Both the position numbers and the translations under genes were made by a program. A stretch of 64,000 bases of DNA from an uncultured Methanomicrobiaceae archaeon (GTDB lineage: Archaea; Halobacteriota; Methanomicrobia; Methanomicrobiales; Methanoculleaceae). The DNA lies in NCBI GenBank assembly GCA_963826525.1, contig CAWGXH010000004.1, positions 1,024,001-1,088,000 on the forward strand, in the 5' to 3' direction. The notes under the pieces were generated by a model. That model saw nothing but the letters and a program-made list of their open reading frames with translations. It ran no database searches and was not told the DNA's origin. Each line of letters opens with the position of its first letter. Positions within the stretch are counted from its first letter, which is position 1. This document shows, piece after piece, positions 1-64,000 of this stretch.

Positions 1-12
1 GGTGAAAGAGTG

Positions 13-462
13 ATGTACCAGTCTTTGGAGAGGCGACCCCCCCGGTCACGGGGCGTGGTGCAGAGTGCGCGCGCCGTTGATCCGTGTTCTGAGCAGCAGT
101 CCGCCGTAATGGCCTTGATCTCGCGGGTACTCATGGATTTTCACAGCGACTGGAACTTGCTCAGGCAGGAGAAGAAGGGGGAGGACTGGCTTTCTGCGGC
201 GAATGCTCTCCTCGATTGCTACTCCCACGAGATGTACGATCTGGCGCGGGCAATCCAGGGTATTCTTGCCGAGGATATGGAATGTCACATCCGTGCGCTC
301 TCCGCGGATATGATCACGACGACCAACATCTGTCACATGGTCGGGTGTGACCGGGAGTATCTGGAACGGGGTGACGAACTGGCAGAGCGTGCACGTCATT
401 CTGCCGATTGGTTTGTTCTCAGGTGTCGGATAAGACAGAGAGTGCAGGTCCCCGCTCGGTGA
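13..462 (+). CDS. hypothetical protein
   Basis: About 150-codon ORF with SD-like GGTGA at 1-5 before ATG at 13; no recognisable motif. Confidence 0.45.
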   Translation: MYQSLERRPPRSRGVVQSARAVDPCSEQQSAVMALISRVLMDFHSDWNLLRQEKKGEDWLSAANALLDCYSHEMYDLARAIQGILAEDMECHIRALSADMITTTNICHMVGCDREYLERGDELAERARHSADWFVLRCRIRQRVQVPAR

Positions 463-531
463 GACCCCTCTTTCATCCGCATTTCTGAAGACCGGATAAA
501 GTAATGCTTCTTTGCGTCACATCTCTCTTCG

Positions 532-1767
532 ATGACCGCACAGAAGATCCTGCTCCTGGTGCTCGACGGGATATCCGATCGCCCCTGCACGTCACTTGGG
601 GGGCTGACCCCCCTGCAGGCTGCAGACACGCCGAACCTCGACCGGTTCGCGGCGGAAGGAATCACCGGTATTATGGATACGATAGCGCCCGGCATCAGAC
701 CCGGCTCCGATACGGCGCACCTGAGTCTGCTCGGCTATCCACCCGAACGCTACTATACCGGACGAGGGCCTCTTGAGGCGGAGGGCTCAGGTATCCACAT
801 GGAGCCCGGGATGATCGGGTTTCGGTGCAACTTTGCCACGGTGAACGGAAACGGCCTGATCACCGATCGGCGGGCCGGCCGGATTCACGATACCGGGGAG
901 CTCTCGGCGGCGATCAGGGACGGCGTCGACCTCTCCGCGTATGAAGTCGGGTTCCGGTTCGAGTCCGGTGCCGGGCATCGCGCCGCTCTTGCGTTCGTGG
1001 GAGATCTCCTCGGCGACCGGGTCACGTCGAACGACCCGAAGAAAGAGGGCGCAGAGCCGCTTTCCATCAGACCGATCGGCGATGCACCTGCCGACGAGAA
1101 GACGGCAGCCGTCTGCAACGAGTTCATCCGCCAGTCACGCGAGATACTCTTCGATCATCCCCTCAACATCGAACGGCTGGAACAGGGTTTGCCGCCCGCA
1201 AACCTCCTCCTGATCCGGGGCGCCGGGCGAATGGGGCATTTCGAGCCGTTTGAAGAGCGCTACGGCCTTTCGGGCAGCGTCATCTCGGCCGCCACCCTGA
1301 TCTCGGGGATCGGGATGGTCGTTGGGCTCGAACATATCCCGGTGCCGGGTGCGACCGGTTCGGTGGACTCGGATCTTGACGCCAAGGTGGCGGCAACCCT
1401 GCGCGAGCTCGAGCAGAAGGACTTCGCGCTCCTGAACATAAAAGGCGCGGATGAGGCCGGGCACGATGGAAAGCCCGAACAGAAGCGGGATTTCATCGAG
1501 GTTATCGACGCGGCGCTCGCACCGTTCGGGGCGCTCGAGGGCTGTCTGCTCGTGATCTGCGGCGACCACAGCACACCCTGCTCGGTGAAGGATCACAGCG
1601 CAGACCCGGTGCCGCTGGTGATCCGGGGAGATGGCGTCAGGACGGACCGAATACAGCGTTTTGACGAGATATCCTGTGCTGAGGGGGGAATTAACCGGAT
1701 CCGCGGCCTTGATCTGATGCCGATTGCTCTCGATCTAATAAACAAGGCTCATAAATACGGCGCATGA
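532..1767 (+). CDS. apgM: 2,3-bisphosphoglycerate-independent phosphoglycerate mutase (archaeal type)
   Basis: LLVLDGISDRP, PGSDTAHLSLLGY, KGADEAGHDG and GDHSTP motifs. Confidence 0.95.
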   Translation: MTAQKILLLVLDGISDRPCTSLGGLTPLQAADTPNLDRFAAEGITGIMDTIAPGIRPGSDTAHLSLLGYPPERYYTGRGPLEAEGSGIHMEPGMIGFRCNFATVNGNGLITDRRAGRIHDTGELSAAIRDGVDLSAYEVGFRFESGAGHRAALAFVGDLLGDRVTSNDPKKEGAEPLSIRPIGDAPADEKTAAVCNEFIRQSREILFDHPLNIERLEQGLPPANLLLIRGAGRMGHFEPFEERYGLSGSVISAATLISGIGMVVGLEHIPVPGATGSVDSDLDAKVAATLRELEQKDFALLNIKGADEAGHDGKPEQKRDFIEVIDAALAPFGALEGCLLVICGDHSTPCSVKDHSADPVPLVIRGDGVRTDRIQRFDEISCAEGGINRIRGLDLMPIALDLINKAHKYGA

Positions 1768-1789
1768 AGATCTTAGCGGCGGCAGACTC

Positions 1790-2635
1790 ATGGAGGATAC
1801 AGCGAAGCACGACTGGATCAGGGAATGCTCGCTCCCCGACAGCACCGAGCTGCAGGAGCGGCTGCTCAAGACCGACCAGGATATCATCATCGGCGACCGC
1901 TGCCAGATAGATTACGGCCTTGCGGGCAAGGACATTGTTGTCTGTGAATTCTGCAAGATAAACGGGAATATCCTCGCCTCGGGTGACGTCAGGATCGATA
2001 ACTGGTGCGAGGTGACCGGGAACGTCTTTGTAGACGAGGATGCCTACCTCGGCGAGGGGGTCAAGATCCGGGGCAAGCTCGTCGTCCTCGGCGATCTCGA
2101 TATCGGTGACAACGTCCAGATCGACCAGGGTTTCGAGGCGAAGGGCTGGATCTCGATCCGGAACCCGATGCCGGTCATCGTCTACCTCATGCTCTACCTG
2201 GTGGCGCTCCTCGGTATCGAGAAGGAAGAAGAACTCGAATCGGTCATGCAGAAGATCTTCGGCGAGGAGGAGACCGAAAAGACTCCCCCGCTGATGATCC
2301 CGGGAGGCGCGGTGATGAACATGCAGACCATCACCGTCCCCGACCGCATGGCCATCGGCAGGGGATGCCGCCTGCACGGCAACATCAAGGCGGGCTCGGT
2401 TACGGTGCTCGGGAACACGACGCTCTTCGGGAGCCTGCATGCCCGTGATGCCGTCACGGTCGCGGAAGGATCGGTCGTGCACGGCGACCTCCGGAGCGAC
2501 GGCGATGTCACGCTGGAACAGAGCGTGCGCATTCTCGGGGATGTCATCTGCAGGAAGCTGACACTCCACGAGGAAGCGCGGGTGGACGGTACCATCCGGG
2601 CACCGGACGGACTGAAGATAGAGAGGGTTACATGA
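1790..2635 (+). CDS. polymer-forming cytoskeletal (bactofilin-like) beta-helix protein
   Basis: Two blocks of G-[DN]-[VI] beta-helix-like repeats flanking a hydrophobic segment (PVIVYLMLYLVALLGI). Confidence 0.75.
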   Translation: MEDTAKHDWIRECSLPDSTELQERLLKTDQDIIIGDRCQIDYGLAGKDIVVCEFCKINGNILASGDVRIDNWCEVTGNVFVDEDAYLGEGVKIRGKLVVLGDLDIGDNVQIDQGFEAKGWISIRNPMPVIVYLMLYLVALLGIEKEEELESVMQKIFGEEETEKTPPLMIPGGAVMNMQTITVPDRMAIGRGCRLHGNIKAGSVTVLGNTTLFGSLHARDAVTVAEGSVVHGDLRSDGDVTLEQSVRILGDVICRKLTLHEEARVDGTIRAPDGLKIERVT

Positions 2636-3463
2636 CAATTGCAGAATTACTTGATGTGGATGCGTGCCGGCTGATCGAGCCGTCGTTTGCCGAGCTGACG
2701 GAAGAATACTACACGAACCTGCTGCTCCGGGCGCTCGCCGACGATGCCCGGCTGCTGGTCGACGAAGATGAGGAACCGCTCGCGCTGGCGCTCCACGACG
2801 ACCAGGGTTGGCATGCGGCCTCGTTCCTCTTCCGTGCCCCGACGCTCGCGGCGATCGAGTGTTTCGAGGCGTTTGAAGGGGAGATCTACCAGGACGATCG
2901 CGAAGCATGGCTCGCGGCGGTCAGGGAATACTACAGCCTCGAGATCCGCCGCACGGTGCTCCCGGCCGTCGAGGATCTGCCGGGGGATCGGACGGCGAAG
3001 ATCGAGGGCCCTCATCCGGGAGGTCTGGGGCGGCCGGAGCGGATCGCTCTGCCTCGACTGCTGCTGTGGTTCCGGGGCCGGCACCGCCGCTCTCCACGCC
3101 GCCGGCATCCGGTCGCTTGCCTACGACAACGACTCCGCCCTCCTCTCCCTCGGTCTTGCCCGGGGCAGGCTCAGCCCGTCCGAGACGGTCTGCATCGACG
3201 GCAGGGCGGCGGCGACGTATATCAGCCCGGCGCCGCTCGGTGCCGCCTTCATGGCAGGCGAGATCACCGCGTACAATGCGGAGATGTGGGAAGGGATCGT
3301 CGATCAGCTCCTCGCCCTCACCGATGAGACGCTTATCACGCTCGGCACCGAGCAGGAATCCGGGATGGTGCGCACGTGGTGTCTCGAACGGGAGCGTAAG
3401 CCTGAAGTGTTCGAAAATGATCGCGATCCGCTCTACGATCGCTGGTGCTGTCTCGTCCGGTAG
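2632..3463 (+). CDS. hypothetical protein with class I SAM-methyltransferase-like motif (frameshift near 3010)
   Basis: ATGA overlap with upstream gene; N-terminus in ORF 2632, C-terminus in ORF ending 3463 containing LDCCCGSGAGT. Confidence 0.65.
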
Positions 3464-3575
3464 ATCGATCCCGTTCTCCTTTTTGCTCACGGTCAAAAGG
3501 CTTTCCCGTGTGCGCTTATGCCTATCTGTCAGCCGGTGAGCTGATATTCCTCGTTTTTGGGCAGCGCTCCTCTGA

Positions 3576-3593
3576 TAACTTTCCGGAAAGTTA
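3576..3593. promoter_or_regulatory. perfect 18-bp palindrome abutting an AT-rich TATA-like element; candidate operator
   Basis: TAACTTTCCGGAAAGTTA is its own reverse complement and runs into TTAATAAAAT upstream of the CHASE4 sensor gene. Confidence 0.5.
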
Positions 3594-3716
3594 ATAAAAT
3601 ATGGGGATCCTTTCCGTGTAAGTTCAAGTCAGAGTCCCCCCTCAATCTGCATCGCACCGGTGCGGCATCGGGATGAATTCTCCTTGCCTCCTCCTTACCC
3701 GTATGGACGTGACGGT

Positions 3717-5471
3717 ATGGATCTCCGCAGCAAAGTCATTCTCATCGTCATCGCGACACTTGCAACACTTCTCGTAGCCCATGTCCTGATATCCGACGCC
3801 GTCGTGATGCAGAGTTACTCCGATCTCGAGCTCCGGGAGACCCGTCAGCATCTCGAACGCACCCGGATCGGGATCGATAACGAAGTCGGGAGGATCGATA
3901 CGCTCTGCAGGGACTGGGCATGGTGGGACGACACCTACCGGTTTATCGGAGAGGGGGATGATGCCTACGTCGGGTCGAACCTCATCGACTCCACGTTCAG
4001 TCAGCTCCGCCTGAGCATGGTACTCTACGTAAACCAGTCGGGAACAGTCGTCTTCGGGAAGGGATACGATCTCGCTGCCGGGATGCCGGTAACACTCCCT
4101 GATGCCCTTCTCGACCGGATCACCTCCGACGACCGGCTGAGCGGCCATGTCGATACGGCGAGCGGCGTCGCCGGGCTGATCCTGCTCCCGGAAGGGCCGA
4201 TGCTCGTCTCCTCGCAGCCGATCACCTCGAGCAACGGGGAGCTGCCTGTTCGGGGTACCCTGATCATGGGGCGGTATCTCGACGACACCACGATGGAAGC
4301 GTTGCAGTCGACCACTCTCCTGCCGCTCGCTCTCCTGACGAGGGAGGAATGGGCGCCGCTGAACGATTCCTGGGAGCCGTTACCGGCATCGGGGTCGATG
4401 CTGATACGAACGATAAACCCGGACACCACCACCGGCTACGTGCTGCTTGAGGATATCTACGGCGAACCGGCCGTCATGTTGCGCACCGACCTCCCCCGGA
4501 CGATCTACAACCAGGGACGCGCAACACTCAACTATCTCCTCGGTTTCATCGTTGTAGCCGGACTTCTCTTCGGTTTCGTGACCCTCTCCCTCCTCGAGCG
4601 GACGACCCTCTCACAGATGGGGAGGCTCAGCGACACCGTCGCCGGGATCGGGGCGAGGCGCGATTTCGCATCCCGGCTCCCGGCGGACGGGGAGACCGAA
4701 CTCTCCCGACTTGCCGGCGCGATCAACGGCATGCTCGGGGAACTCGAGGCGGCCCGCCGGGAACTCCAGGAGAGCAGCGACCGCTACCACCTCCTCTTCA
4801 ACAGCGGCAACGACTTTATGATCGTCTGTGCCGTCACCGACGACGGTGCTCCCGGCAGGATCCTCGACGTCAACGATCTCGTCTGCCGACGGCTCGGCTA
4901 CACCCGGCCAGAACTGCTCGCTACCCCGATATCCACGCTCGTCCCCGACGGCGAGGTCGTCTCCTTCCCCGCCCGCCGCCTTCACCTGACCCATCTGGTG
5001 AAGAAACGGGGAGGGACGATCCCGGTCGAGGTGAACACCCACCCCGTCACCCTCGGCACGGAGAAGGCGATGCTCGCGATCGCCCGGGACGTCACCGAGC
5101 GGCAGATAGCGGAGGAGGAACTGACGCGGCACCGGCAGCATCTCGAAGAGATGGTCGAAGAGCGAACGGATGCGCTGGTTCTGCTCAACGAACGGCTGCA
5201 GCGCGAGATCATCGAACGCCGGAAGATAGAGCAGCACAGGAAAGAGGCTTACGAGCAGATCGAACGGAACATCGAACAGTTCGCGATCCTTGCCGATCAT
5301 ATCCGCCATCCGCTCCAGGTGATCCAGGGAATGGCCGACCTCCTTGACGACGAAGCGAAAGGAGCGAAGATAGCGATGCAGGTCGAACGGATCGATGCGA
5401 TCATCAAACAGCTCGACCAGGGCTGGGTCGAGTCCGAGGAGATCCGGATATTCTTAAAGAGATATTCCTGA
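3717..5471 (+). CDS. membrane sensor protein CHASE4-HAMP-PAS with truncated HisKA-like C-terminus
   Basis: TM helix, CHASE4 signature DWAWWDDTY, second TM, HAMP (ELSRLAGAINGML), PAS ending RDVTER, C-terminal ADHIRHPLQVIQG; no HATPase domain. Confidence 0.85.
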   Translation: MDLRSKVILIVIATLATLLVAHVLISDAVVMQSYSDLELRETRQHLERTRIGIDNEVGRIDTLCRDWAWWDDTYRFIGEGDDAYVGSNLIDSTFSQLRLSMVLYVNQSGTVVFGKGYDLAAGMPVTLPDALLDRITSDDRLSGHVDTASGVAGLILLPEGPMLVSSQPITSSNGELPVRGTLIMGRYLDDTTMEALQSTTLLPLALLTREEWAPLNDSWEPLPASGSMLIRTINPDTTTGYVLLEDIYGEPAVMLRTDLPRTIYNQGRATLNYLLGFIVVAGLLFGFVTLSLLERTTLSQMGRLSDTVAGIGARRDFASRLPADGETELSRLAGAINGMLGELEAARRELQESSDRYHLLFNSGNDFMIVCAVTDDGAPGRILDVNDLVCRRLGYTRPELLATPISTLVPDGEVVSFPARRLHLTHLVKKRGGTIPVEVNTHPVTLGTEKAMLAIARDVTERQIAEEELTRHRQHLEEMVEERTDALVLLNERLQREIIERRKIEQHRKEAYEQIERNIEQFAILADHIRHPLQVIQGMADLLDDEAKGAKIAMQVERIDAIIKQLDQGWVESEEIRIFLKRYS

Positions 5472-5479
5472 GGGGGAGC

Positions 5480-7489
5480 CTACTCCTGGCGCTGCTCAGC
5501 GCACTCGAGCTCGGCGACGATCCCGGCAGCATCGTCCATCTTCGTCACGAGCCGCCGGATCTCGAGGAGACGCTCCATCCCGATGAAGTGCTCGGCCATC
5601 ACCCGCGCCATATCAGTCAGCTCGATCCGTCCCGCTCTCCGCCGCACGAGCTGTTCGTCGAGGAGCGCGGAGAGCACCGGCTCGAGCGTCCCGACCATCA
5701 GATTGTTCAACCTGATGAGTTGCTGCTCGTCGCCGCCGCAGACGACGGCGTTCGCAACGAACTCCTCGGAGTCTCCTCGAGGTCGTACTCCGGTGCAACC
5801 TCTTCCATCTCGCCCCGCAGAAGGCCGACGGCGACTTCGTCCTCGGTCTTGCCGGAGGTGCGGGAGGTACGATCCGCCGGGTTCGGCCAGGATCACAATC
5901 CGGCCGAGGTCATGGTAGTCGGGACGCCCGGCCCGCCCCATCATCTGGTGGAACTCCCCGACGCCGAGCCACTGGATACCCATGGCAAGGGCATCGAAGA
6001 CAACCTGCGATGCCGGGAAATCGACACCGGCTGCGAGAGCCGCTGTTGTGACCACGGCGGCGATATCTCCGTTTGCAAAGCGGTTTTCGACGTCCCGCCG
6101 CTCCTGCGACGAGAGCCCGGCGTGATACGGGGCTGCTTTCCTGCCGAGTGCATCGGCGATAACGTGACACCGGGCACGGGCGTTTGTGAAGACGATCGTC
6201 TGTCCGCGGTATCCTTTCGACGACCGCTGTTTGAACTCTTCGATCACCAGTTGCTTGATAAAGTCGATCTTCTTCGTCCGCTCCACGAAGAGCAGGTGCC
6301 GTTCGAGCGGGACGGGGCGCTCGGCGTACCTGATGAGCTGAGCGTTCAGCTTCTTCGCAAGCAGCCCCGGCATCCCGATGGTGGCGGAGAGGTAGAGGAA
6401 CTGCGCCTTTGGAGCGACGTGCTTGAGGCGGGCGATCAGTCCGTCGAGGCGGTGGCCGCGCTCGGGGTCTTCGAGCATCTGCACCTCGTCGATCACCACC
6501 GTGCCGATATCCTTGAGCATCCGTCCTGTTCTGAGCGCATGGTCGATCCCTTCGTAGGTGCCGACGACGATCGGTGCACCGATGTCCCGTTCCCCGACCG
6601 GGCGGGTCTCGGGGAGGTTCAGCCTGCTGACGCCCGTCTGCAGGGAGACCCGGACAAGGTGACCGTAGCGGTCGCGGAACCGCTGGTATTTCTGGTTGGC
6701 AAGCGCCACCAGGGGAACGAGAAAGAGCGTCCTCCCTTTGCCTTCAAGGAAGTTCTTCATCCCCGCCATCTCGCCGATGAACGTCTTCCCGCTGGCGGTT
6801 GCCGAGACCACCAGCAGGTGCTGCCGTTCAAGGAGGCCGCCTTCTACTGCGAGCTCGCTGCACCGGCATGAGGTACTCGATCCCCGAGGCCTTTGCAAAA
6901 GCCGGGGGGAGGGGAGCTCGGTGATATGAACGGTATCCTCTCTGGCATGGGCTTCGAGGCGATCAAAGAGCGTCTTTGACCTATCCAGATGATCTGGTCC
7001 TACCGATGCGAGAACCTTGTTAAGGTCGCGGATCTGTTCGAGCAGCTGCTCGAGGTGGGAGAGTATGGAGCCGCCGAATTTGCCCATGTACCCGAGCTCC
7101 CGCCGCAGCTCCCGCTTTGCACACTCCATGCAGATCCACTCGCTCCCGTAGCGGACAGCGGTCGACTTATCGATCGGAGCGAACCGATCCTCGAGCTGGC
7201 AGAGCCGGCAGATGGTGATCCGGGTGTAGGGGATCTGCAGATCGCTTAAGAACGACTCAAACTCCCTGCTCCCTCCTGCAAGCTGCACCTTCGACCGACG
7301 GAGTACGGCGATGAAGTCGCGGGTGGGAACCGGCTTGAGCTGCTTCTGCTTTTTCCGGATCTTGAAGTTCTTCGGCCGCTGTCCTTTCGGTGTGCCGGCG
7401 AGATCGACGAATCCGGAGGCGGTGACCCGGCCTCCGTCGATGAACAACAGTTTATACGTGCCTTTCTGCGGCTGGATAATGAGTTTCAT
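5480..7489 (-). CDS. DEAD/DEAH-box helicase (archaeal DUF5814-type); compensating indels internally
   Basis: SATASGKT, DEVQ, LSAT, YHAGL, QMMGRAGR motifs; true start MKLIIQPQ at 7489 overlaps upstream stop. Confidence 0.9.
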   Translation of the reverse strand: MKLIIQPQKGTYKLLFIDGGRVTASGFVDLAGTPKGQRPKNFKIRKKQKQLKPVPTRDFIAVLRRSKVQLAGGSREFESFLSDLQIPYTRITICRLCQLEDRFAPIDKSTAVRYGSEWICMECAKRELRRELGYMGKFGGSILSHLEQLLEQIRDLNKVLASVGPDHLDRSKTLFDRLEAHAREDTVHITELPSPRLLQRPRGSSTSCRCSELAVEGGLLERQHLLVVSATASGKTFIGEMAGMKNFLEGKGRTLFLVPLVALANQKYQRFRDRYGHLVRVSLQTGVSRLNLPETRPVGERDIGAPIVVGTYEGIDHALRTGRMLKDIGTVVIDEVQMLEDPERGHRLDGLIARLKHVAPKAQFLYLSATIGMPGLLAKKLNAQLIRYAERPVPLERHLLFVERTKKIDFIKQLVIEEFKQRSSKGYRGQTIVFTNARARCHVIADALGRKAAPYHAGLSSQERRDVENRFANGDIAAVVTTAALAAGVDFPASQVVFDALAMGIQWLGVGEFHQMMGRAGRPDYHDLGRIVILAEPGGSYLPHLRQDRGRSRRRPSAGRDGRGCTGVRPRGDSEEFVANAVVCGGDEQQLIRLNNLMVGTLEPVLSALLDEQLVRRRAGRIELTDMARVMAEHFIGMERLLEIRRLVTKMDDAAGIVAELECAEQRQE

Positions 7490-8295
7490 GAGACTATCAG
7501 GTCGTGGATGGTATAGGCGAGCCCCGCCGTCTCGAGGCGCTTTAAAAAGTCGGTGAACTCCTCGTCGACGATGAGGATGGCGCACTCCCTCCCGTGGAAG
7601 GCCGCCTCGACGACGCCCTCGCGGGACCCGAAGAACATGTCGGGCTCGCACCCCGCCTTCTTCAGTGCGACGTAGGATTCGAGCCCCACGGCCGCCACCA
7701 TCTCGGCACGGTCGATGGCGCTCCGAAGAAGCGTGCTGCTGACTTTCCGCGACCCGCCCCGTTCGACCCGGGGAACCTTGCAGACATGGATGAGCCCTTC
7801 GCGATGCTCGATGATGCCTTCGAGGTGCGAAACACCGATGTCTTCGCCGGGTGCGGCATCCATCGTGGCCTCTCCCATAGCCGTCTTCTCCTGAAGTGTA
7901 GCGTAGAGCCATCCGTCTTTCATGAATACCCCGATCCGATCCCCTTTTCGAATCTCGTCCCGTGCAAGGGCCGTCCAGACTGCGACCTGCTGGATAATAT
8001 CCTTCGTAACGTGACGGGCGTATGCCTCGAGCGCCTCGGCGTTCCGAAGCACCCATTCGACGCCGCTCTTCGTTACCTCGTAGCGGCCCCTGCCGTGAGC
8101 GGCGACGAGCCCTTCGTCCACCATTTCACGGATATACTCCGATACTGCCTGGGGCGTCACCCCGAGTTTCTCTGCGATCTCCTGCTGCCGGACGGCCGGC
8201 TGATGCTCGGCGATCTCGACCAGGATCTGGAACCGCGTTGCCTCACGCTTGCTTCGCAGGATGATATACAGGGGATCTTCACGAACTTCTGTCAA
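7486..8295 (-). CDS. winged-helix (MarR-like) transcriptional regulator, conserved euryarchaeal family
   Basis: HTH QQEIAEKLGVTPQAVSEYIREM plus a C-terminal domain. Confidence 0.85.
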   Translation of the reverse strand: MTEVREDPLYIILRSKREATRFQILVEIAEHQPAVRQQEIAEKLGVTPQAVSEYIREMVDEGLVAAHGRGRYEVTKSGVEWVLRNAEALEAYARHVTKDIIQQVAVWTALARDEIRKGDRIGVFMKDGWLYATLQEKTAMGEATMDAAPGEDIGVSHLEGIIEHREGLIHVCKVPRVERGGSRKVSSTLLRSAIDRAEMVAAVGLESYVALKKAGCEPDMFFGSREGVVEAAFHGRECAILIVDEEFTDFLKRLETAGLAYTIHDLIVS

Positions 8296-8794
8296 GAAGC
8301 ACCATTCCCTGCCCTTTTACATCGAGGTGCGGGATCCGCTTGGCGAGTCCCTTGATGAATATCGGGCTTACACCGTGTTTGCGCGACAGATCGCCGATGG
8401 AAGAGGTACCGTCGGCGATATCCTGCTGGATGGCATCGACCAGAGAACGGAGCGTTTCGTCGTTGGATATTGCGATATTCAGGAGATCCCCGACGTCATT
8501 CATTGTGCACTGGAAGTTTGCCCGGAATTTGCTATAGGTTGTCCGGTACTCTTTCATCGGTTTCCGGCCGGGTGCGGGCATTCGCCACTGCTCCTCGATC
8601 AGATTCCCCTTTTTCAGAATCCCTAGGCATTCGACGACACATTCTTCGTCGCCTGCCTGGGTTGCCAGTTCCTCCTCCGTCAGCCAGTTCTTATTCAGAA
8701 GTTCGTAGATCTTTTTGTATTGGCAGTTATTGAAGGTCATGAGGAGAGGAACAAGTTCAACCGGATCGTTAAGAATTTTAATATGTCCCGTCAA
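8279..8794 (-). CDS. ArsR-like winged-helix protein (methanogen family)
   Basis: LKKGNLIEEQWRMP motif; TTG start; overlaps the next gene. Confidence 0.75.
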   Translation of the reverse strand: MTGHIKILNDPVELVPLLMTFNNCQYKKIYELLNKNWLTEEELATQAGDEECVVECLGILKKGNLIEEQWRMPAPGRKPMKEYRTTYSKFRANFQCTMNDVGDLLNIAISNDETLRSLVDAIQQDIADGTSSIGDLSRKHGVSPIFIKGLAKRIPHLDVKGQGMVLLDRSS

Positions 8795-8796
8795 AG

Positions 8797-8848
8797 CAAT
8801 ACCCTATTGTTATATGGTTGTATAACTCCATAAATTTTTGCAGAATTT
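8797..8848. promoter_or_regulatory. AT-rich divergent promoter region with inverted repeats
   Basis: GTTATA-N6-TATAAC (8809-8826) and CAATA-N3-TATTG lie between the divergent ArsR-like gene and hypF. Confidence 0.45.
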
Positions 8849-8851
8849 TTG

Positions 8852-11058
8852 ATGCGAACATCCGGCAATATTACCATCAGGGGTATCGTTCAGGGTGTCG
8901 GATTCCGCCCCTTTGTCTATGCGAAGGCGCATGAATACGGCATGCGCGGAACGGTCAAAAACCTCGGGAGCGAGGTTGAAATTGCGGCGTACGGTGAGCG
9001 GTTCGAGGATTTCCTCCGCGCTGTCACCGGGGGACGCCGCTCTCGCGTATCGATTCGGTCGAGGTGACCCCTCTCGTCGGGGAACCCCCGGCAGGGTTCA
9101 CGATTCTTGAGAGCGGGGCTGGGAGCCATTCCGGTTTCATTCCGACCGACGTCGCCGTCTGCGACGAGTGCATTGCCGACATAACCGCTCCCGGCGGCCG
9201 CTATGAAGGATACTGGGCGACGTCCTGTGTGAACTGCGGCCCCCGCTATAGTATCATCACCGCCATCCCCTATGATCGCGAACGGACGAGTATGGACGTA
9301 TTTCCTATCTGCTCGCCCTGTGAGCGGGAGTATACCGAGCCTTCCTGTCGGCGGCATCACGCCCAGACGATCGCCTGCGCCGACTGCGGGCCGCAGGCTC
9401 TCATTGATGAGATCCGACGGGACGGCGGTTCCGACGGCTGATCCGATCCGGGAGACGGCCGCACTCCTCGATGCCGGAGCGATCGTCGCCGTCCGCGGCA
9501 TCGGGGGTTTCCACATCGCCTGCATCGAGGAGTCGGCATGGGCGCTGAAGCGGCGGCTCGGGAGAACGGAGCAGCCGCTCGCCGTGATGGCCACCCCGGA
9601 AGAGGCCGAGCGGATAGCCGTGATATCGGATGATGAACGGGAGCAACTCGTCTCCCGGGAGCGGCCGATCGTCGTTCTGCGGAAGCGTGACCCTGACGCT
9701 CACGTCTCCATCAGCAATCTGCACACTATCGGGATCATGCTCCCCTACACCGGACTCCATCACCTCCTCTTTGCGGCGCTCTCCCACCCGCTCCTGATCA
9801 TGACGAGCGCGAACCTGCCCGGGTACCCGATGATAACCGATCTCGGCCAGGCACTCGAGCGGCTCTCCGGCCAGGTGGACTATATCCTCACCCATGATCG
9901 CCGGATCGTCAACCGTTGCGACGACTCTGTCGTCCGCGACGGTTTTCTCATCCGGCTCTCCCGTGGCTTTGCCCCGAAGAGGATGGCGATCGACCTTGGC
10001 GAGCGGTGCATCCTCGGTGTCGGGCCAGAGCTGAACGCGAATATTACTATCTACCGGAGCGGCTTTGCCGTCACGTCGCCGCACGTGGGGAACGTCCGGA
10101 ACCCCTCGACGCTCGCCTATCTGCAGGAGACGGTGGAGAAGATCGGGGGCATCGTCGGTGCACGCTACGACCGGATCGTCCACGACCTTCACCCGCAGTT
10201 CCTCTCCACCCGTTACGCCCGCGAGCTCTCCGAGGCTACGGGCGCCGAGCTCCTCGCCGTCCAGCACCACCGGGCGCATATCGCCGCAACGACACGCGAG
10301 GAGTGTGTCGGGATCGCCATCGACGGCGTGGGTTATGGAGACGACGGGACGATCTGGGGGGGGAGATCTTCGCCGGGTGTGTGCCCGACTACGACCGGGT
10401 CGGGCACCTCGAGGTCGCCCTGATGCCGGGCGGCGATCTTGCCACCCGGTTCCCGGAGCGGATGCTCTATGGCATCCTGCCGACGGATGAGATCCGCGAC
10501 CTGCTCGCCTCCCGGGGCTGGAGTGAAGTCGAACTTGCGGTGCTCGAAAAGCAGGTGACGAAACGGTTCAACGTCGCGGAGACGAGCAGCACCGGCCGCG
10601 TCCTCGACGCCGCATCGGCGCTCCTCGGGCTCTGCCGGGAGCGGACGTACGACGGTGAACCCGCGGTGAAGCTCGAGTCGGCCGCCTCCCGGGGGTCTGC
10701 GGCGGCCTGGGATCTTGCGTTCAGCTCGCGGGGCGGCCGGGAGGCCTTCTCCACCCGCTCGCTCCTCGCCGAGGCGTACCGGCGGATGCAGGCGGGCGAA
10801 CGGACTGTCGATATCGCCGCATCGGTGCAGTACAACCTCGCCCGGGGCGTCGCGGTGATGGCGGTCCGTGCTGCGGACGAGCGGGGTATCCCGCGGGTGG
10901 CGCTCTCGGGCGGCGTCGCCTACAACCACGCCATCCGGGAGGCGATCCGGCAGGAGATCCTGGCTGCCGGGCTCGAGTACGTCATCAATAAGGACTACCC
11001 CCTCGGCGACGGGTGCATCTCCTACGGGCAGGTCGTCTGCGGGGGAAGTGTGGAGTAA
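8852..11058 (+). CDS. hypF: [NiFe]-hydrogenase maturation carbamoyltransferase (three apparent frameshifts)
   Basis: GIVQGVGFRPFVY acylphosphatase motif, CxxC zinc fingers (CVNCGPRYSII), DLHPQF, QHHRAH, DGVGYG, SGGVAYN, GDGCISYGQ. Confidence 0.95.
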
Positions 11059-11493
11059 CGCCTCCAGTGGTATCTTCTTCGGAAGTGAGTGATTGTATTC
11101 CCCGCCGTTTCACGTTCACTCGCGGGAATCAGGAACGGTCGGAAGAGCATGATCCCTGCGTATCGTTCCTGATGTTCCTGCCCGACTTTCGACAGTCGTG
11201 CGTTGTGGAACAGTCCTGCATGCAGGGTGTGTCTCTCACCTCCCCTCTTTTGTGTTTGACCTCTCCCCAAGTAAGGTCATGTATCCTCTTACGGCATTAT
11301 TTTGGATAATTTTCGAAATGGTCTGTAGATGCGGCCAGGAGAAAAGAGAAATCGTTTTACCTTGAGTATCTCAATACTCTGAAACTGAGCACCTCCCGCA
11401 TGGTTTCGGGCGCACATGCCGCATCAGGCCCGGCAACCCGGCCATTTTGCTGCGGGGGTCGCGCCGGCTCTCTTCCTGAAGGTGATGTATTGA

Positions 11494-13742
11494 ATGATAC
11501 GCAATGCTAATTTCTCTCTGCTGTGCACACTCACGTTTGCAGTTCTCATCGGTGTGACGGGGACACTCTCCGCCGCCCCCGTCGGTTCCACCGGAGGCCC
11601 GGCGGACGGTCAGCTCATGCCGGTCAATCCGGCGTTCGCGTCTCTTCCCGAAGAGCAGACCGCGCTATCCGGTACCCCTGCCTGCGGGTATGTCCCGTCG
11701 CCGGTCTCCTTTGACGATCTCAGTCCGCAGGTCGCCTCGATGGGCGCCTCCGCCATGGAAGCACTCCCGAGTTCCTTCGATCTCCGGGAAGAAGGGCGGG
11801 TGACCCCTGTCCGGAACCAGGGGGACGCGGGAACCTGCTGGGCGTTTGCCACCTATTCGTCCCTCGAATCCGTCCTGATGCCGGAGAACGAGTACGATTT
11901 TTCCGAGAACAATATGAAGGATCTTCTGTCGTCGGACTACCCGGAAGGGTTTGACCGGAGTTTCGACGGTGGTGGAGACGGGATCATGTCCCTCGCCTAC
12001 CTTGCCCGGTGGACAGGCCCGGTCATGGAGCAGGACGATCCCTACTCTCCGACCTCCCCGATATCGCCGACAGATCTGCCGCCGGTCGTCCACGTGCAGA
12101 ACGTTTTGTTCCTGCCGAATATGACCGACGCCGGGGCGGAGCCGGCGATAAAAGAGGCCGTGATGGAGCACGGTGCGGTTTTTACCGAGCTGTACTGGAC
12201 GAATACTGCCTGGAATGCAACGAATAACGCCTATTATTATGCCGGTTCCGCCGAGCCCAATCATGCAGTCGCAATCGTCGGGTGGGACGATTCCTTCAGC
12301 CGGGATGCCTTCAATCAGACTCCCGCCGGCGACGGCGCCTGGATCCTAAAAAACAGTTGGGGAACCAATTTTGGTGACGGCGGCTACTTTTACCTGTCCT
12401 ACGACGATACCCGGCTCGGCAGCATGTGGCAGGCTGTGTATACCGCAGAACCGGCAGATACCTACGATGGGATCTACCAGTACGATCCCCTCGGCATGTG
12501 CGGAAAGTTCGGATACAACGCCGCTACGGCCTGGTTCGCCAACGTCTTCACTGTTGCTGCCGACGAAGACCTCCGGGCGGTGAGTTTCTACGCCCCCCAG
12601 TACTCCTCGGACTATGAGCTCCCGTGTGTACACATCTCCTACCGGAGGGCCGGAGAACGCCGCCGGCCCCGTAGCAATGCAGACCGGGACAGTCGATGAG
12701 CCCGGCTATCGCACCGTCCCTCTCCAGGCGGCGGTTCCGCTGCAGCAGGGGGAGTGCTTCTCGGTCGTGGTGAAGCTCACCGCTCCCGGTGTGACCAAAC
12801 CGGTTGCAATTGAATACCCGATTGCGGGCTACTCGAGCAAGGCCTCGGCAAATCCCGGCGAGAGTTACGTCAGCAGCGACGGTGAAACCTGGCAGGATCT
12901 CACCACCCGTAACGGTCTTGACGAGGCCAATGTCTGCCTCAAAGCGTTCACGACCCTCACGGCCGTCCCGGTGGCAAACTTCACCGCGAACGTCACCAGC
13001 GGCACCGCCCCGCTCGCGGTGCAGTTCACCGACACCTCGACGGGCAGCCCGACGACGTGGGCGTGGGACTTCGGTGATACCACCACCTCCACGGAGCAGC
13101 ACCCCGTCCACACCTACACGGCGGCGGGCACCTACTCTGTGAACCTGACGGTCACCAATGCCGGCGGCAGCGATTCCCTGGTAAAGGCGGATTCCATCAC
13201 CGTCACTGCCGCCGCACCGCTCGTCACCGATCCCGCGGCGACGCCCGCCGTCATTCCGACCGATACCGACGGCACCCCCGGAGCGGGTGAGACCACCGTG
13301 CTCTCCGTGGCGGTGGCCGGCGCGAATATCGCATCGGTGACGGTGAATCTCTCCGCGATCGGCGGGTCGTCCGTAACGCCGATGACCGATGCCGGGGACG
13401 GCACCTGGACGATGAACGCCACAGCCACTTTATCTTCGCGGTTTGAAGATGGCGTCTACCTACCGGTGCTCCTCGCCGTGAACGCGACCGATGCAGACGG
13501 CCTCAGCAACACCTCGGTCTCGATCCCGCTCACGGTCGTGAAGAACGGGGATGCGAACGAGGATAACCGGGTCACACTCTACGACGCCGTCTACACCGCC
13601 CGGCACCTCCTCAAATCCGAGGGCTACCCGATGACCGAGAGCGTCGGACTGGTCTCGGGCGGCGATGCCCTCTCGCTCGCCGATGCGATGTACCTCGCAA
13701 AGCACCTCCTCGGCATCCCCGGGTTTGAGCAGGCTCCACTGA
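11494..13742 (+). CDS. secreted papain-family (C1A) cysteine protease with lectin-like, PKD and dockerin-like domains (frameshifts near 12620 and 13730)
   Basis: Signal peptide; QGDAGTCWAF (Cys), NHAVAIVGW (His), KNSWG (Asn); IYQYDPLG lectin-like start; PKD WAWDFGD; C-terminal GDANEDNRVTLYDAVY repeat. Confidence 0.9.
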
Positions 13743-13939
13743 CCCTGCGGAGAGTGTCCCGGCAGTCCTCTCCTCTCTTTTCAGACCGGCATCGGGTCGA
13801 TTGGACGATCCCTCGTCCAGGGGAGGGCGATGCCACGTATATTCCCACCATCTCTCACGGCGTATCCGGAGAATCACCTCTCACCTTCATCGTCAGGTCA
13901 TCCACACCCTTCATCTCTCACGAGACCAACCCTTACAGC

Positions 13940-14494
13940 ATGACAGAGGGTCTCCTCCTCGTCGACATCCAGAACGACTACTTCCCGGGCGGGGCAAAGG
14001 AACTCGCGGGCATGGAACCGGCTGCCATGAACGCCGCCCGCCTCCTCTCCGCCTTCAGGGAGTCCGGCCGCCCGGTGATCTTCGTCCGCCATATCTCCGC
14101 ACGGCCCGGAGCCGCATTCTTCCTGCCCGGTACGCGGGGTGCGGAGATTCACGGCAGGGTCAGCCCTCTGCCCCGGGAGCCGGTGGTCGAAAAAAGCCGT
14201 CCGAACAGTTTCCTCGACACCGATCTCTCCGCGACCCTTGCAGCGCAGGGAGTGACGGTTCTTGTGATCTGCGGTGCGATGAGCCACATGTGCATCGATG
14301 CCACGACCCGTGCCGCCCGTGACCTCGGGTACTCCTGCACGGTGATCGCCGACGGATGCGCTGCCTCCGACCTGACCTTCGGCGGGGTCGTGGTGCCGGC
14401 CGGCACGGTTCATGCCGCATTTATGGCCGCACTCGACGGAACCTATGCCCGGGTGACGACGACCGGGGAGTACCTGCGCCTTTTAACCCGTTGA
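13940..14494 (+). CDS. cysteine hydrolase (isochorismatase family)
   Basis: LLLVDIQNDYF, VVEKSRPNSF, GAMSHMCIDAT (D-K-C triad). Confidence 0.9.
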   Translation: MTEGLLLVDIQNDYFPGGAKELAGMEPAAMNAARLLSAFRESGRPVIFVRHISARPGAAFFLPGTRGAEIHGRVSPLPREPVVEKSRPNSFLDTDLSATLAAQGVTVLVICGAMSHMCIDATTRAARDLGYSCTVIADGCAASDLTFGGVVVPAGTVHAAFMAALDGTYARVTTTGEYLRLLTR

Positions 14495-14567
14495 ATCCCG
14501 CTTCTCCGACCGAAACGATACTTTTATCCTCGCCCTGCCGCATCTCCTGGTACAGGAGTATGATTTC

Positions 14568-15243
14568 GTGAAAGTCCTCGGATTGAATGCAAGCCCAAGG
14601 GGAAAGGAGAGCCGGACGTTACGCCTCGTCGACGCCGTCCTGCAGGGTGCCCGGGAGGAAGGAGCGAAGACCGAGAGTATCGATCTCTACACGCTCCGCA
14701 TCGAGGACCTGTACCGCGTGCGGTTCCTGTTATGCAACAGGCGACTGCAGCCTGATGGACGACTTCCCGGACCTCTTCGACGCCATCCTCGACGCCGACG
14801 GGATTGTCCTCGGCTCGCCGAACTACATCGATTCGGTCACCGCCCCGTTAAAGGCGGTCTTCGATCGCATGGCGGACGCCATCCACTGCCAGATGCTTAC
14901 CGGCAAGTTCGGGTGCTCCGTCTGCACTGCGGGCGGGAGTAACCAGGATGAGGTCGTCGCCTACATGAACCACGTCCTGACCGTCCTCGGGGCGACTGCG
15001 GTCGGCGGGATCGGCGTCGCCGTCGGGAGGGATCCGGCCGCGCTCGGGAAGGCCGAGGAAGAGGCCGCCCGCCTCGGGAGGAGGCTGGCCAGGTCGATCC
15101 GGGGCGAATACCAGTACCCCGAGCAGGAGGAGATCCACCGGCAGCGGCGGGAGTACTTCCGCCAGCTCGTCATGGCGAATCGGGACCTCTGGCGCCATGA
15201 GTATGACTGGTATGTCACGATGGGCTGGATCAAGGAGGAGTGA
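14568..15243 (+). CDS. flavodoxin-like iron-sulfur flavoprotein (frameshift near 14705)
   Basis: MKVLGLNASPR start; CTACGSCYATGDC cluster motif; ADGIVLGSPNY. Confidence 0.88.
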
Positions 15244-15649
15244 AGCGACAACATCCGGCAGATCTGCGCCCGTCCACGCGAAGAGGCATCTATCAGTCAC
15301 CCCCCGCGGGTTTGCCGGTTCCTGCAAGATCGGGCGGTATGGTTAACGCCGCCCCGTGTGCCGTCGGTCGGGCAGTGCTCCGCCGCGTTTCTCATTTTCA
15401 CTGCCGCCTGCATTCCCGGATAGACTGGAGTCGGGAGTGACTCATGAGGACAGAACCGTCAGAGACGATCGAAAGAAAAACCTTCACGGTACCTGTGACA
15501 GGGGTGCGGTCCTCACAGAAAACAGGCGAGATCGCTCTGGTACATCCGTCGTGCATCGCGTGCGCTCCGGCACTGACGGAAAAAGATGCTCATTACGTTC
15601 TGAACCGGGCTCTCTGACCCGGATATTGAATGCGATAAAAAGAAAGGAT

Positions 15650-15958
15650 TTAGCCGAAGAGGGCTCCGAGACCGGCCATGCCGCCCTCTTCGTCCTCTTT
15701 CTCCTCTTCCTTCTCTTCTTCCTCTGCGGGTGCGGCTGCTGCGGGTGCAGCGGCTGCTACGGGTGCGGCAGCGACCGGCGCGACGGCGGCCTTGCTGATG
15801 GCCTCCTCGATGTTCACGCCGTCAAGGGCTGCGACGAGCGCCTTGACACGGGAGTCGTTGACTGCGATACCGGCTGCGGACAGAACTGCGGTTACGTTCT
15901 CTTCGCTGATTTCCTTACCTGCGCTGTTCAGGAGCAGTGCAGCATAGATGTACTCCAT
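15650..15958 (-). CDS. rpl12p: 50S ribosomal protein P1 (L12)
   Basis: [10 protein letters not shown] start, Ala-rich hinge, acidic tail [10 protein letters not shown]. Confidence 0.97.
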
Positions 15959-15998
15959 GTTTTCTTCACCTCAAATTTGTGTAGATGTTATGTCGGGG

Positions 15999-17022
15999 TT
16001 ACCCGAAGAGGGCTCCAAGGCCGGCCATGCCGCCCTCTTCGTCCTCTTTTTCTTCTTCCTCTTCCTCTTCTTTCTCTTCCGCCTGTGCGGCAGGTGCTTC
16101 TGCTACGGCTGCGGGCGCTGCGGAGACAGCTCGCTGCGGCCTTGCGGGTTGCCTCATCGAGTTCGTATCCGGACTCGGATGCTGCAAGTGCGACCGTCAG
16201 CATCTCGCGGAATGCCCGTCCGATGATGAGGTCGGCGATATCCTTCTCGTAGATGCTCGCCTCGACACCGAGACTCCGCGCCTCACGCACTGCCTTGCTG
16301 ATGATGGCGCTGATGGTCACCGGCGTCGGGATGGCAGCATTCACCGAGAGGTTGAACGCCTGCTGTGCCGCGAGAACGACATTGTTGTAGTACTGCTCCT
16401 CGTCGATTGCAAGGAGGTCGGGCGTGAAGATCGACTCTTTGTAGTATGCAGCCTGTAGGATGAGACCGACATCCATCGGCTTGATACTGAGTTTGACGAG
16501 CGCTTCGGCCAGCTTCTTGTTGATGACCTGGCCCTTCTTCACAACCGTCTTCGTCTCGCGGATCTTGACCTTACCACCTTCGATGGCGGCGGGGATACCT
16601 ACCTGCTGGAGCTCGCCGACGATAGGACCCGGCTTGAAGCTCGTTGGGCCTTTCGGGACGATAATGTCCTCAGGTGCAGTCTCACCCGGCTTTGCAGCCA
16701 TCTTGGTCTTGGTCTGTTCAAGCAGCTTGAACAACTTGAATGGATTCTCGTTGGTAAAGATCAGTGCGCTCTGGCCGGAGAGGTGACCTTTCAGGTCTTC
16801 GATCTCCTCTCCCATCTCCGCCATGGCGTGCTCGATGAGGGTGTTACGGGTCATCTTGACTGTGGCAATCCCGCGCAGATTCTTCCTTATCTGCTGAATC
16901 TGGCTTGCGGGAATACCATACATGTCAACGAGTCCGACGACCTCGTGCTCCTCGGAGCATCGCCTGATCTCTGCAACTTCGTTCTTCTTCCACTGCGGCA
17001 GATGCCTCGTATACACTGCCAT
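15999..17022 (-). CDS. rplP0: 50S ribosomal protein P0 (uL10); frameshift near 16130
   Basis: LPQWKKNEV, KMTRNTLI, GPTSFKPGP; acidic tail [10 protein letters not shown] lies in the alternate frame ending at 15999. Confidence 0.95.
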
Positions 17023-17663
17023 CAGATCAACCTCACTGCCGGGCCCATCGTCGTCTTCACGTAGACCGAACGAATATTCATGGTACCGCCTTCCAGGACA
17101 CTCTCGACCCTGCGCAGGATAGCATCGACATTCTCTGCGATCTGCTCGGGCTGCATGTCGGTCTCGCCGACCTTGCTGTGGAAGGTCTTCTTATCCTTCG
17201 TCCGGATCTTAACGGAACTGCGAAGACGCTGGACAATCGGCCGTATATCCGCTCCCGGGGGAATCGGCATGGGCATTCTTCCGCGGGGACCCAGTCTGAC
17301 ACCAAGATAACGACCGACGAGCGGCATGACTGCCGTCTCTGCAAGGAAGAATCGGTATTCGTTCGCCATCTTGCGTGCTTCTCGGGGTTCGCCGCCGAGG
17401 CGCTCAATCTCATCGGGACCGATGATCAGTTCCACGCCGGCCTCTTTTGCCTGCGTGGTGATATCTCCCTTTCCGAGAACGGCGATCTTTATGTCGTTCA
17501 AACCGTTCGGAAGAAGGATCGTCTCATCGATACGGTTCTTCGGCTGAGCCATATCGATGTTTCTGAGATTGATGGTGATGTCCACACTCTCGCGGAATTT
17601 GCGAGGTGGCGCCTGCTCGATCGCCGATTTCACGGCTTCTTTTATGCTGGATCTGTCAACCAT
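17022..17663 (-). CDS. rpl1: 50S ribosomal protein L1
   Basis: RKFRESVDITINL, LGPRGRMP, YVKTTMGP. Confidence 0.97.
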   Translation of the reverse strand: MVDRSSIKEAVKSAIEQAPPRKFRESVDITINLRNIDMAQPKNRIDETILLPNGLNDIKIAVLGKGDITTQAKEAGVELIIGPDEIERLGGEPREARKMANEYRFFLAETAVMPLVGRYLGVRLGPRGRMPMPIPPGADIRPIVQRLRSSVKIRTKDKKTFHSKVGETDMQPEQIAENVDAILRRVESVLEGGTMNIRSVYVKTTMGPAVRLI

Positions 17664-17672
17664 CTCTTGCCT

Positions 17673-17703
17673 CCATAGTACGCGACCTCACGATCTTCTA
17701 TGG
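17673..17703 (-). promoter_or_regulatory. putative L1-binding autoregulatory mRNA hairpin overlapping the rpl1 SD
   Basis: Minus strand CCAUAG-AA-GAUC-GUGA-GGUC-GCGUA-CUAUGG(AGG): two helices separated by an asymmetric AA/GCGUA loop, like L1 target sites. Confidence 0.65.
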
Positions 17704-17715
17704 GTGTCTTCTTGT

Positions 17716-18193
17716 CTATTCTACGAGTACGTTGTCGTACACGCCCGCGTTGATGGCCTGAATCATTTCTTTGGGCTTCAGACCCTCAACGGTGACACCA
17801 ATGCTCACACACGTACCGACGACCTCCTTGACGGCGGACTTCATCTCGTATGAGAGCATATCGTCAAACTTCATCCGGGCGATTCTGACAGCGGCCTCGA
17901 GGGGCAGGTTACCCATATTCTGGGTATTGGGCTCTGCATACTCCCTTCGCGATACCAACCTCTTTCATGACGAGCGCCGTCGTGGGTGGAATACCCACTT
18001 CGATGGTGAAGTTCTTCTTATCATCGACGGTGACGATCACCGGCACTTGCATGCCGTTGAACTCTGCTGTCTTTTTGTTGATCTCGTCGACGACAGCCTT
18101 CACGTTGATACCGAGAGGTCCCAGTGCAGGCCCAAGCGGCGGCCCTGCTGTTGCTTTCCCGCCTGATACCAGTACCTCGACCACTTCTGCCAT
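17716..18193 (-). CDS. rpl11: 50S ribosomal protein L11 (frameshift near 17950)
   Basis: [18 protein letters not shown]; C-terminus [17 protein letters not shown] in the second frame. Confidence 0.95.
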
Positions 18194-18297
18194 AGATGTT
18201 TCACCAGCCTTTCCCACTCGGGATACTCAGCTTGGGTTAGACTAGGTCGACCTGCAGGGATTTAAAGGTATCAAAGAACTTGAAAAAAAGGGGTGTT

Positions 18298-18772
18298 TCA
18301 GGCAGCCTCTTCGCTCCGCTCAACCACGCGGACAGAGTCGCCACGCACGGTGATGGGGATAGGGATCATGCTCTCGTACAGCTCGAGCGTAATCTCTTCT
18401 TTGCCCGTGTCGATCCGTTTGACTACGGCTTTCTCGCCCTTGAAGGGGCCTGCGATGATCTCGACGATGGTACCTTCGGTGATACCGCTCACGACCGGTT
18501 TCGGCACCAGGAAATGTTCGACTTCGGAGAGGGCGGTGGCGCCCCGCACGACGGCACGCGCATGGGGAATAAGCTCGACGAGCCTGCTCCATCCTCGCGA
18601 GGGAGTCGGGACTCTCCACAAGGACGTAGCCCTTCAGTTCCTCAGGAACGATGACGGCGACGACGTGGATGTCCTTCTGTCCCTCGATCGCCTTGATGAC
18701 GTTGTCGGCGACCGTTCGCTCTTGTTTGGCCGTGGTCTTGATGGCGTAGATCTTGTTATTGTATTCCGTCAT
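18298..18772 (-). CDS. spt5: transcription elongation factor Spt5 (NusG homolog; frameshift near 18585)
   Basis: [19 protein letters not shown]; KOW motif [15 protein letters not shown]. Confidence 0.95.
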
Positions 18773-18778
18773 TGCGCA

Positions 18779-18991
18779 TCAGGCAGGCATCTGCAGGAGT
18801 ATTTCGTAGATAACAAACCCGATCAGGCCGACGAGCAGAATTCCTGCTGCTGCGACGATCGCGATCTTGGAAAACTCGTCACGCGTCGGTGTCCGTGCAA
18901 GTTTCAGTACACGCCAGTATTTTCTGAAGAGCTCTTCTTCCAGCTTTATGGATTTGATATTATCCGTGAACTTCTCTTTGTAATCCATCAT
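18779..18991 (-). CDS. secE: protein translocase subunit SecE (Sec61 gamma)
   Basis: YWRVLKLARTPTRDEF plus a C-terminal TM helix; ftsZ-secE-spt5 synteny. Confidence 0.95.
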   Translation of the reverse strand: MMDYKEKFTDNIKSIKLEEELFRKYWRVLKLARTPTRDEFSKIAIVAAAGILLVGLIGFVIYEILLQMPA

Positions 18992-18997
18992 ATCCGC

Positions 18998-20095
18998 TCA
19001 CTTCAGAAAGTCAATCTCAAACTGCTTCATCATGCGTGGCATACTCTTCTCATTTCTTCCATATATTTGTGGTGACCGGACGCCGGTCACGACGAGAAGG
19101 GTGCGCATCTTGTGCTGCATATCCGGATCGACCTGCGCTCCCCAGATTATCCGCGCATCCGGATCGATCCGATCGTAGACTTCCTGAATGACGCCTTCGG
19201 CCTCGACCATGGTCATATCGGGACCGCCGACGACATTGACGAGCGCCGCCGTCGCACCGGAGATATCCACGTCGAGCAGCGGCGACCGGAGCGCCTTCTT
19301 GACCGAGTCGGCGGCCTTGTCCTCACTGTCGCTCTCGCCCATGCCTATCATGGCGACGCCGCCGCGCTCCATGACCGTCCTGACGTCGGCGAAGTCGAGG
19401 TTGACGAGCCCCGGCATCGTGATGAGCTCGGTGATACCCTTGACCGCCCGCATCAGCACCTCGTCGGAGACCTTGAATGCGGCATGCAGAGGCAGACGGG
19501 GAACGACCTCGAGCAGGCGGTCGTTCGGCACGACGATGACGGTGTCGGCGACTTCGCGGAGGCGTTCGAGGCCTGCTTCGGCGTTCTGTGCCCGGATGGC
19601 GCCTTCTGCCGTGAACGGCAGGGTCACGACTGCGATCGTCAGGGCGCCCTCATCCCGGGCTGCCTTTGCGACTACGGGTGCCGACCCGGTGCCGGTGCCC
19701 CCGCCGAGCCCTGCCGTGATGAAGACCATATCGCACCCTTCGACGATACGCCGGACGTCGTCCTCGTTCTCGAGTGCCGCCTCTTCGCCGACCTGCGGGA
19801 TAGAGCCCGCCCCGAGCCCGCGGGTTCGCTGCCGGCCGATCAGGATCCTCGTGTCGGCGTGCGTCCGGATGAGGTGTTGCGCATCGGTGTTGAGGGCGAC
19901 GAGGCTTGCCCCATGGACGCCCTCCTCCGCCATCCGGCTGATCGTATTGGATCCGCCGCCACCGCACCCGACGACCGCGATCTCCGTCCGGAGCTCCATC
20001 AGGATCTCCTCAAGCTCCTTGTCCGTCTGTGTGGGCTCGATATACCGCTGCTCGCTTCTTGCCCGTGATAGTGCCTCTTCTACGATGGATTTCAT
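18998..20095 (-). CDS. ftsZ: cell division protein FtsZ
   Basis: [19 protein letters not shown] tubulin signature, NLDFADV. Confidence 0.98.
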
Positions 20096-21405
20096 GAATA
20101 TCTCTCCAGTCCCGGGAGGTGGATAACTCTCTCACTGATTGTCTGCACCATAGCAGGTGTGATCAGCTGCCCCTCTATCTCGATCTCTCTGCCGCCGGCC
20201 AGCTTCCCGAAGAGCGGCCCCGGCGGAACCCCCCGTCTGCGCGCTTCTTCGGGGTCGAACCGCGCCTTTCGGATGAGCAGGCGATCTCCGTCGACAACAG
20301 TGCTTTCGCTGATAAGTAAGAGTTTTACACACAAGGTAGTTAAATCATTTGCGAGTCGAGGTTCCTCGGATTCGTAGGTGATGAAGGTTGCTGCGACCTC
20401 TTCGGAACCTTTTGAGAGATGAATTGCCGGCATTTCAGAAAGGGACTGTAAAAAATCCTCTTTATAGGATTTTATTACTTCTTCGATGAGTTCAGGGGCG
20501 ACGGAAACCGGTACGGGTCTTCCCTGTCCCGGGAGGGTGTGGATATGTATCCTCGATCCCGGCAGAATCTCTTCTGCGAGGCGGCGGATCCGGAGATACG
20601 TCTCCCATTCAAGCGTCCCGATCTCCAGGATCTCGCCTTCCGTCAGCCTCGGTATGCCCACCCGGGCGAGCAGGTCATCGAGTGCGGTCTCTTCGGCCTT
20701 TGTGACTGCTTTTTTATCGACGTATGCCGCCACTGCGCGGCTCTGCTCCGCCATTGCCCGGATCATCTCGAGATCCAGCGTTGGGATCTGGCGGCTCGGG
20801 GCGATGTGGCCGAATGCCGCCCGGGACTGGAGGGCGATCTCGGTCTGCCGGACGGCATAGTGCGTGCCCCCGAAGCCGATTAGGGGAATCGTCTCTCCAC
20901 GCTCCGCCGAAAGGATGCTCTCAGCCACCGCTTTTCCCGCTGCCGGGTCCGTCCACTCCGCATGCGTGCTGCCGATCTCGATGAAGAGCGAGGGCGTGGC
21001 GAGGGCGGTGGGGCCGTGGTGCGTTACTTCGTACGACACCCTGTAGCCGTCCGGGGCATTCCGCTTCAGATTCCGGAGGAGGGCGTGCATCCAGTCAGGT
21101 GCGGCGGGGGCGAGGGCGCGCGCCTCTCCGCCGAGATCTGCCGTGCCGAAGTTGCCGGTGACATGGACGGTCAGGGCGGGCACCGGGTGCCTGCTCGAGT
21201 GGCGCGAGATGAAGACGATCAGGTCGGCCTCTACCTCCGTATCGATACGCTCCTGGTAGATGAGTCGTTCGTCGACCTCGAAGAACCGGAGGGTGTGCCG
21301 CTCGGCGAGAGGCCATCGCCTCTCCTCTCCGAGCAGCAGAAGCAGGTGCTCTCTGATGTTCGTCCCGGCGAGGTCCTGCCGCGAGTTGATGAACGTGATA
21401 TCCAT
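20092..21405 (-). CDS. dtdA: D-aminoacyl-tRNA deacylase (archaeal DTD2) with C-terminal extension
   Basis: [36 protein letters not shown] motifs. Confidence 0.92.
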
Positions 21406-21500
21406 GGCTCAAAGAGGGTATGGAGCGAGGATGCTAAATGCTACTGGTTGATCGGCCTGTACAGTAAACCCTATCTCTCTCGACACACATCATGTGTACC

Positions 21501-21680
21501 ATGGATGAGAAGATACGCGAGGCATTTGCAGCCTATGGTATCGAAGACGAGATAACCTGCCCTCAGGCGTTCGAAATATCGGAAAAATACGATATCCCGA
21601 AGGCGGATATCGCCCGATACTGTAACCGGCGCGAGCCGCGGATCAAGATCCGGGGTTGCCAGTTGGGCTGCTTCAGATGA
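21501..21680 (+). CDS. small Cys-containing conserved protein (C-terminal KIxxCQLGCF)
   Basis: 59 aa; ITCPQAFEI...KIRGCQLGCFR; ATGA overlap with moeA. Confidence 0.75.
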   Translation: MDEKIREAFAAYGIEDEITCPQAFEISEKYDIPKADIARYCNRREPRIKIRGCQLGCFR

Positions 21681-22879
21681 GGCTCTTTCTGCAGGTCGTC
21701 CCGGTCAGCGAAGCGGTCAGGGTCGTTCGGAGTATCGCCCCCCCCGTCCCGCAGGAGAGTGTTCCTCTCGAGGATGCTCTCCACCGCATCCTTGCAACAG
21801 ATGTCCGGGCAGACGTCAATATCCCGGGTTTTGATCGCTCAACTGTCGACGGATACGCAGTGGCTTCAACCGATACCGTGGGAGCCGGCGAGGCGATACC
21901 GGCCATGCTGCACTATCGCGGCCGGGTCGCCATGGGTGGCCGGGAGCCGGGGAGTATCGTTCCCGGGTCGTGTATGTACGTTCCCACGGGGGGTGTCCTG
22001 CCGAAAGGAGCCGATGCCGTCGCCATGATCGAGTACCGCGAGCAGCTCGGCGACGATGTGCTGGTTCACCGCCCTGTCGCTCCCGGGGAGAATGTCGTTC
22101 TTGCGGACGAAGACTTCGCCGCAGGGGAGATTGTCCTTGAAAAAGGACGCGCCCTCTCCCCCCGCGATATCGGGGTGGCGGCGGCGGCCGGTGCCGAACA
22201 GGCAAGTGTCATGCGTGTCCCGAAAGTCGGGATCATCTCGACCGGCAACGAACTTGTCCCGATAGTCGCCGTGCCCCGTCCGGGTGAGGTCCGTGACGTC
22301 AACTCGTACCTCTGCGGAACCTATGTCATGGAGCGGGGGTGCCACCCTGTGTACTACGGCATCATCCGGGACGAACGCGAGAACCTTGCCACGACGCTCT
22401 CTGCCGCACTCGACCAGTGCGACTTCGTCCTCATCTCCGGCGGGAGTTCGAAGGATGAGCGGGACAACACGGCGGCCGTCATCGCAGACCTCGGTGAGGT
22501 GCTGGTGCACGGCGTTGCCATCGCCCCGGGGAAACCGACGATCATCGGGCATGCGTCGGGGAAACCGGTGATCGGCCTTCCCGGCCATCCGGCATCGGCG
22601 TATGTCGTCCTAGTGGCGATCGTCGATCACCTGCTGGCGGCGATGATGCAGACGGAGGTCTCGCGCCGCACTGTATCAGCCGTCCTCTCCCAGAACGTCC
22701 CTTCTGCGAAGGGCAGAGAGGACTATGTCCGGGTGGCGGTGAAGGACGGCCGGGCGACCCCGGTCTTCGGGAAATCAGGTCTTTTAAACACCCTCACCCG
22801 CAGCACCGGGCTCGTCCGGGTGCCGGCAGGCAGCGAGGGGCTCGAGGTCGGCGAGGTGGTCGAGGTGATCGTGTGGTGA
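21677..22879 (+). CDS. moeA: molybdopterin molybdotransferase MoeA
   Basis: PGFDRSTVDGYAV, STGNEL, ISGGSS, IAPGKPT, GLPGHP. Confidence 0.93.
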   Translation: MRLFLQVVPVSEAVRVVRSIAPPVPQESVPLEDALHRILATDVRADVNIPGFDRSTVDGYAVASTDTVGAGEAIPAMLHYRGRVAMGGREPGSIVPGSCMYVPTGGVLPKGADAVAMIEYREQLGDDVLVHRPVAPGENVVLADEDFAAGEIVLEKGRALSPRDIGVAAAAGAEQASVMRVPKVGIISTGNELVPIVAVPRPGEVRDVNSYLCGTYVMERGCHPVYYGIIRDERENLATTLSAALDQCDFVLISGGSSKDERDNTAAVIADLGEVLVHGVAIAPGKPTIIGHASGKPVIGLPGHPASAYVVLVAIVDHLLAAMMQTEVSRRTVSAVLSQNVPSAKGREDYVRVAVKDGRATPVFGKSGLLNTLTRSTGLVRVPAGSEGLEVGEVVEVIVW

Positions 22880-24751
22880 AGCGCTACCTCTCGCTGATCT
22901 CCCTTGCCGAGGCGCACGACCTCATCGCCCGGTCGTTCACCTTCGCATCCGAGAACCGAGACCGTCCCCCTCGAAGCGGCGGTCGGGCGGATCACCGCCG
23001 CTCCCGTCTTCGCCCGCTTCTCGGTTCCCGAGATTCACCTCTCCGCGATGGACGGGATCGCCGTGCGGAGTGCCGAGACCGCCCGGGCGAGCGAGCAGCA
23101 GCCGGTCACGCTCACCGATACCGTCCGCGTCAATACGGGCAACATCGTGCCTTCCGGATACGACGCGGTGATCATGATCGAGGATGTCTGGGAAGAGGAC
23201 GGGAGGTATACCATCCGAAAGGCCGTCAGCCCGTGGCAGCACATCCGCCCGGTCGGCGAGGATATCGGGGAATCGGAGATGATCGTGCCGTCGCACCACC
23301 GGGTCCAGCCGCACGAGACCGGAGCACTCGCCGCGTACGGCGTGACCCACCTCGACGTCCTCTCCGTCCGGGTCGGTCTGATCCCGACGGGCTCCGAGCT
23401 CGTGCCCCTCGGCGTGCGGCCGATCCCCGGGAAGGTCGTTGAGAGCAACACCCTGATGGCCGCATCGGTGCTGCAGGCGGCGGGTGCAGCTTCGCGCCGC
23501 TACCCGATCGTCGTCGACGAGTACGATCTTATCAGAGACGCCGTCGTCCGCGGTGTTGCCGAGAACGAGGTTCTGCTGATATCCGCCGGTTCGTCGGCCG
23601 GAACCCGCGACTTCACGGCGGATGTCATTCGGGAACTCGGCGAGGTGCTCGCCCACGGCGTCGGGATCAAACCGGGAAAACCCGTCATCATCGGACGGAT
23701 TGCAGGAAAACCCGTGATCGGGCTCCCCGGCTACCCCCTTGCCGCCCTCACCGTTCTGCGTGAGATCGTTCTCCCGCTTCTCGCGCGGTACGGCCTCGTG
23801 CCGCCTGAACCGGAGCCTGTCGATGCCCGCCTGACCACGAGCCTCCACTCCGATATCGGGACCGACGAGTTCGTCCTGCTGACGACCGGCAGGATCGGCG
23901 ATGCCTGGGTTGCGGTGCCCCAATCACGGGGTGCGGGCGTCCAGATGAGTGCCGTCCGGGCGAATGCCTATCTGCAGATCCCGGCCTCTTCGGAGGGTGC
24001 CGAGGCCGGAGAAACGATCGCTGCCCGCCTGCGGGTGCCGAAGAAAACCGCGGAGGAGGTGCTGCTGATTACGGGAAGCCACGACCCGGCGCTCGACTAT
24101 CTCGCCGACCTCGCGAGGAGCGGGGGAGTCGATCTCCACTCCACCCACACCGGGAGCATGGGCGGGGTGATCGCGCTCCGGAAACGAGAGTGCCATGCAG
24201 CGCCGATGCACCTCCTCGCCCCGGACGGGAGTTATAACATCCCCTACCTGCAGCGCTACCTCCCCGATGCCGATCTCCTCTTGCTCTGTGTCGCCGAGCG
24301 GCAGCAGGGGATCATCTCCCGGGAGGGGATGGGGCTCGACGAGATCGCGGACCATACCTTCGTGAACCGGCAGAAGGGGTCGGGCACCCGGATGCTCCTC
24401 GACCACGTCCTGCAGCAGCGAGGCATCAATCCGGCATCCGTCAGCGGCTACGAGCGCGAGGTGACGACCCACCTCGGGGTGGCCCTCTCCGTGAGAACCG
24501 GGGAAGCGGATGCAGGGATGGGTGTCTACAGTGCTGCGCGCGCGCTTGACCTGGCCTTCACCCCGGTCGCGACGGAACGCTACGAACTTGTCATGCACCG
24601 GGACATGCTCGACGATCCCCGGGTCGCAGTCCTGATCGAGACGGTCTCCTCGGGCCGGTTCAAACAGGTTCTCCGGGATCTCGGGGGCTACGTGACGGAC
24701 GAGACAGGCGTGATGCGCGAACTGCGAGCAGGACAGCCTCCTCAGGGCTGA
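22876..24751 (+). CDS. moeA: MoeA fused to a periplasmic-binding-protein-like domain (frameshift near 22945)
   Basis: SAMDGIAV, PTGSEL, SAGSSAG, GLPGYP; C-terminal GSHD, GSMGG, FVNRQKGSGTR. Confidence 0.92.
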
Positions 24752-25142
24752 TGCACGCCATCACCCCTTCTATCTTCCAGGTCAGGTAGCCGAAGACCGG
24801 TTTCTCCATCTTTAATGCGAGTGCGATCTCCGAGAGCGTGCCGTATCCGCCGCCGACGGCGATCACCGCATCCGCAGACTGCACGAGCACGACGTTCCGT
24901 GCGTGACCCATATCCGTCCGGATGGCCACGTCGAGGTAGGGGTTCCCCTCGCCCGTGCCCGGCAGGATGCCGACCGTCACTCCTCCTACCTCCTGCGCGC
25001 CCTTGCAGGCGGCTTCCATGACGCCGGAGAGACCGCCGCAGATCAGCGTCTCGTGGTTGCCGGCGATGAGGTAGCCGACCGTCTCTGCCGCCTCGTACTC
25101 CTCCGGTGAACAGTCTCCCCGTCCGATGACTGCAATCTGCAT
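24660..25142 (-). CDS. TIGR00725 / LOG-family nucleotide-binding protein
   Basis: MQIAVIG start; CGGLSGVMEAACKGA; RNVVLV; GGGYGTLSEIA. Confidence 0.88.
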   Translation of the reverse strand: MQIAVIGRGDCSPEEYEAAETVGYLIAGNHETLICGGLSGVMEAACKGAQEVGGVTVGILPGTGEGNPYLDVAIRTDMGHARNVVLVQSADAVIAVGGGYGTLSEIALALKMEKPVFGYLTWKIEGVMACISPEEAVLLAVRASRLSRPSRSPRDPGEPV

Positions 25143-25267
25143 AGGTGACCTTCGGTCGCCTCCCGATAAAGAGGTGCTGCCGGTCTCTCCAGGCGGGAAG
25201 TCCTCCAAAACACTTTGTCTCTCGAAGACCACATTATACGATAGAGTGTGTTTATGAGGGATACAAG

Positions 25268-28200
25268 GTGAAAGAGGTCACCAGCAGCTACGATGGGCCG
25301 ATGCTCGAAGCGTGGGCTCAGGAGTTCTGGGCGACACGCGATACCTATGCGAAAGTGCAGGAACTGCGGCGCACCGGCAGGCCGTTCTTCTTTGTCGACG
25401 GACCGCCGTATACGACCGGCCACATTCATCTCGGCACTGCCTGGAACAAGATCCTCAAAGATACCATCCTCCGGTACCACCGGATGTGCGGCAGGCAGGT
25501 GATCGAGCGGGCGGGCTACGATATGCACGGCCTTCCCATCGAGGTGAAGGTGGAGCACGAGCTCGGGTTCACATCCAAGAAGGATATCGAGGGATACGGG
25601 ATTGCGGCCTTTATCGAGCGCTGCCGGACGTTCGCCGAGACCCACAAAGACCTCATGAGCGAGCAGTTCAAACGGCTCGGTATCTGGCTCGACTTCGATG
25701 ACCCCTACCAGACGATAAAGGAGGACTATATCGAGGCCGCCTGGTGGACGCTGCAGCGGGCGGACGAGCGCGGCCTCCTCGAGCGCGGACACCGGGTCGT
25801 GAACTGGTGTCCCCGTTGCGAGACTGCGATCGCGGACTCGGAGGTGGAGTACTGGGACGAGACCGACCCGTCCATCTTCGTCAAGTTCCCGCTTGCAGGC
25901 CGCCAAAACGAGTACCTCGTCATCTGGACGACTACTCCGTGGACGCTTCCCGCAAACGTCGCGGTCGCGGTCGACACCGATTTCATCTACGCCCGGGTGC
26001 TCGCAAAGAAGGATCTCGGCGAAGAGATTCTCTGGATCGCCGAGGATCTGGTGGAGTCCGTCCTCAGGCTCGGCAGATACCGGGACTTCGAGGTGCTCGA
26101 ACGTAAGCCCGGCAGCGACCTTATCGGCACCGAGTACACCTCGCCGCTCGCCGACCAGGTGCCGCACCAGCGGGAGATCCGCCACCGCGTCGTCGCGGCG
26201 GATTTCGTCACGATGGAGAATACCGGTCTTGTCCATATCGCCCCGGGCCACGGGTGGGACGACTACCTCCTCGGCGTGAAAGAGGGGCTGCCCGCCTTCT
26301 GCCCGGTCGACGGCGGCGGCTGCTTTACGCCCGATGCCGGAGCGTTCGCCGATATGTACGTCCGGGATGCGAACGACGTCGTTATCGACGCGCTCGGCGA
26401 CTACCTCCTTGCCCGAAAGAAGATCGTCCACCGCTACGGACACTGCTGGCGGTGCAAGACGCCGATCATCTTCCGGGCGACGGAGCAGTGGTTCCTGAAG
26501 GCGACCGAGATCCGCGACAGAATGCTCGAGGAGATCGCGGGCGTCAGGTGGCACCCCGAGTGGGCCGGCAGCGCCCGGTTCCACGACTTCGTCAAAGAGT
26601 CGCGCGACTGGTGCATCTCCCGGCAGCGCTACTGGGGTATCCCGATCCCCATCTGGCAGTGCGAGGACTGCAAGGAATACACCGTGATCGGCACCATCGC
26701 CGAACTCGAGGAGCGTTCCGGAGCGACCATCCCCGACCCGCACCGCCCCTACGTCGACACCGTCACGCTCCCCTGCTCCTGCGGCGGCGTGATGCGCCGG
26801 GTCGAGGATATCTTCGATGTCTGGTTCGACTCGGCCGTGGCGTCGTGGGCGACGCTCGGGTTCCCCCGGAAGAAGGAGGCGTTCGAGAAGTACTGGCCTG
26901 CCGACTTCATCACCGAAGGGCAGGATCAGACCCGCGGCTGGTTCTACTCCCAGCTCGGGGCGAGCACCATCGCTTTCGATCGTTCCCCCTACAAGAGCGT
27001 CCTGATGCACGGGTTTGCCCTCGATGCCGAGGGACGGAAGATGAGCAAGAGCCTCGGCAACGTAGTGACGCCCGACGAAGTGGTGAACCAGCACGGCGTC
27101 GACGTGCTCCGGCTCTACATCCTCTCGGCGAGCGCCCCCTGGGACGACCTGAAGTTCAACTGGGATGGGGTGAAGACGGTGCACCGGGCGGTCAACATCC
27201 TCTGGAACGTCTACCGCTTCCCGCTGCCCTATATGATCCTCGACTCGTTCCGGCCCGAGGCCGGTCCCGAGGGTTGGGACGGATCGTTCGTGCGGGATCA
27301 TATCCGCGAGATGCCGGAGGAAGACCGCTGGATCATCTCCCGGGTAAACTCCCTCGCCCGGCAGATCGATGCCGACCTGGAGGAGTACCAGCTTCACCGC
27401 GTGACCCGTGGGCTGACCGGTTTCATCCTCGAGGATCTCTCCCGGTGGTACGTTCCAGCTGGTCCGGTCCCGGATGTGGCTCGAGGAGGACTCGCCCGCA
27501 AAGCGGTTCGCCTACGAGACGATCTACTACGTTATGCGCCGGCTGATCGAGCTTCTCGCCCCGTTCGCACCGCATATCACCGAAGAGATATTCCAGAACC
27601 TGAAGGTGGAAGGCGACGTCGAGAGCATCCATATGACGGACTGGGCTGCGCCAGCCGATCTCCTCATCGACACGCACCTCGAGGCTGCGATGGACGTGAT
27701 TCGTTCCTTCGACGATGCGGTCGCCAACGCCCGGCAGGCGGGCAAGCGGAAGCTCCGCTGGCCGGTGGAGGAGTGCGTCGTCGTGACGGAGAGCGACCTT
27801 GTCCGGGACGCCATCCTGATGTTACAGCCGCTCGCAAAAGCCCGGGCGAACAGCCGGAACGTTACGGTCGTTGAGGGTACCTGGGACCGGCTCAATTGGC
27901 AGGCAGAACCGGTGATGCGGGCGATAGGGCCAGAGTTCGGGAAAGAAGGGCCGAAGGTCAAGGCTTTGATCGAGCAGGCAGACGGGAACTCCCTTAAGAT
28001 CGCGATCGAGACGGAGGGGAAGGCGGAGCTCGGCGGGTATCCGATCACCGCCCGCCATGTCACCTTCACCGAGGCGATGCCGGAGGGTATCTTCCCCGCT
28101 CCCATGAAGGATGCGACGGTCTACGTGGACGTAACGCTTACACCCGGCCTCGAAGCCGAAGGGTACGCCCGCGAGGTCGTCCGGCGGCTGCAGGAGATGC

Positions 28201-28448
28201 GCCGGCAGCTCAACCTGAACGTGGACGACTGCATCGTCGCCGAGGTTACCGTCGACGACCCGCGGGTTGCCGGACTGATCCGGTCGGAGTGGACGGCCGG
28301 GATCAGCACCGAGGTCCGGGCGGAGGAACTCATCATCCATGCGCCGGGGGATGGGACGGGCCCCGAACGGCAGTGGGCGCTTTCCCACGACTGGGATGTT
28401 GAAGGCGTCCCGATGCGGATGGGAATCTCACGGGCCGCCGCAGAGTGA
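25268..28448 (+). CDS. ileS: isoleucyl-tRNA synthetase (frameshift near 27450)
   Basis: [50 protein letters not shown]. Confidence 0.97.
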
Positions 28449-29165
28449 TCTGACGAGCAGATCCCCTTCCGAAGTTGAAAAGAGCGGGGGGTCGTCGAGC
28501 ACGCTGACGACACTCCGGTCGGTCACGACCGCTTCTCCGGTCAGGGGATTGTACCCCTCTTTTTTGACCTTTGCCCGATAGACCAGTGTCCCGCGCCGCT
28601 GCCACGCCGGGGTCTCCGCGAGGTTCACCCCACGGGCATACATCATATCATGCATCGCCGGCGACTGCATCCCGGAGAGTCTCGCTGCCGCCGCACGGGA
28701 CGAGAGCCCCTCCTCGATGAGCGCGTGCTGACAGTAGGCGTTGATGTGGTTTCGCCAGGCCTCATTCTGGCGCCAGGTGAGGTACTCGACCGCAAACTCA
28801 GGGGATGCGGGGATCACCCGGGCGTCGAAGGCGAGGGGAGTTCTGATCCCGAGTTCTATCGCGAGACTGCTTGCAGCGAATGCTGCCGTAACCGAGTCGA
28901 GTTTCTCGACCCTCCCCGTGAACGGCAGTGTGGTGAAGAAGAGACTGATCTCGTCGGAGAAGGTATAGGCGAATGCGGGTTCAAGTCCACTCTCCGAGAG
29001 CAGCTGCCTGCAGACCATTGTCATGCTCTCGTGGAAACCCGGATCGAACGGTTTCGCGAGGCTAAGCTCGCGGGAGAGGCGGTGAAACGCCCGTCCGTCG
29101 AGTCTGATGAAGATCGGGGGAAATATTGTCAGGTTGGAGAAGATCTCCCTCTCGTGCATGGTCAT
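28428..29165 (-). CDS. thg1: tRNA(His) guanylyltransferase / Thg1-like 3'-5' polymerase
   Basis: IRLDGRAFH, YTFSDEISL, FDARVI, WRQNEAWRN, WQRRG. Confidence 0.95.
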   Translation of the reverse strand: MTMHEREIFSNLTIFPPIFIRLDGRAFHRLSRELSLAKPFDPGFHESMTMVCRQLLSESGLEPAFAYTFSDEISLFFTTLPFTGRVEKLDSVTAAFAASSLAIELGIRTPLAFDARVIPASPEFAVEYLTWRQNEAWRNHINAYCQHALIEEGLSSRAAAARLSGMQSPAMHDMMYARGVNLAETPAWQRRGTLVYRAKVKKEGYNPLTGEAVVTDRSVVSVLDDPPLFSTSEGDLLVRSLCGGP

Positions 29166-29211
29166 TGCAGCAGGGTGGCACGCCTTGGGCCGGCTTTACG
29201 AGAGAGCCTGT

Positions 29212-29475
29212 TTACTCCTCTTTCTTCTGCGATTTGAAGACGCCCGCGATGTGGCGGATCAGGACGACGTCCCCGATACTCTTGATGATGCGGAAGGGTA
29301 TCTGCAGCCCCTTATAGCCTTTGAGTTCGCCGATCTCGGGGTTTAAATTGCCCACTGCGAGCGAGTCTATCTTCTTTGCGTCCACATCGATCACGACATC
29401 ATCAACACTCCCGACGTATACGGCCTTGTCGGTATAGACATTCAGTCCGAACAGCTCTGTGATCTGGGTTCTCAT
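29212..29475 (-). CDS. PRC-barrel domain protein (CdpB-like)
   Basis: LFGLNVYTDKAVYVGSVDDVVID...IPFRIIKSIGDVVLI. Confidence 0.88.
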   Translation of the reverse strand: MRTQITELFGLNVYTDKAVYVGSVDDVVIDVDAKKIDSLAVGNLNPEIGELKGYKGLQIPFRIIKSIGDVVLIRHIAGVFKSQKKEE

Positions 29476-29526
29476 CGGTATCCTGTGAGGGTATAGAACT
29501 ATAAACGTAAAAGGATACTCCTTCTC

Positions 29527-30657
29527 ATGGAAGCCTCGCTACAGATAGGAAAGATTGCCGGGATTCCCGTCAAGTTGCACTGGAGTTTCCTTCTCGTGAT
29601 CCCCCTTTTTGCCTGGATCATCGGGAGCCAGATAGTCCTGACGACGGAACTCATCGCCAATCTCTTCAAAGTCACAATCGATATGACCTTGATCACCGCA
29701 GGGTGGAACCCCTACATCCTCGGGGCGATCGTGGCGCTCGGCCTCTTCTTCGGGGTATTCATTCACGAGATGGCGCACTCGCTCCTCGCCAAGTCAAAAG
29801 GGCTCAAGATCAACAGTATCACGCTCCTGATCCTCGGCGGCGTATCCTCGATGGAGGAGAACGTCCCCGATCCCAGGGTGGAACTGCCGATGGCGCTCGC
29901 AGGCCCGCTCACGAGCCTCGGTATCGGACTTATCTGCATCGCTCTCGTCTATATCTCCACTCTCATCCCCGACCCGGCCATCGCGGGCGTCCTTATCTTC
30001 AGCTTCGGATACCTCGGGCTCCTGAATGTTCTCCTCTTCGGGTTCAACCTGCTGCCTGCATTCCCGATGGATGGCGGCAGGGTGCTCCGCGCCTGGCTTG
30101 CGAAAAGGATGCCGCTCAACCGGGCAACGCGGATCGCTGCCGATGTTGGGAAGGCATTTGCCGTCGTCTTCGGGATCGTCGGGTTCCTCCTCTTCAATCC
30201 TATCCTGATCATCATCGCGTTCTTCATCTATATCGGGGCGAATCAGGAGGCGACGACGCTGCGCTATAACGTCCTTCTCCAGGACGTCTCCGTCGCCGAC
30301 GTCATGAGCAGCCCGGTCAGAACAGTCCCGCCGACGATGCCGGTGACCGAGGTGGTGCGGTTGATGTACGAGACCAAACATCTCGGGTTCCCGGTCGTCG
30401 AAAACGGTGCGCTCGTCGGCATCGTCGCACTCTCCGACGTTCACAAACTCTCGCCGCAGGACCGCGAGGCGATGCAGGTGAAGGATATTATGTCACGGAC
30501 TCCCGTCACGCTTTCCCCGAACGCCCCGCTCATGGATGCCCTGCGGATCATGTCGGTGAACGACATCGGCCGGATACCGGTGATCGCCGGCCGCGATCTC
30601 GTGGGGATCGTGACCCGCACGGACGTCGTCCGGGTGATGGAACTGAAAGAGGCTTAA
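29527..30657 (+). CDS. site-2 (M50) intramembrane metalloprotease with CBS pair
   Basis: HEMAH, FNLLPAFPMDGGR, two C-terminal CBS domains. Confidence 0.95.
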   Translation: MEASLQIGKIAGIPVKLHWSFLLVIPLFAWIIGSQIVLTTELIANLFKVTIDMTLITAGWNPYILGAIVALGLFFGVFIHEMAHSLLAKSKGLKINSITLLILGGVSSMEENVPDPRVELPMALAGPLTSLGIGLICIALVYISTLIPDPAIAGVLIFSFGYLGLLNVLLFGFNLLPAFPMDGGRVLRAWLAKRMPLNRATRIAADVGKAFAVVFGIVGFLLFNPILIIIAFFIYIGANQEATTLRYNVLLQDVSVADVMSSPVRTVPPTMPVTEVVRLMYETKHLGFPVVENGALVGIVALSDVHKLSPQDREAMQVKDIMSRTPVTLSPNAPLMDALRIMSVNDIGRIPVIAGRDLVGIVTRTDVVRVMELKEA

Positions 30658-32297
30658 AATACCAGAAGATCGTCGAGCGGCGTCGTTCCGGCGACGGCCC
30701 GGAACTCCTCCACATTTTTGAACGGCCGCTTTGCCGCTATCTGCGCCGCCCGCTTCTTTCCGATGCCCGGAATCCACGTAAGGGCACGTATCGGCAGGGT
30801 GTTGATCGCCACCGGAACGGGAAGGGCGGTCACGGAGCGCATCCCGTAGTCAACCACGGCCGCATCGAGCACGGTCTTTTCCGGGAGCTCCAGGGGGATG
30901 CCCGCGAGGATGGGGTACGACCCCATCTGGCGGCCGAACGACGGGTTCCCCGATGCCTCCACGATCAGTTCGCAAAGGACGGTGCCCACGGGGAAGACCC
31001 GCTGCAGCATCGGCTCGTCGAACTCCTTCCGTGTCCACTCCTTGAATGCCCGGAACTCGCGCTCGTGCTTCCCGAGGGTGTTCTCCTCGTACGCGCTCGT
31101 CCCCTCAAACGGCATCAGCTGCCTGATATTCACCCTGCGCACGAGGAGGCCTGCTTTGAGCACCCGCTCGAGGAACGCCCGGTCGGCCTCGAATGTCCGG
31201 GCAGTCTCTCCGGCAAGGCCGGTAACGAAGTTGAGGCCCGGCAGGAGTTCGGGGATGCCGTCCCGCCGCGTCCCGCCGACTTCGTTGACGATCTCGATCG
31301 CCCGGAAGACATCGTCCGGCATGGCCTTGAGGTTGTTTGCCGCGACCACCGCGGGATCGGCGGTCTCCATCCCGAACGCCGCGACGTCGCCCGGAGTGTG
31401 GCCGCGGACGATCGCCTCGAGCCCGGCCCGCGCCGCATCCTCATGATGGGCGATGGTCCCGGGGTTGATGTTGTCGATGTGCAGCGTCCGGAGTTCCGGA
31501 GCCCTCTCGCGGATGGCGGAGAAGAGTTCCTCCAGGAGTTCCGGGCGGGGTCTCGGAAACTCTTCGCCGCCCGTGCCGTAGGCGAGGAGGTCTGGCTGAC
31601 GGCCGAGACGGAAGTAGCGGGCACCGGCCGCGTAGAGTGCGGCAACTTCCTCCGCGATCGCCTCGATCGACCGGTACCGCGGCAGCCCGTAAAACGGCTC
31701 GGTGCAGAAGGAGCACCCGCCGGCAACGGCGCGGGAACACCCGACGGCCGTCTCGAGCTCGCACATGACGTACGGGAATGCGGGGTGCTCTGCAACGATG
31801 CCGCTCCCCGCGACGGTCCAGGGATCGGTCAGGGCGTAGTCTCCCGCACCCGCGGGCTCCCGGCCGGCGAGGTAGGCGTCGAGCGCGACGGCGGGGTTGC
31901 CGGAGAGCGTAACGGTAAAGCCGGAGATCGCCTGCCGGATCGCCTTTTTGCCGCCCTGCGGTGCGTAGCCGAAGGTGATGGGGCCGCCGATCGCCGTTGC
32001 GGGCTTTCGGAGCAGGGTGCCGAGCTGCTGGATCTCGGTGAGGGTCGCCGGCGTGCCGCCGATGTATGCGCCCGGAACCGTTAGCCCTGCGATCATGACG
32101 ACGAGCGAGGCCGCACCGAGGGAGGTGGTCAGGCCTGAGTCGGCACGGAGCGCATCGATGGTGACGTAGCGCGGCCGGTAGCCGTGTCCGATGAGAACGC
32201 CGGCGACCGTCCGTATGTAGGGGGAGATGTAGGGCGAGACACCGAGGCATGCAGGTTCATCGACGTAGCCGTCGATGATGACGGCGTCAGAGGTCAT
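30654..32297 (-). CDS. radical SAM protein with C-terminal helix-hairpin-helix (COG1031-like), function unknown
   Basis: IDGYVDEPACLGV start; CSRAVAGGCSFC (Cx7Cx2C); FRLGRQPD; C-terminal IPGIGKKRA HhH. Confidence 0.85.
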   Translation of the reverse strand: MTSDAVIIDGYVDEPACLGVSPYISPYIRTVAGVLIGHGYRPRYVTIDALRADSGLTTSLGAASLVVMIAGLTVPGAYIGGTPATLTEIQQLGTLLRKPATAIGGPITFGYAPQGGKKAIRQAISGFTVTLSGNPAVALDAYLAGREPAGAGDYALTDPWTVAGSGIVAEHPAFPYVMCELETAVGCSRAVAGGCSFCTEPFYGLPRYRSIEAIAEEVAALYAAGARYFRLGRQPDLLAYGTGGEEFPRPRPELLEELFSAIRERAPELRTLHIDNINPGTIAHHEDAARAGLEAIVRGHTPGDVAAFGMETADPAVVAANNLKAMPDDVFRAIEIVNEVGGTRRDGIPELLPGLNFVTGLAGETARTFEADRAFLERVLKAGLLVRRVNIRQLMPFEGTSAYEENTLGKHEREFRAFKEWTRKEFDEPMLQRVFPVGTVLCELIVEASGNPSFGRQMGSYPILAGIPLELPEKTVLDAAVVDYGMRSVTALPVPVAINTLPIRALTWIPGIGKKRAAQIAAKRPFKNVEEFRAVAGTTPLDDLLVF

Positions 32298-32907
32298 AGC
32301 CGATCAGGTGCAGGAGTTCGCGTGCCCAGGAGAGCTTGCCCCGCTTGACGGGATCGACCGATCGATCGTCGAGATTGAACCCGATGATCGTGATCGCTGC
32401 TGCACCGAGTTCGTCGGCGGCGTAGACCGCACGGTCACCGTCGGTGAAACCGCCGAAGTTGTGGACGTGTGCAAGCGGTGTTCCCTGCGTGGTGCGGACG
32501 AGCGGCCCGGGGAACCGGGGTGTCCAGTGCCGGAGCAGCGGGATGTTGTCGCCGTGGGCGTGGACGACCATCACCGTCCCGTCCCGGTTCATCTCGATGA
32601 AGCGGTCCGTGGCGCCGTCGAGGTCGGTGAAGACGGCGTCCGGCCGGATACCCCGCTCCGCCAGCACCTCGGCGGCGGCGTCCGCGGCAAAGATGCTCCC
32701 TTCGATCCGGTCGAGTTCGTCGGCAAGGCAGGGAGCGTTCCCGCAGACCGTCACCTTCTTTCCCGCAGCGAGCGACCGGAGGAGCGGCAGGTCGTCCTTG
32801 TCCGAGAGACCGGCAAGGAGTCGTGCGGCCTCCTCGTCCTCTTCCCGTTCAAAGCAGAAATAGTCAAGAATAGCGGTATAGTGCGGTTCCCAGTCTTCAA
32901 ACTTCAT
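32287..32907 (-). CDS. mptE: 6-hydroxymethyl-7,8-dihydropterin pyrophosphokinase
   Basis: WEPHYTAILDYF, AADAA, TDLDG, HAHGDN, NFGGFTDGDRA. Confidence 0.9.
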   Translation of the reverse strand: MKFEDWEPHYTAILDYFCFEREEDEEAARLLAGLSDKDDLPLLRSLAAGKKVTVCGNAPCLADELDRIEGSIFAADAAAEVLAERGIRPDAVFTDLDGATDRFIEMNRDGTVMVVHAHGDNIPLLRHWTPRFPGPLVRTTQGTPLAHVHNFGGFTDGDRAVYAADELGAAAITIIGFNLDDRSVDPVKRGKLSWARELLHLIGYDL

Positions 32908-34387
32908 CCTTGCCCTCGCCGTCCAGGCCGACCAGCGTCGTGAACCGCTTCAGAATCGGGTCGATGATGAGCGAGAGCAGTTCCTCTTTGTCCCGCACCA
33001 TCGTAAAATAACTGAGCGGAATGACGGATGCCGCCATCGTGGCGTGCCCTCCTGCCTCGCCGATCGCCCCGAAGGCCTCGGTCATGACGTTGCCGAGGTG
33101 GAGGCGGATGTCCTTGTTGCGTGCCGAGATGATGATGTTCTGATCCCCTATCCCGTAGACGAGCGCCGTGTTCACCCCTTCGAGCTGGATCAGAAGATCT
33201 GCCGCCTGCGGGAGGGCGTCACGGTTCCGCACGTAGCCGACGTTCGAGAAGAGGTAGCCGCTCTTGATCCTCCGGTTCCGGACAGCGGTTCCGAGGATAT
33301 CGAGTGTCTCCTGCGAGATGGACGGGGAGGTGATCTTGCTGAGGAGTTCCGAGTCGGTCAGGGGCAGGAGAAACGCGGCGTAGTTGAGGTCTTGCGGGGT
33401 GACGTTCCGCTTGAAGTCCCGGGTATCCGCCCTGATTCCGTAGAGCAGAGCAGTCGCGACGGTCTTGTTCACGGGGATGTCAAGTTCCATCAGGTACTGG
33501 GTCATGATGCTTGCCGTAGCCCCGACACCCGGCCTGATATCGATGAAGTCGGCGATGGCATTCGGGGTCTCGCCGTTTTTGTGGTGATCGATGATGACGT
33601 TGACCCGGGTATTCTTCGAGAGCTCGTTGTTGACGCCGGGGGCGGCCGAGTCCACGAGTGCCAGGTAGTTGCACTCTTCGAGGACCTGAGGGGTGAGCCG
33701 CTCGAGTTTGATCTCGAGGAGGTTGATAAAGGCGCGGTTCTCCTGGTGCCCGATATTGCCTTCGTAGAGGATGCGGCAGGTGAGTTTGCCGTGGCTCGCG
33801 TGGCGTGCGACCATCGAGAGCGCCATCGCGCTCGAGATAGCGTCGGGGTCGGGGTTCATGTGGGTGACGATCCCGAGCGTTCCTTCCCAGCCGGCGAGGA
33901 GGTCGTAGAGCCGCATCGCGAGGCGCGACGAGTGAAGTTTCCTGATATGGTGGATGGCGGTCTTTGCCACCACTTCCTGAGGGTAGAGGACGATATCCGC
34001 GCCTTCCTCCTGGAGCATATCGACACTGACCGGGTCGACTGCACGCGCGATCACATAGGTGGCGGGGTAACGGTTCTTGACGCTCCGGAGAGCAGTGAGA
34101 TTTGCGTCTTTATCATTGCTCAGAATAAAAGCGACTTCCGGCACCGGAAGTCCGTCGAGAAGGTGGGGATCACGGATATCCCGAACAAGTGCCTCGTATT
34201 TCTGGTCTCGCAGGTCTTCGACCCTCTTCTCGTCCCGGTCGACGATGATGAGATCTTCGTTCTCCTGAACCAGCTCTTCGGCGACGTTATAGCCCGTGCT
34301 TCCGCACCCGAGTATTATATACTTGATTCGCTCTTTCGATACGTTCTGAACCGCCTCAGGCATGTGTACAATGGTGTAACTTCTCAT
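32897..34387 (-). CDS. TrkA-N (RCK) domain plus DHH/DHHA1 phosphoesterase
   Basis: ILGCGSTG Rossmann motif; HMNPDPDAISS; IIDHH; GGHATMA. Confidence 0.9.
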   Translation of the reverse strand: MRSYTIVHMPEAVQNVSKERIKYIILGCGSTGYNVAEELVQENEDLIIVDRDEKRVEDLRDQKYEALVRDIRDPHLLDGLPVPEVAFILSNDKDANLTALRSVKNRYPATYVIARAVDPVSVDMLQEEGADIVLYPQEVVAKTAIHHIRKLHSSRLAMRLYDLLAGWEGTLGIVTHMNPDPDAISSAMALSMVARHASHGKLTCRILYEGNIGHQENRAFINLLEIKLERLTPQVLEECNYLALVDSAAPGVNNELSKNTRVNVIIDHHKNGETPNAIADFIDIRPGVGATASIMTQYLMELDIPVNKTVATALLYGIRADTRDFKRNVTPQDLNYAAFLLPLTDSELLSKITSPSISQETLDILGTAVRNRRIKSGYLFSNVGYVRNRDALPQAADLLIQLEGVNTALVYGIGDQNIIISARNKDIRLHLGNVMTEAFGAIGEAGGHATMAASVIPLSYFTMVRDKEELLSLIIDPILKRFTTLVGLDGEGKDEV

Positions 34388-34476
34388 CTTATTAATGGAT
34401 TCCCTGATGGGTTCTCCCCGGAATAATCCGGAAGGTTTATTTGCAATCCAGACCTATTTTGTTAGGTCAGATGAAA

Positions 34477-34550
34477 GGGCCTGTAAGCTCAGTCGGCAGA
34501 GCGACGGACTCTTAATCCGTAGGCCAGGGGTTCAAGTCCCTTCAGGCCCG
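34477..34550 (+). tRNA. tRNA-Lys (CTT)
   Basis: GGGCCTG/CAGGCCC acceptor stem; anticodon arm ACGGA-CT-CTT-AA-TCCGT; GGTTCAAGTCC T-arm; one extra A after the acceptor stem is probably an indel. Confidence 0.93.
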
Positions 34551-34861
34551 TTCCCTTTCTCATGCTGCCTCTGTTCTTTGTCACTCCGTTTCTCCGTGGT
34601 CACTATCGTACATCAATCGTTCCGGAACCGCTTCGAATTATCCTCGCTGCGCCTGTCCGGAGAGCGGTCGTGGAACCGACGGGCGTCCCGAAGATGCGTC
34701 ATGGGCGGTTGTTCCGTACTCTGCCCTGTAGTGTAGCCGTCGGGGTCAGGTGTATGCCCCTGGTATTTAAATTATGCCCCGGGGGCGATTTATCGAAGGA
34801 TACGCGGAGATCGCGAGGGCCGGGTTCTGCTGCCGGGCGGCAGGTGGCCGGCGGTTTTTCT

Positions 34862-35801
34862 TTAGAGAAATGAGGTCGCGTAGGTGTAGCCGTCTTTAAG
34901 CGGCTGCTGTTCCCGTCGATGAGTAAGAACATACTGGCCGCAGTTACTGCCGATCCTGTTCTCCTCGGTCTCTCCGATACTGACGATCACCCTCGTAGCC
35001 TGCCGACTGAAGCTCCTGCACGAGCGTGTACTCCGTCGCTCCCGGTCGGACGTACGAGGTAAGGTTGTTCCTGGTCGCCGCATAGGTCGGGTTGACGGGG
35101 GTGATCTTGATCGAGGAAGGTCTCGGGGGAGAAGTGCCGCAGCAGAATCTCCGGGTCTATCGGCGCTCCTTCTGCCAGGGCGAAGTTCAGGACGATCTTC
35201 CGGTCTCCCTTCCCGAAGAACGCCTCCCCGTAGCGTGCCATCCGGGAGAGGCTCCACGTCCTGATCGGCACGAGCGTTCGCCTGACCTGCTCGTCGGTGC
35301 TGTGGAGGGAGAACTGGAACTGGAACCTGCCGCGGTACAGCCGGTCTTTTCATCATCGAGCAGGCGGTCGAAGAACCGGTCGGTTCCGTGCGGAGCGACG
35401 GTCGAGAGCGACGGTGCAAGGCCCGGTGCCCGGTACCGGTTCGGGAGTTCCTCGAGAACGTCGAGGACGGCAGGGTTGAAGGCAGGCTCTCCCATGCGGG
35501 CGAACTGTATCTTGAACTTCTTCGCAGGGACGGCGCCGTCCGGGTACCGCCTCCTGACGAGATGGTCTATCTGGAAGAGTATCTCTTCCGCCGAGAGTCT
35601 GCCGTGATACTCGTTCCCTGCATCGCAGAAAGAACAGCCGACGGGGCATCCGTGCAGCGTCGAGACGATCAACACCCATTTCTCCTCGCGCGAGAGCGGG
35701 GGCTGCACCGATTCGACGCACTCGATCATTCTCTCCGGTGCAGTCTCGATGATGGAGACTGTTGCGATATCGTCGTTTCCCGTTCTGGCAAGCACTCTCA
35801 T
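34862..35801 (-). CDS. RlmN/Cfr-like radical SAM protein, short atypical form (several frameshifts)
   Basis: GCPVGCSFCDAG, ARMGEP, reconstructed FSLHSTDEQVRRTLVPI and KITPVNPT, C-terminal IGSNCGQ. Confidence 0.85.
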
Positions 35802-36706
35802 TCGTCACCCTCTCGCAGTCTTCGATCGAGTTCCATCGCGGCTCTCACTCCCGCTCCGGCAGCAATGGCGGTCTGCCGGAAGATGCCGGCCGCTGCGTCT
35901 CCGACGATCTGCAGCCGGCAACTCGCGGAGAGTTCACTCTGATCATATTTCAGCCGCTCACTCAAAAAGTCGAGGGCCGGCTCCCTGCCGATGGCGGTGA
36001 GCAGGTACCCGACGGTGAGAGTGCGGGCTCGCCTCTCCGGTCCTGCAACGGAGGGCGAGCCCGTGCGTGATCGGACGCGACGGCCTCGATCCGGGTCTCG
36101 CCGAGATAGGTGATGCGGGCGGATCTCTCCGCCCGCTCCCGGAGCAGCGGGAGAGACCGCGCCCGGGCTGCTCCGGTTGATGATCGTAACATCGTTCTCC
36201 CGGGAGAGCCGGAGGGCGTAATCGAAAGCGGCATCCCCGCCGCCGAGGACGGCGATGCTGGCTCCCCCGCACGTCGAGGAGCGGGAGGATGCCGGAGACG
36301 ATGCGGGGGCGTGCCTCCGCCGGGATGCCGGGCAGGTCCCATGACCCGCGGCCGTGTCCCCGTCGCGACGATGACGGCGGATGCCCGGCAGGTCTCCTCG
36401 TCAGTCTCGATAAGGAACGTCCCTGCCGTATAATCGAGCAGAAGCACCTCCTTACGAACGAGCCGGATACCGGAGCCGGTCAAGATGGTGTGCCAGCCGA
36501 TTGGCGAGAGCCTGGCCGGAAATCGCCGTCGGGAAACCCGGGGTAGTTCTCGACGAGGTTCGCTTCGCGGACAAGGCCTCCCGGCATCCCTTTCTCGAAG
36601 ACGAGCGGATCATGGCCGGAGCGCTGCAGACTGGACGGCGGCCGCTATCCCGGCAGGGCCCTGCGCCGATGACGGCGACGGTCTCAGTCTCCTCTGCCGG
36701 CACCAT
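35798..36706 (-). CDS. NAD(P)/FAD-dependent oxidoreductase, TrxB-like (several frameshifts)
   Basis: Reconstructed AVIGAGPAG, VENYPGFP, VIVATG, VLGGGDAAFDYA, IVGD...RQTAIAAGAG; stop overlaps the radical SAM ATG. Confidence 0.8.
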
Positions 36707-37353
36707 CGAGCCACTCCAGTAAGTTCGGCGGTGAGCACCGGGACGGCGCATCCGTGCGAAAGCGTGCAGAGGGATGCCCGGTGGAACTCTCCGGTATACG
36801 TAGCCGTCCCGTCGACCGGGAAGAAGACTGAAAATCCCCGTACGAACGCGGAACGTGCCGTCGTTTCGCAGCAGAGATGGGTCGCGACGCCCGTGACCAC
36901 CACCTGCGTGACCCCTGCACGCCGGAGCATGGCTCTCGAGATCCGTCCGATAGAATGCATCGTACTGGGATTTCGTAACGATCGGGAACGACGGGTCGTA
37001 GAGATCGGGAGTAAGGTCTGCCGCCCCGGTCTCTTCCGTTATCAGGTCCCGCCACCAGATGGCCATACTGCCGGCGTCTCCGGGTGTGTTCCGGTGCCTT
37101 GTGAAGAGTACCGGGGCGCCCGCCCGGACGAACCCGTCGATCAGGGTGCGGATCTTCGGGACGATCGCCCGGCTGCCCGGGATGAACGCGTGCGACCGCT
37201 CGTCGAGGAAGGAGCGCTGCATATCCACGACGAGCAGCGCCGCCTGCTCCGGGACGAACCGGACGGGGTGGCGGCGGCGAAGATCCCGGACGTGCCGGAG
37301 CATCTCGGCGGCAACGGCGTCGATCGTTCGGGTGTAAGGTATTCCTCCTTCAT
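36684..37353 (-). CDS. cysteine hydrolase (isochorismatase family; frameshifts)
   Basis: ALLVVDMQ, TKSQYDAF, GVATHLCCETTARSAF (D-K-C triad). Confidence 0.85.
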
Positions 37354-37365
37354 CAGGGCTACTGC

Positions 37366-38253
37366 CTACTTCCCGATTTTCACCAGCATCTCTTCGAGCG
37401 ACGGGTAGCGCGACTCGATCCGCTCGATCACGGCACCGTCCGCCGAGAGGGTGGTTGTGGTCATGTTCAGCTCCTCGATCGTCCGTGCCGTGGCGAGGTA
37501 GTGACCGTCGGCCTCGGTATACGCGAGTTCCGTCGCAAAGGCGGACGCATCTGGTATGCGGAAGAATATCTGGTAGGTGAGCGAGCCGAACATCTCCCGG
37601 AGTTCGTCCATGCTGCCCTGGGCGACGGTCTTCCCCCGCCTGAGGATCATCACCGAATCGCAGACCTCCTCGACCTGGTAGAGATTGTGGCCCGAGAAGA
37701 TGATCGTCTTGCCCTGCGAGCGGAGACTCTTGATATAGTCGATGACGAACCGCGAGGTCATGGGATCGAGCCCGGAGGTCGGTTCGTCGTAGATCAAAAG
37801 CGACGGATCGTGGATGAGCGACCGGGCTATCGCGACTTTGCGCTTCATCCCCTTCGAGAGCTCCCCGAGTTTCTTCCCCTCCGCCTCCAGGGAGAGCGAG
37901 CCTAAGAGTTCGTCCCTTCGAGCGCGGATGGTCTTCGCATCGAGTCCGTAAATCTCGCCGAAGAACGAGAGGTACGCATCGACGGTCATCGTCTCGTAGA
38001 GGCGCGACTCCTCGGGGAGGTAGCCGAGACGCCGTTTCAGGTCGAGGGGCTGGCTGATAACGTCGATATCGTCGACGGTAAGTGTTCCGGAGGTCGGTGT
38101 GATCAGTCCTGCCAGAATCTTGAGGAGCGTGGTCTTTCCTGCGCCATTGTGACCGATGACGCCGAAGATATTCGACTCCTCGAGGTCGAAGCCGACGCCG
38201 TCGAGGGCGGGGAAGTCGTTGTAATACTTGACAAGTGTCCGGGCTCTGATCAT
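37366..38253 (-). CDS. ABC transporter ATP-binding protein
   Basis: GHNGAGKTT, LSKGMKRK, LIYDEPTSGLD. Confidence 0.95.
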   Translation of the reverse strand: MIRARTLVKYYNDFPALDGVGFDLEESNIFGVIGHNGAGKTTLLKILAGLITPTSGTLTVDDIDVISQPLDLKRRLGYLPEESRLYETMTVDAYLSFFGEIYGLDAKTIRARRDELLGSLSLEAEGKKLGELSKGMKRKVAIARSLIHDPSLLIYDEPTSGLDPMTSRFVIDYIKSLRSQGKTIIFSGHNLYQVEEVCDSVMILRRGKTVAQGSMDELREMFGSLTYQIFFRIPDASAFATELAYTEADGHYLATARTIEELNMTTTTLSADGAVIERIESRYPSLEEMLVKIGK

Positions 38254-38333
38254 CGTAACACCCCTTTTTACCAAATGCCTAATATACGTTATTGTACACA
38301 GACATCATTCCTCCGGGGCGGTGCGGGATATTT

Positions 38334-40139
38334 ATGGGTTTGGTTACCTCTGTCTGGACGATCACGCGATGGGAGATGAGGAAGTCGATGGCTTCCATGG
38401 GCAGGAACGTCCTGCCCCTGGCGCTCGGTCTCCTGATTCTGCTCGTTCTGGTGACCGGATTTGCCGCACAGAGTGGGATTCATCTCCAGGACGGCATGTA
38501 CCTGCTCGGTGTCGACGACCCCACCATCGCCCGCATCTTCGCCGGCGACGAGCGTTTTTCTGTCTACGAGAGTGATCCTCTGGCCCTCTGGCAGAACCGG
38601 TTCTCCTACGACGTTCTGGTGGTGGGCGGCGAGGTCTACGCCGCCGATACCGGCAAAGGCCGTTCCGCACTCAAGGCGCTCGAACGGGACTACGGCACTT
38701 ACGTCTCTCGCGTGGCAGGGGCAGAGCCCGACCTCTTCGCCGCCTACCCGCTCTGGATAGAACTCGAGTACGTCAGGAGCGAGATGGACTTCGTCGCGAC
38801 GGAGAGCGGGCAGCAGGTGGGAGCGCCGACTGATATCTCCTCGCCGCCCAAACCGAGCGGCCCCGTCGCTGCGATGACGCCTCCCCCTGCCGGAATCGGG
38901 GTCTCCGCCGACGACCTGCGGGCGCATCTCGTGACGGACGCTTCCGAGAGCCCCATCTCCCGCTATACCGACGTCCTCTCGACGGATACCGGTATGGAGT
39001 CGTTCAAGACCCCCTCGCAGCTCTCGCCGCCGCTCCCCTTCGACTCGATCATCCTCATCTTCGTCTTCATCTTCCCGCTCTACTTCACCTCCCAGTTCTT
39101 CATGATGAGCATCATGAACGAGCGGATCGGCCGCGTGGGAGAAGCGCTTCTCTCCGCGCCCGTCAGGCCCGCCGCGATCCTGCTCGGAAAAGGCCTGCCC
39201 TACTTCGCGATCATGCTGCTGATAGCGGGCATCATCACCCTGGTGAACGGTGCGTCGCTTCTGATCCTGCTCCCGCTCGTTCCGGTGATCCTCTTCTTCA
39301 TGGCGAACGCCCTCATCATCGGCATGACGGCAAGGAGCTTTAAGGAACTCTCCTTCCTCTCCATCTTCTTCTCGACCCTGGTCACCTCATACCTCTTCTT
39401 CCCGACGGTCTTTGCCAATGTCCACGTCGTGAGCATCATCTCCCCGCTCACCCTGGTCGTCCTCGAGCTCCAGGGGGACGGGTTTACGCTCATGGAGTAC
39501 GTCTACTCGACGTCGCTCTTCTTTGCGACGAGTGCCGTCCTCTTCTATGCGGGGGTGGCGAACTTCACCGAAGAGCGGCTCTTTTCGGAAAAACCGCTCC
39601 TGCCACGGCTGATGGAGTTTATCGGGAGCGGGATCTCGCACCACCGCCCCCTGCTCTCGCTCTTCGGCCTTGCGGCCTTCTCGGTCCCGTTCGTCTTCAT
39701 GGTGCAGATGATGTGCCTCGTGCTCTTCTTCAACGTCCCGATGCCGCTCTCGCTCGTCCTCCTCATTGGAGCGTCGGCGCTCATCGAGGAGTTCGCGAAG
39801 TCCGTCGGACTCTTTGCGCTTCTCCGGAGCAGGCCGAGTTTCCTCACCGTCCGGAACATGCTCGCGGGCTCGTTCCTCATCGCGCTCGGGTTCCTCATCG
39901 GTGAGAAGGTGCTGCTGCTCGCGACGCTCTCCCAGATCGCAGAATCAGTCTTCGGCGAGGTCCTCTTCCTCTCGCTCCAGGTGCTCTGGATGCCGCTCAT
40001 GCTCCACTTCGTCGGCGTGCTGATCGTCGCGATCTTCTTAAAGGTCGGTGGAAGCCGGGGCTGGGCTCCCGGCCTCCTGACCGCGACGGTCGTCCACGCT
40101 CTCTACAATCTCTACTTCATCTCGGGAGGTCTCCTATGA
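38334..40139 (+). CDS. ABC-2 type permease fused to a PrsW-like intramembrane protease domain
   Basis: Permease motif NERIGRVGEALLSAP; C-terminal IEEFAK, GFLIGEK, LHF, VHALYN. Confidence 0.8.
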   Translation: MGLVTSVWTITRWEMRKSMASMGRNVLPLALGLLILLVLVTGFAAQSGIHLQDGMYLLGVDDPTIARIFAGDERFSVYESDPLALWQNRFSYDVLVVGGEVYAADTGKGRSALKALERDYGTYVSRVAGAEPDLFAAYPLWIELEYVRSEMDFVATESGQQVGAPTDISSPPKPSGPVAAMTPPPAGIGVSADDLRAHLVTDASESPISRYTDVLSTDTGMESFKTPSQLSPPLPFDSIILIFVFIFPLYFTSQFFMMSIMNERIGRVGEALLSAPVRPAAILLGKGLPYFAIMLLIAGIITLVNGASLLILLPLVPVILFFMANALIIGMTARSFKELSFLSIFFSTLVTSYLFFPTVFANVHVVSIISPLTLVVLELQGDGFTLMEYVYSTSLFFATSAVLFYAGVANFTEERLFSEKPLLPRLMEFIGSGISHHRPLLSLFGLAAFSVPFVFMVQMMCLVLFFNVPMPLSLVLLIGASALIEEFAKSVGLFALLRSRPSFLTVRNMLAGSFLIALGFLIGEKVLLLATLSQIAESVFGEVLFLSLQVLWMPLMLHFVGVLIVAIFLKVGGSRGWAPGLLTATVVHALYNLYFISGGLL

Positions 40140-41219
40140 ACGGACGGAATATCGGAATTATCGCTAAAAAGGAGTTTTCAGGACTCTATACGGAGAAGAC
40201 GATCATATTTGCCATCCTCCTGCAGCTCTTCATCGCCATGTTCTCGTCGTTCCTGCTCGTCGGGCTCACCGCCATGTACGATCCCGAGGCGATGGCGGGA
40301 TACTCCACGACCCGGTATGCGGTCGGCTATGCGGGGAACGACTCGCCGCTCGTCGCGGAGTTTGCAAAGCACGACGATCTTCTCCTCTACCCTATCGATC
40401 TTTCCGAGGGTGTTGCCGCCCTCAAGGAGCGCCGAGCTCTCGGCCGTCGTCTACGTCCCGGATACCCCGCCGGACGCGGACGACCCGATCAAGGTCACGC
40501 TCTATCTCCTGCAGAACGACCTGCAGTCGAGCATCATCAACGTCAAAATAAAGGATCTCCTCCTCGGCTACGAGGCGGAGCTCCGCGAGATCCGCTCTGA
40601 CCGGCTTGAGTCCTTCCCGCTCGGGCTGAACTTTCCCGAGGGGATAACGGGCGCGGACTTCTTTGAGTTCGTCTACGGCCTCCTGATCCCGCTGCTCGTC
40701 TTCATGCCGGCGATCATCTCCGCAGCGCTGATCATCGACCTCATCACGGAGGAGTACCAGCGCCAGACACTCGAGACGCTTCTTGCGACGCCCGTCACCT
40801 TCACGGAGATGATCTGGGGGAAGATCGTCGCCTGCGAGGTCCTGATCCCGGTGCAGGCGGGTATCTGGCTCCTCCTCCTCACGGTCAACGGGATAGCGAT
40901 CGAAAACGCCCTCCCGATCCTGCTCCACGTTTCGGTCGGCGGCCTGCTGCTCATCCTCCTCGGAACGCTCGTCGCCCTCCACTACCGGGAGCGGACCAGT
41001 GCGCAGTTCATCTTCTCGACGGCGGTTGTGGTCGTCGTCCTCTTCGTCATGGCGATGCCCTATAACCCCTTGAACCTCATCGTCCGGCTCTCGGTGAACA
41101 CCATCGGCTACGAGCACTGGGTGATGCTCGGTATCACGCTCCTGGCGGCGATCGCCCTTGCCTGGATAACAACCGCATATGCCCGGCGGGTTGGGGACGC
41201 CCGGTCTGCCGGAGCCTGA
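40136..41219 (+). CDS. ABC-2 type permease (frameshift near 40430)
   Basis: IAKKEF start; ITEEYQRQTLETLLATP; GKIVA; multiple TM helices. Confidence 0.85.
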
Positions 41220-41405
41220 ACCTCATTTCATAATCTTTATCATACTCCTCTTCTCCGCTCCCGGCACTTTTCTCCGGCGGCAGCGCTCCCCGTTAGGCTT
41301 TAATTCGCCAGCGATTCCGCAAAACCGCCTCCATGCTTACGCCTCCTCGGTATCTCTCTCGTGGAAAAGTATATCTGATGGATGGCGCTATGAAGCGCAG
41401 ACCTC

Positions 41406-42085
41406 ATGCCCCCGCGACGATACTTCAACACGTTCTGTGCGGTCTGCGGCGAACCCTACCGCTCCTCAAGCCCTGATGAGGCCGGCGGGGTCGGTTCGCG
41501 CGACCTCGACACCCGCCCGGCGGAGCCCCTCCGCTCTACGATCTATTCCTGGGTGCAGCGCTGCCCCTCCTGCGGTTACGCCTCACCCGATATCGGGCGG
41601 CAGGTTCCGGGTGCGAAGGAGTCGGTCGGGCTCCCGCGGTACCGGGAGCAGCTCGACGACCGGACGTATCCGAAACTCGCGAACACCTTCCTCTGCTGGT
41701 CGCTGATCCAGGAGGATACGGGTTCGCCGGCGAAGGCCGCCTGGGCCTGCATCCATGCCGCCTGGGTCTGCGACGATCAGGGAAACGATGTTGCGGCACG
41801 GCTCTGCAGGAAACGTGCCGCCGCCCTGATGAAGCGGGCACGCGATGTGGGTGGGCGCCTTGCAGCACAGGAGGGCGGCGACGATGCGATCCTGGTCGAC
41901 CTCCTGCGGCGTGCCGGTCGGCTCCGCGAGGCCCGCACCGTTGCGGAGGACGCACTGAAGAACGGGCTTCCGAACCTCTCATCGCCGATGTTCTGCAGTA
42001 CCAGCGGCGCCTGATCGAGCGTTCCGACCGCACCCGTCACACCATCGACGAAGTGCGGCGGCTGCGGGGGCTCGCCCCCCGGTAA
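41406..42085 (+). CDS. DUF2225-like zinc-ribbon plus helical-repeat protein (frameshift near 41970)
   Basis: CAVCG and CPSCGYA pairs, DLDTRP, AAWVCDD, DLLRRAG. Confidence 0.7.
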
Positions 42086-42136
42086 CGGGACGCCGGATGC
42101 TCACCTTTTGTATACCATGACCCGCTGATATCTATC

Positions 42137-43448
42137 ATGCATATCGCGATCGTCTCACCCGACCTCTACACCTACGGCGCCATGCTGATCGGCGGCGTTC
42201 TGCGGGCTGCCGGGCACGACGTCTCCATCAGCAGAGAGACGAGGCTCCCGCCCGCCGACGTCCTCCTGCTCAGCCTCTACTCGACGCAGCACCTCCGCAG
42301 CCCCGCGATCCGCACCCTCGTCCGGGAGCAGCGGGCCCGCGGCGGTGTCGTGTACGTCGGCGGCCCGGTCTCGGCGTACCCGGAGATGGTGCTCGGGGAG
42401 CTCGAGCCCGATGCGGTCGTGGTCGGCGAGGGTGAGGAGACGGTGCTCCGCCTCGTCGATGCCGGTCCCTCTGCCGATCTTCCCGGGATAGCCTACCGGG
42501 ACGGTGACGGGGTGAGGGTGACCGCCCTGGCGGCGCCTGCCTCGCTCGAACGCCCCCTCCCCCTCATTCCGGCCGATATCGGCGGCCAGAGCATCAGGGG
42601 GGCGACCGCCTATATCGAGACGCACCGGGGCTGCATCGGGGGCTGCACCTTCTGCCAGGTCCCCCGTTTCTTCGGGCGGACGGTCCGGAGCCGGAGTATC
42701 GACGCGATCATCGAGGAAGTGACGGCGTTCAAGGAGCGGGGAGCAAAACGCCTCTCCATCAGCGGGGGGACGGGCTCCCTCTACGGCTCCCGGGACGGCG
42801 GTATGAACCCCGATGCCTTCATCGAGCTCCTCCGCCGGATGGCGGAGGTGATGGGGCCGCAGAATATCTCGTCGCCCGACATCCGGGTGGACTGCATCAC
42901 GGACGAGGTCCTCGAGGCGATCCGCCGCTACACCATCGGCTGGGTCTTCTTCGGGCTCGAGTCGGGGAGCGACCGCGTGCTCAAGCTGATGGGAAAAGGG
43001 GCGAAGGTCCGGCAGGTGGAGGATGCGGTTGACCGCATGCCGCCGGCACGGGCTGAAGGTGGCAGGGAGTTTCATCGTCGGCTACCCCGGCGAGACGGAG
43101 AAGGACTACGAAAAGACGAAAGACCTCGTCGCGTCGCTCTGCCTTGACGATATCTTCGTGAGCAGCGCCGAACCCATCCCGTCGACACCGCTCGCCGAGG
43201 TGGTCTTACGGACACCCCGCGAGGAGAACCCGGCGTTCATCTCGCATACCGGGGACTACCGGTCGCTGAACCTGACCGAGAGCGAGGCGCGCTGCTTCGA
43301 CCTGATGATGCACGCGGATATGTTCCGCCCCCAGATGCGGCTTGTCACGGACGAGGTTTTCACTGTCTACCTGACCGAGGCGCGGACGCAGGGTGCGGAT
43401 ATCCGGGCAGCCACCGATCTCCTCTTCCGCTACTACGGGCGGAAGTAG
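42137..43448 (+). CDS. B12-binding radical SAM protein, probable methyl-coenzyme M reductase glutamine C-methyltransferase (MJ0865 family; frameshift near 43035)
   Basis: YTYGAMLIGG B12-binding N-terminus, VGGP, ETHRGCIGGCTFC, GLESGS, SFIVGYPGET; family assignment is from recall of motifs. Confidence 0.75.
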
Positions 43449-43452
43449 GGCG

Positions 43453-44063
43453 TCACTCCTCTTTTCGGCAGAGCACCACCCGCGCCGGCGATCCGTCGAG
43501 CCCCGTCGAGCGGGAGCGGGAGGGCGATAAGCTCGTATTCGCCCTCCGGGACGCCCGAGAGGTCGAGCATCTCGATGATGAAACAGGAGTTTCCGAGGAG
43601 CTCTCTATGCACCGAACCGTCGCAGCGGAGCGCCTCGATCGACGGGCCGTCGATCCCGACGCAGAGAAGCCGCTTCCCGGACGAGGAGCCGTGCGGCCTC
43701 GATCCCGAGGTGCGGGAAGTCGGGGTCGAAGCGCTCCGCTGCCGAGAACGAGGTCTTTATGAGGAGGCGCCGGATGCCGCCGATCTCCCCGGCGAGGCGG
43801 TCTGCCGGTATCTCGCCCTCGATATCGCCGAGGTCGACCACCCGGCAGGGGCCGATGAGGTGATCGAGCGGTATCTGGTCGACGGTCATCCCGGTCTTCT
43901 GGTAGTGGATCGGCGCATCGATATGCGTCCCCGCGTGGGTGGAGACGAGCACGTCGGCGATGAGGTAGAGCTCCCGCTCTTCCCGCCGAAACTCCGTCCT
44001 CGTCACGCCGGGGATCGCGAGCATCTCGGGTGAGATCGGCCGGGTCACGTCGATGATCTGCAT
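43453..44063 (-). CDS. cyclase family (kynurenine formamidase-like) protein (frameshifted)
   Basis: STHAGTHIDAPIH motif; C-terminal GLDGSPARVV. Confidence 0.85.
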
Positions 44064-44195
44064 GAGGATTTCTATCGTTCCGGGAGGTTATCGGTCTGCC
44101 TCTTTGCAGTGGAGTAAACCGCGGCCGTGTGCGGTTTCCGGTATCGAACCGTTTAGATAATCTCCGGTGCTGGAATATCACGTTTCTGCAGAGTT

Positions 44196-44247
44196 ATCGC
44201 TCCGCCGGGAGGGGGTCTCCCCCTCCGACCCCTCCCCCCGATGCGAT
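44196..44247. repeat. GC-rich intergenic hairpin, REP/MITE-like
   Basis: GGAGGGGG-TCT-CCCCCTCC stem followed by GACCCCTCCCCCCG, enclosed by ATCGC...GCGAT. Confidence 0.4.
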
Positions 44248-44326
44248 GGCCCGGAGATTGGCCATGCCGACGTTCTGAATCGATTGTCTCATTCCTGACA
44301 TTTTCAGGACGTATTCGCAGGGACGG

Positions 44327-45411
44327 TCAGACGAAGAGGCGCGTCTGCACCGATCCGCCGTCCCCGAAGGTGACGTAGGGTTCTGCCGCCCGGCCCCTGA
44401 TGCCTGCCGCCTTCAGGTCGTGGAGGCTGGAGATCCGTCGCTTCGCCCGGCGTGCGATGATCTTCTCCAGCAGCGGCCGGCCCGATCCCCGGCACCCGGA
44501 GGAGGTCGGATCGCGGGGCGGTGTTGACGTTCACTGCCGGGCGATCGGCGGCGAGGAGCACCTTCGGGTCGGCGTTCCGGAAGAATCCCTGCTCGTCTAT
44601 GACCGATGCGAGTTCTTCGGCGGCGAGGCCGTACTCCCGCAGGAGAAAGTCCGCCTGGTACCATCGGTGTGCCCGCCAGGTCGGAGTGTCGGGGTGGCCT
44701 TCGAGCGGGGTTCCGGTGAGCGGCCGGAACGCGGAGTAGTAGATCCGGGTCGGGCGGACGGTGCGGTACTGCTCGCGGACACACCGGAGTATCTCGGCAT
44801 CGGTCTCGTCCGCCGCCCCGATCACGAGCTGGGTGGTGTGCCGGTCCGGCATGGCATCGGCCACCCATGCCTGCCGCTTTCGGATATCGTTTCTGTAGTC
44901 TTTCACCCCGCTGACGGAGAAAAGGCGGTCCTGCGAGGGAACCTCAATGTTGATGCTGATCCGGTTCGCGACAAGGGCGGCATCGCGTATATCGGAGCGG
45001 TGTGCGCCCGGCAGCACCTTCAGGTGGAGGTAACCCTCGTAGCCCCGGCGCCTGAGAATCTCGCCGGTCTCGACGATATCGTGCATCGCGAGGTCGACAT
45101 CCTGCGGGATCCCGGAGCTGACGAAGAGCCCGCCTGCCATGCCCTCGTGGTAGAGGGAGAGGAATGTTTCGGCAAGTTCCTCGGGGGTGAACGCAAAGCG
45201 GTTCCGGGCCAGCCGGACGGCACAGTAGGCACAGTCGTAGCTGCAGCTCCCGTGCATCAGGTACTTTCAGCATCTTCCCGCAGCCTCCGGCACGCGGACT
45301 GTAGGAGATGCACGGGGCTCTCGTCAGGTACTGCATGCACTCGCCCGGGGAACAGACGTCGTAGCTGCTCCCTGAGGTGAGAGTCCGCAGTTTCTCTTCC
45401 GCGAGCGACAT
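44327..45411 (-). CDS. radical SAM plus HhH protein, putative DNA modification/repair type (frameshifts near 45260 and 44465)
   Basis: SYDVC start, CSYDCAYC, GLFVSSG, YLHLKVLPG, RIYYSAF, YQADFLLREYG, LLRVPGIG; reconstructed C-terminus QTRLFV. Confidence 0.85.
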
Positions 45412-45580
45412 CACAGGTGGTTCTGCACCGGATATGATAAGCACGCTCTGTGGGGGGTGAAAGTGGCGTCCCTGCCGAAAACTTCTTTGGCGACCCCTTT
45501 TGACAATCTGTGACTTTATAAAAGGAATCAATTCATATTATATATCGTTGGCGATAGAATAATGTCCCGAGGAGGAACCT

Positions 45581-46897
45581 ATGGTTATTTTTTCCGAAAA
45601 TCAACAGGCTATTGCCAATAGGATCGATGCCGATACCGCAATCGACCGGTGGAAGGACTGGCGGTGGCAGGTACGGCACGCCATCACCGATATCCCCACG
45701 TTCGAGCGGCTGCTCGGCATCGCATTCCCCGAGGAGGAGCGTGAACTCCTCGAAGAGACCATCCGGAAGTTCCCCCTTCGGATTACTCCCTACTACCTCT
45801 CCCTGATCGATGCGAACGACTACTGGAACGACCCCATCTTCCTGCAGTGCTTCCCGCAGCCGGCGGAGCTGCAGATTGAGGCCTGCGATATGGAAGATCC
45901 GCTTGCGGAAGATTCGGATAGTCCGGTTCCTACCATCACGCACCGCTATCCCGACCGGGTGCTCTTCCTGGTCAGCAACGTCTGCGCCATGTACTGCCGG
46001 CACTGCACCCGGAAACGCCGGGTCGGCGACGTCGACTCCATCCCGGGCGAGGCCGAGATCCTGGCCGGGATCGCGTACATCCGGGAGAATACTGCCATCC
46101 GCGACGTGCTCCTCTCGGGCGGCGATCCCTTCATGCTCTCCGACGAGTACCTCGACTGGATCCTCACCGAACTAGCGGACATCCCGCACGTCGAGGTGGT
46201 ACGGATCGGTACCCGCACGCCGGTCGTCCTCCCCTACCGGATCACCGAGAAGTTCACGGCGATGCTCAAAAAGCACCACCCGCTCTGGGTGAACACGCAC
46301 TTCAATCACCCTGCCGAGATCACCGCATCGTCGCGTGAAGCGCTCCGCCGGCTCGCCGACGCCGGTATCCCGCTCGGGAATCAGACCGTTCTGCTCGCCG
46401 GGGTGAACGACTGCCCGCGTATCATGAAGACGCTCATGCACAAGCTCGTCCAGAACCGCGTTCGGCCGTACTACCTCTACCAGTGCGACCTCTCCGAGGG
46501 GCTGGCCCACTTCAGAACGCCCGTCTCGAAAGGGATCGAGATCATCGAGAATCTCATCGGGCATACGAGCGGGTTTGCCGTGCCGACGTACGTCATCGAC
46601 GCACCGGGCGGCGGCGGGAAGATCCCGGTGATGCCGAACTACCTCATCTCCTGGTCGACGAATAAGGTCGTCCTGCGGAACTACGAAGGCGTGATCACGA
46701 CCTATAAAGAGCCTGACTCCTACGAAGCGGTGTACTGCGACCGGCAGTGCGACACCTGCCGCCTCCACCTGAAACTCGACGATGCGGACGAGTCCAAAGC
46801 GGTCGGGATCGCACGGCTCCTCTCGAACGACGAGTCCATCTCACTCGTACCCGAGAACAACGAACGGCTTGAGCGGCGACATGGCACCGAGAGCTGA
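45581..46897 (+). CDS. ablA: lysine 2,3-aminomutase
   Basis: [39 protein letters not shown]. Confidence 0.95.
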
Positions 46898-47721
46898 TAC
46901 GGTTACGACGATCGGCAGCAGCGTCGTTCAGCACGGGCACCTGAACGATCGCATCTACCTGATGCACCTTGCACCCGAAGATCTCTCCGGAGATCCTCGA
47001 TACCCTCGACGATCTTGCTTGGAAGGAGGGCTACTCCAAGATCTTCGCAAAAGTGCCGGCAACGGTGCGCGACCTCTTCCTCGTCCGGGGGTACGTCGGC
47101 GAGGCCCGCATCCCCCGGTTCTTCCGCGGGCGGACGGATGGCTGGTTCATGGCGAAGTACTTCGACCCTGCCCGGGGCGAAGCGGCGACGGTGCACGGCG
47201 ACGTACTCGCCGCCGCAGAGGAGCGGGCGGGCGACGGCTCGCCGTGCCCGCTCGCCCCGGGCTTTTCCTGCTCTCCCGCTACGCCCGCCGACGCCCCCGC
47301 GATTGCCGCGCTCTACCGGGAGGTCTTCGAGACGTATCCGTTCCCCATCCACGACCCCGGCTACATCGCCCGGACGATGGAGGGGGACTATCGGTACTAC
47401 TGGATCCGGGCTGACGGGCGGATCGTGGCGGTATCGTCGATTGAGCTGGACCGGGACGCTCTCGCCGTCGAGATGAGCGACTTCGCGACGCACCCCGACT
47501 ACCGGGGATGCGGGCTTGCCGGTGCACTCCTCGGGCTGATGGAACGGGATATACAGAAGGAGGGGATGCAGACGGCGTTCACCATCGCCCGTGCCGCATC
47601 CCACCCCGTCAATATCACCTTCGCCCGGGCGGGGTATGCCTACGGGGGCACGCTCGTCAACAACACCCAGATATGCGGCTCGTTCGAGAGCATGAATGTC
47701 TGGTACAAGCCGCTTTTGTGA
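46881..47721 (+). CDS. ablB: beta-lysine N6-acetyltransferase (frameshift near 46985)
   Basis: [55 protein letters not shown]; directly follows ablA. Confidence 0.93.
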
Positions 47722-47727
47722 ACGCGA

Positions 47728-48387
47728 TCATGGCTGCCGGTCGGCCGAAGCGATCTCCCTTATGAACGTGAGGGCTGCGACGGCATCCTCGCGTTTCCGG
47801 TCGACCGCATGCTCGTCGGCGAAAGCCAGGAACCGTGCCGCCGCCTCGGAACCGATCTCCGGTTCGGCGGCATCGGCCAGGGCCTGATACGTCCGTTCGG
47901 GGAAGTAGAGGGCACGGCCTTTTTCGAGGAGCACCCGGGCGGCATCGGCGTCCACCACGCCGCACTCGACCGCACGCTGGAGGGTCGCCCGGATATTGAC
48001 CAGCGGTTCGGAGAGCGGCGTATACGACTCCGGGTCGAAGATGAGCGCCACCTCGTCGTCTGCGACGAGCCGCCCGTCCCGGTACGCCCGGTAGACCTCC
48101 CCGACGCCCTCCATCCCGAGGGTGTCGAGCTCCGCGGCCCGCAGCGCTCCCATGCTGGACGCCCCGATAACCCGCACGCCCGCCCGGAGTGCCGCGAGGA
48201 CCTCCCGGTGGGCGACGGCGCAGTCCTGGAAGAAGACCCCGTCGATGAGGCCGATGATCCGGGCGCCGGCATCGACAGCCGCCGGGATATCCCCTCGTCT
48301 CGCGGGAGGGAGATAGACGGCGTCCAGGATCTCCCGGGCGCTTGCCTTATCGAGACTCGGACCGAGGAAGACGACTACGTCGTGCAT
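47728..48387 (-). CDS. tfuA: TfuA (MCR glycine thioamidation partner)
   Basis: VFLGPSL, PPARRGD, IDGVF, GASSMGALRAAEL, DDEVA, SEPLVNIR. Confidence 0.95.
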   Translation of the reverse strand: MHDVVVFLGPSLDKASAREILDAVYLPPARRGDIPAAVDAGARIIGLIDGVFFQDCAVAHREVLAALRAGVRVIGASSMGALRAAELDTLGMEGVGEVYRAYRDGRLVADDEVALIFDPESYTPLSEPLVNIRATLQRAVECGVVDADAARVLLEKGRALYFPERTYQALADAAEPEIGSEAAARFLAFADEHAVDRKREDAVAALTFIREIASADRQP

Positions 48388-49564
48388 CGCGGCACCTCGC
48401 TCCCACCCGCTCCTGATCCATGGCAGAGACCTCGAGCCCCGGCACGATGACGCGGACGACCGGGATACCGATCTCCGGGCGGGTCAGGTCGACCGCTATC
48501 ACCCGGTCGAGCCCGGCCTTTTCGAGCATCCCGACCGTGTGGGTGATGTCGGTCAGGAAGTCGTCGCTGTCGAAGGACGGAATGGCGGCGATATCGCGCC
48601 CCTCCGCCTCCGCGAACCAGTGCCGGTTTAAGCGCTTGGTCCGTTCGTAGCCGAGCTGCTTGCGCACATCCGCTGTATCGGTATCCTCCCGTGCCCCGTG
48701 GATCTGGGTCAGCCTGCTCTGCGCAACCTCGGTGAGTGCCCGGAGCGCCGCAATCTCGGCGTTTGTGTGCGATCCCATGCCGATGGTCAGGAGCGTCGGG
48801 TCCTTGAGCAGTACGTCGTCGGCGACGGCGGCGAAGGTGGGGATGCCGATATCGCTCGTTATGTCCTTGATCCGCACATCGACACTTGCCGCCGCAAACT
48901 TCTCGAGGAGCTCGGCGGGAAGTCCGTCGGCGATGCCGGTCACCTCGGGCCCGGTCGCCCGGAGGGTCTCGACGATCGACCAGGCGTCGCGTTCGACCAC
49001 CTCCATCAGGGCGTGGAAGATCGCCTCTTCGAGGGTATTGCCGGACGCAAGGCCGTTAGTGTTCGTCCGAAAGAGCCTTCCGGCGGCGGCCGGGAGCGGG
49101 TGGAAGACCGCGTGTGCCGGAACCAGAACCTCTTCCTCCCGGGCGATGTCGTATCCGGTGACCCAGGGGAGCGGCTGATCGGCCGGTGCACGGGCGGGCA
49201 GGATGAGGTCGGCGGGGTCGAGGACAGTCTCCTTTCCGGCAAGGTCGGCGTACCTGGCGGTGATGAGCGGTGTCTCGCCGCATTCGGCGGAGTAGCGTTC
49301 TATCCCTTCCATCATCGCCGAGACCTCCGCCTCGACGGGCGTCGCTCCTTTGCCGTTGTAGACCGATATTGCACCCTCCCCGGCGGTCGGCCGGATGCCG
49401 GAGAAGACCGGGATGCCGATACGGTCGAGGTTCGTGATATCGGCGATGCGGGTTATCCCGGCGGCCGGGAGTCTCGCCCGCACCCGGTCCCGGGTCTCTT
49501 CGGGGGGAACCGCCCGCTGGGTCTCTTTCGCGTACGCCTTTCTGCAGGACTGCAGCCGGATCAC
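48347..49564 (-). CDS. ycaO: YcaO-family McrA-glycine thioamidation protein
   Basis: DITNLDRIGIP, YNGKG, MEGIER, TNGLASGN, EVVERDA, ALTEVAQSR, VIVPGLE. Confidence 0.95.
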   Translation of the reverse strand: MIRLQSCRKAYAKETQRAVPPEETRDRVRARLPAAGITRIADITNLDRIGIPVFSGIRPTAGEGAISVYNGKGATPVEAEVSAMMEGIERYSAECGETPLITARYADLAGKETVLDPADLILPARAPADQPLPWVTGYDIAREEEVLVPAHAVFHPLPAAAGRLFRTNTNGLASGNTLEEAIFHALMEVVERDAWSIVETLRATGPEVTGIADGLPAELLEKFAAASVDVRIKDITSDIGIPTFAAVADDVLLKDPTLLTIGMGSHTNAEIAALRALTEVAQSRLTQIHGAREDTDTADVRKQLGYERTKRLNRHWFAEAEGRDIAAIPSFDSDDFLTDITHTVGMLEKAGLDRVIAVDLTRPEIGIPVVRVIVPGLEVSAMDQERVGARCRDARRSRLPRSESR

Positions 49565-49995
49565 GCGTCACCCTCCGGATGCTCTCCCGGCACCCAGCGT
49601 TCGCCGCCGGGACCAATCTCCTTCTTCCAGATCGGCACGCTCTCCTTGATCCGCTCAAGGACGTACTCGCAGGCATCGAAGGCCTCCTTCCGGTGCCCTG
49701 CACCGACGATGATGAGCAGGATGTTCTCGCCGACGCGGAGCGAACCGATGCGGTGGATGATATCCACCGATTCGACCGGGTACTTCTCCATCGCCTCGTC
49801 CCGGATCGCGGTCAGCTCCTCCACGGCGACCTCTTCGTACGCTTCGAGTTCCATCCGTTCGATGCCGTCGTCCCTGACGACGCCGAGGAACGTGACGAGT
49901 CCGCCCATGCTCGAACGCTTCGCCCTGTCGATCATTTCGCCGGCATCAAAGTCGTCTCTCGTTATGCTGATCATCAGACTCCTCCGCTCCGTCAC
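49561..49995 (-). CDS. moaE: molybdopterin synthase catalytic subunit
   Basis: VTFLGVVR, HRIG, HRKEAF, VPIWKKE. Confidence 0.93.
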   Translation of the reverse strand: MTERRSLMISITRDDFDAGEMIDRAKRSSMGGLVTFLGVVRDDGIERMELEAYEEVAVEELTAIRDEAMEKYPVESVDIIHRIGSLRVGENILLIIVGAGHRKEAFDACEYVLERIKESVPIWKKEIGPGGERWVPGEHPEGDA

Positions 49996-50270
49996 CCGCC
50001 CGCGACCGGCGGGAAGAGTGCGATCTCGTCTCCTTCGGTAAGAGCGAGTGTGTCGATCTCTGTTTTGCGGACTCGTTTTCCGTTCCGCATCAGGATGACG
50101 TGCCCCTTCAGCTCCCCGCTCTCCTCGAAGAGGGCGGCACGGCCCATCTCCGATACACCGCCGATGACGGTGAGCAGCCTCTTCATCGTAGCACCATCGG
50201 GAATCTCCACCAGACGTTCTCCTCCGAGCGTCTCCCGCAGTTGTGCGAATGCCCTGACCTTCACCTGCAT
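49992..50270 (-). CDS. moaD: MoaD/ThiS (SAMP-like) ubiquitin-fold sulfur carrier
   Basis: VKVRAFAQLRE start; C-terminal FPPVAGG di-glycine. Confidence 0.9.
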   Translation of the reverse strand: MQVKVRAFAQLRETLGGERLVEIPDGATMKRLLTVIGGVSEMGRAALFEESGELKGHVILMRNGKRVRKTEIDTLALTEGDEIALFPPVAGG

Positions 50271-50371
50271 AGCCTTCTCCTCATATCCTCCGGCCGTCTC
50301 ACGTCTTCCTACCGGTCATGCATCAGGGTCTCGATCTGGAGGAACCCCGGAAGAGCTCGGTTCGCAATTGT

Positions 50372-50395
50372 GAACACACTTCTTATGTAGTGTTC
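50372..50395. promoter_or_regulatory. inverted repeat in the divergent moaD / HTH promoter region
   Basis: GAACAC-N12-GTGTTC in an AT-rich spacer. Confidence 0.4.
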
Positions 50396-50420
50396 GGACA
50401 AATTTTAACATTGTGATATC

Positions 50421-50744
50421 ATGAAGTTGCCCTGCCAGGCGATCGTGTGGGACCTGCTCCCGGCAATCCGGGCGGCCCTCGCAGAAGAGCTTGTCCGGTG
50501 CGGGGCTTCACAGACCGAGGCGGCACGCCGCCTCGATATGGCTCCTTCGGCGATCTCGCAGTACCGATCCAAGAAGCGGGGATACCGGATCGTCCTTGAA
50601 GGAGAGGCGATGAAGTCGGTTCGCCGTCTGGCGAAGGACCTCTTCGAGGACAGAGTGGACGATCTCGCTCCCAGGATCTGTGCCGTCTGCCGCGAGCTGC
50701 GGGCGGAGTCGGATCTCTGCAGATCCTGCGACGGCATGGACTGA
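50421..50744 (+). CDS. small HTH transcriptional regulator with Cys-rich C-terminus
   Basis: LPC...LPAIRAALA, SQTEAARRLDMAPSAISQY HTH, CAVC...CRSC. Confidence 0.85.
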   Translation: MKLPCQAIVWDLLPAIRAALAEELVRCGASQTEAARRLDMAPSAISQYRSKKRGYRIVLEGEAMKSVRRLAKDLFEDRVDDLAPRICAVCRELRAESDLCRSCDGMD

Positions 50745-51042
50745 TCGCACGATCTTTCTTTTATCACCTCCTCTCTGCATCTCCCCGCAGGTCGAACGGC
50801 CCCGGGTGCTATCAGGCTACAACAGCAGGCCTTGGATGTTCCGCATCGAAGGCGGGAGCGTCCTGGCCTACGCTGACGCTGATTGGGGGATATCCGGAGC
50901 AGGGAGCGGAGATGGCAGAAAACCGGAGATGCTTTGCCGGGACCGGACGCTGGATCCGCGAGAAGTGAGGGGCGGATGTCATTTCAATACTATTAATACA
51001 TTTCATATCTGACTAAAACGATATCTGAGACTTTTTCGGATT

Positions 51043-53718
51043 ATGACGAAGATTCTCCTCGTTGACGACGAACCGGCGCTTCTGGATGTGGGAAAACTAT
51101 TTATCGAACGGGGTGGCGATGCCTCCGTCGACACCGCTTCGAGCGGAGCCGAGGCGCTGGAGAAGTTATCTTCGTGCTGCTACGACGCAATCGTCTCCGA
51201 CTACGATATGCCGGGGATGAACGGCATCGAGCTCTTAAAGGCGGTTCGCAGGGACGATGCGAGCATCCCGTTCATCATCTTCACCGGAAAAGGGCGGGAG
51301 GAGGTGGTGATCGACGCCATCAACCACGGTGCCGATTTCTACCTCCAGAAAGGAGGTGCCCCCGGTGCGCAGTTCGCCGAACTCCTGCACAAGATCCGAC
51401 AGGGGGTGCGGAGAAGGATCACGGAGAAGCGGAATGCCCATTTAAAGAGCGTCCTGCACGCGATACGGGATGTCCACCACCTGATCACCTCCGAGAAGGA
51501 TGCAGAGTCCCTGATGCGCGAGATTGCACGGCTGCTGGTCGACGCTCGCGGGTATACGCACGTCTGGATCCTGCTCCTCGACGGCGAGGGGCGGGCGGTT
51601 GCCGCCGTGGAGGCGGGGATTGGCGCGAGGTTTCAATCCTTTGCCGCGATGCTCGGCAGGGGCGAGTTCCCGTCCTGTATCCGTGCTGTCACGGACCGGG
51701 GGTGTGTCGCCACCGTCACGGACCCTGCGGTCACTTGCCGGGACTGCCCGCTCAGGTCTGATAATCGTGTCGTCGGCACCATGCTCACCCCGATCGAGGC
51801 AGGCGGGAGACTGCTCGGTGTCCTCTCGGCGACCCTGCCGCGGGAGCTTGCGATCGACGAGGAGGAGCATGCCATTTTCCGCGAACTCGGGGAGGATCTG
51901 GCCTTTGCGCTGCGGGCGAACGAGACCATCCTCCGGAGGGAGCGTGCCGAAGCTGCGCTGAAAGAGTCGGAAGAGCTCTACAGGGCGGTCTTCGAGACCA
52001 CGGGTACCGCCATGGCGATCCTGGAGGACGACCGGACGATCGCCTACGTCAACAGGGAAATGGAGCATCTTTTCGACTACTCCCGCGAAGAAGTCGAAGG
52101 AAAGATGGCGTGGACGGCTCTTGTCCCGGAGGACGAACTCGATCGGATGAAGGAGTGCCATCGCATCCGGCGGCTTGAGCCCGGTACTGCGCCGGAGAAC
52201 TACGAGTTTGTCTTCATCAACCGGCAGGGAGACCGAAAGCACGGTTTTCTCACCGTGTCCATGATCCCGGGCACGAGGCGCAGCATCGTCTCCGTGCTCG
52301 ACATCACCGGGCTCAAAGAGGCCCGGGCAGCACTACGCGAGTCCGAGGAGAAGTTCCGGTCGCTCTCCGAGTCGTCGGTCGTCGGCATCTACGTGATCAG
52401 GGACGGTCGGTTCGCGTACGTCAATCCCGCCGTGAGCGGGATCTTCGGCTATGCGCAGGAGGAGCTTTTGCGGATCTGCCCCTATGATCTTGTTCATCCC
52501 GACGACCGCGAGCTCGTCCGGGGGAATATCGCACGAAGGCTGCAGGGTGAAGCCGGCGTGAAGTACGCGTTCCGGGGGATCACGAAAGGCGGGGAGGTTA
52601 GATGGTTCGAGGTCTTCGGCGGTGCGATCACCTACGACGGCCGTCCCGCCGTTATCGGGACGCTGATCGACGTTACCGGGCACCGGGAGACCCGGCAGGC
52701 CCTCCGTGAGAGCGAGCGGAAGTACCGGTCGTTCGTCGACAATACCACGTCCGGTGTTGTGGTTGCCCAGGACGGTAGGATCCGGTATGCCAATCCCATG
52801 ATAACCGGGCACCTGGGCATGGAGCCGGGCGGCTCCGGGGATATATCGTTCGACCGCTACCTGCACCCGGGCGACCTGGAGTACGTTGCCGGGATGCACC
52901 GGCGGAGGCTGGCGGGTGAAGGCCTGCCGGAGAACTACGTGGTCCGGGTGATCGACCGCGATGGCAACACCCGCATGATGGCCATGAACGTCTCGGTGAT
53001 CGTGTGGGAAGGCCGCCCTGCGACGCTGAGTTTCCTGACCGACATCACCGAACTCGAGACGTACCGGCGGGATCTCGAGCGGGCGAATAAAAAACTGCAT
53101 ATCCTCTCCGATATTACCCGGCACGATATCCTGAACCAGCTCGGGGCGATCCGGGGCTACCTCTCGTTTATCCGGGCCGACTACCCGGATGACCCCGCTA
53201 GGTACGTCGGGAAGGTCGAGCAGGCTTCGGAGACTATCGAGCACCAGATCTCCTTCACCCGGGATTACCAGTACATGGGTGTCGTCGCCCCCGAGTGGCA
53301 GCGGATCGACCGCCTGATCGAACAGGTGCGGGCGGAGACCGATCCCGGACACGTCGATATTCTGGTCTCCACCGGGCCGCTTGAGGTCTACGCGGATCCT
53401 CTCTTCCGAAAGGTCGTCTACAACCTGCTCGACAACGCTCTCCGGCACGGTGGAGGTATCACCCGGATCGAGATTTCGTTCACCGGGACGGGAGACGGCG
53501 GGATTATCAGGTTCGAAGATGACGGAGCCGGAATCCCCGACGGGCTGAAGGAGAAGGTCTTCCGGCGCGGGGTCGGCAGCAACACCGGATACGGGCTGTT
53601 TCTGGTGCGGGAGATCCTGGATATCACCGGCATGACCATCCGGGAGACGGGGACGAAAGGCGCCGGGGCGCGGTTCGAGATATCCGTTCCGGGCGGTGTC
53701 TGCCGGATAGCACGGTGA
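51043..53718 (+). CDS. hybrid sensor histidine kinase REC-GAF-PASx3-HisKA-HATPase
   Basis: LLVDDE, SDYDMPGMNG, three PAS repeats, ITRHDILNQL, NLLDNALRHG, DDGAGI, GYGL. Confidence 0.95.
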   Translation: MTKILLVDDEPALLDVGKLFIERGGDASVDTASSGAEALEKLSSCCYDAIVSDYDMPGMNGIELLKAVRRDDASIPFIIFTGKGREEVVIDAINHGADFYLQKGGAPGAQFAELLHKIRQGVRRRITEKRNAHLKSVLHAIRDVHHLITSEKDAESLMREIARLLVDARGYTHVWILLLDGEGRAVAAVEAGIGARFQSFAAMLGRGEFPSCIRAVTDRGCVATVTDPAVTCRDCPLRSDNRVVGTMLTPIEAGGRLLGVLSATLPRELAIDEEEHAIFRELGEDLAFALRANETILRRERAEAALKESEELYRAVFETTGTAMAILEDDRTIAYVNREMEHLFDYSREEVEGKMAWTALVPEDELDRMKECHRIRRLEPGTAPENYEFVFINRQGDRKHGFLTVSMIPGTRRSIVSVLDITGLKEARAALRESEEKFRSLSESSVVGIYVIRDGRFAYVNPAVSGIFGYAQEELLRICPYDLVHPDDRELVRGNIARRLQGEAGVKYAFRGITKGGEVRWFEVFGGAITYDGRPAVIGTLIDVTGHRETRQALRESERKYRSFVDNTTSGVVVAQDGRIRYANPMITGHLGMEPGGSGDISFDRYLHPGDLEYVAGMHRRRLAGEGLPENYVVRVIDRDGNTRMMAMNVSVIVWEGRPATLSFLTDITELETYRRDLERANKKLHILSDITRHDILNQLGAIRGYLSFIRADYPDDPARYVGKVEQASETIEHQISFTRDYQYMGVVAPEWQRIDRLIEQVRAETDPGHVDILVSTGPLEVYADPLFRKVVYNLLDNALRHGGGITRIEISFTGTGDGGIIRFEDDGAGIPDGLKEKVFRRGVGSNTGYGLFLVREILDITGMTIRETGTKGAGARFEISVPGGVCRIAR

Positions 53719-53732
53719 GGGGCGTCCCCGGT

Positions 53733-54260
53733 TCACTCCGTCCGTGTATCGTCGTCTGCGGCCGGGGGAAGCGGCCAGAACCTGACGACCAGCACCGCGA
53801 TGGTGCTGCCGATGAGCACCTCGCCGAACCGGAGCGCCGCGTTGACGACCGGGCCTATCTCCGGGTTGAGGTTCGAGAAGATCATGACCGCTCCCACGGT
53901 GATCGCGGCGAGGCGGGCGTGGTCGGGCACCCGGAACACCTCGCAGATGAGGACGGTGAAGCCGATAGAGAGCGCCATGCCGACGGGGCTGAAGGGGAAG
54001 ACCAGCAGGTATGCGGCGCTCAGCACCGCCCCGAGCAGCGAACCGAAGACCCGGCGCCAGGCACTCCATTCGGTCGCGCCCATGCTTGCCTGCAGCACCA
54101 CCATCCCCGATATCATCGCCCAGAGGGCGCCGATGGACGCATACGACCCGTGGATGATATTGGTGAAGGAGTATGCCCCGAGGTATGCGACCAGGGAGAC
54201 GATGACGTACTGGACTGCGACGGTGAGCGTACCTGCGGTGATGCGTCCCGGGAACATCAT
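53733..54260 (-). CDS. FUSC-family (aromatic acid exporter-like) membrane protein
   Basis: WAMISGMVVLQ, RVFGSLLGA, RFGEVLIG; hydrophobic. Confidence 0.8.
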   Translation of the reverse strand: MMFPGRITAGTLTVAVQYVIVSLVAYLGAYSFTNIIHGSYASIGALWAMISGMVVLQASMGATEWSAWRRVFGSLLGAVLSAAYLLVFPFSPVGMALSIGFTVLICEVFRVPDHARLAAITVGAVMIFSNLNPEIGPVVNAALRFGEVLIGSTIAVLVVRFWPLPPAADDDTRTE

Positions 54261-54688
54261 AGAATAGCAATCAGGTTGCCCGGTTGCATATTATCTTCTT
54301 CGGAAGAGTATCCGGCACGATACCCTTCCACGCCCACAGGGTTTCTCCCTTACGGCTTCTTCAGGGACGGGGGGAGCGTTCTTGACGAAGGGTGGGCAGG
54401 TTTCGGCGCAGCACTTGCGAGCGTGAGGGGTTCCTGGCCGTCCGAGAGAAGGCGGATACTCCCTGCCTGAGATTCTGCATCCCGGTAGCCCGGAACATCG
54501 GGGTTTATCATCTCTTTCCGGAACAATCCTATTTTTCGCGGAATGGGCAGGCCGCTCCTTGAAAACTCCTCTCAGCAGCACTCGCAACCGTTCCGCTCCC
54601 TGCAGGCGTCGCAGAGATGGACGATTCCATGGATCTCGTGATTCGCCCGGAAAACCTGGGTACCGGGCGCTTTGCAGAGGTGGGTGAG

Positions 54689-56131
54689 TTATGAGAAACC
54701 CTTATCAAGCGTCTCCTGGCTCTCCGGGTTCAGGCCGATAACGTACACCGATTTGCCCTGCTGCTGGTATTTGTGCACGACGCGGGCTATCGCCTCCACG
54801 GCCGAGTGGTCCCAGATATGGGAGTGGGAAAAGTCGATCCGCACCCGTTCCGGGTCGCCGGTGTAGTCGAAGAGACCGATGAAAGAGGTCATCGTGCCGA
54901 AGAAGAGCTGGCCCTTCACCGTGTAGACCCTGACGCCGTCGTCCCGGAGCGTGCCCGGCGCCGAGATGACCGATATCTTCCACCCGAAGATCAGGGCGGC
55001 GAGAACGACTCCGGCGATAACCCCTTTTGCAAGATCGTGGGTGTAGACCACGATCGCAATCGTCAGGAGCATGACGCCTGCGTCCCCTGCCGGGATCTTC
55101 CGGAGATCCCGGATCGACTGCCACTCGAAGGTCCCGATCGCGACCACGATCATGACGCCGACCAGGGCGGCCATCGGTATCTGTGCGACGATATCGCCGA
55201 GCGCGATGATGAGGAAGATCAGGAAGAGGCCGGCGACGAGCGTTGAGAGCCTGCCGGTCCCTCCCGATTTGACGTTGATGACCGACTGCCCGATCATCGC
55301 GCAGCCCGCCATCCCGCCGAAGAATCCGGCGACGCAGTTTGCAAGCCCCTGCCCTCTGACCTCGCGGTCTTTGTCGCTCGCCGTGTCGGTCATCTCGTCG
55401 ACGATCGAGGCCGTCAGGAGCGACTCGAGCAGGCCGACGATGACGAGCGTCAGGGAGTAGGGCAGGATGATCAGGAGGGTCTCTGCGGTCAGCGGCACGG
55501 CGGGCAGGTGGAAGATCGGGAGCGCCCGGGTGATCGTCCCGATGTCCCCTACGGCGAGGACGTCGACTCCGAAGGCAATGGCGGCGGCCGTCATCACCAG
55601 GATGGCGACGAGCGACGACGGGACGGCTTTCGTCAGCCGGGGGAGGAGGTAGATGATGGCGATCGTCGCCGCGACCATCGCATACATCGCGAGCGAGGCG
55701 CCGACGAGGAACGGCACCTGGGCGAGGAAGATCAGGATGGCCAGGGAGTTGACGAACCCGAGGACGACCGAGTAGGGGATGAACGTGATGAACCGCCCGA
55801 CGTTCAGCTGCCCGAGGACGAACTGGAGGATGCCGGTGAGGATGGTCGCCGCCAGGAGGTATTCGAGCCCGTGGTCGCGGACCAGGACGATCATGACGAG
55901 CGCCATCGACCCGGTGGCTGCGGAGATCATTCCGGGCCTCCCGCCGGCGAAGGCGATCACGACGGCGATGCAGAACGAGGCGTAGAGCCCCACCATGGGG
56001 TCGACACCGGCGATGATGGAGAAGGCGATCGCCTCGGGGATGAGGGCAAGGGCTACGGTCATTCCGGCGAGGGTATCGCCCCGGACGTTGGAGAACCACG
56101 CTTTCTTCAGCGCGCTGCTATCTATCTGCAT
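54689..56131 (-). CDS. sulP: SulP-family anion transporter with STAS domain
   Basis: [44 protein letters not shown]. Confidence 0.95.
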
Positions 56132-56357
56132 CTTCAAATCCACGAAATATCCTCGGTTCAAAATATTATGAGAGGAAAAACGTTCGGCAGGCGCCGCGAG
56201 TGGTTATTCATTTCTCCGCATCGGAATTTGAAGGTTTTCCCCGTATTCGACCGGGCGCTGCATCGCCGCCATCGGTATGCCTATATGGCGCGGGCGTGAA
56301 CCATTGGGAATACGGCACGCATGCGGCCGACAGCGCCGGTTTTCGTTGGAGATTGCT

Positions 56358-56786
56358 ATGTTTCGTACGATTCTACTTGCTACGGATGGTTCGGAGAACG
56401 CCCGCCGGGCAACGGAGGCCGCAGTCACGCTTGCAGGGGAGTTCGCCCACCCGGCGGTGATCGTGGTGGTGCACGTCGCCACATCACCTCCGTCGCAGTC
56501 ACGGCTGGTCAGGGCGAACTTCGACGTCCATGCCCTCCTCGAGGAGGACGCCCGGCAGGCGGTGAAGGGGACGCTCGACCGGTTTGAGGAGGCGGGGCTC
56601 CCTTATACGCTGAAGGTTGCGCTCGGCGATCCCGTCGCGGAGATCCTTGGAGTCGCCCGGAAGGAGAATGCCGACCTGATCGTCATCGGGAGCCGGGGGC
56701 TCGGCGCCATCCGCGGAGCGGTGATGGGCAGTGTCAGCCAGAAACTCGCCCAGACCGCCGACTGTCCGGTGATGATCGTCAGGTAA
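56358..56786 (+). CDS. universal stress protein
   Basis: ILLATDGS start; DLIVIGSRG; MGSVS; CPVMIV. Confidence 0.93.
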   Translation: MFRTILLATDGSENARRATEAAVTLAGEFAHPAVIVVVHVATSPPSQSRLVRANFDVHALLEEDARQAVKGTLDRFEEAGLPYTLKVALGDPVAEILGVARKENADLIVIGSRGLGAIRGAVMGSVSQKLAQTADCPVMIVR

Positions 56787-56940
56787 CTGCCCGCAGTATC
56801 GCTCCCGCTTTTTTTTGGGCTGCACGGTTCTCCTCACGGAGCATGTCTGCCGGTGCAGTCCTCCTCATCCGGCCGGTCATGGGTGCATTCGAGCACCTCT
56901 CGTGGTGGGGCTCCGGAAGGGTCCTGCATCGTGCGGGCAC

Positions 56941-57483
56941 TCAATACCACACCCGATCCATGATCGCCCGCCCATCCTCCCGGAATCTGACTCCTTCCAT
57001 CTCGAGAAGTCTCCGTTTCATATCCCGGCCGGCCTGAAACCCGCCCGGCCGCCCGTCCGATCGCAGAGCGCGGTGGCAGGGGATGACGAGGGGAAACGGG
57101 TTGTGGGCGAGTGCATTGCCGACCGCCCGTGCAGCGCCCGGGTTCCCGAGATAGCGGGCGATGCGTCCGTATGTGCTGACATATCCCCGGGGTATGCCGT
57201 ATTCGGCGAGGAGTACGCGCCGCTGGAAGGGCGGGCACCGGTCAAGATCGAGCAGCCCGGTATCGAAATGCACGTCATGTCCCCGAAGGAAGGACTGTAT
57301 GCCGGCGATCAGCGTTCGGATGCCTTTATCCCGAGGGTTTTGAACGGAAGGCATCTCTCCGCGAATCGCCGCATCGGACCTGGGGTCGCCGGGGAGGAGG
57401 ATTCTCTGCACCTTCGGCCCCGATGCAGCGTGGAGCCAGACCAGGCGAACCTGGCCGACTGCCGTCCTGATATCGGTGACCAT
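56941..57483 (-). CDS. ogt: methylated-DNA--protein-cysteine methyltransferase
   Basis: ARAVGNALAHNP, IPCHR active site, KRRLLEME; start position uncertain. Confidence 0.9.
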   Translation of the reverse strand: MVTDIRTAVGQVRLVWLHAASGPKVQRILLPGDPRSDAAIRGEMPSVQNPRDKGIRTLIAGIQSFLRGHDVHFDTGLLDLDRCPPFQRRVLLAEYGIPRGYVSTYGRIARYLGNPGAARAVGNALAHNPFPLVIPCHRALRSDGRPGGFQAGRDMKRRLLEMEGVRFREDGRAIMDRVWY

Positions 57484-57757
57484 CGGGAGCATCGTGTCGG
57501 GAGATCGATCGATGAGTCCCGGATATGCTGCTGCCTGTGTATTATGCTCATGCCCGCTGCTCTCTCTCACACTACCCGCCGGCAGGCTACGGATGGGCGG
57601 CGGCCTTTGTCTTCACCGGGCCGCTCTTCGGTGCATCCCGGTTCGACCGGGCTAAACGGCTGCATCTCTGGTGAGGCTGCGAATGCTTCTCCCATGCAAG
57701 CGAGGTCAGAAAGAGACTATTTAACGATTTGGGGAGAGAATCGAAATTGAAATAAAA

Positions 57758-57830
57758 GGCCAGGGCCGAGATTCGAACCCGGGTCGAGGGATCCACAGTC
57801 CCTTAGGATAACCAACTACCCCACCCTGGC
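57758..57830 (-). tRNA. tRNA-His (GTG); no encoded G-1 and no encoded CCA
   Basis: Minus strand GCCAGGG...CCCTGGC-C; anticodon arm AGGGA-CT-GTG-GA-TCCCT; GGTTCGAATC T-loop. Confidence 0.95.
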
Positions 57831-58046
57831 AGGATACCCTCTTTTATTTGTACGGGGATTTGATTAATCTATCTCTTCGTCTCTGCCCCGCACCCCCCGC
57901 CATCGGGGGTTAGATGCGTTGCAGTGGTACCCCCGCGACAGGGACGGGTGGAGCGCCGTCTCTGTTTTTCCCCGGGCTTATCGTGGGCGCCTGCATCCGC
58001 GGGTGAATTATTAATAGACTCCATGTTCTATTACGTACCAGCGTAT

Positions 58047-58160
58047 GCAGTGCCGGGCGACACGGTGAGGAGATAGTTCAGTGGAAACTTCGGCGCTGAG
58101 TCGGGAAACGGCTGGAATCGCCGGGCTCCCTGCCCGAAACCATTCTTCTCCGATCACTGC
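58047..58160 (+). ncRNA. putative structured 5' leader RNA of infB
   Basis: Nested complementarities GCAGTG/CACTGC, GAGGAGA/TCTTCTC, TCAGTG/CGCTGA, TCGGG/CCCGA, CGGC/GCCG; TATA-like TTATTAAT near 58008. Confidence 0.45.
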
Positions 58161-58172
58161 CGGATGGTGAAT

Positions 58173-59957
58173 ATGATGACAAATACTTCCAAGATCAGAA
58201 CCCCGATCGTCTGCGTACTCGGGCACGTAGATCACGGAAAGACCTCGCTGCTCGATAGAATACGCGGCTCTTCCGTAGTCGACACCGAAGCGGGTGCCAT
58301 TACGCAGCATATCGGTGCGACGGTCGTTCCGATCGATGCGATAACCCGGATGGGCGGTGCTCTCTCCAAGCTGACGGTCAGCATCCCGGGTCTCCTCTTC
58401 ATCGATACCCCGGGGCACCATGCTTTCACGACGCTCCGGGCGCGCGGCGGGTCACTCGCCGATCTCGCGATTGTGGTCGTGGATATCAACGAGGGATTCA
58501 AGCCCCAGACGATCGAAGCGCTCCAGATCCTGCGCAACTACAAAACACCGTTCGTCATTGCGGCGAACAAGGTCGATCGCATCCACGGCTGGCGTGTCCA
58601 GGAGAATGCCCCCTTCGCCACGACGTTCGCCAAGCAGAACGAACGGGTGCAGGGTATCGTCGAGACGAAGATCTACGAACTCGTCGGGAAACTCTCGGAT
58701 CTCGGGTTCAACTCCGAGCGGTACGACCGGGTGCGCGACTTTGCACGGAACATCGCGATCGTGCCGACGAGTGCTATCACCGGCGAAGGCATCCCGGATG
58801 TCCTGATGATGCTGATCGGGCTTGCCCAGCGCTACATGACCGATAATCTCGCGATGAGCGTCGAGGGGCCCGGTGCCGGGACGGTGCTCGAGGTGAAAGA
58901 GGAGCGCGGTCTCGGGACAACGCTCGATGTCATCCTCTACGACGGAACGCTCAGCGTCGGCGACGAGATCGTGGTTGCGGGCCATACCCAGACGATCACC
59001 ACGAAGGTCCGGTCGCTCTTAAAGCCCCGGCCTATGAGCGAGATCCTGGTAGAGGAGAAGTTCGAGCGGGTCAAGTCCGTCACCGCCGCCGCCGGTATAA
59101 AGGTCGCCGCCCCGAAGCTCGAGGGCGTCATTGCGGGTACGCCCCTCCGTGTTATCCGGGGGGAGAACCGCGATGCGGTCGTCGAACAGGTGATGCACGA
59201 GATTCAGGACATCCAGGTGACCCTCGCCGAGGAGGGCGTCGTCATCAAGGCCGATACCATCGGGGCGCTCGAAGCCCTCTCGAAAGAGCTCGATAGCCAG
59301 GGTATCGGGGTGATGAAGGCGGAGGTCGGCCCGGTTACCCGGCATGACGTCATTGAGACAGGCACGATCAAAAATCCGCTCTACAGTGCGATTCTCGCCT
59401 TCAATACCCCGATCCTCCCCGACGCGGTCGATGCCCTGGCGGAGGCCTCCGCATCCAGCGTCAGCATCTTCGAAGGGGGCGTCATCTACAAACTCCTCGA
59501 CGAGTACGTGGAGTGGCGGGAGGAGAAGAAACGCGAGATGGAGCGGCAGCAGTTCGAGAAACTCGTCATGCCGGCGAAACTCCGCATTCTCCCGAACTGC
59601 GTCTTCCGCCAGAGCAACCCTGCCGTGGTGGGTGTTCGCATCCTCGGCGGCAAGTTGCAGAGCGACGTGAACCTGGTGCTTACGAACGGGAAGAAGGTCG
59701 GCCACCTCAAGCAGATGCAACTGCGGAGCGAGACGATCCACGAGGCCGATGCCGGCAAGGAGGTGGCGATCTCGATCGAAGGGCCGACTGTCGGCCGGCA
59801 GATCGACGTTGACGACGAGATGTACGTGGATATACCGGAGCGGCACGTAAAAGTGATCGAGCGGGAGATGCTCGACCGGCTCAACACGAGCATGCAGGAG
59901 ATCCTCGAGGAGTACACGACCATGAGGCGGCGTGACGATCCCTTCTGGGGGAAGTAG
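58173..59957 (+). CDS. infB: translation initiation factor aIF5B (IF-2)
   Basis: GHVDHGKT, GAITQHIG, DTPGH, NKVD; C-terminal DPFWGK. Confidence 0.97.
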   Translation: MMTNTSKIRTPIVCVLGHVDHGKTSLLDRIRGSSVVDTEAGAITQHIGATVVPIDAITRMGGALSKLTVSIPGLLFIDTPGHHAFTTLRARGGSLADLAIVVVDINEGFKPQTIEALQILRNYKTPFVIAANKVDRIHGWRVQENAPFATTFAKQNERVQGIVETKIYELVGKLSDLGFNSERYDRVRDFARNIAIVPTSAITGEGIPDVLMMLIGLAQRYMTDNLAMSVEGPGAGTVLEVKEERGLGTTLDVILYDGTLSVGDEIVVAGHTQTITTKVRSLLKPRPMSEILVEEKFERVKSVTAAAGIKVAAPKLEGVIAGTPLRVIRGENRDAVVEQVMHEIQDIQVTLAEEGVVIKADTIGALEALSKELDSQGIGVMKAEVGPVTRHDVIETGTIKNPLYSAILAFNTPILPDAVDALAEASASSVSIFEGGVIYKLLDEYVEWREEKKREMERQQFEKLVMPAKLRILPNCVFRQSNPAVVGVRILGGKLQSDVNLVLTNGKKVGHLKQMQLRSETIHEADAGKEVAISIEGPTVGRQIDVDDEMYVDIPERHVKVIEREMLDRLNTSMQEILEEYTTMRRRDDPFWGK

Positions 59958-60011
59958 TATTTAATATCTCAATATCAAACGTAATAGATACATTTGAAGG
60001 AGTGGCCAGAT

Positions 60012-60407
60012 ATGGTGGATTTTAAAGTAGTTCTCTCCGACCCGAACTCGGGTCGGTCATACAAAATCGACGCAACCGGCGCTGTGGCGGGTGCATTGGT
60101 CGGGAAGCGTATCGGTGAATCGATAGACGGCAATGCTCTCGGTCTTGCCGGCTATACTGTTGAGATCACCGGCGGGACGGACAAGACCGGTATTCCTGCG
60201 CGGCGGGACCTTCCCGGCTCGGGACGCAAAAGGCTGCTCCTCTCGGAGAGCACCGGGTTTCACCCCACGTACGACGGCGAACGCCGCCGGAAATCCATTC
60301 GCGGCGGCGAGATCAACCAGGACTTCGTCCAGATCAATGCCATCGTGAAGACCTACGGCGAGAAGTCGCTGCAGGACTATTTCGGACCGAAGGAAGCTGC
60401 AGAATAA
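60012..60407 (+). CDS. rps6e: 30S ribosomal protein S6e
   Basis: FKVVLSDP, ITGGTDKTG, GERRRKSIRG. Confidence 0.96.
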   Translation: MVDFKVVLSDPNSGRSYKIDATGAVAGALVGKRIGESIDGNALGLAGYTVEITGGTDKTGIPARRDLPGSGRKRLLLSESTGFHPTYDGERRRKSIRGGEINQDFVQINAIVKTYGEKSLQDYFGPKEAAE

Positions 60408-60408
60408 A

Positions 60409-60879
60409 TCAACTCCTATTTTTCTTCGATACGCTCGTGATCAGGGCATCGAGTTTGTCCTCGAACGGGACGGCGTATCGCTTTGCTATCAGCACGACTG
60501 CCGCCTCCACGCTGAGGTTGCCGTCGAAGTGATCGGTAATGATCGGGTTGAGCTCGGCCACGATCTGGTTCGGCGATCTGCCGGTTGCAGCCGCAATACG
60601 CCCGATGAGTTCTTCGTACGGGTTCTCTTCTTCGAGTATCCCCGACGTGGGTTTGAACCCGAGCGGGACGGTCACCCCGGCGACATCGAAGAGCGGTCTG
60701 ATAAAGCCACCGTCTACCTCGACAAGCCCGTCCGCCCGTGCGCGCTCCAGCAGCCGATTCGCCTGCTCTTTGTTCATCCACTTCCGGTCGATGGCGATAT
60801 AGAAGATGAACTCGCTCTTCTGCAGCCGATCTTTCCGCATATGTTTGAACGGCGCGGCGACGGCGATCGTCAGGCTCAC
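60409..60879 (-). CDS. DUF2240 family protein
   Basis: GTG start VSLTIAVAAPF; YIAIDRKW; VPLGFKP. Confidence 0.85.
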   Translation of the reverse strand: MSLTIAVAAPFKHMRKDRLQKSEFIFYIAIDRKWMNKEQANRLLERARADGLVEVDGGFIRPLFDVAGVTVPLGFKPTSGILEEENPYEELIGRIAAATGRSPNQIVAELNPIITDHFDGNLSVEAAVVLIAKRYAVPFEDKLDALITSVSKKNRS

Positions 60880-61298
60880 TCGCAGGCACCCTTGAGCAGC
60901 GTTCGAAGGTCCATCGCGTCCATGCCGCCGTGCTGCCCCTCTTTTGCCACGAAGCATTCGGTATAGGCGCCTCTGTCCGCGACTCTGAGCAGAAAGATAT
61001 TCGCGGAGACGGGAAGACGGCGTTCCGGGGTGAGGAGTGTCTCCTGCAGGTCGATCCGGAAGTCGGCAGTCTCGGATACGGTCTCTTCGAGCGGCGGCAG
61101 GGAATCGAGAGATACGAACTGCGTCCTGCCGTCGGATATCTGGAGGAGTATCCTCCGCTTGAGGAGGCCGTTGTCCTGCCGCTCCGTCGTGTGGGTGTTG
61201 TGGAGCCGCTGCAGGCACCGCAGGAGGTCATGGAACGGGCGATGTACTTCGAAGTCGAGATCGATGTTCTGGGGGAACCGATGGTAGACTCTGCGCAT
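60876..61298 (-). CDS. hypothetical protein
   Basis: 140-aa ORF whose stop overlaps the DUF2240 start (GTGA). Confidence 0.65.
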   Translation of the reverse strand: MRRVYHRFPQNIDLDFEVHRPFHDLLRCLQRLHNTHTTERQDNGLLKRRILLQISDGRTQFVSLDSLPPLEETVSETADFRIDLQETLLTPERRLPVSANIFLLRVADRGAYTECFVAKEGQHGGMDAMDLRTLLKGACE

Positions 61299-61413
61299 TG
61301 GTACAATTGAGGATCTGGGAACGTAAAAAGAATATGATCTCCGGGAGATGCTCCGGAGACGGGCGCCGAAAGGTTTTCATCCTTCGCGGCGGGTATCCCT
61401 CTCCCACGAGGGG

Positions 61414-62858
61414 ATGGTTATCACGGAGCACCTGACGATCATGCAGATGAACGACTCGCACGGCTATCTGGAGCTCCACCCGGAACTCTTCCGGGCGGGG
61501 GATCGGGCGGAGATCCGGATGGCAGGGGGGTATGCACGGATAGGCACGCTCCTCGATCAGGTCCGGGAGGAGCGGCCGGGGGAGGTGCTGGCGTTCGACT
61601 GCGGGGATACCATCCACGGGACGTACGGGGCGGTAAAGACCCGGGGCGAGGCGCTCGTCCCGATCCTGAACGCCCTTGACTTCGACGGCATGACCGCTCA
61701 CTGGGAGTTTGCCTACGGGCCGGAGCGGTTCTCTGAAGTGGCGGGCAGGCTCCGCTATCCGATGCTCGCGGTCAACTGCTACGACGACGCGACCGGCGAC
61801 CTGGTCTTTCAGCCCTATACCGTCTGCGAGACCGACTCGCTGCAGGTCGGCGTCATCGGCATCGCGGCGACGATCGTCGACAAGACAATGCCGGCATCGT
61901 TCTCAAAGGGCATCCACTTCACGCTCGGGAACGAGGAACTTCCGGGCGCCATCGCCCTGCTCCGCGACGACGAGGGTGTCGACCTCATCGTAGTCGTCTC
62001 GCACCTCGGGTTCCCGCAGGAGATGCAGCTTGCGCGGGAGGTCGACGGGATCGACGTGCTGCTCTCCGCCCATACGCATAACCGGCTCTACCGGCCGGCG
62101 ATCGTGAACGATACCATCGTCATGCAGTCGGGCTGCCACGGCTCGTTCCTCGGGAGGCTGGACCTCGAGGTGGAGAACCGTCGCGTCGCCCGGTATGCCC
62201 ACCGGCTCCTCACCGTCGACCCGGGCATCCGGCCGGACCCCGCGATCGAGGAGATGGTGAACCGGACGCTCGATCCCCATCGCCAGGAGCTCGGGCGGGT
62301 CGTGGGGACGACGGCGACCGCACTCCACCGGACGCTGGTGCTCGAATCGACGATGGATAACCTCCTTCTCCAGGCGCTGCAGGACGTTACCGGGGCGGAG
62401 ATGGCCTTCTCGAACGGCTGGCGGTACGGAGCCCCGGTTCCGCCGGGTCCGGTCACCGTCAATGACCTCTGGAACATCATCCCGACGAACCCGCCCGTCT
62501 CCACCGTCGAGCTCCGGGGCCGGGAGCTCCTGGCGATGATGGAGGAGAATCTCGAGCATACCTTCTCCCGCGACCCCTACAACCAGATGGGCGGCTACGT
62601 CAAGCGGTGTCTCGGGATAACCGTCTACTGCAAGCTTGAAAACCCGGCTGGGAACAGGATCCAGGAGTTCTTCGTGGGCGGTAGATCGCTTGAGCCCGAC
62701 CGGACGTACAGCGCTGCGTTCGTGACCACGCAGGGCGTTCCGGAGCAGTACGGTGAGAATCGTCGGCACCTCGATCTCCGTGCCGTCGAGGCACTGGAGC
62801 GTTACCTTGCAGGAGGGCCGGCCCGGGCGGACTCCGCGGCACGGTCACGGCGATCTGA
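61414..62858 (+). CDS. SoxB-like metallophosphoesterase / 5'-nucleotidase-family hydrolase, no signal peptide (frameshift near 62835)
   Basis: NDSHG, GDTIHG, HWEFAYG, SHLG, SAHTH, SNGWRYG, FSRDPYNQMGG; reconstructed end RGTVTAI-stop. Confidence 0.85.
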
Positions 62859-62896
62859 TCGGAAGATCGTTAACGGGCAGCAGGAGTTTCTGCAGT

Positions 62897-63217
62897 ATGA
62901 CCTGGTCGTATCGTGTGGTATTCCACCTCGACGAGAGCTACCGGGCGACGACGACACTCGTCAATGTCAGGAACCTGCTCTTGGATCCCGGTGCCGATGC
63001 CGTGGAGGTGAAGGTCGTGGTCTATGCCGACGGGGGATCGGCACGAGGAGATCGTGCGCCGCCCGGCGGAGCAGGGTGTAGCGTTCGCTCTCTGCAGGGG
63101 GAGCCTCGAGACACACGGGCTTACGCTCGATGATGTTCCCGGCTCCGGGTTCGAGTTCGTCTCGTTGGGGGTCGCCGGGCTGGTACGGCTCCTGGATGGA
63201 GCTACATCCGGCCGTGA
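62897..63217 (+). CDS. DsrE-family protein (frameshifted)
   Basis: RVVFHLDE, NVRNLL, VVVYADG, GVAFALC, GVAGLV, terminal YIRP. Confidence 0.75.
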
Positions 63218-63285
63218 CTGCCGCAGGGTGAAAGACTGGAAGAGGTGCCCGGCAACTCCCGGGTTCGTCTCCAGGAAAAAAAATA

Positions 63286-63663
63286 TTACTCGATCAGGAC
63301 TGCGTTGATAACGCCGTCCTGGCCGGGCCGGCTGACGATACGGGCACGGCCGAGCTCGGTCTTGATGATTGCGCCCTTGGTCAGAAGGTTCCGACGAACG
63401 TAGTTCGGGTTCGCGCTGTTTGCCTCGACCGTCTGGATCTGGGCCTTCTTGTTCTCACCGGTTGCGGGGTTCGCGACGGTTGCGTAGGTTGCACGCAGTG
63501 CCCGGACCTTCTGGTTGCCGCCGTAGGTGCGAACGAGTTTTCTGCGGTCCTCACCGATGTGGGTGTCTGCGGGTGCTCTTCCGATCTCTGAGCGTCTCTT
63601 GCTCTGTGACGGGCGGTACCGACCGCCGGTTGCCTTTCGTACTGATCTACCTTGCCACTGCAT
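63286..63663 (-). CDS. rps8e: 30S ribosomal protein S8e
   Basis: WQGRSVRKATGG, RNLLTKGAII, SRPGQDGVINAVL. Confidence 0.97.
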   Translation of the reverse strand: MQWQGRSVRKATGGRYRPSQSKRRSEIGRAPADTHIGEDRRKLVRTYGGNQKVRALRATYATVANPATGENKKAQIQTVEANSANPNYVRRNLLTKGAIIKTELGRARIVSRPGQDGVINAVLIE

Positions 63664-63770
63664 ATGATGACCACCGTATACTTGTATTGAAGCCTTCCCT
63701 TCCCGGAGGATGGGGAGTACATCGTTAAAGTGCTATAAATGTTCGAATCAAAGCTATTTAACCGTGCTGA

Positions 63771-64000
63771 TCATCCAAGAATTGCGTCGAGCAGTTCCCG
63801 GGTACCGTCGCCGGTCCTGAGGTTCGTCCGGAAGACCGGCATCTCGGGGTTGTAGCGGTGGATGTCCTGCTCCATCCGTTCGACGTTCGCCCCGACGAGT
63901 TCGGCGAGGTCGACCTTGTTGATCACGCCGATGGTGCCCCCCCGGAACATCATCGGGTGCTTGTTCACCACGTCGTCGCCCTCGGTGGAACTGACGATCA
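63771..64000 (-). CDS. hypB: hydrogenase nickel incorporation GTPase HypB (3' part; truncated by window edge)
   Basis: SSTEGDDVVNKHPMMF, INKVDLA. Confidence 0.9.
   Translation of the reverse strand, partial: IVSSTEGDDVVNKHPMMFRGGTIGVINKVDLAELVGANVERMEQDIHRYNPEMPVFRTNLRTGDGTRELLDAILG

Follow-up and report, generated by a model that had tools for sequence, protein, structure and literature searches.

A conserved gene cassette predicted to encode an RlmN-like radical SAM enzyme, a thioredoxin-reductase-fold flavoprotein and a cysteine amidohydrolase in a Methanomicrobiaceae genome

The window, a stretch of 64,000 nucleotides from an uncultured Methanomicrobiaceae archaeon, carries three adjacent minus-strand genes predicted to code for an isochorismatase-family hydrolase, a flavoprotein of the thioredoxin-reductase fold and a radical SAM enzyme that resembles RlmN and Cfr. 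Judged by its recurrence in other genomes, this set is a real conserved unit, and a literature search for the three-gene cassette found no paper on it. The explanation that best accommodates the whole of the observations, and which we hold tentatively, is that of a mobile module of three enzymes, with intact genes, in which a methyl synthase aided by the flavoprotein would act on a metabolite.

All coordinates given here are window positions. The hydrolase gene extends from 37353 to 36684 (ATG 37353-37351, TGA 36686-36684), the flavoprotein gene from 36706 to 35798 (ATG 36706-36704, TGA 35800-35798) and the radical SAM gene from 35801 to 34862 (ATG 35801-35799, TAA 34864-34862). With the start codon chosen for the flavoprotein, its gene overlaps that of the hydrolase by 23 nt, and it overlaps the radical SAM gene by 4 nt (ATGA). 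These coordinates bear out the preliminary description of this DNA, which had reported three minus-strand genes with overlapping starts and stops. Its placement of the cassette 13 bp downstream of an ABC ATPase gene was right as to the adjacency and slightly off as to the distance: the ATPase gene is intact (37366 to 38274, minus strand; PF00005, 103.6 bits), and 12 nt separate its stop codon (TAG 37368-37366) from the hydrolase ATG downstream. The cassette is likely to be co-transcribed with this gene, which is also its neighbor in the relatives G002 and G004, not in G005. The convergence with a tRNA-Lys gene was likewise correctly described, since ARAGORN finds a tRNA-Lys(CTT) on the plus strand (34477-34550), 311 nt from the cassette. 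That arrangement is probably coincidental, because the trio of G005 sits at a different genomic site, in a 13-kb locus devoid of tRNA genes; the tRNA-Lys gene is also found at this site in cassette-less relatives (loci L103 and L104). None of the three genes forms a single open frame in the window, in line with the earlier hint that indels need to be corrected. The family calls made from the uncorrected DNA nevertheless hold, with PF00857 for the hydrolase, a TrxB-like assignment for the flavoprotein and weak RlmN/Cfr model matches for the radical SAM enzyme.

The neighborhood of the radical SAM gene was compared in 80 loci, one genome per species, drawn from many bacterial and archaeal phyla. 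A flavoprotein gene is found upstream in 77 of them, and in the other three the upstream DNA available does not exceed 340 bp. A hydrolase gene is present in 60 loci, that is, in 60 of the 73 with enough upstream DNA, and is missing from the remaining 13. When the 743 ORFs of the 80 loci were clustered, only the three cassette families exceeded five loci, and no fourth conserved gene emerged from them. Both partners also occur fused to the radical SAM enzyme: there are five flavoprotein-radical SAM fusions of 553-646 residues, one of them partial, and four hydrolase-radical SAM fusions of 552-561 residues in Elusimicrobiota, with a further cluster of 58 hydrolase-radical SAM fusions in the Atlas. 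The family ranges from candidate-phyla bacteria to methanogens. In a library of 5.8 billion proteins, 5,570 match the radical SAM member of the cassette at E <= 1e-5, and among the matches listed, the best 120 of these 5,570, identities are 58-90%. On this genomic distribution, the flavoprotein and the radical SAM enzyme are the core pair, and the hydrolase is a frequent, dispensable third member. The co-occurrence on which the idea of a joint unit had been made to depend is thus found, for both pairs of genes.

The hydrolase is confirmed as a predicted cysteine amidohydrolase of the isochorismatase family. A protein of about 221 residues is obtained by reading through a +1 at 36934, a +1 at 36720 and a -1 at about 37329; the window gene matches PF00857 in two frame pieces, and its G002 orthologue does so with 134.9 bits (cut-off 27). 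Among 49 family sequences, the D-K-C triad is conserved as D44 in 45 and as K128 and C161 in all 49, and the window copy keeps the three residues as well as all 19 conserved positions. The domain and the triad are shared with cysteine hydrolases such as RutB, nicotinamidase and N-carbamoylsarcosine amidase, and the best solved relatives are small-amide hydrolases of the triuret/biuret hydrolase type (6xix, 6xjm). Unlike those enzymes, the cassette hydrolase of Elusimicrobiota forms a single protein with the radical SAM enzyme. The G002 protein reaches no NCBIfam equivalog cut-off, its best score being with PRK11440 (55.8 vs 195 bits), ahead of BiuH (53.3 vs 370), RutB (44.9 vs 378) and nicotinamidase (29.2 vs 174).

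The second protein is similarly confirmed as a predicted FAD- and NAD(P)H-binding protein of thioredoxin-reductase fold that lacks the redox CxxC. The match of the G002 flavoprotein with TIGR01292 reaches 147 bits, against a cut-off of 343, and that with PF07992 reaches 83.5 bits. It aligns from end to end with the thioredoxin reductase 2q7v (E 1e-31), and more weakly with a thioredoxin reductase-type ferredoxin-NADP reductase (E 8e-11). The invariant dinucleotide motifs (G12, G14, P15 and G151, G153, D158; n=37) are those of a flavoprotein with two dinucleotide folds, as in both types of reductase (PDB 2q7v, 3ab1), and all 25 family-conserved positions are kept in the window copy. In contrast with thioredoxin reductase, the CATC redox motif of 2q7v is replaced by GIIP, the TIGR01292 score is below cut-off, and in some genomes the protein is fused to the radical SAM enzyme. 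No cysteine column is kept in more than 40 of 64 flavoprotein sequences, and there is no conserved cysteine pair among them. A precedent for the attachment of a flavin domain is provided by the eukaryotic radical SAM enzyme TYW1, to which, according to the sections of PMC8941971 available to us, a flavodoxin-like domain is fused. The cassette differs from TYW1 in the radical SAM family, in the flavin fold, which is an FMN flavodoxin in TYW1, and in the reaction. Structure prediction of a complex between the flavoprotein and the radical SAM enzyme, run with two alignments (A3 and A2), scored 0.00 twice and is uninformative either way.

RlmN and Cfr (PDB 3rfa, 5hr6/5hr7, 6fz6, 9p0p) are class A radical SAM methyl synthases of A2503 in 23S rRNA and of A37 in tRNA. 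The cassette radical SAM enzyme, of about 310-314 residues, is related to them and is nonetheless distinct from the housekeeping RlmN, as indicated by its low score on the RlmN model TIGR00048, by genomes that hold both proteins, and by the missing domain and resolving cysteine described below. For the G002 orthologue, TIGR00048 gives 46.6 bits, against a cut-off of 290, and TIGR04432 gives 33.2 bits, against a cut-off of 550. In five bacterial genomes, the cassette enzymes score 36-51 bits on TIGR00048, and four of these genomes have a true RlmN (372-406 bits) alongside. The enzyme therefore stays apart from canonical RlmN, with which its grouping would have spoken for a stand-alone RNA methylase; together with the co-occurrence of the genes, this distinctness supports the earlier proposal of a self-contained module outside rRNA housekeeping. 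A distant match in the genome G441 proved to be a canonical RlmN.

The fold of the enzyme is that of RlmN and Cfr. Its AF2 model has a pLDDT of 91.6, and in a search of PDB structures, ranks 1-11 are all RlmN or Cfr (TMq 0.56-0.67), the next family appearing at E 5e-5. The CX3CX2C cluster motif, the MGEP..N motif and a C-terminal CGQ cysteine are also shared. The only invariant cysteines of the family, present in 62 of 63 sequences, are C52, C56 and C59 of the cluster motif and C286, which in an alignment with three canonical RlmN proteins falls on their 'ACGQ' cysteine, the methyl carrier of RlmN (C355 in E. coli). In contrast, the position of the resolving cysteine, seven residues before the cluster motif (C118 in E. 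coli RlmN), is Cys in the RlmN rows and Ile or Val in the cassette family; none of the 63 cassette sequences has a resolving cysteine, nor is there any other conserved cysteine column among them. Some 80 N-terminal alignment columns are occupied by the canonical RlmN rows only, and the corresponding domain is absent from the cassette enzyme, whose identity with canonical RlmN is just 21-23%. Besides these two losses, the constant flavoprotein partner and, usually, the amidohydrolase set it apart from RlmN and Cfr. Net charge, taken as a stand-in for RNA binding, does not clearly distinguish the cassette enzyme from RlmN cores. The window copy keeps 87 of the 88 positions conserved in the family.

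The closest library family by score is made up of phage proteins, phrog_24834, found for instance in Bacteroides phage Versailles and Moorella phage MTATph1, which gives 102 bits with the G002 radical SAM protein; 31 phage records match the enzyme at 24-34% identity. The short N-terminus is common to both groups, and the Versailles protein has the C-terminal cysteine and no resolving cysteine. Unlike those of the cassette, the phage genes are solitary, with neither flavoprotein nor hydrolase gene in the five loci examined. They sit among replication, recombination or tRNA genes, and that of Stenotrophomonas phage ANB28 lies within a tRNA gene cluster. Some phage members end before the C-terminal cysteine, and the ANB28 member has a cysteine at the resolving position.

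From these features a reaction scheme can be proposed. Given the RlmN/Cfr fold and the single cysteine, the radical SAM enzyme is assumed to transfer methyl: it would move the methyl group of SAM onto C286, its sole conserved cysteine outside the cluster. A second SAM would be cleaved at the [4Fe-4S] cluster, and a Cys-S-CH2 radical would add to an sp2 carbon of the substrate. As the enzyme lacks the resolving cysteine of RlmN, the flavoprotein, reduced by NAD(P)H, is proposed to give the electrons for release of the methylated product, and it would also reduce the cluster. The amidohydrolase might act on this substrate too, either ahead of the methyl step or following it, and strip off an amide or ureido nitrogen. 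The substrate would most likely be a free heteroaromatic metabolite, nucleobase-like or a nicotinamide-like amide, rather than rRNA. We infer the methyl transfer, the role of the flavin and the class of substrate, and an enzyme without a resolving cysteine might perform a different chemistry.

The first of the other readings keeps the methyl transfer and changes the substrate. The enzyme would be a C-methylase of tRNA or rRNA with a new target, the flavoprotein a dedicated reductase that makes it independent of the host, and the hydrolase a loosely attached passenger. The RlmN/Cfr fold and the methyl-carrier cysteine agree with this, as does the absence of the hydrolase from 13 of the 73 judgeable loci, and the one Gracilibacteria genome searched has the cassette enzyme and no canonical RlmN. 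The short, stand-alone phage relatives found near replication and tRNA genes, including the ANB28 gene in its tRNA cluster, are also compatible with a nucleic-acid substrate. On the other hand, the enzyme is devoid of RlmN's N-terminal domain, and the cassette is an accessory element that few genomes of the phylum possess. Both the hydrolase-radical SAM fusions of Elusimicrobiota and the intact amidase triad (K and C in 49 of 49 sequences) fit an RNA substrate poorly. An RNA methylase appears unlikely.

Alternatively, no methyl group would be transferred at all. In such an enzyme, a 5'-deoxyadenosyl radical would cleave or reduce a heterocycle, C286 would serve as a hydrogen-atom donor, and the flavoprotein would re-reduce the resulting thiyl radical. 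The absence, in 63 of 63 sequences, of the resolving cysteine needed by class A methyl synthases is in line with this proposal. There is also a precedent in QueL, the queuine lyase of queuosine salvage, a radical enzyme that regenerates preQ1 from queuine, as far as it is described in the portions of PMC11130926 and PMC11570991 at hand, and a structural neighbor in the Atlas (TM 0.85) corresponds to 817-residue proteins in which QueT is fused with a nucleosidase-type domain (PNP_UDP_1) and a radical SAM domain. However, no sequence link to this QueT-fused cluster was found, QueT and the cassette enzyme are encoded on different contigs in the three genomes that hold both, and the C-terminal CGQ motif is specific to the likeness with RlmN. 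A direct link to QueL was also sought and given up: the sequence search yielded no QueT-fused relative, and no cassette-like gene lies less than 1.5 kb from QueT in seven loci. We regard a non-methylating enzyme of this type as improbable.

Whichever reaction it catalyzes, the cassette is, on comparison of the genomes, accessory in this lineage. The cassette-bearing segment, delimited by blastn against the closest relative, spans 2,529 bp (34837 to 37365) and is found at this site in the window genome (G000) and in G002 and G004. It is exactly absent from the closest relative, G001, which has about 90% nucleotide identity with the window genome: at its locus L103, window positions 26000-34836 correspond to 1123-9956 and positions 37366-44100 to 9958-16708. 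In G013 and G014, about 400 bp separate the tRNA-Lys gene from the ABC gene. A contig of the public run X2 joins 34551 to 37370 (side 30, 85% likeness), which fits the cassette-less relatives and is too weak to count. The radical SAM gene was detected in 4 of 41 relatives, the window genome included, and, in a wider sample of the phylum, in just 2 of 401 genomes; besides G001, 20 of 24 other genomes of the family lack the cassette. A quick tree places the Methanomicrobiaceae rows together with bacterial rows and at a distance from the other archaeal rows, and horizontal mobility of the cassette is proposed.

The window copy differs from the intact genes of G002 by 16 frameshifting indels across the three genes, namely 15 insertion events (14 of +1 and one of +2) and a 1-base deletion near 37329. 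The insertion sites listed, on the minus strand, are 36934, 36720, 36662, 36630, 36525, 36473, 36347, 36261, 36167, 36065, 36015, 35344/3 (+2), 35113 and 34992; the flavoprotein gene is broken by the nine +1 insertions from 36662 to 36015, and the radical SAM gene by the +2 at 35343-4 and the two +1 at 35113 and 34992. When conserved residues were projected onto the window through the DNA alignment with G002, 131 of 132 were found to be kept, with no internal stop. The dN/dS values against G002 are 0.22, 0.39 and 0.10 for the three cassette genes and 0.08-0.22 for six flanking genes, indicating purifying selection on the cassette. Frameshifts are also spread over the assembly, which is 87.6% complete in just 16 contigs: against G001, 363 kb contain 198 isolated indels of lengths that are not multiples of three, 140 of them insertions in the window genome and 58 not. 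Because the conserved residues are kept, stops are lacking, dN/dS is low and indels occur assembly-wide, the 16 frameshifts are most probably consensus errors of an error-prone assembly, and the genes are most likely intact in the organism. A contig of a relative, about 91% identical and 2.7 kb long (run X2), points the same way: it is short of single bases at six of the indel sites, exactly or to within a few positions, and of a base 13 positions away from a seventh. None of the public runs searched for window positions 33500-38500 contains more than 9% of the sampled words, and the three runs compared with the window consist of contigs of relatives; short contigs of run X1, 100% identical, cover only the flanks of the cassette, and this missing cover is not evidence.

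The three genes might instead be real pseudogenes, belonging to a cassette in the course of being lost, as in the sister genome G001. This would account for the density of indels: the 2.5 kb of the cassette contain 15 insertion events, whereas no 2.5-kb bin of the background has more than five, and the density is roughly tenfold that of the assembly at large. It is also in keeping with the exact absence of the segment from G001. Under the consensus-error reading, the local excess is assumed to reflect low read depth over a strain-variable segment. Against decay, all but one of the 16 indels are insertions, which is also the prevailing type across the assembly, and dN/dS resembles that of the flanking genes. 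From mutation spectra in general, a gene that had decayed for the time needed to acquire 16 indels would be expected to show changes at conserved residues too, whereas all but one of these are kept and no stop has arisen. Pseudogenization thus has little probability, although relaxed selection and a very recent decay in the window genome are conceivable, since the cassette is absent from its closest relative. With consensus errors as the preferred cause, an assembly that has about one frameshifting indel per 2 kb implies that its broken genes should not be called pseudogenes without a read check.

Finally, the idea that the cassette fills a gap in the synthesis of folate, methanopterin or p-aminobenzoate, hinted at by the MptE-like pterin kinase gene that the window, G002 and G004 have two genes away from it, by FolP as a convergent neighbor in locus L039 and by a Haem_oxygenas_2/TENA-family protein directly upstream in locus L017, is very improbable, as FolP is the single folate-synthesis family among the 200 neighbor ORFs scanned, and as methanogens need methanopterin, so that a cassette absent from G001 and most other genomes of the family is not an essential step there. 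The scan covered 200 of 340 ORFs within 3 kb: 120 came from 25 loci, over the full 3 kb, and 80 from the other loci, where the limit was set at 400 bp; the 140 ORFs beyond that limit belong to loci L032-L087. The lower ligand of a 2-methyladenine cobamide, which E. coli makes when given cobinamide according to the part of PMC6759758 available to us, was considered as a product and dropped, there being no cobamide genes among the scanned neighbors.

The most far-reaching form of the preferred reading, in which the methyl synthase would act on a free metabolite, as no earlier branch of the RlmN/Cfr clade is known to do, and would be 'flavin-resolved', is a possibility that we consider doubtful. 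If it were true, reduced FAD of an obligate partner protein would replace the second catalytic cysteine and also deliver the cluster electron, the cassette would equip bacteria and archaea, between which it moves, with a portable means of C-methylation driven by NAD(P)H, and the amidohydrolase would tie this module to the salvage or tailoring of a purine-, pyrimidine- or nicotinamide-like heteroaromatic amide. To our knowledge, no radical SAM methyl synthase of the RlmN/Cfr type is known to act on anything but RNA, and two cysteines are required in RlmN and Cfr alike. A one-cysteine family with an obligate flavoprotein partner and a linked amidohydrolase would therefore extend RlmN/Cfr chemistry. 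As the module includes its own reductase, reconstitution should be easy, making the question directly testable, and the cassette would point to an unrecognized metabolite or modification in anaerobes.

In the window, an intact ABC-transporter ATPase gene (38274-37366, minus strand) lies directly upstream of three overlapping minus-strand genes, 12 nt separating its stop codon from the start of an isochorismatase-family hydrolase gene (ATG at 37353 to TGA at 36684). The hydrolase gene is followed by a thioredoxin-reductase-like flavoprotein gene (ATG at 36706 to TGA at 35798) and a radical SAM gene (ATG at 35801 to TAA at 34862), the start of which overlaps the flavoprotein stop in an ATGA. The radical SAM gene, the last of the trio, is convergent with a tRNA-Lys(CTT) gene (34477-34550). 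Each of the three is split over more than one frame in the window. Pfam and NCBIfam confirmed the family assignments both on the separate pieces and on the orthologues in the congeneric genome G002, which are intact, and the layout and identities proposed in the preliminary description are therefore correct. The fixed neighbour of the tRNA gene is a gene for a 496-aa protein with TrkA-N, DHH and DHHA1 phosphoesterase domains (32897-34387, minus); its sequence identity is 97% in the closest relative, G001, and 82-85% over the family as a whole. At 30654-32907 (minus), translational coupling links an MptE-like pterin diphosphokinase gene (PF01973) to one for a radical SAM protein of 547 aa whose C-terminus is a helix-hairpin-helix domain; the pair is also kept in G002 and in another relative, G004, and may be part of methanopterin synthesis.

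The cassette is a real, conserved enzyme module built around a variant class A radical SAM enzyme. At E ≤ 1e-5, the protein library contains 5,570 relatives of the G002 member of this family, the best 120 of which show 58-90% identity. Eighty loci were sampled on contigs from one genome per species, among others from Chloroflexota, Acidobacteriota, WOR-3, Zixibacteria, Krumholzibacteriota, Bacteroidota, Ignavibacteria, Thermotogota, Cloacimonadota, Myxococcota, Patescibacteria and Thermoplasmatota. In 77 of them the flavoprotein gene precedes the radical SAM gene, at a distance of 2.8 kb in one (L066), and in the other three the available upstream DNA does not exceed 340 bp. Sixty loci contain the hydrolase gene, which in one of them lies downstream; since 7 of the 20 loci that lack it have too little upstream DNA to be judged, the judgeable count is 60 of 73. 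No fourth gene family occurs in more than five of the 80 loci. Natural fusions join the radical SAM enzyme to the flavoprotein in five proteins, one of them partial, and to the hydrolase in four Elusimicrobiota proteins and in a 58-member Atlas cluster. Given the locus counts, the fusions and the lack of any other recurrent family, the core of the cassette is the flavoprotein-radical SAM pair, with the hydrolase as a frequent third member. In three LCP-89-type bacterial loci (L059, L070 and L072, about 4300-7830 in each), the pair lacks the hydrolase and is flanked by a pyrK-like iron-sulfur flavoprotein gene and pyrD (dihydroorotate dehydrogenase). MttB-family and methionine-synthase pieces lie near the cassette in four Krumholzibacteriota-type loci, and an AMP-binding ligase in three Ignavibacteria loci. 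Literature searches found no paper on the cassette.

The high-confidence model of the radical SAM enzyme (pLDDT 91.6) has only RlmN or Cfr among its 11 best matches to solved structures, but its sequence is only 21-23% identical to canonical RlmN and falls far below the RlmN/Cfr family cut-offs. Its only conserved cysteines in 63 sequences are the CX3CX2C triad and C286, near the C-terminus. In an alignment with canonical RlmN proteins from cassette-bearing genomes, C286 matches the C-terminal CGQ cysteine, the methyl carrier in RlmN. Ile or Val replaces the RlmN cysteine seven residues ahead of the cluster motif, the resolving residue of that enzyme, and the first ~80 residues of RlmN have no counterpart. 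Four of five cassette-carrying bacterial genomes also encode a true RlmN (372-406 bits); the fifth, a 1-Mb Gracilibacteria genome, has the cassette enzyme and no true RlmN. Over its full length the flavoprotein can be aligned with thioredoxin reductases; both dinucleotide motifs are conserved, whereas GIIP stands where these enzymes have CATC. The hydrolase retains the Asp-Lys-Cys triad, and among solved structures it is closest to small-amide cysteine hydrolases.

These features suggest a mechanism in which a SAM methyl group would be loaded onto C286, and a second SAM would generate a Cys-S-CH2 radical that adds to an sp2 carbon, as in RlmN. Because the second cysteine is missing, product release would require an outside reductant. 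The NAD(P)H flavoprotein, always present and sometimes fused, is the obvious candidate source, and might supply the cluster electron as well. Three features favour a small substrate with an amide group over RNA: the fused and, judging from its residues, catalytically intact amidohydrolase, the missing RlmN N-terminal domain and the accessory distribution. Methyl transfer through C286, reduction by the flavoprotein and a small amide substrate together form a tentative reading, to which we give slightly less than even chances.

A nucleic acid or nucleotide may instead be the substrate, in view of the gene contexts of phage relatives. The closest library family to the radical SAM enzyme is not RlmN but phrog_24834 (102 bits), a phage family of unassigned function, and relatives sharing 24-34% identity occur in 31 phage records. 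In all five phage loci examined (L129, 4833-5840; L130, 4839-5663; L131, 3824-4699; L132, 3884-4843; L133, 3839-4627), from Bacteroides, Moorella, Pectobacterium and Stenotrophomonas phages and a crAss-like virus, the short RlmN-like gene occurs without its cassette partners, among replication and recombination genes or in a tRNA cluster. It adjoins a thymidylate synthase gene in the Moorella phage and lies within the tRNA cluster in the Stenotrophomonas phage. Some of the phage proteins stop short of the C-terminal cysteine. Among Atlas structural neighbours of the cassette enzyme is a 65-protein cluster (~817 aa) combining QueT transporter, PNP_UDP_1 nucleosidase-type and radical SAM domains, the last with a TM score of 0.85 to the enzyme. 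This cluster may link the cassette fold to queuosine-precursor salvage, and is reminiscent of the salvage gene set that includes the radical enzyme QueL (PMC11130926, PMC11570991). Neither sequence searches nor the QueT loci yielded a sequence link between the two.

The broken frames of the window copy could reflect very recent decay or consensus error. Relative to G002, the cassette segment carries 15 insertions, all of one base except for one of two, and a single deletion of one base, and the alignment contains no other kind of indel inside the genes. When window bases were projected onto G002 codons, there were no internal stops in the three genes, and residues shared by 90% or more of the family were retained at 19/19 sites in the hydrolase, 25/25 in the flavoprotein and 87/88 in the radical SAM enzyme, the sole change adjoining the 2-base insertion. 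The dN/dS values against G002 are 0.22, 0.39 and 0.10, respectively, and 0.08-0.22 for six flanking genes. The window's own assembly (87.6% complete, only 16 contigs) is error-prone, with frameshifting single-base indels throughout: 363 kb of alignment with G001 contains 198 isolated indels of a length not divisible by three, 140 of them insertions in this assembly and 29 of the 198 within the window. A 2.7-kb contig of a relative from public run X2 (roughly 91% identity) lacks single bases near seven cassette indel sites, six within a few bases of the window indels and one 13 bases off. The cassette indel density is, however, about tenfold the assembly background, where no 2.5-kb bin has more than 5. 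The frameshifts are likely consensus errors in a segment that varies between strains and probably has thin coverage, and very recent decay is improbable. Among the 29 isolated indels of the window, a +1 insertion at 40434 interrupts an ABC-2 permease gene (40136-41219), the G002 counterpart of which is whole, with one ORF of 360 aa.

The methanogen copy is an accessory, movable segment. G001 lacks exactly 34837-37365, the two flanks, about 90% identical in DNA, meeting at its positions 9956 and 9958, and in two genomes of another genus in the family, tRNA-Lys and the ABC gene are ~400 bp apart. The trio occupies the same site in G002 and G004; in a further relative, G005, it lies elsewhere, before a long ORF, with no tRNA at the locus and behind five ORFs that we take, by eye, to be tryptophan-synthesis genes. 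The radical SAM gene occurs in 4 of 41 relatives, the window's genome included, and, in a sample of 401 genomes from the phylum, in 2 (E ≤ 1e-40). Most Methanomicrobiaceae lack the cassette, which speaks against its being an essential cofactor step in this family, and a folate or pABA link is weak in the loci sampled, a Pfam scan of 200 neighbouring ORFs having returned one folate-synthesis family member, FolP in L039. In a quick tree of 61 sequences with a poorly resolved backbone, the two Methanomicrobiaceae sequences pair (SH-aLRT 93) among bacterial ones, separate from those of Thermoplasmatota. Having its own reductase would also suit a cassette that moves between bacteria and archaea.
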